Source: Trichodesmium erythraeum IMS101 (GTDB taxonomy: Bacteria > Cyanobacteriota > Cyanobacteriia > Cyanobacteriales > Microcoleaceae). Taken from it: a stretch of DNA of 32,000 bases. This document shows positions 1 through 32,000 of this stretch, one piece after another. A program made the position numbers and the translations under genes. The stretch's first letter is position 1. The number at the start of each line of letters is the position of its first letter. The DNA lies in contig NC_008312.1 in the NCBI RefSeq assembly GCF_000014265.1, positions 2,100,001 through 2,132,000 of the forward strand. Reading direction: 5' to 3'. The notes beneath the pieces are model-generated. The model did no database searches. It worked only from the letters and a program-made list of their open reading frames with translations, and had not been told where the DNA came from.

Positions 1-564
1 CCATTGTTCGTCAAGAAAGGGAAAATGACTACCGTGAGCTTCATCTACTGCTAGAGCTATCCCATGCTTCTGACAATAATTAGCGATGGTGGCAAGCTCG
101 ATAGTTACCCCTTCATAACTTGGATGAGTTAGTAACAGTGCTGATACGCCACTCGTTTCTAAAGCCGTAATTACCTCATCAGTAGTAGGCATCAGCGACT
201 CAGAATCAATAAAATAAGGCTCTAATCCTGCTAAGATGATGCCGTTTATAGTGGAAATATGACTATTGAGGGCGATCGCCACTTTTTTATACTGAGTACC
301 TAGTAAAGCACAAGTGGTTAAAACTCCTTGACTACCTCCTGCTGTGAGCCAGAAAGTATGTTTTGTACCATACAGCTTAGAGAAATGCTTCTCTATATTT
401 TCAGTACGAGGACGAGTCAGAAATGGTGCATCATATTGGTAAATTTCTGCACTCAGACGATGACCATTACTTTTAATACCTTGATGAGCAGGAGTATAGA
501 GGCTAATCTGAATATCCTGATTGTGGGATGCAATCAGCTTATAGGTAGAAGATACTTGATTCAT
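1..564 (-). CDS. PLP-dependent Orn/Lys/Arg decarboxylase-family protein, N-terminal part (gene runs off the window start)
   Basis: Minus-strand frame is open from the ATG at 562-564 to the window edge, so it is absent from the ORF track. My translation is MNQVSSTYKLIASHNQDIQISLYTPAHQGIKSNG...HTFWLTAGGSQGVLTTCALL...LLLTHPSYEGVTIELATIANYCQKHGIALAVDEAHGSHFPF. It resembles fold-type I OKR_DC_1-type decarboxylases (TPxHxG, GGSxG, DEAHG). It starts 5 nt after the stop of the upstream DUF3326 frame, which is operon-like. Confidence 0.7.
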   Translation of the reverse strand, partial: MNQVSSTYKLIASHNQDIQISLYTPAHQGIKSNGHRLSAEIYQYDAPFLTRPRTENIEKHFSKLYGTKHTFWLTAGGSQGVLTTCALLGTQYKKVAIALNSHISTINGIILAGLEPYFIDSESLMPTTDEVITALETSGVSALLLTHPSYEGVTIELATIANYCQKHGIALAVDEAHGSHFPFLDEQW

Positions 565-568
565 CAAT

Positions 569-1636
569 TTACAGCAAAATTGGCTTAAGTTGTGGTATGG
601 GGCGAATTGTACTTTCTATCGTAATCCCATTCCGTAAAGCTAACAGTAATCCTGTCGCTTCCATATAGCTATTTACACGATATATTTTATGCCCCTGAGT
701 TTCAATTTGTAATTTTTCAGGAGTAATATCGTAATTCGTAGTATTATCTTTCACTAAGATTATAGGAACCCCTTGGTCTAAAGACGCTAAGAAAGGTATA
801 TTTCCTACAGTTGTTTCTGGCATTACCACTGCGGAAATATTTTCAACAGATATCCTAGTTTCACCTGCTGCTAAAGGAGTATCAAATTTTACCGGGCGAG
901 GAGAATTGATTAAACCATTTAGAGGAGAACAAACATAAGCACTGGAAATTAATTCGGCTCCATCCCTAGGATCTACTAATTTACCAAATCCTGTATGTTC
1001 CCACTCCAATAACAAGGGAGCATGGGCAGCAGTAAAAGGATAGAAATTAGTAGTCATGTGGGTCAGAATTGCTTCTGCACCACCCCAGGGATTGGCAATA
1101 GATTCTCCTCGGTATTAAGCTTGACGTACTTTGTCATCTACTTGCAAAGTGGTCATTAAAGCTACTGCCCTAACATCAGATTTTTCCACTACATCCAAAG
1201 CCTTCATCAACTCGTCCATCCCTTTAAATTCCCCGGAAGCATTTCCATACTGGGAATAGGTACATTCAGTTTCAACAGGACCACCTGTTACCACTACAGG
1301 GTCAATATTAATACCTCCTACAGCACGCAAGCCATTGAGAGCATTCAGAACATTATTTAAAAATCTTTCATCTTTGGGCTTTTCGATAATTGCTGCAATA
1401 TTTTTGCGCTTTTCTGGAATTACCCCAATATTGCCCAGGAGCAACTGACAGATTAAATTACCTTCTAGGTACAGAACATTATCCTGAGCGAAATAGATAT
1501 CTGATGCTGTAACTGCATTGGGATTAGTGATTAGATAGTCACAAGCAGTTGCTAAAAGATTAGTACTAGGAGTAGCATCTCCGGCAAAACCTCCTATTTC
1601 AGCTCTTACTCCTGTAGGAATAATACTAACTGCCAC
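569..1636 (-). pseudogene. DUF3326-family protein gene split by a single in-frame TAA
   Basis: ORF-track ORFs 1115..1636 and 569..1057 share one frame. The 57 nt between them (1058-1114) read YRGESIANPWGGAEAILTH without stops, so one TAA at 1115-1117 splits a frame of about 355 codons. IPTGVRAEIGGFAGDA near the N-terminus and GGAEAILTH...FTAAHAP across the break match my memory of the DUF3326 (PF11805) signatures. GTG start at 1634-1636. Confidence 0.65.
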
Positions 1637-2235
1637 AAAAGGTTGGTTAGAAACCCGTTGACGAATATTAATGTCTAGTAATGATGGCTAAACCGGCTTT
1701 CTCTCAGTATCAATGAAACTTGATTCAAAAGTGAGAGTATCATCTTCAACTTTCGTTAAAATCAAGCGAATAGGAATACTAGGCAAGGCAAGGGCTCTAA
1801 TTTTCTGGGGAATTTTCTGGGAAATTTTTCTCCATGTGCGCTGTTCTGGAGGGCATTGAATGTCAAAGTTTTTGGTATATATTTGAGGTATGAAAAACTA
1901 TTTAGATATATATTTCTTAAGTACATTAATTTAAATTCCTTATTTTTGTATACTTCTTAAAGTTAGATTTATATTTAAGTAGGTAGGCAAAAATAGTTGT
2001 AAAATAGGGTAGTAGAGTACGAGGAGGAATATTTAGATTTTGCCTGCCTACTTAACTATGATATTTATGATATTAATGCATAGTAATTAATATAACTTGA
2101 ATCCTATCTTCTTAATTGGTATTTTTTAATAAATATTAAATCAAATGAAATATTTAGGACTTAACAATTGACAATGACACAATTAAAAAAATGACAAAAT
2201 TTAAGTGGGTACTTTAGTATATATTCATCCTAACT

Positions 2236-4170
2236 ATGACACAAATAGCACCATTAGGTTCTTGGAACTCTCCCATAACTACTGACTTAATTCTATCCGG
2301 GGCAATTGGACTTAGTAGTATCACCATTGATGGTAATAATGTTTACTGGATTGAAGGACGACCTTCAGAGGGTGGACGAAATGTAATTGTGCGCTATACT
2401 CCAGATGGAAAGACAACTGATATTACTCCTTCACCTTTTAATGTACGCACCCGCGTCCATGAATACGGCGGTGGATCCTTCTTAGTGGCAGATGATACGA
2501 TATATTTTTCTAATTTCAAGGACCAACGTCTTTATCGCCAAACACCAGGTACAGAACCTCAACCTTTAACCCCATCAGCAGACCTACGTTATGCTGATGC
2601 AGTAATAGATAAACAGCGCGATCGCCTAATTTGTGTTCAAGAAGATCATACAAAGGATGGGGAGCCTACTAATAGGATAGTTAGCATTAACCTCAAAAAT
2701 GGAGAAGATATCCAGGTATTAGCAGAGGGTTATGATTTTTATGCCTCACCACGTTTAAGTCCTGATGGTTCCACGCTTTGCTGGATTAGTTGGAATCATC
2801 CAAATATGCCTTGGGATGGTACAGAGTTATGGGTGGCTCAGGTGAATACAGATGGTTTATTAGATGAAAATAAGTTCGTGGCTGGAGGAAAAGAAGAATC
2901 AATTTTTCAACCCCAGTGGTCACCAGATGGAATGTTATGTTTTGTGAGCGATCGCTCTTTATGGTGGAATATTTATCAAGTTTCAGGAATTACTGACAAG
3001 GTAAATTTAGATATATTGTATTCTTTAAATGCTGAGTTTGGAGTGCCACAATGGTTATTTGGAATGTCTACTTATACATTTACAGAAGCTAACAAAATCC
3101 TCTGCACTTTTTCTCAAAATGGAATTTGTAATTTGGCAACTATTGATACTACTAAAAAACATCTACAGAAAATAGAAATACCATTCACTTCTATTAGTTA
3201 TTTAACAGCAAAAAATAACAAAGTTTGTTTTTTGGGAAGTTCCCCCACAGAAGCTAGTTCAATTATACAAATAAATCTATCTACAGGTGATATTAATATT
3301 TTAAAACGTTCTACAGATTTAAAAATTGATTCTGGTTATTTATCTATTCCTAAAACAATAGAATTTCCTACAGAAAATGGTAAGACTGCTTATGGTTTAT
3401 TTTACCCGCCGACTAACAAAGATTACACAGAACCTTTAGGAGAAAAACCACCTCTTTTAGTTAAAAGTCATGGTGGTCCAACAGCAGCAACTTCTGGTAG
3501 TTTAAGCTTAAAAATTCAATATTGGACAAGTCGTGGTTTTGCTTTACTTGATGTTAATTATGGAGGTAGTACTGGATATGGAAGAGAGTATCGGCAAAGA
3601 CTCAAAAATAGTTGGGGTATTGTTGATGTTGATGATTGTGTAAATGGAGCTCAATATTTAGCTAAACAGGGATTAGTAGATAGTAATCGCATGGCTATTT
3701 CTGGTGGTAGTGCTGGAGGTTATACTACTTTATGTGCCTTAACTTTTAAGGATGTATTTAAAGCAGGAGCAAGTTATTATGGAGTTAGTGATTTAGAGGC
3801 TTTAGCAACAGATACTCATAAGTTTGAATCCCGTTATTTAGATGGATTAATAGGACCTTATCCTGAGAAAAAAGAGATTTATAAACAGCGATCGCCAATT
3901 AATTTTACTGAGAGTTTGTCTTGCCCTGTAATTTTTTTCCAAGGATTAGAAGATAAAATTGTACCACCAAATCAAGCAGAGAAAATGGTAGAAGTTTTAC
4001 AGAAAAAAGGATTGCCAGTGGCTTATGTTGCTTTTGAAGGAGAACAACATGGTTTTCGTAGTTCCGAGAATATTAAACGTGCTTTGGATGGAGAATTTTA
4101 CTTTTACTCTCGTGTATTTGGATTTACACCTGCTGATAATTTAGAGGAGCTAGAAATTATGAATCTTTAG
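2236..4170 (+). CDS. S9-family serine peptidase (prolyl oligopeptidase / acylaminoacyl-peptidase type)
   Basis: 644-aa ORF. A long N-terminal propeller-like region is followed by an alpha/beta-hydrolase domain with nucleophile elbow GGSAGGY, an acid residue in QGLEDKIVPP and a His in EGEQHGF. Confidence 0.9.
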   Translation: MTQIAPLGSWNSPITTDLILSGAIGLSSITIDGNNVYWIEGRPSEGGRNVIVRYTPDGKTTDITPSPFNVRTRVHEYGGGSFLVADDTIYFSNFKDQRLYRQTPGTEPQPLTPSADLRYADAVIDKQRDRLICVQEDHTKDGEPTNRIVSINLKNGEDIQVLAEGYDFYASPRLSPDGSTLCWISWNHPNMPWDGTELWVAQVNTDGLLDENKFVAGGKEESIFQPQWSPDGMLCFVSDRSLWWNIYQVSGITDKVNLDILYSLNAEFGVPQWLFGMSTYTFTEANKILCTFSQNGICNLATIDTTKKHLQKIEIPFTSISYLTAKNNKVCFLGSSPTEASSIIQINLSTGDINILKRSTDLKIDSGYLSIPKTIEFPTENGKTAYGLFYPPTNKDYTEPLGEKPPLLVKSHGGPTAATSGSLSLKIQYWTSRGFALLDVNYGGSTGYGREYRQRLKNSWGIVDVDDCVNGAQYLAKQGLVDSNRMAISGGSAGGYTTLCALTFKDVFKAGASYYGVSDLEALATDTHKFESRYLDGLIGPYPEKKEIYKQRSPINFTESLSCPVIFFQGLEDKIVPPNQAEKMVEVLQKKGLPVAYVAFEGEQHGFRSSENIKRALDGEFYFYSRVFGFTPADNLEELEIMNL

Positions 4171-4827
4171 ATTTTTAGGCTGGTGGAATAGTTGAAAATC
4201 TTTTTTCTTTGATTAGTCAATAAATTTTCAAGAGTTAGGAAAAATTATTGATATATTTACCTTTATTTATATTGGAATTTTTGAGTAGTTATTCGGGGTA
4301 AATTAATAATTTTGTCGACAAATATACTAAAGTTTTGTGGGGCTTGAATTTTCTATAACTAACTACAAGCCTCTTGACCAGCTTTCTATCAAAGACGGAG
4401 TTACCAGCTACTTTGGGTAAAATGTTCAATGTATCGTTCAAATCTTTATTATATTTGATATCTTGAAATAATTTGAATAAACTACTTTTGACTAGTTTAC
4501 TCACATAGATATCATTTTTTTCTATAGATTTCTAAGAAAGAAAAAAATACTTTTCTAGTTGAACTATCCTCGGTTATGGTCACCTTGAACCTATGTAAAA
4601 TGTTGTCAAGTTCTATTTCTTAATAGTATTAATACACAGGGCAAACTCATATAAAATTTCTGACTACTATAGTTAGTTTTTTAAAATTAAATAAACACTA
4701 TATTGGAAAAGTCTATTGTTAACAAGTACAATAAACCATGATTTATTGATAATTACAACCGGTTTATTAACAATGTATATTTGCCCTGCATAAATGCATT
4801 TATCTATTGTAAAATTATGTTTTTTTT

Positions 4828-6021
4828 ATGTTCCAAAAATTTCTCTTAATAACAGTAATTTCTAACTTCATAATATGGATATACTTATTAATATTTCGCG
4901 GTAATTTTTGGCTGGCAAACCAACAACTATTATCAAAATCAAAAACAAAAATTGAGAATACGGAAAATTTGCCATCAATTTATGTGATAATTCCTGCTAG
5001 AAATGAAGAAAAATTACTAAAAATTACCCTAAATTCTTTATTAAATCAAGATTATTCAGGGATATTAAAAATAATATTAGTAGATGATCACAGTAAAGAT
5101 AATACAATCAATATAGCGAATTCTTTGGCTCAACAAGGTCATAATTCTACAAAGCTAGAAGTTATTTCAGCAGCAGATTTACCTAGTAATTGGACAGGAA
5201 AACTATGGGCAATTAATGAAGGAATTAACTATGCAAAAAAACAAACTCCAGCCCCAGATTATTTTCTATTAACAGATGCAGATATTGAACATTTCCCTAC
5301 TAATATTCGCCAACTTGTTGTCAAAGCAGAACAAGAAAATTTAGCCTTAGTTTCTTTAATGGTAAAACTACAATGCGAAACAATAGCCGAGAAATTAATG
5401 ATTCCCGCATTTGTATTTTTCTTTCAAAAGTTATATCCATTTAAATGGGTAAATAATCCCCAAAATACTACTGCAGCTGCTGCTGGAGGTTGCATATTAG
5501 TTCGTCATAAAAATTTAGATCAAGTTGGAGGAATAGAGGTTATTAAAAATGCTTTAATAGATGATTGTAATTTAGCTAAAATAGTTAAACAAAAATCCAC
5601 AAATAAAAATATCTGGTTAGGGCTAACTAATGATACGAAAAGCCGACGTTCTTATCCTGATTTAATGAGTATTTGGAATATGGTAGCTCGTACTGCTTTT
5701 ACTCAGTTAAATTATTCTCCATTCTTGTTATTAGTAACAGTAATAGGAATGAAATTAGTTTATTTAATTCCCTCATTAGGAATAATTTTGGGAGTTATTT
5801 TTGGTTGGTGGCCAGTAGTAGTGATCGCGATCTTAGCAAGATTATTAATATTTTTAGCTTACTTACCTATTATTAGATTTTATGGACTTTCACCAATATA
5901 TGCCATGAGCTTACCCACTGTTGCTTTGATTTATATATTAATCACAATAGATTCAGCTTGGCGACACTGGCGAGGGCGAGGCGGTTATTGGAAAGGACGA
6001 GTTAATACCAGTATATTCTGA
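4828..6021 (+). CDS. Family 2 glycosyltransferase, membrane-anchored (hopene-associated HpnB-like)
   Basis: 397-aa ORF with an N-terminal TM helix. GT2 core motifs are IIPARNEE, LLNQDY, LVDDHSKDNT, WTGKLWA and LTDADIEH. PAFVFFFQKLYPFKWVN..AAAAGGCILVR and C-terminal TM helices follow. The HpnB resemblance is from memory only. Confidence 0.85.
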   Translation: MFQKFLLITVISNFIIWIYLLIFRGNFWLANQQLLSKSKTKIENTENLPSIYVIIPARNEEKLLKITLNSLLNQDYSGILKIILVDDHSKDNTINIANSLAQQGHNSTKLEVISAADLPSNWTGKLWAINEGINYAKKQTPAPDYFLLTDADIEHFPTNIRQLVVKAEQENLALVSLMVKLQCETIAEKLMIPAFVFFFQKLYPFKWVNNPQNTTAAAAGGCILVRHKNLDQVGGIEVIKNALIDDCNLAKIVKQKSTNKNIWLGLTNDTKSRRSYPDLMSIWNMVARTAFTQLNYSPFLLLVTVIGMKLVYLIPSLGIILGVIFGWWPVVVIAILARLLIFLAYLPIIRFYGLSPIYAMSLPTVALIYILITIDSAWRHWRGRGGYWKGRVNTSIF

Positions 6022-6258
6022 ATAAATTCTATTAAATATAGTGGTATAGGTATAAATAAATTTTAGCAACTAAGTTTATATTATAAAGTCTACTATACTG
6101 ACATTGGTCCTTAATGAAAAGCTTCAGCGGTTAGGCAAAAGAGAGTTTGAATTCGGTTATTTAGGGAACTAATTATACACCAAAAGTGACTCTTATAATC
6201 TAATTCCACTATAATCATTTAGGCTTGATAAGTATAACTATATTAGTATATATAAACT

Positions 6259-9200
6259 TATAGTCATTTTAAATAAGAATTAGACACTCTTTGGCACAAT
6301 AATTACGAATAATTTCATCAAGAGATATGTTGATAGGTGAATACATTCTATCTCTTTATTAATGCATTAAAATCATGTTCTTTGCCATTTAAATGAAGAG
6401 AGTATTTTGGCAAAAATAATAATTGATGATCTCCTGCTTCTACTAATTCTCTAATAACCTTTTTTCTATGAATTGGTTAATTCTCTATAATTAGTACACT
6501 GGGAATTTTTAATGATGGCAATAAATATTCATTTAACTATTGTTTATATCCCACGGCATTTAGGCTGACTTTAAATATAATTGGTACCATTAAATCTTTT
6601 TCTTTTTTTATTCTTCAGGCTACTAAATTTTCTATTTTTCCTCGTTCTTTTTCTGGCTCACTATCAACTTTTTTCATTTTTTTTAACCAGGCATAAATAC
6701 AGTCTTGATTATCTTCAAATTCTAGTTTATAAATCAAGACAAGGCTTTTACTTCCAATTTTTTGATACAATTTCGTAGTTTCTGATAATATTTTATTCTT
6801 TCTTCTCTATTTATTTCTCTATAACGAAGTTGTTTTTTTTGAAGGAAATTTAATTTTTTTAAAACCATAAAATATAGGTGTAGGATTAACTACAAATTTT
6901 TTAGATATGTCTGCTAATGAGCTATTATTTATTTGGTTTTATATCTTTTTCTAATTCTTTCCCATCTAATTTTATTTGACGACTTTTACCTTAGTAGCTT
7001 CCAAATTTGGGGGAGATAACCATCTATATATCGAAGCTATTCCTATCCCAAATATATGAGCTACTTCAGTAAGCAACCAACATTTTCTACAAAATTTATT
7101 ACTGTTTTTCTTAAGTCTAAACTGTAAGACATGATTAAAATTTGGTTTTATATCTTTTTCTAATTCTTTCCCATCTAATTTTATTTGACGACTTTTACCT
7201 TAGTAGCTTCCAAATTTGGGGGAGATAACCATCTATATATCGAAGCTATTCCTATCCCAAATATATGAGCTACTTCAGTAAGCAACCAACATTTTCTACA
7301 AAATTTATTACTGTTTTTCTTAAGTCTAAACTGTAAGACATGATTAAAATTTGGTTTTATATCTTTTTCTAATTCTTTCCCATCTAATTTTATTTGACGA
7401 CTTTTACCTTAGTAGCTTCCAAATTTGGGGGAGATAACCATCTATATATCGAAGCTATTCCTATCCCAAATATATGAGCTACTTCAGTAAGCAACCAACA
7501 TTTTCTACAAAATTTATTACTGTTTTTCTTAAGTCTAAACTGTAAGACATGATTAAAATTTGGTTTTATATCTTTTTCTAATTCTTTCCCATCTAATTTT
7601 ATTTGACGACTTTTACCTTAGTAACTTCCAAATTTGAGGGAGATAACCATCTATATATCGAAGCTATTCCTATCCCAAATATATGAGCTACTTCAGTAAG
7701 CAACCAACATTTTCTACAAAATTTATTACTGTTTTTTTTAAGTCTAAACTGTAAGACATGATTAAAATTTGGTTTTATATCTTTTTCTAATTCTTTCCCA
7801 TCTAATTTTATTTGACGACTTTTACCTTAGTAGCTTCCAAATTTGGGGGAGATAACCATCTATATATCGAAGGTATTCCTATCCCAAATATATGAGCTAC
7901 TTCAGTCAGCAACCAACATTTTCTACAAAATTTATTACTGTTTTTCTTAAGTCTAAACTGTAAGAGATGATTAAAATTTGGTTTTATATCTTTTTATAAT
8001 TCTTTCCCATCTAATTTTATTTGACGACTTTTACCTTAGTAGCTTCCAAATTTGGGGGAGATAACCATCTATATATCGAAGCTATTCCTATCCCAAATAT
8101 ATGAGCTACTTCAGTAAGCAACCAACATTTTCTACAAAATTTATTACTGTTTTTCTTAAGTCTAAACTGTAAGACATGATTAAAATTTGGTTTTATATCT
8201 TTTTCTAATTCTTTCCCATCTAATTTTATTTGACGACTTTTACCTTAGTAACTTCCAAATTTGAGGGAGATAACCATCTATATATCGAAGCTATTCCTAT
8301 CCCAAATATATGAGCTACTTCAGTAAGCAACCAACATTTTCTACAAAATTTATTACTGTTTTTCTTAAGTCTAAACTGTAAAAGATGATTAAAATTTGGT
8401 TTTATATCTTTTTCTAATTCTTTCCCATCTAATTTTATTTGACGACTTTTACCTTAGTAACTTCCAAATTTGGGGGAGATAACCATCTATATATCGAAGG
8501 TATTCCTATCCCAAATATATGAGCTACTTCAGTAAGCAACCAACATTTTCTACAAAATTTATTACTGTTTTTCTTAAGTCTAAACTGTAAGAGATGATTA
8601 AAATTTGGTTTTATATCTTTTTCTAATTCTTTCCCATCTAATTTTATTTGACGACTTTTACCTTAGTAACTTCCAAATTTGGGGGAGATAACCATCTATA
8701 TATCGAAGGTATTCCTATCCCAAATATATGAGCTACTTCAGTAAGCAACCAACATTTTCTACAAAATTTATTACTGTTTTTTTTAAGTCTAAACTGTAAG
8801 ACATGATTAAAATTTGGTTTTATATCTTTTTCTAATTCTTTCCCATCTAATTTTATTTGACAACTTTTACCTTAGTAACTTCCAAATTTGGGGGAGATAA
8901 CCATCTATATATCGAAGCTATTCCTATCCCAAATATATGAGCTGCTTCAGTAAGCAACCAACATTTTCTACAAAATTTATTACTGTTTTTCTTAAGTCTA
9001 AACTGTAAGACATGATTAAAATTTGGTTTTATATCTTTTTCTAATTCTTTCCCATCTAATTTTATTTGACGACTTTTACCTTAGTAACTTCCAAATTTGG
9101 GGGAGATAACCATCTATATATCGAAGCTATTCCTATCCCAAATATATGAGCTACTTCAGTAAGCAACCAACATTTTCTACAAAATTTATTACTGTTTTTC

Positions 9201-9506
9201 TTAAGTCTAAACTGTAAGAGATGATTAAAATTTGGTTTTATATCTTTTTCTAATTCTTTCCCATCTAATTTTATTTGACAACTTTTACCTTAGTAGCTTC
9301 CAAATTTGGGGGATATAACCATCTATATATTGAAGCTATTCCTATCCCAAATATATGAGCTACTTCAGTAAGCAACCAACATTTTCTACAAAATTTATTA
9401 CTGTTTTTCTTAAGTCTAAACTGTAAGGCATGATTAAAAATAGTTTCTAGTTTACTTGATTTTATTCTACTCAATTTTTGTCTCAATCTTAATTAAAACG
9501 ACTATA
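6259..9506 (-). mobile_element. Degenerate IS630-family element, copy A, carrying an internal 209-bp tandem array
   Basis: Imperfect 20-bp terminal inverted repeats TATAGTCATTTTAAATAAGA (6259-6278) and TCTTAATTAAAACGACTATA (9487-9506), with TA at both ends. It is collinear with the 955-bp sister copy at 24131-25085. The minus-strand reading is a stop-riddled IS630-type transposase; the N-terminal fragment is ORF 9271..9486 (...EVAHIFGIGIASIYRWL...). Without the 11 extra repeat units the element would be about 949 bp. Confidence 0.8.
6932..9439. repeat. Tandem repeat, 12 units of 209 bp (5' end of the IS630-type transposase gene)
   Basis: TTTGGTTTTATATC recurs at 6932, 7141, 7350, 7559, 7768, 7977, 8186, 8395, 8604, 8813, 9022 and 9231, a constant 209-bp period. 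Units differ at only a few positions. There is no ORF of 60 aa or more inside the array except the terminal one. Confidence 0.97.
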
Positions 9507-9630
9507 TATCAATAAATTAAGCTCAAATAAGTAATAGTTAAATAGCCCTATTTCCTATTGTAATTTTCACAGTAGAGAAACCTGATCTGAAGTAAAAAAA
9601 TCATTCCTTATACTTACCAAAAAACTAGTT

Positions 9631-10060
9631 TTAAAGCCTCCGCCTTTGAGGATAACTTTTGATTTTGAATATACTTTTTCAGAAGTTTCAAGCGGCACAC
9701 CTCCAACCGAAGCTACAAAATATGATGGGCTTCAAAGCGACGTTTTGTGAGGTTTTCTATATCCTGCTGCTCCATATAATCTACTGAAAAAACCTTTAAG
9801 ATAACTGACTATTTGAGATTAAGACAATTTGGGTGGATATTCAATAAATCCATAAATTTAATCTGTTTTTTTATTAAACCCCAATATCTTAAAGTTCATC
9901 TTTCTAGCTACCATCTCAAAGGAATTTTTAATTAATTCTAAGCCTTCAGCGGCCAATACACTTATCAATTATTAATTAATAACACAGACTAAATGTACTT
10001 TCAAATCTAAGACACTATGTCTTTCACGTTTTAACACAGATGCATGCCAAGAATGACTAT
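9631..10060 (-). pseudogene. tnpA: IS200/IS605 TnpA (Y1 transposase) remnant
   Basis: Minus-strand reading gives LKRERHSVLDLKVHLVCVIN* near 10040-9975 (cf. the HSV..L..HLVFV.KYR motif). Further on it gives IEYPPKLS, SYLKGFFSRL and YFVASVGGVPLETSEKVYSKSK (cf. GYFv.SvG...e.i..YI..Q). Several stops and frame changes interrupt it. Confidence 0.55.
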
Positions 10061-10589
10061 GTTATAATTATAAATTATATGCCAAAAATAAATAAAAGAT
10101 GAGAGCTAAATACAGGTACAGAATATACCCAACTAAATATCAGCTAACCAAGTTATCGTAATTATTTGGTTGTGTTTGCGTAGTCTAGAATGATAGTTTA
10201 GCCTATTGCGTAGAACAGCATAAAAAAGGCCAGAAAAAGCCTAGTAATTCTGAACTGCAAAAAGTATTGATTACCAAAGCTAAAAAGATTAAAGATAGAG
10301 AATGACTAAAGGAAGTTTCTAGTATTCCATTGCAGCAATCATTGAATGACTTAAATACAGCCTATCAAAACTTTTTCAATAGTTGTAAAAGTCATAGGAA
10401 AGGGAAGTCTATGAGACCTCCTAAGTTTAAGTAAAAAAAGTCTAGGCAAACTGCTGGATTGACAAAAGGAGGATTTAAAGTTAGTTAAGATAAAATTTAT
10501 TTAGCTAAAATAGGTAAGCTGAAAGTAGTTTGGTCAAGAAAACTGCCGAGTTTACCTAGCTCAGTAACAATAATCAAAGACTCAGGTAA

Positions 10590-12700
10590 TAGATATCTCC
10601 AAAATAGAAAATAAGGTAAAATTATCAAAACCATTTATGTATACAGTCTCTCAAATGAATCTAACTTTAGAATATATTTATAATCATCCAAAAGAAACAA
10701 AAAGAATTATTGGTATTACTTATAAACAGCTAATAAAATTAATAGAAAATGCTCCAAGAATAGAATCATAAAAAAAGTCGGCGATCGCGAAAACAGAAAA
10801 AGATTAATTAAAATAGGTGGATTCAGAAAAAAGAATTTAACAAAGGAAGAAAAAATAATTTTAACATGATTTTATTTACATCAAATACCAAGTTTTCAAA
10901 CATTAGGAATTGGTGGTCCTGTATATGTAGTGATAAGCCAATATAAATGATTATTTATTGACATTAATCTTGTTGAAAATATTAAGTTTTTTATACTTAA
11001 TAATTCAAAATTATTATCTAGGCGATCGCTACATAATAATCAGTTATCAAACTATCAGGAATTAAGCTCAACTATCATGAAAAAAGTATGCTATTATCTA
11101 TAACAGTAATAAGAAAAAATCTATATAATTCAGATGTCCATTCATAAATTAATCTGTCCTAGTTGTGGCAGTAATCATATTGTCAAAAATGGGACTATTC
11201 ACAACAAAAAACAAAAATATCAATGTCAAAATTGTCTCTGACAATTTGTCGAAAATAGTCAAAGAGATTATATTAGTAATGAAACCCAAGAACTGATTGA
11301 TAAATTAAAATAGAGAAAAAATTAGTTTGGCTGGTATAATCTGTGTAATAGGTGTGTCAGAAAAATGGAACCAGAATTACGTCAATAATAAGTATGCTGA
11401 GGTTTTACGCTCTATTAAATGTACTAAAAAAAACCGGTAAACTCACCATTCAATGTGATGAAATGTGGTCATTTGTAGGCAATAAAAATAATAAACAATG
11501 GCTGTGGTTAGCGATTGATATAGAAACTCAAGAAATTGTGGGTTTTTACTTAGGGGAAAGAGGAGAAAAAGGGGCAGCATAGATTATGGAATTCTAACCC
11601 ACGGTGTCTTAAGGCCGTGTGCAGTTTGTTATACAGATTTTTGGTCAGCTTACGAGCTTGTCTTTCCTGAAGAGAGATATAAATCAGTGGGGAATATTCA
11701 GGTTTAACAGCTTATATAAAAAGATTAAATAATACTTTGTGTCAAAGAATTTCTCGGTTGCTCAGAAAGACTTTATCCTTTTCTAAAAAGCTTCGGTCCC
11801 ATCTAGGAGATATTTGGTATTTCATTAATCATTATAATGAAGCGATCGCTTCACTGTAATTTTATCACTACATATACAGGGCCACCAGGAATTAACTTTG
11901 GTATAAGTGAATCAAGTGCTAATAATATTTTTCATTACTGGATAGATATTCTTAGAGAATTACTGCCAGTAAGTTTATTAGAACAAGTAAAAAAAAAAGA
12001 AAATGAATTGGAATGGGTAAAGGAGATATTAACAGAATTAGAATTAATTGTAGATAGTACAGAACAAGGTAGAGAAAGGCCAAGTGAATATAAAAACCAA
12101 GAAAAATATCAAATATGAAAAAAGAAAAATCATACTTTTAAAAATCAAATAATAACGACACCAAAAGGAACAGAAATAGTGAATTTAATAGTAGAAAAAA
12201 AAGGTTTAGTAAGTGATGTAAAAATATTAAGAAAACAACCGAATAAATTTGATAAACAACAAAAATTTTAAGGATATAAAGCTGATGAAGGATTAGAAAT
12301 AACTACTACACCAAAAAAGAAACCAAGAAAAAAAATGCTACCATAAATCAAAGAAGAAAATCAAGAAAAAGCAAAAAAAAGAATATTTGTAGAACATGTA
12401 ATCAGATTAATTAAAATATTTTGAATTCTTAGAAAAAGATTCAGATTAAAAGATAATAATTCTCGAAAAGTAATTTTAAAAATATATGGTTTATTGCGAC
12501 TAATAATTGGCTAATTTATATTAGTAAAAATCATCAAAAACTGAGATAAAAATAATAAATAAAAGTCTAATAAATATTTGAATTAGTAACACGAAGTATC
12601 TCTGATACCCATAAAAATGTACAAATTAACTATCTTCAAGGTGAGCTAACGCTCCACTAAAAATAGTTAGTATAAGCGTTTGAGTATTTTTGGAGATGTC
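10590..12700 (+). mobile_element. IS5-family (Harbinger-like, DDE_Tnp_4-type) element copy 1, dead, itself interrupted by an IS1
   Basis: Termini are (TA)GATATCTCCAAAA... and ...TTTTGGAGATGTC. It is flanked by a direct repeat of the tnpB target: TAATAGATAT at 10587-10596 and 12701-12710, so the true duplication is 3-10 bp depending on where the terminus is placed. Transposase fragments read MNLTLEYIYNHPKETKRIIGITYKQL... and ...GINFGISESSANNIFHYWIDILRELLPVSLLEQVKK... (ORF 11837..12118), followed by stop-riddled DDE sequence. Confidence 0.65.
10912..11886 (+). mobile_element. IS1-family element copy 1 (dead transposase 11134-11859)
   Basis: 25-bp inverted repeats GGTGGTCCTGTATATGTAGTGATAA (10912-10936) and TTATCACTACATATACAGGGCCACC (11862-11886). 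7-bp direct repeat AGGAATT at 10905-10911 and 11887-11893. The reading MSIHKLICPSCGSNHIVKNGTIHNKKQKYQCQNC.*, ...QCDEMWSFVGNKNNKQWLWLAIDIETQEIVG..., ...LSFSKKLRSHLGDIWYFINHYN is IS1 InsAB-like, with several stops and frameshifts. Confidence 0.8.
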
Positions 12701-13411
12701 TAATAGATATTCCTTAAGCTTTGTTGTAGAAATTCAACCAGAAGTTTGATCTAAAACTGATAACTCAGTAGGTATAAATTTAAGCATCAAAACTTTTGCT
12801 ACATTCAGCAATGGTACAAAAATTGATGCACCAAAACTATTCAAGAAATGAATTAAGAAATATAGACAATTAAGTAAGTTATTATCGCGCTAAAACTAGG
12901 GGTACTAAAACGTGTGAAATAGCTAGGCTGAAGCTAGCTAAATTTCATGTCAAGTTAAAATATACTAGAACTGATTTTCTGCATAAGTTATCTACTCAAA
13001 CAAAATACGAAAACCAAGTAATAGTTTTAGAATACTTAAATGTTTCAGGAATGGTTAAAAACCGTAAATTATCCAGAGCTATTTCAGATTTTGGTTGGAG
13101 ACAATTTAGAATACTTTTAGAGGAAAAGGCAGAAAAATGCGGTAAAGAATTTAGAGTCATTGATAGATGGTAACCGACCTCTCAAGTATGCTCATGTTGT
13201 GGTTTTTGTGGAAGCAAATTAGACCTTTCAGGGGCGAAAATGGGAATGCCTTAGTTGCCGTACAAAACACGACCGTGATACGAATGCAGCAATAAACATA
13301 TTAGTCGCGGGTGGGCAGTCCGAGACATTAAACGGACGTGGAGGCAAGGGTAAGACTACTGCCAAAGTAGCAGGCGCCGATGAAACGTTGACCCACCTTG
13401 AGCTGATATAG

Positions 13412-13490
13412 CTATCTTTATTTGATTGAGATAACTATTAGGTGGATAGGAATAGGAATCTCCGCGCCTTTAGGCCGGAAAGGATGTCAA
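13412..13490 (+). other. IS605-family right end (expected 3' part of the TnpB omega-RNA scaffold)
   Basis: Lies directly after the tnpB stop. GGAATCTCCGCGCCTTTAGGCCGGAAAGGATGTCAA forms an imperfect hairpin and ends in GGATGTCAA, like the second relic in the window. Assignment to an omega/reRNA follows from published TnpB biology, not from expression data. Confidence 0.4.
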
Positions 13491-13588
13491 AAGTAAAACA
13501 ATTACTTTTTTCAGTCTAGAAAAAAGTTCCATAAAGTTTTAGAATGAAGTTTTGTAGATAGTAAAGTTTGAGGTATTAAGAATCAACA

Positions 13589-14314
13589 GTGAGAAAAACT
13601 ATAATTGCTGGTAATTGGAAAATGTACAAGACCCAACTAGAAGCTAAAGAGTTTCTCGAGGGTTTGATGTCTCAACTAACAAAAACCCCCGAAGAACGTG
13701 AAGTAGTTCTCTGCACTCCCTTCACGGCACTAGATTTTATGTCAAAAATTTTGCATGGGAGTCTGATCAGGTTAGGTGCGCAAAATGTTCACTGGGAAGA
13801 TGAAGGAGCATATACAGGAGAAATTTCTGGCTTAATGCTGAAAGATGTGGGAGTTAGTTATGTAATTGTGGGTCACAGTGAGCGCCGTCAATATTTTGGC
13901 GAAACTGATGAAACGGTGAATATGCGCTTAAAAGCTGCTCAGAAGCACGGTTTAACCCCTATTCTCTGTGTGGGAGAAACTAAACAACAAAGAGATTCAG
14001 GTGAGACAGAATCACATATATTTTCTCAGTTGGCCAATGATTTAGTTGATGTCGATCAAGAAAATCTAGTAATTGCTTATGAACCAATATGGGCCATTGG
14101 TACTGGTGATACCTGTGAAGCTAAAGAAGCTAACCGAGTTATTGGTTTAATTCGTGGTAAGTTAAATAATTCTAATGTCACTATTCAATATGGCGGTTCT
14201 GTTAAACCTAATAATGTTGATGATATTATGGCACAAGAAGAAATTGATGGTGCTTTAGTTGGGGGTGCAAGTTTGAATCCCGAGAGTTTTAGTCGTTTGG
14301 TTAACTATCAATAA
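13589..14314 (+). CDS. tpiA: Triosephosphate isomerase
   Basis: 241-aa ORF with a GTG start. Motifs: [40 protein letters not shown]. Confidence 0.95.
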
Positions 14315-15234
14315 CTTCAATTTTTTCTTGTTCCCGGGAACTTGGAATTGGGAATCGGTGAAGACATGAGAGATATATTGGTCACTTATTTTTCTTTTCA
14401 AGAAAATAGGTGAAAACACAATTATTTGTTACTTGTTTTTCACCGTAACTTTAGTAACTATCTTGCTCATTTTCCTCTTTTTCTTTAATATTTATTCCTT
14501 CTTCCTTTTTCTATCGGGAGGTTGCATCCAAGGTTCCTACCTTATATAACATATAACAAAGTGATTAGTTAACACCCTCCCCAACTGTTAAACTCAGGGG
14601 GAGTCCTATTTGCTCCCAAATTCAAAGGCAGGTTAACCTTGGGGTGTGTGTCCGTTATAGTCATGGTCGGGCATTCCAAGATATTTTTGGAGTTGGCTCT
14701 TCTTTGTCTTTTTCAGGAGTAGAAGAGTAGGAGAGTGGGTATGTACATAGCAATTAATATAATGAAGAGAGGATATAGAAATTTATATAGGAGGTAGTCA
14801 GATATATTTGTCTATTGTCGCCCTCTGCTATGGGATCCAACAAAATACAATTCATGGACGAGCTTGAGGGACCGAAAACCAGGCACTTTTTCACAGCCAA
14901 AAATGCTTAAAGCCTTTATTTGTAAATGCTTTGATATTTAATCACAAAGCAATAATTCACATCATTATTATAACTCAAGAGTACAAAGTTATCCTAAAAA
15001 ACGATTGGCTTATCATTACTGAAAGTATTATGAAAGTTTAGCAAGAAAAGGCTTACAGCACCTAAGAGAGTTTAATACCTTGAGATAGCGAAAGCTTTAG
15101 CTGGCAATAGTTACTCAAAGAACTTTGTAGAATGTATTACTTACTATAGGATATTTCTTTAAAAAAAACAACTAGTCTCCCACTGATGGGCAAGCTTTTA
15201 AAGCAAATTTTTTGGTAAACAGGGAATAGAAAAA

Positions 15235-16080
15235 ATGCAGAGTTTAACTGAAAGTTTTATTTGGGGAAAACGTACCTACATAATGGGTATTTTGAATGTT
15301 ACACCAGATAGTTTTAGCGATGGTGGTGATTTTAATACACCAGAAACAGCTTTAATGCAGGCAAAAAAAATGGTGAAGGCGGGTGCTGATATGATTGATA
15401 TTGGTGGTCAATCAACTAGACCAGGGTCTGAAGTTGTTTCCATAGATGAGGAACTTAATCGTGTTTTAGCAATAATTAAGTTGTTAAGAAGCAATAAAAA
15501 TATTGGTGCTGAAATTATAATTTCTGTTGATACTACTAGGGCGATAGTTGCAGAAAAATCTGTTGAAGCTGGTGCTAATTTAATTAATGATATTTCTGCT
15601 GGAACATATGATGATGAAATGTTTTCTGTGGTAGCTGCTCTGAAAGTTCCGATTATCTTAATGCACATCCGTGGTACACCAAAAACTATGCAAAAATTGA
15701 CAGACTATCAAGATTTAATTGGGGAAATTTATCAGTTTTTAGAGAGCAGAATTAAGATTGCTTTTAAAGCAGGAATTAAAAGAGAGAAAATTATTATTGA
15801 CCCTGGTATTGGTTTTGCTAAAAATTACGAACAAAATTTAGAAATTATCCGCAATTTATCAAGATTTAAAAGTTTAAATTGTCCCATTTTAGTGGGATTA
15901 TCTCGTAAAAGTTTTATTGGTCAAATTTTAAATCAACCTAATGCTAAACAAAGGGTTTGGGGAACTGCTGCTGGTTGTGTGGCAGCGATCGCTCAATACG
16001 TAGATATTTTACGGGTTCACGATGTTAAAGAAATGTCTGAAGTTTGTCGAGTTGCTGATATTATTTTTAGGAATAAATAA
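15235..16080 (+). CDS. folP: Dihydropteroate synthase
   Basis: 281-aa ORF. Motifs: IMGILNVTPDSFSDGG, DIGGQSTRPG, INDISAG, IIDPGIGFAK, LVGLSRKSFIG, LRVHDV. Confidence 0.95.
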   Translation: MQSLTESFIWGKRTYIMGILNVTPDSFSDGGDFNTPETALMQAKKMVKAGADMIDIGGQSTRPGSEVVSIDEELNRVLAIIKLLRSNKNIGAEIIISVDTTRAIVAEKSVEAGANLINDISAGTYDDEMFSVVAALKVPIILMHIRGTPKTMQKLTDYQDLIGEIYQFLESRIKIAFKAGIKREKIIIDPGIGFAKNYEQNLEIIRNLSRFKSLNCPILVGLSRKSFIGQILNQPNAKQRVWGTAAGCVAAIAQYVDILRVHDVKEMSEVCRVADIIFRNK

Positions 16081-16189
16081 TTATCAAATCTTGGCACGAC
16101 CATCTTCGGTGAAACAACCATAACTCACTTTTAACGAAATCCTCTAAAACTAAGCGGTCGATACTGACAACCAATAACTGATAACTCAA

Positions 16190-17215
16190 ATGTCTCGTTC
16201 TAAAGCTCTTTATTCTTATATATTAATCCGTTTGCTATTGGCACCACTGATGTTGTGGACAATTAGTACTTTAGTTTTCTTATTATTACGAGCAACTCCT
16301 GGAGACCCTGTAGATGCTATTCTTGGGCCAAAAGCTTCAACGGCAACTAAAGAAGCTCTCCGGTCCCAACTTGGTTTAGATGGTTCACTACTAAAACAGT
16401 ATCTTAACTATCTAGGAAAATTATTTAGTTTTGACTTAGGTACATCAATGACTACTCGTGGTGAGTCAGTTTGGCAAATTATTCAAAATTATTTTCCAGC
16501 TACTTTAGAATTAGCAGTATTTAGTATGGCGATCGCTCTAATTGTTGGGATTACTATTGGGTCTATTGCTGCTTCTCATCCCAATACTCGTTTAGATCTT
16601 GGTGGGCGTTTATTTGGAATTATTACTTATGCAGTTCCACCTTTTTGGGCAGGTATGATTTTACAATTAATTTTTGCAGTACAGTTAAAATGGTTTCCTC
16701 TAGGTACTCGTTTTCCTACTAGTGAAAATCCACCTCCAAGCATTACAGGTTTATACACAATTGATAGTATTTTAAGTGGTAATATCGAGCATTTTTTTAC
16801 ATCTATATATTATTTAGCTTTACCGAGTTTAACTTTAGGAATTTTGCTAAGTGGTATTTTTGAAAGAATCGTAAGAATTAATCTCAAACAAACATTAAAA
16901 GCTGATTATGTCGAAGCTGCTAGAGCAAGAGGTATTTCTGAATTAAGAATATTATTTGCTCATGCTTTGAAAAATGCCATGATTCCAATAATTACGGTTT
17001 TAGGATTAACATTTGCTGCTTTATTAGGAGGAGCAATATTAACAGAAGTAACTTTTTCTTGGCCTGGTTTGGCAAATAGATTATATCAGGCAATTAGTTC
17101 GCGAGATTATCCAACTGTGCAAGGAATAGTCGTATTTTTTGCTGGTATTGTTGTTGTAGCTAGTATTTTTATTGATATTTTAAATGCTTACATAGATCCG
17201 AGAATTAGGTATTAA
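16190..17215 (+). CDS. ABC transporter permease, DppB/OppB (peptide/nickel) type
   Basis: 341-aa ORF. It has the N-terminal RLLLAPLMLW..LVFLLLRATPGDPV motif, several hydrophobic spans, and an EAA-type loop DYVEAARARGISELRILFAHALKNAMIPIITVLGL. No partner permease, ATPase or binding-protein gene lies in the window. Confidence 0.9.
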   Translation: MSRSKALYSYILIRLLLAPLMLWTISTLVFLLLRATPGDPVDAILGPKASTATKEALRSQLGLDGSLLKQYLNYLGKLFSFDLGTSMTTRGESVWQIIQNYFPATLELAVFSMAIALIVGITIGSIAASHPNTRLDLGGRLFGIITYAVPPFWAGMILQLIFAVQLKWFPLGTRFPTSENPPPSITGLYTIDSILSGNIEHFFTSIYYLALPSLTLGILLSGIFERIVRINLKQTLKADYVEAARARGISELRILFAHALKNAMIPIITVLGLTFAALLGGAILTEVTFSWPGLANRLYQAISSRDYPTVQGIVVFFAGIVVVASIFIDILNAYIDPRIRY

Positions 17216-17236
17216 AATTATGTTGAAAATTATGGC

Positions 17237-17264
17237 GCAAGTATTTTTTAGAAAAAATACTTGC
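17237..17264. terminator. Hairpin between convergent genes (candidate bidirectional intrinsic terminator)
   Basis: GCAAGTATTTTTT-AG-AAAAAATACTTGC is a perfect inverted repeat. It lies 22 nt after the permease stop and 14 nt after the amine oxidase stop. The A/T runs inside the arms could serve either strand. Confidence 0.5.
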
Positions 17265-17277
17265 ACTATCAACCTAA

Positions 17278-19272
17278 TCAAGACTCAATAATTGGATTTG
17301 GGGGAATATCTAAAGCTGGGTTTTCATCAAAGAAGTTCCAAGGCTTGAGTTTAAAGTGCATAGAATGAACAGGCATAATTGGCCAATCTTCAGCACGCAC
17401 CATGTGAGTAGTTCCCATGGTGTACCACATTACAACGTCTTCTCCTACCAAAAGCTCATTATCTTGTATATAGGATGGTAAACCTTGACCGGGAACTCCC
17501 TGATTAGGATAGTTTCCAGCAGCATAAAGTTCTTCTGGATCGTACTGAGTAAACCAGGCATGATGATTGCTAAAACCTGAAAGTTGACGCGCTTCAGCAA
17601 AAGGAGATAACTGATTGAAGGCATTTTCTCCAGGCATTAAGGCATAAGCTGTTGGCAAACCAACCTGATTTTTATTCTCCAGACTATTAACCATCCACAT
17701 ACGACTCTGGTATGTATTAACATCTCTAACAGCAGCAGTTTCTACCTCTAAGGGAATGCCTTGCATAACAAAAGCATTGCCAGCAGGGTTGTCTAATCCT
17801 GCTGGAAGTGAAACTACATTCATTTCTATTGGCATATTTGTAATTCCATCTACATCCATGTCAAGGCGGAAATTGAAGAAATGCTGGTGATTTACACCAA
17901 TCAGATTTGGAGCAATCAAAGTTCCATAAGCATCACTTTCACTTAGGGTTTCCATATCGGTTGCTTCTGTACCTTTAGCTAAAATAATTCCAGTTAAATC
18001 AGCTTCAACTTTTAATGTCCCATCCTGTTGAAATACCCAGTTAACAGCATAATCGTAGTTACCAATAGTCATAATAGACCGCATTACTAGCTCTCGACTA
18101 CGACGAGATTCAATTTCTTCGGTCAGGTCAAAGTCAAAATGTGACCAGAGTAGTCCACCCTGCCGTTCGTAAATTGCTGCTGCTCCCTCCCAGAGATATG
18201 GTTCTCCTAAATCATCAGCAAAAGTCCCATCTAACAACTTTGCATTTTCTGGTATGTCTCTGCCTACTTCCATTGGATAAGTAAAGCGTCCTATACTATA
18301 TTCCCCTACATCTAAAGCATTTCTAACCCTCCAATTTCCATCAGGATCACCATAGGGAACCGATAATTCAGACAATGAACCACGATAAAGAATGGAGCGA
18401 TCATCATAGCTAACTTGGTGCAATACCAACCCAGTTCGAGGATCAATGGAGTAACGAAAATCCCATTTATCCCAACTTATTTGATTGCCATTAAATTCAT
18501 AGCTTGCTCCTTCTGGTTCAACAATTTCTAATGGTGGTAGCGGCTCGCGCAAGTCTATTTCATCTGCACGAAATCCCGCATCACCAGCAATAGGAATATT
18601 TCCCGAGTCACTGACATTGAGAATTTGATTATTTGTCAGATCGACGGTGACAAGCAACCCCTCAATAGGTCGTCCATAAAAGTTAATGTCATCTCCAATC
18701 ACATAGGGAATTCCACGAATCAAGCGAGAACCTGTGGCAGCTTCTTCTTGGCTTAGAGGACCTGGTGCCCAACCTGTAAAGTAAACATTGTCTGGATTAA
18801 TTCTCCGCCTTTCCAGAGCAGCTAAAACTTCTGGATCGCTGGCAGTTAATTCTTCTAGGGCATCGTAATCATCTGGATCGAGGATTTGTACAAATACATT
18901 AGGGATTTGCTCCCAACTTTCAACTTCTCCAGTAATTAAATCGACTACTGCTTCATAGGTAATATTTGCTTGTGAATCAAATACTACAGCAAATGCTTCT
19001 CTCTCAAAGGGAGTACCGGGAGTATGAGTTACTACTTTTTCTTTTGCCGGTTCATTTAGGGCGATTCGAGGAAAAAATGTTGCTTCACTGAGGAGTTGTT
19101 GCTCTCCAATAATTTTAACTGTTGCTTCAATTTCTTCTGCTGTTAAGGGATCTAGAGGATGACTTTCAGCACTTGAAATTTGACTCAATTTAATTAATGA
19201 ATTATCTATATGAGTGAATGAATCGGTTAATAAGATTGGGTTTTCATTATTTTCTAAGATATTTAGTTCCAT
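17278..19272 (-). CDS. Copper-containing (topaquinone) primary amine oxidase
   Basis: 664-aa ORF. It has the HPLDPLTAEEI N-domain start, the TPQ precursor consensus NYDY (TIGNYDYAVNW), HxH copper ligands in GVNHQHFFNFRLDMDVDG, and a third His in GTTHMVRAEDWPIMP. No obvious signal peptide. Confidence 0.93.
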   Translation of the reverse strand: MELNILENNENPILLTDSFTHIDNSLIKLSQISSAESHPLDPLTAEEIEATVKIIGEQQLLSEATFFPRIALNEPAKEKVVTHTPGTPFEREAFAVVFDSQANITYEAVVDLITGEVESWEQIPNVFVQILDPDDYDALEELTASDPEVLAALERRRINPDNVYFTGWAPGPLSQEEAATGSRLIRGIPYVIGDDINFYGRPIEGLLVTVDLTNNQILNVSDSGNIPIAGDAGFRADEIDLREPLPPLEIVEPEGASYEFNGNQISWDKWDFRYSIDPRTGLVLHQVSYDDRSILYRGSLSELSVPYGDPDGNWRVRNALDVGEYSIGRFTYPMEVGRDIPENAKLLDGTFADDLGEPYLWEGAAAIYERQGGLLWSHFDFDLTEEIESRRSRELVMRSIMTIGNYDYAVNWVFQQDGTLKVEADLTGIILAKGTEATDMETLSESDAYGTLIAPNLIGVNHQHFFNFRLDMDVDGITNMPIEMNVVSLPAGLDNPAGNAFVMQGIPLEVETAAVRDVNTYQSRMWMVNSLENKNQVGLPTAYALMPGENAFNQLSPFAEARQLSGFSNHHAWFTQYDPEELYAAGNYPNQGVPGQGLPSYIQDNELLVGEDVVMWYTMGTTHMVRAEDWPIMPVHSMHFKLKPWNFFDENPALDIPPNPIIES

Positions 19273-19915
19273 AGTTTAATTGAAAAAGTAAAGGAAACTT
19301 TAGATTTATTAAGATTTAGTAGGATATTCTTGCTTTATAGCTATCTTTATTATAGCAATCTAAATTATGGCAACTAGTACAATAGTGATTTTAGGTTTTG
19401 AATAATCATATGGCAATTAGGAATGATTTATTAGAAAGGGTGGGTTATATATTTTATTAAATCATAAATTCAAGTAATTTTATTTTATATTTTTAGTCTG
19501 AAATATAATTATTAATTGCTGTTATTAAATAATATAAGGCTGACAAAATATAAGTTATTATTTTATTAATACATACTTAATAGCTTTTAAGATATAGTTA
19601 AATATTTTCTAGGTTAGCTATGATAAATTACCACAAAATAAATTACGGAAACTTTGCTAGGTAAGAATTATTAGTTAGGATAGCCAAATTTTCTTAAAGT
19701 GATAGAATTGAGAAAAATTTAGCATTACTAAAAAATTTTCAGTTTGCCAAAATTGAACTATAATTAATCCCTTAGGTTTAACTATTTACAATATAGCACT
19801 AGTTAAAATGCTCAAAATGAAAAACTTACTTATAACTAGCAGTTTTTTTTACTTTTACCTTTCAGCTTCTTGTTTAGCAAAAACTCATGAGTTTTCTGAA
19901 TATAATTTAAAAAAA

Positions 19916-20136
19916 TAGGAATTTTGCTAAGTGTTATTTTTGAAAGAATAGTAATAATTAATCTCAAACAAACATTAAAAGCTGATTATGTCGAAGCTGC
20001 TATATCAAGAGGTACTCCTGAATTAAGAATATTATTTCCTCATAGTTTTAAGAATACTATGATTCCAATAATTACGGTTTTGGGCTTAACTTTTGCTGCT
20101 TTATTAGGAGAAGCAATATTAATAAAAGTAACTTTT
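19916..20136 (+). pseudogene. Duplicated 3' fragment of the ABC permease gene, part 1
   Basis: Ungapped alignment to 16836-17056, roughly nine in ten bases identical by eye. ORF 19924..20148 reads ...IFERIVIINLKQTLKADYVEAAISRGTPELRILFPHSFKNTMIPIITVLGLTFAALLGEAIL. The upstream part of the gene is absent, and the fragment is truncated by the IS4 insertion at 20137. Confidence 0.85.
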
Positions 20137-20418
20137 ATCACGGGGTGATAAGCAGCTAAAAAACATTGTTGGATAAGGGTTTAAAGAATAATAAGTGAGG
20201 GTGAAAAATTGACTGATTTTGTGATAAGGGATAATCATTCTTGTTGTTAGTGTGCTTCGCTCACCCACACCACCAACCCCTTTTGATTTATTTTTCAAAT
20301 ATATGAATCTCAGAACATTTATGTAAATCAATTAAAAAATTTGAGCGATCGTCAATTAAAATTTTTAGCCCTGAGATAAATTATCAAAGTTACTTGCATC
20401 TAATTAAATAATTTCTAG

Positions 20419-20873
20419 TTAGGACATAGCTCTTAATCCTCTCCGATAATCAGGCTTTTTCTGAGGATTTAAATTCATAATATTTTCCACAATATCAAAT
20501 AAATAATTCCCAGCAAGCGTCCACAAATAACCATACATACTCACCCAAAAATTACTATTTATTTTATCTTTTCTCTTCGCCTCTGTTAATCTACAAATAT
20601 AGTTTTGAGACTCATATTTTTTGATAAGTCTACCTGGATAAAATGAAGTAGTATAAGCGATTTGAGCAGTAAAATTAAATTAGTCAAACCTTGTACATTG
20701 GCTTTACTTCCTTCTAGATTATATCCACCTGTTTTGCAGTCTTTAAATATCACTTCAATACCCATTCTCGACCGAGAAATTTTGAGAAATTCATCTAAAC
20801 TTTCAATATTTGTCAACAAGTACCAAGGCTCTTTTTCTATCTTTTCTTTATATTTTCGTTTCCAATATATAAC
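20419..20873 (-). pseudogene. IS4-family transposase, C-terminal fragment
   Basis: Minus strand reads ...YWKRKYKEKIEKEPWYLLTNIESLDEFLKISRSRMGIEVIFKDCKTGGYNLEGSKANVQGL... (ORF 20586..20819). After a frameshift it reads ...GWVSMYGYLWTLAGNYLFDIVENIMNLNPQKKPDYRRGLRAMS* with the stop at 20419-20421. Confidence 0.75.
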
Positions 20874-21369
20874 TATAGTAATCCACCCATAGGTCGTAAC
20901 AGATATAATAATAATAATATATCCACTTCACTAGACAAAAAATGAATATTTTAGATGAACTAGACGATTTTATAAATAAAACATGCATAGTCAAAAGAAA
21001 TAAAAAGAGGCAACACATGTCAAAATGATTTTGTCGGGAAAATCCTACCGTGAAATCAAAGAATTATTAAATGTAACTCAGCAGTTTTATTAGTGAATGG
21101 AAAAATCAAGCAATGTTTCATGGTGTATAAAGTTTAAAGCTTCAATTATATTGGAACAACAGGTTACTTAAAAGCTATCGAGAAAGAGCAAATAATTGAG
21201 TGGATGAGAGCACAAGTTTACCTAAGATTATCAGATTTACAAAAATATTTAAAAAAGCAATATGATGTAGTTTTTGAGTCTAATCAAAGTTATTATAACT
21301 TACTCAAAGAAGCGGGAATAACTTGGAAAAAACTCACTCATATAAATCCAGCTAAAAATGATGAATTAG

Positions 21370-22745
21370 CGGGACTTTAGTGAAAAAATAGTAAAAAAAA
21401 GGGTATAATGTATACCTGATATGTATTTTACGTTAATTACTAGCCTGGGAAAAGTTTGATGAAAGAAACAACTTCAGTGGCCATGCCCTCTTGTTTCCAT
21501 CGATGGTGCGATCGCTTTAACAATGTCTTTAAAACAAAAGCCCAAAAAACAGGGTTTAGGGAATATATAGGAGGATTACTCTTGAGAAAGCGATCGAAAA
21601 AACTTGTCTCAAATTGCCAACAACACTGTAGGTCACACGTACCACAAATTACGGCATTTTCTAGTTCGAGCAAATTGGTCTGTAGATGCTGTGAATGAGC
21701 GTCGTCTTCAAGTAATGTGGGAACGTCGCCAAACAAAACCTTCTCGATCCTATTGCTTTAATTATAGACGATTCAGGCCACAGAAAAAGTGGTAATTTTA
21801 CTGCAGGAGTAGGGCGGCAATATATAGGAGAAATAGGAAAAACAGATAATGGTGTAGTCGTGGTGACAACTCATCTTTATGATGGAGTTAAAAGTCTACC
21901 TTTAGACATAGCTTTGTATCAGAAAGCTGATTCTTTTCCAAAAGGAAAAAAAGACCCAGAATTTGTCAAGAAACCAGACGAGTGCAATGTCTCTAGTAGA
22001 TCAATGTTTGTCCAGAGGACACCAACCAGAAATTGTGTTAATTGAAATTTGGCTATGGTAACAATACATCATTCTTAAATCAACTAGAGAAAAGAAGTTT
22101 AACTTATATAGGAGGATTAGCTAAAAATCGAAAAGTCATCATTAAAAAACAAGATGACATTAAAGAGGAAATTAGATTAGACAAGCTGGCAGAAAGTATA
22201 CCTCAGAAAGCTTTCAACTTAGTTCAACTAAGTACAAAAAATGCTAGAGAAGTTTGGGTAGCTACATTAGAAGTAGAAATATCTAGGATGTCAGGTCAAA
22301 AAACTATAGCTATCGTTATGAATGCTAAAAGTTTTTCTGAGGCCACTGATATTAACTATTATATCACTAATAGAGAAGACAAATATGTAACTCCTGAGTG
22401 GATATATTCTACTTATTCTCAAAGAAATTGGGTGGAAGTTTTCTACAGGGAAGCCAAAGGATGGTTAGGATTAAGAGAATATCAAGTCAGAGATAAAATC
22501 AGCCTTAAAAGGCATTTTATTTTAGTATTTTGTGCTTATACATTTATTATCTGGCATCAGTTAACAGGAGGTATAAGAAGGCGTTGGGCTAACAAACCAT
22601 TAAATACGTTTACTGATACTTTAGAAGCATTTCGTACCGCAATATCTTATCGTTTTGTTGAGTGGTTAGATGAAAACATCGACGTATTTACCGCTCATAA
22701 AGAGAGTTTAGGGTTTGTTTGGGCTTGAAATTTGCTAAAGTCCCG
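21370..22745 (+). mobile_element. IS701-family element (transposase frameshifted)
   Basis: Inverted termini CGGGACTTTAGTG (21370-) and GCTAAAGTCCCG (-22745). 4-bp direct repeat TTAG at 21366-21369 and 22746-22749. Removing it restores ...NPAKNDEL/VKAKK... of the host IS630 transposase. Confidence 0.75.
21456..22728 (+). pseudogene. IS701-family DDE transposase, at least three frameshifts
   Basis: ORF-track pieces 21456..21698, 21604..21795, 21860..22045 and 22042..22728 lie in different frames but read as one protein: ...FHRWCDRFNNVFKTKAQKTGFREYIGGLL / SQIANNTVGHTYHKLRHFLVRANWSVDAVNERRLQVM / VVTTHLYDGVKSLPLDIALYQKADSFPKGKKDPEFVKKPD / ...GYGNNTSFLNQLEKRSLTYIGGLAKNRKV...YSQRNWVEVFYREAKGWLGLREYQVRD. 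Confidence 0.8.
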
Positions 22746-23372
22746 TTAGTGAAAGCAAAAAAAAGCAATAGAGGAATTATTGGTCAAATGGCAATCAGAA
22801 ATAGAAGCTGAAAAGCTTGCAGTATTTATGATTGATAAATGTCATTGATTATGGGGCTATCTCCTAAGTTATGCTTGGGGAAGAAAAGATAAACGAATAT
22901 AAATTCCTCTTAAAAATGAAAGAGAAAGACAAACTTATTATGGAGCCAAATATTATCAAACTAAGGAATTTATTGTGCAAGAATATAAGAAGTGGAAATA
23001 CTGAGAAACGAATTGAATTTGTTAAATATTTAAAAGAGCAAAGCCTGGTAAAAAGATTAGCAATATTTTGGGACGGTGCAAGTTATCATAACTCTCAATA
23101 TTTTCGAGAATATTTGATGTTAATTAATCAAGAAAAACCCGAAGAAAAATGGTTTATAAATTGTCTAAAATTTGCTCCGAATGCCCCAGAATAAAACCCT
23201 GTATAAGATATTTGCTTACAAACCAAAAACTTCATTAGCCAATTTTATCATCTTTGTAGTTCTTTGAAAATAGTTAAGTGGTTATTTGAATTTTTTGCAG
23301 ACAGTCAAATCTTTGATTTTCCCAAACTTTTTCAGTATGGAATTTTGCCACAACCTAAATAGGATTACTATA

Positions 23373-24009
23373 AATTAAAACTTCCAAATCCTTGGTTATG
23401 AGTAAGATTAATATTACTCATAAATATTTTTGTTCCCGGAGATACAGGTAAATTTTTCAATGGTCGATATGTTTGATGTTTTCTGTAGCTAGTACCTTGT
23501 TTTTGTCTGAAGATAAAATTAATTTTTTGATTTCTAGCTTGAACTTTTAGCCAGTGAGATAACTCTAAACCGTGAAATTTCCGGTCTCCAATAACTACTA
23601 ATTTATATTTTTAATAACCGTAAAACTGGTTTAATAAGTGCCTTTTGCTCGGCTAAATTAGTAGAGCCTTTTTTGTGAAAAACTTGCCAATAAATAGCTA
23701 ATGCTCGTTTCTTGTATATGACAGCAATAACGAAAATATTATGATTTTTCCATTGTGTCCTATCTATGGTAAAAATTAATTGACTACTATCAGAAAATTC
23801 TTGATTAATAATTTTGATAATAGGAAACCAAAACAATGGCCAACTCAAAGATGCAGGATGTTAAAAATCTTTGAATGTGACGGCGACGGCTTTCATATTT
23901 AATTGGTAAAGGAAAACAGCCTGCAAGCCTTTCTATTTTGACAGTTTTCTGGACAGTAATTAACCAAATTAAAATTTTTCAAGTTTGGAGTTGAGTATTA
24001 GTCAAAGAT
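23373..24009 (-). pseudogene. IS4-family transposase, N-terminal fragment
   Basis: Minus strand reads ...LITVQKTVKIERLAGCFPLPIKYESRRRHIQRFL..., then LFWFPIIKIINQEF...LIFTIDRTQWKNHNIFVIAVIYKKRALAIYWQVFHKKGSTNLAEQKALIKPVLRLLK (ORF 23603..23848), then YKLVVIGDREFHGLELSHWL... up to the IS630 type 2 insertion point. Frameshifts are present. Confidence 0.7.
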
Positions 24010-24130
24010 TAGAGTTGTTGGGAAATAACTTAAGTGAGCGAAAAATGAAAACTTAAACTAATTAATTTTGGGAGCGTGATTTTATTATTTATGCTGCCAT
24101 CAGGTACAAGTTCCATAGTCCAGTTGCTGT

Positions 24131-25085
24131 TATAGTTATTTTAAATAAGAATGAGACACTATCTGGCGCAATAATTACGAATAATTTTATCAAGATATGT
24201 ATTGATAGGTGAATACATTCTAGCTATTTTTAATGCAGTAAAATCATGTTCTTAGTCATTTAAATCAGGAGAGTATTTTGGCAAAAATAGTAATTGGTGA
24301 CCCCCTGCTTCTACTAATTCTCTAATAATGTTTTTTCGTAATTAATGGTGAATTATCCATGCAGCAGTACACTGGGAATTTTTAATGATGGTAATAAATG
24401 TTGATCATATCATTGTTCAAATCCCACGGCATTTAGGGTTTCTTTAAATATAATTGGTGCTATTAAATCTTTTTCCTTTTTTCTTCTCCCGCCTACTAAA
24501 TTTTCTCTTTTACCTCGTTTTCCCTCTTGCTCACCATAAACTTTTTTCCCTTTTTTTGACTAGGAATAAATACAGTCTTGATTATCTTAAAATCCTGATT
24601 TATCAATAAACACAAGGCTTTTACTGCTAATTTTTTTGATAAAATTTCGAGGGAAAGCTGATAATATATTATCCTTTCTTCTCTATTTCTTTCTCTATAA
24701 CGAAGTTGTTTTTTTCAAGGAAAATTAATTATTTTTAAAGCATAAAATATAGCTGGTTGATTAACTCCAATTTTTTTAGATCTGTCTTAAAATGAGCGAC
24801 TCTGGATTTGGTTTTACATCTTTTTCTAATGCTTTCCAATCTAATTTTATTTGACGACTTTTTACCTTAGTTGCTGACAATTTTGGGCGAGATAACCATC
24901 TATATATCGAAGCTATTCCTATCCCAAATGTATGAGCTACTTTGGTAATCGTACCGCCATTTTCTACAAAATTTATGACTTTTTGTCTGAAGTCTAAACT
25001 ATAAGGCATAGTTCAAAATAGTTTCTAGTTGACTTGATTTTATTATACTCAATTTTTTGTTTCAATCTTAATTAAAACGATTATA
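24131..25085 (-). mobile_element. Degenerate IS630-family element, copy B (single-copy sister of copy A)
   Basis: Termini TATAGTTATTTTAAATAAGA (24131-) and ...TCTTAATTAAAACGATTATA (-25085). It is collinear with 6259-6931 plus one 209-bp unit plus 9440-9506. The N-terminal HTH ORF 24776..25009 (MPYSLDFRQKVINFVENGGTITKVAHTFGIGIASIYRWLSRPKL...) is intact, but the DDE part is full of stops. Confidence 0.8.
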
Positions 25086-25396
25086 ATATTAATTTGTCAT
25101 CAAAATCATGCTTATGATTACGGTAAATCTGATTGACAGCCCCATAGCGCTTAACGCCCGCGAAGGCCTTTTCACATATAACTCTCTACTCTACAGGACT
25201 TACGCAAAGACACTATATATAGCGCATGACAATTTCGACGAACTTCACGCTTTGTCACGTGCGTTAGCGGAGCTTTGCGTTAGCAATAGCCTAACTATTT
25301 TTATTCAAAAAACCAATAGTAATTCAAGTCAAATAATACTAATTTCATAAACTTAAGCTACACTTTTAGAAGTAACCTATTATAGAAAATGTCCCC

Positions 25397-25900
25397 ATGT
25401 CAGGAGTAGTAAAAATTGAGATAAATGAATCGGTAGAAACTCTCAAAAAACTTTTAAAAAGTGCGAGTACAGCTCAAGAAAAGGAAAGACTTCAAACTAT
25501 TTACTGGTTGAAAACTCAAACAGTAGAAACAGTAAAAGAAATTGCGATAATGTTAGGACGCAATCGAGTCACAGTACAAAAATGGTTAGGGAAATATCGT
25601 ACAGGTGGACTGAATCTTTTACTAGAACCAAAGAAAAATCTAGGAGGGAGGCCAAGTTCAATTCCACCAAATGTAATCGAGAAATTAGAAGCAGAATTGC
25701 AAAACCCGGAAGGTTTCCAAAGCTATGGTGAAATTCAACAGTGGTTAACGACTTGTTTTGACATCGAGCTGTCTTATCGAACAGTTCATCAATTAGTCAG
25801 ATTTAAATTAAAAAGTAAATTAAAAGTTCCACGTCCAAATCACATAAAACAAAATAAAGAAGCTCAAGAAAACTTTAAAAAAAACTCTCATCTCAACTAG
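25397..25900 (+). CDS. IS630-family transposase ORF1 (HTH / winged-helix DNA-binding part)
   Basis: 167-aa uninterrupted ORF: ...ERLQTIYWLKTQTVETVKEIAIMLGRNRVTVQKWLGKYRTGGLNLLLEPKKNLGGRPSSIP...YRTVHQLVRFKLKSKLKVPRP. It ends just after an A8C run (25877-25885). Confidence 0.75.
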   Translation: MSGVVKIEINESVETLKKLLKSASTAQEKERLQTIYWLKTQTVETVKEIAIMLGRNRVTVQKWLGKYRTGGLNLLLEPKKNLGGRPSSIPPNVIEKLEAELQNPEGFQSYGEIQQWLTTCFDIELSYRTVHQLVRFKLKSKLKVPRPNHIKQNKEAQENFKKNSHLN

Positions 25901-26469
25901 AAGAGAAAATTAAGTTAATTAATAAATATTCGGAAAATCAACTGCCAATTCGCTATTGGTGTCAAGACGAGACTAGAATTGGATTAAAAACTATAACAGG
26001 TAAAGTCATTACTGCTTGCGGTGTTAAGCCCATTGGTTTATATCAATGGCTATTTAAATATCTATGGCTTTATGGTTTAGTAGAACCAAAAACAGGAGAT
26101 TCCTTTTTTTATGAATTTAGTCATCTAGATACTCCTTGCTTTGAAAGATTTTTAGAGCTTTTTTCTCAAACATATCCTGAAGAGATTCATATTATTCAAC
26201 TAGATAACGGGCGAGGGCATCTAGGGAATGATTTATCTATCCCTGATCACATCATTTTATTATTTCAACCTCCTTATTGTCCCGAAGTTAATCCCATTGA
26301 AAGACTGTGGAAAGAGGTGAAAAAATTCTTGAAAAATCGAGTTTTCGATTCCTTAGATTTCTGACGCAGAATCCTGAGAAATATATTAACTGGATTTAGT
26401 CAAAAAGATATTGCTTCTTGTACAGGATATGATTTTATTCTTGAAGCATTATGTGTAGTCGGACTTTAG
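25885..26469 (+). pseudogene. IS630-family transposase ORF2 (DDE domain, -1 frame relative to ORF1) with an internal TGA
   Basis: My translation is ...LSSQLEEKIKLINKYSENQLPIRYWCQDETRIGLKT...IHIIQLDNGRGH...LLFQPPYCPEVNPIERLWKEVKKFLKNRVFDSLDF*RRIL...CVVGL*. DDE residues are recognisable. The in-frame TGA is at 26362-26364 and the final TAG at 26467-26469. Confidence 0.7.
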
Positions 26470-26474
26470 GAAAT

Positions 26475-27660
26475 TGGTATTACCTTCATTTTAATTGAAG
26501 GATATTTCAATTGATCGGTTAGATATTTTGATAATAACCCATGCTTAACTTGATAAATACTTTTGCCTATTTTCGAGGCAAATCTTTTTAACAAGTTTCA
26601 CACGCTTCATTGCACAAGCAATATGGTTTTTCTGAATTATTCGCAGACGACACGCTCCACGCGTCCTAAACCTGTTAATTGCTTAATTTATCGATTGATA
26701 TCTTCGATTTTCCATCGAGTTTGAATCTCAAACTCTACATCTAAAGAGTGATGATTGAGTCAAGTCATTAGTAACAATATATTCTGCCCTGTTGGCAGAC
26801 ACACATAATCCAAAATATTTTTACCTTTTTGCAGAGTGGAAACCCTTTAATTTTAATTATTTTCCCTGATTTTTTTTTCGGCTTCATTCCAATTTAAATC
26901 TTGAACTTTTTTGTATTTTTCTACACCTCGTGTATCATCAACGCGCGCGATTATTTTTTAAAGGGCAGTAGTAAATTTTTCTATCATTATCTATTAATCC
27001 CATTAATCTTTGTGTTGCATACCCAAATCCATTAATACTGTTTTAAATGGTATTTTCTTATTATTTATGGCATTAAATATCATTTCTTCAACACTCTTCT
27101 ATTTTTGTTTTATTGTCAGTATCTGGGTCATAAATCCTATAATCTATAATCCATAATTGTTCATTCCTTGATTAAAATATACACAATTAACTATTCCAAG
27201 ACCCACGAACTTCGCAGCTGATAGAACGCAAACAACTTGATGAACCTATACCACTATATTGTCGTCGTGTAAGCTCAATACTATATCCATATTTTTTATT
27301 AATTACTGTGCCATCAAAAATTAAATAAGCTTCGGTATCACCAAACAAATTCTTCTTTAACATTTCGCCATAAATCTTCTGAATTCAAAGACTAATATCT
27401 TAAATAGCGATTTATTGTATCATGACTAATATTTTCGCTCTGGATTTCCTAAGGAGCGTTATAGTAAAATTTGTGTGGAATTTAAGTAAATATTGACAGT
27501 AGTCAACAAAGTTAAAATTCATATTTTTGAACTAATATAATCATGTCATTATCATCTAGTAATTAAAGATTTTTAGCAAGTTAATTTAACCTAATTGTAA
27601 CCTTGTTTAAAGATACATTAAAAGTAATATCTATCTGGAAAAAAACTAATTATAGTATGG
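26475..27660 (-). pseudogene. IS4/IS701-superfamily DDE transposase remnant (boundaries approximate)
   Basis: Minus-strand reading gives recognisable stretches between many stops: LFGDTEAYLIFDGTVINKKYGYSIELTRRQYSG, IIDYRIYDPDTDNKTKI, KKIPFKTVLMD, RVDDTRGVEKYKKVQDLNWNEAE, KIRWKIE-like, and KHGLLSKYLTDQLKYPSIKMK near the 3' end. Confidence 0.5.
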
Positions 27661-27770
27661 AGAATTTCATGTCGACAGTACGCTATATATAGCGTACCTG
27701 CGTAAGTCCTGCTCTAGATTGACTCAATGTCCGATTTTCGGTATTTTAACGCTCTATAAATGCTTGGACA

Positions 27771-28040
27771 CTATTGATTTAGCCTTCTGGCAGCGCCTTT
27801 TTTTCTCCCAAGGCTGTTTCTAATATAGGCCCAATGATGTGCCTGGCTGCGGTCTATATCAAACAATATACCAGCCAAATCAAAGGTTGGGTAACATTTA
27901 AAGTAGAAGAGAATATAGAATAATTTGTCCTTACTGGTGCGTAAACGAGCCAAAAGGCCTCCTCCAACAGAGCGTTGACGAGGTTTCTCTAGCAACGTTT
28001 GCTCATATATTTGGTGAAAAGACTTCCAACTTGGATTCAA
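27771..28040 (-). pseudogene. N-terminal fragment of the IS5-family (DDE_Tnp_4-type) transposase of copy 2
   Basis: ORF-track 89-aa ORF. The frame is cut near 27720 by the terminal repeat of the IS630 type 3 element, and the central DDE region is missing. Confidence 0.6.
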
Positions 28041-28491
28041 ATGCTTTAGGATTTAATCGGTGTTAATGCTCTTAGTAACCTGTCTTGTTTTAGGTCTTGT
28101 TCAACGTTTAGCATTCTTCTGGCCAATTTATTCTTTGCTCATTCTACCTTATTTCCCAACAACTCTATTGTTTAAAAAGTAACTCATACAATGATAAGAA
28201 TAACATTTTAGTCAGTCTATATCTGTAAGTGGACTGACTTTTTTTTAGCATTAGCATAAATTGTGACTGATGGTCATAGTATTTTGATTGACATAAAAAT
28301 CAACCAAAATTGGGAAAGAAGGGATGGGTTTGCGATATAGCTGCCGCCACCATCCTCCGCCAACGCAAACCAACCCCTTGTCTTAGGAAGAATTATCATT
28401 ATCTGACTCCAAAAATTCATATTTTCAAGCTCACTTTAATCCAATAAACCCTTCTCCAAAAGTGCTTTTGAGCTGTTTGTCACATCTTGAG

Positions 28492-28662
28492 GTAACTTTT
28501 TCTTGACCTGGTTTAGCAAAGTTTAGCAAATAGATTATATTAGGCAATTAGTTTGCGGGATTATCCGATAGTCAGGGGATAGTTGTATTTTTTGCAGGTA
28601 TTATTCTAGTGGCTATTTTTATTGATATTTTAAATGCTTGCATAGATCCGAGAATTAGGTAT
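28492..28662 (+). pseudogene. Duplicated 3' fragment of the ABC permease gene, part 2
   Basis: 28501-28662 aligns with 17057-17212, the end of the intact permease (...IDILNA.IDPRIRY). It contains a 10-bp internal tandem duplication GTTTAGCAAA x2 (28511-28530). The stop codon is mutated (TATTAA becomes TATGTAA). Confidence 0.8.
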
Positions 28663-28854
28663 GTAATGGTCAGTTATCATTTATCTAGCTCCGGCTGAAA
28701 CAGCTTGAAATCCAAATATTGCTTTTCCCCGTCTTAACTCCCTATCTTCCCTACTCTCTAAAACTACTATTAGTAGTAAATATTAAAAAAACTATATTTA
28801 TACTTTTTTTTGTAGAACTTTATCCTTTCTGGTTAGAGTAAACTTTGATATGGA

Positions 28855-30119
28855 ATAGGAGTTACGCATTGACAAATCATGGGAAATATGATCCACCTGA
28901 GATAGATAAAGTGATCGCTATAAATTAGAGTTCTGAAAATTGGCTTAATAATAACAACAACTAATCAATAAATTAGAAAAAAATTAGCTTAAATTCTCTC
29001 AAATAAAATGGCGATTAACTTGAAGAGATATTTCTCTTTGCAGTTGATACCAATTATCAATCAACTCTTTATATCTCATCAATTCTAATTTAATAAAAGC
29101 TCGTAATGAACTAAAAAAATGATTTAAAATCGCCTCAGACTTTCTAACTATAAATTTATTGATACCATATAATTGCTTCAGAGCGCGATGGTAACATTCA
29201 ATTCCCCAATGAATTGTTTTTAGCCCAATAAATTGAGTTTTATCAACTTCTTCGAGCGTCTTGCGTATCTTGGCAAAATAAAATATAAAAACGAACCATC
29301 CCGTTTTTGAAATGTTTCTTAAATACTTTCACTTTCCCAAAATCTTTCAAGTAAACGATTGTCCCAAAGGCTCCATATCTAAGCTTTCAACTGACTGATA
29401 CTCTCCTTTTTTAATTGAGACTTGTCGATTTTTAGCTATTCCTATCATGAAACCTAATTCCTGTTTTTTCAGAAATTTAAGGTTTTCCTTTGAGGAATAC
29501 CAACTGTCTCCAGTTACATAACTTGGCCGTAGTCCCCAGGCTACAACCTCCGATAACATCAAACGAAAATAGTCATTTTTAGACAGGTTATCTTCTTTGT
29601 TATAAAGTCGATAATTGATAGGAACTGATATTCCATTAGGGTCTGTATAAAATAACGTAATTAAATTAATTCCTTTGATAGTTTTGTGTTTATTTCCTGA
29701 CCAGAAATAGCCAATAAACTCACTTAAGTTTGGATTACTATAAAGTTTTTCGATGACCGTATCATCAATACTTAATGTTCCACCTATCAGTTCAATATAC
29801 TGTTTAACTTCATTGAATAAATCAAATTGATCATAACTTTCTCACTTTAAAAAAACGGTTTACACTGTCATGAGATAAATCATCGAACGTCTCGGCTAAA
29901 CGATTACAACCTGAATATGATCGATTCAGCGATTAAATACCAAGTATAAAGTTCTATATTACACTTAGCTGTTGATTTCTTCGTAATAGTTCGGATAACT
30001 ACCTCGTTTGCTCTACAATCTCCTCCATTTTATCAGTTTTCTGCTCTTTATTTTTAGCGATCGCTTTCTGAGTTCGTACTATGCACATTATATACTATCT
30101 GTCAATGCGTAACTCCTAT
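28855..30119 (-). mobile_element. IS4/IS701-superfamily element with perfect 20-bp terminal inverted repeats and a dead transposase
   Basis: ATAGGAGTTACGCATTGACA at 28855-28874 and its exact reverse complement at 30100-30119. Minus-strand reading: ...YSGCNRLAETFDDLSHDSVNRF..., ...GTLSIDDTVIEKLYSNPNLSEFIGYFWSGNKHKTIKGINLITLFYTDPNGISVPINYRLYNKEDNLSKNDYFRLMLSEVVAWGLRPSYVTGDSWYSSKENLKFLKKQELGFMIGIAKNRQVS... (includes ORF 29347..29562). The remaining C-terminal part is stop-riddled. Confidence 0.75.
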
Positions 30120-30194
30120 GGAATTTACATTATTTTACTATTGACAGAAAATGCCATAAATCTTACTATTGTGAAGTACGCAATAGTAAAAATT

Positions 30195-30680
30195 ATGTTC
30201 GTTGGTACAAAAGAAGCTGCTTCTCTTTTGAATATTTCAACTCAAAGAGTACGAGTCTTAATTAAAGAAGGCCGGGTTCAAGGAGCCAGAAAAATAAATG
30301 GTCATACCTGGGTAATTCCTTTATATAGAGGAATGCCAAGAGTTTCTCGTAAAAAGCGTGGACCATTAGCCCGCTGGTATTCCTGTAGTCATTGTGGCAA
30401 AAATACAATTCATTTCCATCGTCCTAATATTGCTGCAAATAAAAAGAAGAAAAATACCAATCTTCATGTACTTTCTGCTAAACGAGGAACTAAAACGTTA
30501 GCAAAAGGTCACGAAATTGAGATTCATGGTCCTTGTAAAATTGTTTATCGCCCCAATAAACCTCATTCTTGTGGAGCAACGGTCTGGATTGAGACTTTGG
30601 CAACAGCAACAATGTTGAATTTTGATGGTACATTGGAGCAAGTTGACAGCAGATGGATTGGAGAAGAGTCGTCAATGTAA
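30195..30680 (+). CDS. Excisionase-type helix-turn-helix protein with a Cys-containing C-terminal domain, function unknown
   Basis: I prefer the ATG at 30195 (MFVGTKEAASLLNISTQRVRVLIKEGRVQGARKINGHTWVIPL...). The ORF-track start at 30081 lies inside the upstream IS terminal repeat. The N-terminus looks like HTH_17/excisionase-type. The C-terminal part contains CSHC, GPC and SCGATVWIE. I recall similar small cyanobacterial hypothetical proteins but cannot verify this. Confidence 0.6.
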   Translation: MFVGTKEAASLLNISTQRVRVLIKEGRVQGARKINGHTWVIPLYRGMPRVSRKKRGPLARWYSCSHCGKNTIHFHRPNIAANKKKKNTNLHVLSAKRGTKTLAKGHEIEIHGPCKIVYRPNKPHSCGATVWIETLATATMLNFDGTLEQVDSRWIGEESSM

Positions 30681-30884
30681 GAAATTAGACGTTGGTGAAT
30701 TAAGGTACTGGAAAGTACAAAAGTTATTCTAAAAAACGATGGGCTAAACTGAGCTGAAAGTATTACTGAACAAGGTTTATAGCAACTACAGTTCTTGGGA
30801 GAGAATTTAATATTTTGAGCTTGCTGAAAGGCTTGGCTAGCAGTATTCCCAGAACTTCCCACTGTCTAGTTACTGTCTAGTTAA

Positions 30885-31658
30885 GGTGTGATTTGAGTTC
30901 ATAGCAATCGCGATCTTAGGCAGAAAAATTATGGGATGTCTAGAATATTAATCAACTCACATCAATAAAAATGTCTAAAAGAAAGGAAAGTAAAACTACA
31001 TCTTTGTAGAATGTGGTCGTCAATTCATTGATTGCGATGAAACTTATAGAGGTTATAGTGATCAACTCACAGATGAATGGTTAAAAATGTATGTTAATGC
31101 TATGGGCTTAAGAGGAATATCAAGAGTCAAAAAGCTACACCATACTACAATTATCAACTTGATTAAACAAGCAGGAAAACTATTACCACGTTCTTACTCT
31201 CCTCAAGAAACTCCTCAAGTAGGAGAGCTAGACGAATTACAGACATAATTAGGCTCAAAAAAACCAAATTTGGCTATAAACCGCAGTAAATCATTTTACA
31301 AAAGGAATTTTAGAATGGGTTATTGGAAATCGTATTGGAAAAACATTTTATCCTTTGTGGAAACAAGTTAAAAAATGGGAATGTTATTTTTAAGTACAGA
31401 TAGATGGAAAGTATATGCCAAGGCCTATTAATGATGGGGATAAAATTATCGGCAAAACCTATATGACCATTGTAGTTGGAGAAAATACTAGACTTCGGCA
31501 GTATCTTGCCAGATGACATCGAAGGACTCTTTGCTACTGAAAATAATTCCGAGAAGTTAAAGCATTCAATTCCCTTACTGATTCAGTAAATATCAATTTT
31601 GGGATGTTCCAGTTCCTTAGAGATATTCACAGCCATCACTATGAACTCAAATCATACC
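30885..31658 (+). mobile_element. IS1-family element copy 2 (dead, N-terminal deletion)
   Basis: Inverted termini GGTGTGATTTGAGTTCATAG (30885-) and CTATGAACTCAAATCATACC (-31658); 774 bp, close to classical IS1 size. The reading ...CGRQFIDCDETYRGYSDQLTDEWLKMYVNAMGLRGISRVKKLHHTTIINLIKQAGKLLP...ETPQVGELDELQT*...YPLWKQVKKWECYF...GDKIIGKTYMTIVVGENTRLRQYLAR... has several stops and frameshifts. TTAA lies on both flanks. Confidence 0.75.
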
Positions 31659-31682
31659 TTAATTCACCAACGCCAGAAATTA

Positions 31683-32000
31683 TTGACATCCTCTCCCGAC
31701 ATAATTTTTGATTTGTCGGGAGATTCTCAAAACTCACGCCTTGGGTTTTGCTGTCATCTAGACAACTCATAAGATTTGTCCCCGACTCATCCACAGACAT
31801 TTTCAACCACGACCTGCCCAGCCAAAATTAGACCCCTCGCACAAGTCACTTTAGCTGCAACTACATCTTGATTAATTTCTAGCCCAGATTCACGATATTT
31901 ATCAATTCGTTGAGATAATTTCTTTTTTGCCCGTTTTAGTCTGACAATTTGGACAAATCTTTGAGGTGTAATTTTTATCTACTTTGCCCAAATATACACC
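31683..32000 (-). pseudogene. tnpB: Second TnpB (IS605 OrfB) relic: 3' end of the gene plus the element right end; continues past the window end
   Basis: Minus strand reads GVYLGKVDKNYTSKICPNCQTKTGKKE...LSQRIDKYRESGLEINQDVVAAKV.CARGL...ENVCG* (stop at 31787-31789). It has a frameshift, and the second Cys pair of the zinc finger is lost (DKYRESG where H.CP.CG is expected). The right end has a 10-bp-stem hairpin TCTCCCGACA/TGTCGGGAGA (31692-31723) followed on the minus strand by GGATGTCAA (31683-31691). Confidence 0.7.

Follow-up and report, generated by a model that had tools for sequence, protein, structure and literature searches.

Examination of the region between hpnB (Tery_1372) and Tery_1375 in Trichodesmium erythraeum IMS101 reveals an array of 12 directly abutting, gap-free units of 209 bp, arranged head-to-tail, each corresponding to the 5' end of an IS630-type transposase gene and all lying inside a dead insertion sequence (IS) of that family. 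The stretch studied covers genome positions 2,100,001-2,132,000 (32,000 nt; hereafter the window, in whose coordinates features are given). We propose that this is probably a non-coding, minisatellite-like tandem array without a function of its own, neutrality being argued from the absence of signals to the contrary. A preliminary description of the locus had left three options, namely a neutral satellite, a repeated RNA, antisense or protein-binding platform, and an assembly artefact, the first of which fits best; for the "eroding genome" in which it placed the satellite, a better wording is that T. erythraeum IMS101 is rich in repeats and 40% non-coding (PMC4143802). The array offers a clean, datable case of non-coding DNA growth in Trichodesmium, in which a fragment of a dead IS appears to have become a 2.5-kb satellite older than the split of the erythraeum lineages.

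Anatomy of the array and of its host element

The claimed 12-unit, 209-bp structure was recovered by TRF (period 209, 12.0 copies, 98% matches, 0% indels, score 4836) and by the motif TTTGGTTTTATATC, which is found at exactly the 12 positions previously listed for it, against a chance expectation of 0.08 matches. The total length is 12 x 209 + 1 nt, with units starting at 6932 + 209*i, and the base composition is 71% A+T. Read in the transposase sense (minus strand), the unit consists of an 8-nt leader followed by 201 nt (67 codons) of the 5' end coding for the HTH_Tnp_IS630 domain. Its frameshift-corrected translation matches positions 1-68 of this Pfam domain (PF01710, E=1.8e-20), which supports the earlier identification of the unit as the leader and first 67 codons of an IS630-type transposase. 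The junction between units displays only 1 nt of microhomology, a poor fit to the typical microhomology-mediated route and a point against the history proposed below.

Table 1. Features of the array locus and of the sister element (window coordinates)
Feature	Position	Strand	Basis
hpnB (Tery_1372, ABG50683.1), flanking gene	4828..6021	+	NCBIfam TIGR03469; exact-protein look-ups
Host element, degenerate ISY100-like IS630-family insertion sequence	6259..9506	-	BLAST, three-frame translations, DDE_3 match
Left terminal inverted repeat, begins with TA, 3' end in transposase orientation	6259..6286	.	Local alignment of both ends
Tandem array, 12 x 209 bp (+1 nt)	6931..9439	-	TRF, motif positions, unit table, Pfam PF01710
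Edge unit U12, adjoining the IS 5' UTR, most divergent (4 differences from consensus)	9231..9439	-	Unit table, outgroup comparison
Promoter-like site of the IS, TTGAGA-16 nt-TAAAAT	9459..9486	-	Consensus scan, prediction only
Right terminal inverted repeat, ends with TA, 5' end in transposase orientation	9479..9506	.	Local alignment of both ends
Single-copy sister element, same IS family, degenerate	about 24131-25086	-	Used as outgroup

The host element is bounded by imperfect terminal inverted repeats (TIRs) of ~26 bp (TATAGTCATTTTAAATAAGAATTAGACA and TATAGTCGTTTTAATTAAGATTGAGACA). Subtraction of the 11 extra units leaves 949 bp that are collinear with the other copies of the family, and the expansion is therefore a pure internal duplication; these features support the earlier view of an otherwise ordinary, dead IS of ~950 bp with its TIRs in place. 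In BLAST comparisons with the sister element and with copies from Trichodesmium MAG_R02 the host element is 81-85% identical over ~950 bp (~85% for the sister), and the array unit shares ~87-88% DNA identity with other family copies. The reconstructed family transposase is 282 aa long and combines HTH_Tnp_IS630, detected in the frameshift-corrected translation of the sister element (E=1.4e-27), with a DDE_3 domain matching the C-terminal half of the frameshift-corrected family translation (PF13358, E=1.9e-30). Intact database relatives also have exactly 282 aa, with Synechocystis IS630 transposases among the matches, and the sole match in a plasmid collection is a Microcystis IS630 gene (71%). 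This domain pair and the TA-flanked TIRs place the element in the IS630/Tc1-mariner group, in which it is most like the ISY100 (ISTcSa) type in its length, TIRs, TA ends and transposase size; ISY100 itself has 947 bp and a 282-aa product. It departs from that type in being dead and in carrying an 11-unit internal expansion of the 5' coding end, and we know of no IS630 mechanism that predicts such an expansion.

Compared with five outgroup copies, all 12 units lack 1 nt after unit position 52 and another after position 144, two deletions that frameshift the transposase ORF at about codon 19. Since both deletions are common to every unit, the transposase gene was dead before it was amplified. 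Three-frame translations of the host copy, the sister and four MAG_R02 copies reveal stops and frameshifts in all frames, the sister staying in frame through its first ~70 codons; there is no intact transposase ORF in any Trichodesmium copy examined, and the host element is a relic. In a word-based search, no intact transposase exceeded 80% identity or bore a Trichodesmium name, the best intact-length homologues being 70-80% identical at the protein level and from other organisms. Within the array the longest stop-free stretches are 38 codons (plus strand) and 75 codons (minus strand), bearing out the statement that no long ORF crosses it, and a coding repeat protein was rejected on account of stops in all frames. 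The 34-aa HTH ORF of the unit shows 5 non-synonymous versus 3 synonymous changes, and neither it nor a 71-aa ORF of the array has a record in exact-protein look-ups.

Unit variants and the proposed history

The 12 units vary at 13 positions, with a mean pairwise difference of ~3.4/209; U1-U3 are identical, and ten distinct haplotypes occur across the array, which contains all the variant motifs named in the preliminary description. Changes occur throughout the unit, leaving no protected core, and show no preference among G, C and A (C>A, G>A, G>T, C>T, C>G, A>G, A>C). One of them, C199G in U5, U7, U8 and U11, turns ATG into ATC, so that the start codon said to be present in every unit is gone from these four of the 12 and present in the others. 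Seven of the 15 pairs of informative sites fail the four-gamete test, and at unit position 198 a derived A is found in U1-U11, with the ancestral G, seen in all outgroup IS copies, retained in the edge unit U12 alone. These two observations support the suggestion that repeated unequal exchange or conversion shaped the array. With its constant period, high identity and signs of exchange between units, the array can be classed as a tandem repeat or minisatellite under concerted evolution.

From these data we infer the following order of events and mode of recombination. In an ancestor of the T. erythraeum lineages, an ISY100-like IS630 element would first have integrated at a TA site, 238 bp downstream of hpnB, and later decayed. 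Once its 5' coding region had acquired the two 1-nt deletions, a single illegitimate event may have duplicated the internal 209 bp from -8 to +201, counted from the ATG. With two copies in place, unequal exchange of the RecA type and gene conversion, acting between sister chromosomes or among multiple chromosome copies, could have expanded the array to ~12 units; such exchange would even out the interior units and bypass the edge unit. A tandem duplication that later expands is described as one general way in which tandem repeats originate (bioRxiv 10.64898/2026.02.28.708716). The array shares with minisatellite-type repeats under unequal exchange its constant period, near-identical interior units, divergent edge unit, mosaic variants and collapse in short-read assemblies, and differs from their typical founding in the minimal homology visible at its junction. 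To our knowledge, bacteria whose genomes are not rich in repeats seldom carry non-coding arrays of 12 x 209 bp.

Presence in other strains and copy number

With hpnB as the anchor for finding the locus in other strains, the unit-unit junction was detected in an independent short-read assembly of T. erythraeum GBRTRLIN201 and, in a second erythraeum lineage, in contigs from three metagenome assemblies. The IMS101 unit variants 66A, 106G, 199G and 101T recur in these assemblies, and 50A is seen outside IMS101 only in a contig that lacks the junction. Given that the junction and several unit variants are reproduced in independent assemblies, the array is no artefact, and this sequence evidence indicates that it predates the split of the erythraeum lineages. 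This disposes of the artefact option as far as the existence of the array is concerned; its exact copy number is not covered by that exclusion. The persistence of the array and its polymorphisms in at least two erythraeum lineages is compatible with neutrality and also with retention.

The count of 12 derives solely from the finished IMS101 genome. All the other assemblies are short-read, and in them the array is collapsed into one or two units or replaced by a gap of 100 N; the contigs anchored on folP, which approach the array from the right, all end at ~11,000-12,000 of the window, at another repeat. It might accordingly be supposed that the reference length is an assembly product and that the true count differs from 12 or varies among the many chromosome copies of a cell, all the more as the 627 bp of identity across U1-U3 come near the length of a Sanger read. 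We regard this as unlikely: the junction and the unit variants are seen independently elsewhere, the ten distinct haplotypes define a nearly unique tiling path through the array, which is free of the indels that assembly noise would bring, and IMS101 is represented by a single finished chromosome of 7,750,108 nt (PMC4143802). The array breaks or collapses all short-read assemblies at this locus. Its unit variants could, given long reads, become a strain marker.

Two further collections were searched. Among JGI metagenome contigs the junction 24-mer and a unit-internal 43-mer gave 0 matches each, which is uninformative as the sequence is absent from that collection. A match of the junction 24-mer in IMG/VR has nothing else in common with the window and was rejected as a chance match in AT-rich viral DNA.

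Transcription and alternative readings

A consensus scan yielded no promoter site that recurs in every unit (17 sites versus 21.2 in shuffles). The sole consensus-type site positioned for sense reading into the array is the predicted promoter-like site of the IS, which lies upstream of and outside the unit. No Rfam family and no tRNA were found in the array, and no top-20/23 transcript listed by genome position falls at 2.1069-2.1094 Mb (PMC4143802). The expression table of PMC12090762 is confined to annotated genes and skips Tery_1373 and Tery_1374, and no mention of either tag was found in the literature. If the array is transcribed at all, this most probably happens passively, starting at the upstream promoter of the IS itself or reading through from hpnB. 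The preliminary description had named DNA curvature and RNA folding among the points to examine. AA/TT helical periodicity does not exceed that of shuffles (p ~0.34), and curved DNA was rejected for want of a helical-phase A-tract signal. Folding gave a divided result, with nothing on the antisense strand (z=0.17) and a modest signal on the sense strand (z=-2.45), whose fold is somewhat more stable than shuffles (6/200 as good); the latter is an observation against neutrality.

The statement that no comparable system has been described overlooks a >6-kb array of 7 tandem repeats with a duplicated gene fragment at 103,000-110,200 of the same genome, which accounts for 44.7% of TSS-associated primary reads and is the source of the cell's most abundant ncRNA (Pfreundt et al. 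2014, PMC4143802). Like it, the 209-bp array is head-to-tail, contains a partial gene duplicate in each unit and has a more divergent edge repeat (inter-unit identity in the 7-unit array is >96%; PMC4143802); unlike it, the array has a 209-bp unit, is IS-derived and lacks a detectable per-unit promoter. By this precedent the array could be an RNA-producing repeat locus. Its units singly, or one long transcript, would then supply RNA of the IS630 5' region in either the sense or the antisense orientation, and this RNA might dampen transposase mRNAs related to it or serve some other purpose. The 115 nTSS that drive transposase pseudogenes or IS elements in IMS101 (PMC4143802), the sense-strand fold, the orientation of the IS promoter-like site towards the array and the retention of the array across several lineages would agree with such a role. 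It is nonetheless distinctly improbable, as the only suitably placed promoter is not part of the repeated unit, the locus is absent from the top transcripts, the unit is merely ~87-88% identical to other copies, its start-codon region is itself variable, and no intact family member was found as a possible target. The more specific proposal of a second Trichodesmium repeat-RNA locus, in which the IS promoter, or unit-internal cyanobacterial promoters missed by the consensus scan, would supply 12 tandem copies of IS630 5'-end RNA acting in trans on related IS630 transcripts or sequestering an HTH protein, is in our view very doubtful. Were the array transcribed like its 7-repeat counterpart, repeat-derived RNAs would form a class in Trichodesmium, with one member built from the 5' end of a transposase gene, and the locus would be a bacterial equivalent of transposon-derived small-RNA clusters.

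Antisense RNAs of the IS10 RNA-OUT type target the transposase translation-initiation region, which the amplified segment also covers. In contrast to that system, the promoter scan of the unit yielded neither an outward nor an antisense site, the ATG region is mutated in four units, and the search for intact relatives returned no live, near-identical target, the other genomic copies being degenerate. The option of a translation-initiation, peptide or protein-binding platform is weakened by the loss of the ATG, the ratio of non-synonymous to synonymous changes and the lack of a per-unit promoter, of a curvature signal and of an intact target transposase. A structural or protein-binding platform, offering a nucleoid protein or an IS630 HTH protein 12 phased sites, has regular spacing and AT-richness as its sole support and appears extremely improbable: variants are spread over the whole unit, no helical-phase signal is present, and IS630/Tc1 transposases bind terminal inverted repeats, which here lie outside the unit. 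Two other repeat systems were considered and rejected, namely the template/variable repeats of diversity-generating retroelements, given 13 variable sites without adenine bias, and CRISPR arrays, given units that abut without spacers.

Among contigs representing one genome per species, a unit-internal 34-mer retrieved no second array (the IMS101 record being absent from the matches) and seven single IS copies, all from Trichodesmium sp. MAG_R02; that the array is unique within IMS101 is only suggested. One of the IS copies in MAG_R02 is adjoined by a tandem repeat of its own, two copies of a 365-bp unit.

The 209-bp array and its parent element

Tandem Repeats Finder reports one large array in the window (Table), and the marker TTTGGTTTTATATC occurs there at exactly twelve positions (0.08 matches expected by chance), one in each of the units U1-U12. 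The period, the unit number and positions, and all variant motifs of the preliminary description are found again, apart from the ATG it placed in every unit: this is present in 8 of 12, having changed to ATC in U5, U7, U8 and U11 through a + strand C199G substitution. With the array cut from 6932, 13 positions vary among units; U1-U3 are identical and the remainder lie 1-4 sites off the consensus. The longest stop-free stretches within the array are 38 (+ strand) and 75 (- strand) codons.

Coordinates of the array, its host element and other features of the window
Feature	Window (nt)	Genome (nt)	Description
DUF3326 gene	569-1057, 1115-1636		minus strand; two ORFs (162 and 173 aa)
Tery_1371	2236-4170	2,102,236-2,104,170	published expression table
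Tery_1372	4828-6021	2,104,828-2,106,021	published expression table
Host IS element	6259-9506		3248 bp; ends in imperfect terminal inverted repeats of ~26 bp, each with an outer TA
Tandem array	6931-9439	2,106,931-2,109,439	period 209, 12.0 copies, 98% matches, no indels, score 4836; between Tery_1372 and Tery_1375
Predicted promoter	9486-9459		TTGAGA-16-TAAAAT, consensus scan; IS 5' end, outside unit, reading into array in sense
Inverted-repeat element	10912-11886		~975 bp, Tery_1375 inside
Tery_1382 3'-end partial copies	16836-17056 vs 19916-20136; 17151-17212 vs 28601-28662		91% and 89% identical

Removal of 11 units reduces the host IS to 949 bp, and in this collapsed form it aligns end-to-end, without large gaps, at 81-85% identity with the single-copy sister element (~24131-25086) and with copies from Trichodesmium sp. 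MAG_R02. Frameshift-corrected translations of the family match the Pfam profiles HTH_Tnp_IS630 at the N-terminus (E=1.4e-27) and, over the C-terminal half, DDE_3 (E=1.9e-30). The reconstructed transposase has 282 aa, exactly as do intact homologues in a large protein database, which together with the ~950-bp element presumably fits ISY100 of Synechocystis. In the minus-strand sense the unit reads TTTTAATC, ATG and 198 further nt, and its corrected translation spans HTH_Tnp_IS630 positions 1-68 (E=1.8e-20), in agreement with its earlier identification as leader plus transposase 5' end.

Decay, founding duplication and probable exchange between units

Every family copy examined, namely the array-bearing IS, the sister and four MAG_R02 copies, carries stops and frameshifts; no intact transposase >80% identical was found in the large protein database, where no match was named Trichodesmium. 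Against five outgroup copies, every one of the 12 units lacks a single nucleotide at two places, after unit positions 52 and 144; the second of these deletions shifts the frame at ~codon 19 and leads to a stop after 23 codons. The sharing of both deletions shows that the host element was already dead when amplification began. The founding junction, GATTAAAA followed by TTTGG, shares just one base of microhomology with its flanks, which points to a putative illegitimate event as the source of the first duplication of the 209-bp segment, rather than slippage between obvious short repeats.

Six variable sites are common to at least two units, and all four combinations occur at 7 of the 15 site pairs; hence a single branching history cannot explain the variants unless units exchanged sequence or mutations recurred. 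When polarised with outgroups, U1-U11 carry a derived A at position 198 while U12, the most divergent unit, which adjoins the unamplified 5' UTR, retains the ancestral G. A divergent edge unit with a homogenised interior is the signature expected of unequal exchange, and these patterns support the initial proposal of unequal exchange or conversion among units. DGR-type variation was rejected, as the unit variants lack adenine bias. We propose that the array is probably a satellite, which would have arisen from a dead ISY100-like element and been maintained by unequal exchange. No prior description of it was found in the searchable literature; its kind, arrays formed by tandem duplication within the repeat-rich DNA of Trichodesmium, is familiar.

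Alternative readings of the array

An assembly artefact had been raised as one account of the array. Many independent assemblies of the locus were retrieved by exact-protein look-ups with HpnB and one close variant; most short-read contigs end 35-60 bp inside the IS. In T. erythraeum GBRTRLIN201 (GCA_018457135.1, HpnB MBS9773217.1) the contig runs from the IS through a complete unit and across the unit-unit junction into 54 nt of a second unit, followed by 100 N and a restart within the last unit. In a second erythraeum lineage, with flanks 99.2-99.7% identical to IMS101, contig L032 has exactly two units, L033 and L036 the junction and a 100-N gap, and L031 one unit only, the graph path having probably collapsed. 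The IMS101 unit variants 66A, 106G, 199G and 101T recur in these contigs, as does 50A, only in L031. Since junction and variants recur independently, both the array and the polymorphisms in it are of biological origin and older than the split of these lineages, and an artefact does not account for its existence. The count of 12 comes from the finished IMS101 sequence alone, but is plausible given that the ten distinct unit haplotypes can be tiled in nearly only one way and that U1-U3, the sole stretch of identical units, is at 627 bp short enough for a Sanger read; an inexact reference copy number is unlikely.

A repeated RNA or protein-binding platform was also considered. In IMS101 the cell's most abundant primary transcript comes from an array of >6 kb, with seven repeats of 736-973 bp each containing a duplicated 3' part of Tery_0080, and transcription of transposase pseudogenes or IS elements starts at 115 intergenic TSS (PMC4143802). 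The region 2.1069-2.1094 Mb has no match among the 23 top IMS101 transcripts listed by position in that study (PMC4143802); a later published expression table covers annotated genes only and does not include Tery_1373 and Tery_1374. A sigma-70 consensus scan of 6000-9800 gave 17 sites (21.2 in shuffles) and no promoter-like site recurring in every unit, the few within the array each being made by single variants (U6, U10, U12). Rfam (gathering threshold) and ARAGORN had no match in the window. The RNA fold of the unit has z=-2.45 in sense (6 of 200 shuffles equally stable) and z=0.17 in antisense, AA/TT periodicity at 9.5-11.5 bp is no higher than in dinucleotide shuffles (p ~0.34), and variants in the 34-aa HTH ORF comprise 5 non-synonymous and 3 synonymous changes. 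None of these tests gives a sign of selection on the unit. A transcribed-RNA role for the array appears unlikely. The neutral satellite is the best of the readings first offered, though its placement in an "eroding genome" does not suit T. erythraeum IMS101, no shrinking symbiont but a free-living marine diazotroph whose genome is known to be 40% non-coding, with numerous IS elements and repeats that are expressed (PMC4143802).

Other duplications and strain differences

In one same-family IS copy of MAG_R02 (L014 3755-5057) sister positions ~46-355 are doubled internally, so that, from sequence, internal duplications may be recurrent in this IS630 family. Another MAG_R02 contig (L016 3116-3848) has a tandem repeat of 365 bp (2.0 copies, 98% identical) adjoining a same-family copy, which suggests that tandem duplications of several hundred bp are common in Trichodesmium. 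The 3' end of Tery_1382 (ABC permease) has two extra partial copies in the window, resembling the duplicated Tery_0080 3' fragments of the known seven-repeat array; at the first, a 74-aa BPD_transp_1 ORF is called in other assemblies.

Four window proteins are identical to those of IMS101 (chromosome 7,750,108 bp): ABG50682.1 (S9 peptidase), ABG50683.1 (HpnB-type glycosyltransferase), ABG50688.1 (FolP) and ABG50690.1 (amine oxidase). The published coordinates of Tery_1371 and Tery_1372 place the window at 2,100,001-2,132,000 of that chromosome. The regions ~9500-13500, 19300-21400 and 26000-30000 are devoid of ORFs >=80 aa except for those of 93 aa (11837-12118) and 89 aa (27771-28040). The element containing Tery_1375 has at its ends inverted repeats of ~25 bp (GGTGGTCCTGTATATGTAGTGATAA and the reverse complement). 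IMS101 has the element; the ALOHA-lineage contig L031, collinear in other respects, lacks it, and short-read contigs break there. A polymorphic insertion of a MITE or small IS is the probable explanation. The DUF3326 gene, divided in IMS101 and GBRTRLIN201, is undivided (355 aa) in T. erythraeum 21-75 and the ALOHA_ZT_67 lineage, which looks like strain-specific pseudogenisation. IS debris at 22042-22728, 25397-25900 and ~13051-13173 includes an IS701 C-terminal fragment and an N-terminal fragment of a different IS630 subfamily with HTH_32/HTH_33, and an IS605-type fragment is annotated as Tery_1379. In a Tara metagenome contig from a more divergent lineage (L037), which has a further same-family IS630 copy upstream of hpnB, identity to IMS101 moves from ~82-87% in the 5' part of hpnB to 96-100% in its 3' part and downstream spacer, possibly because a recombination breakpoint lies here or the contig is chimeric.
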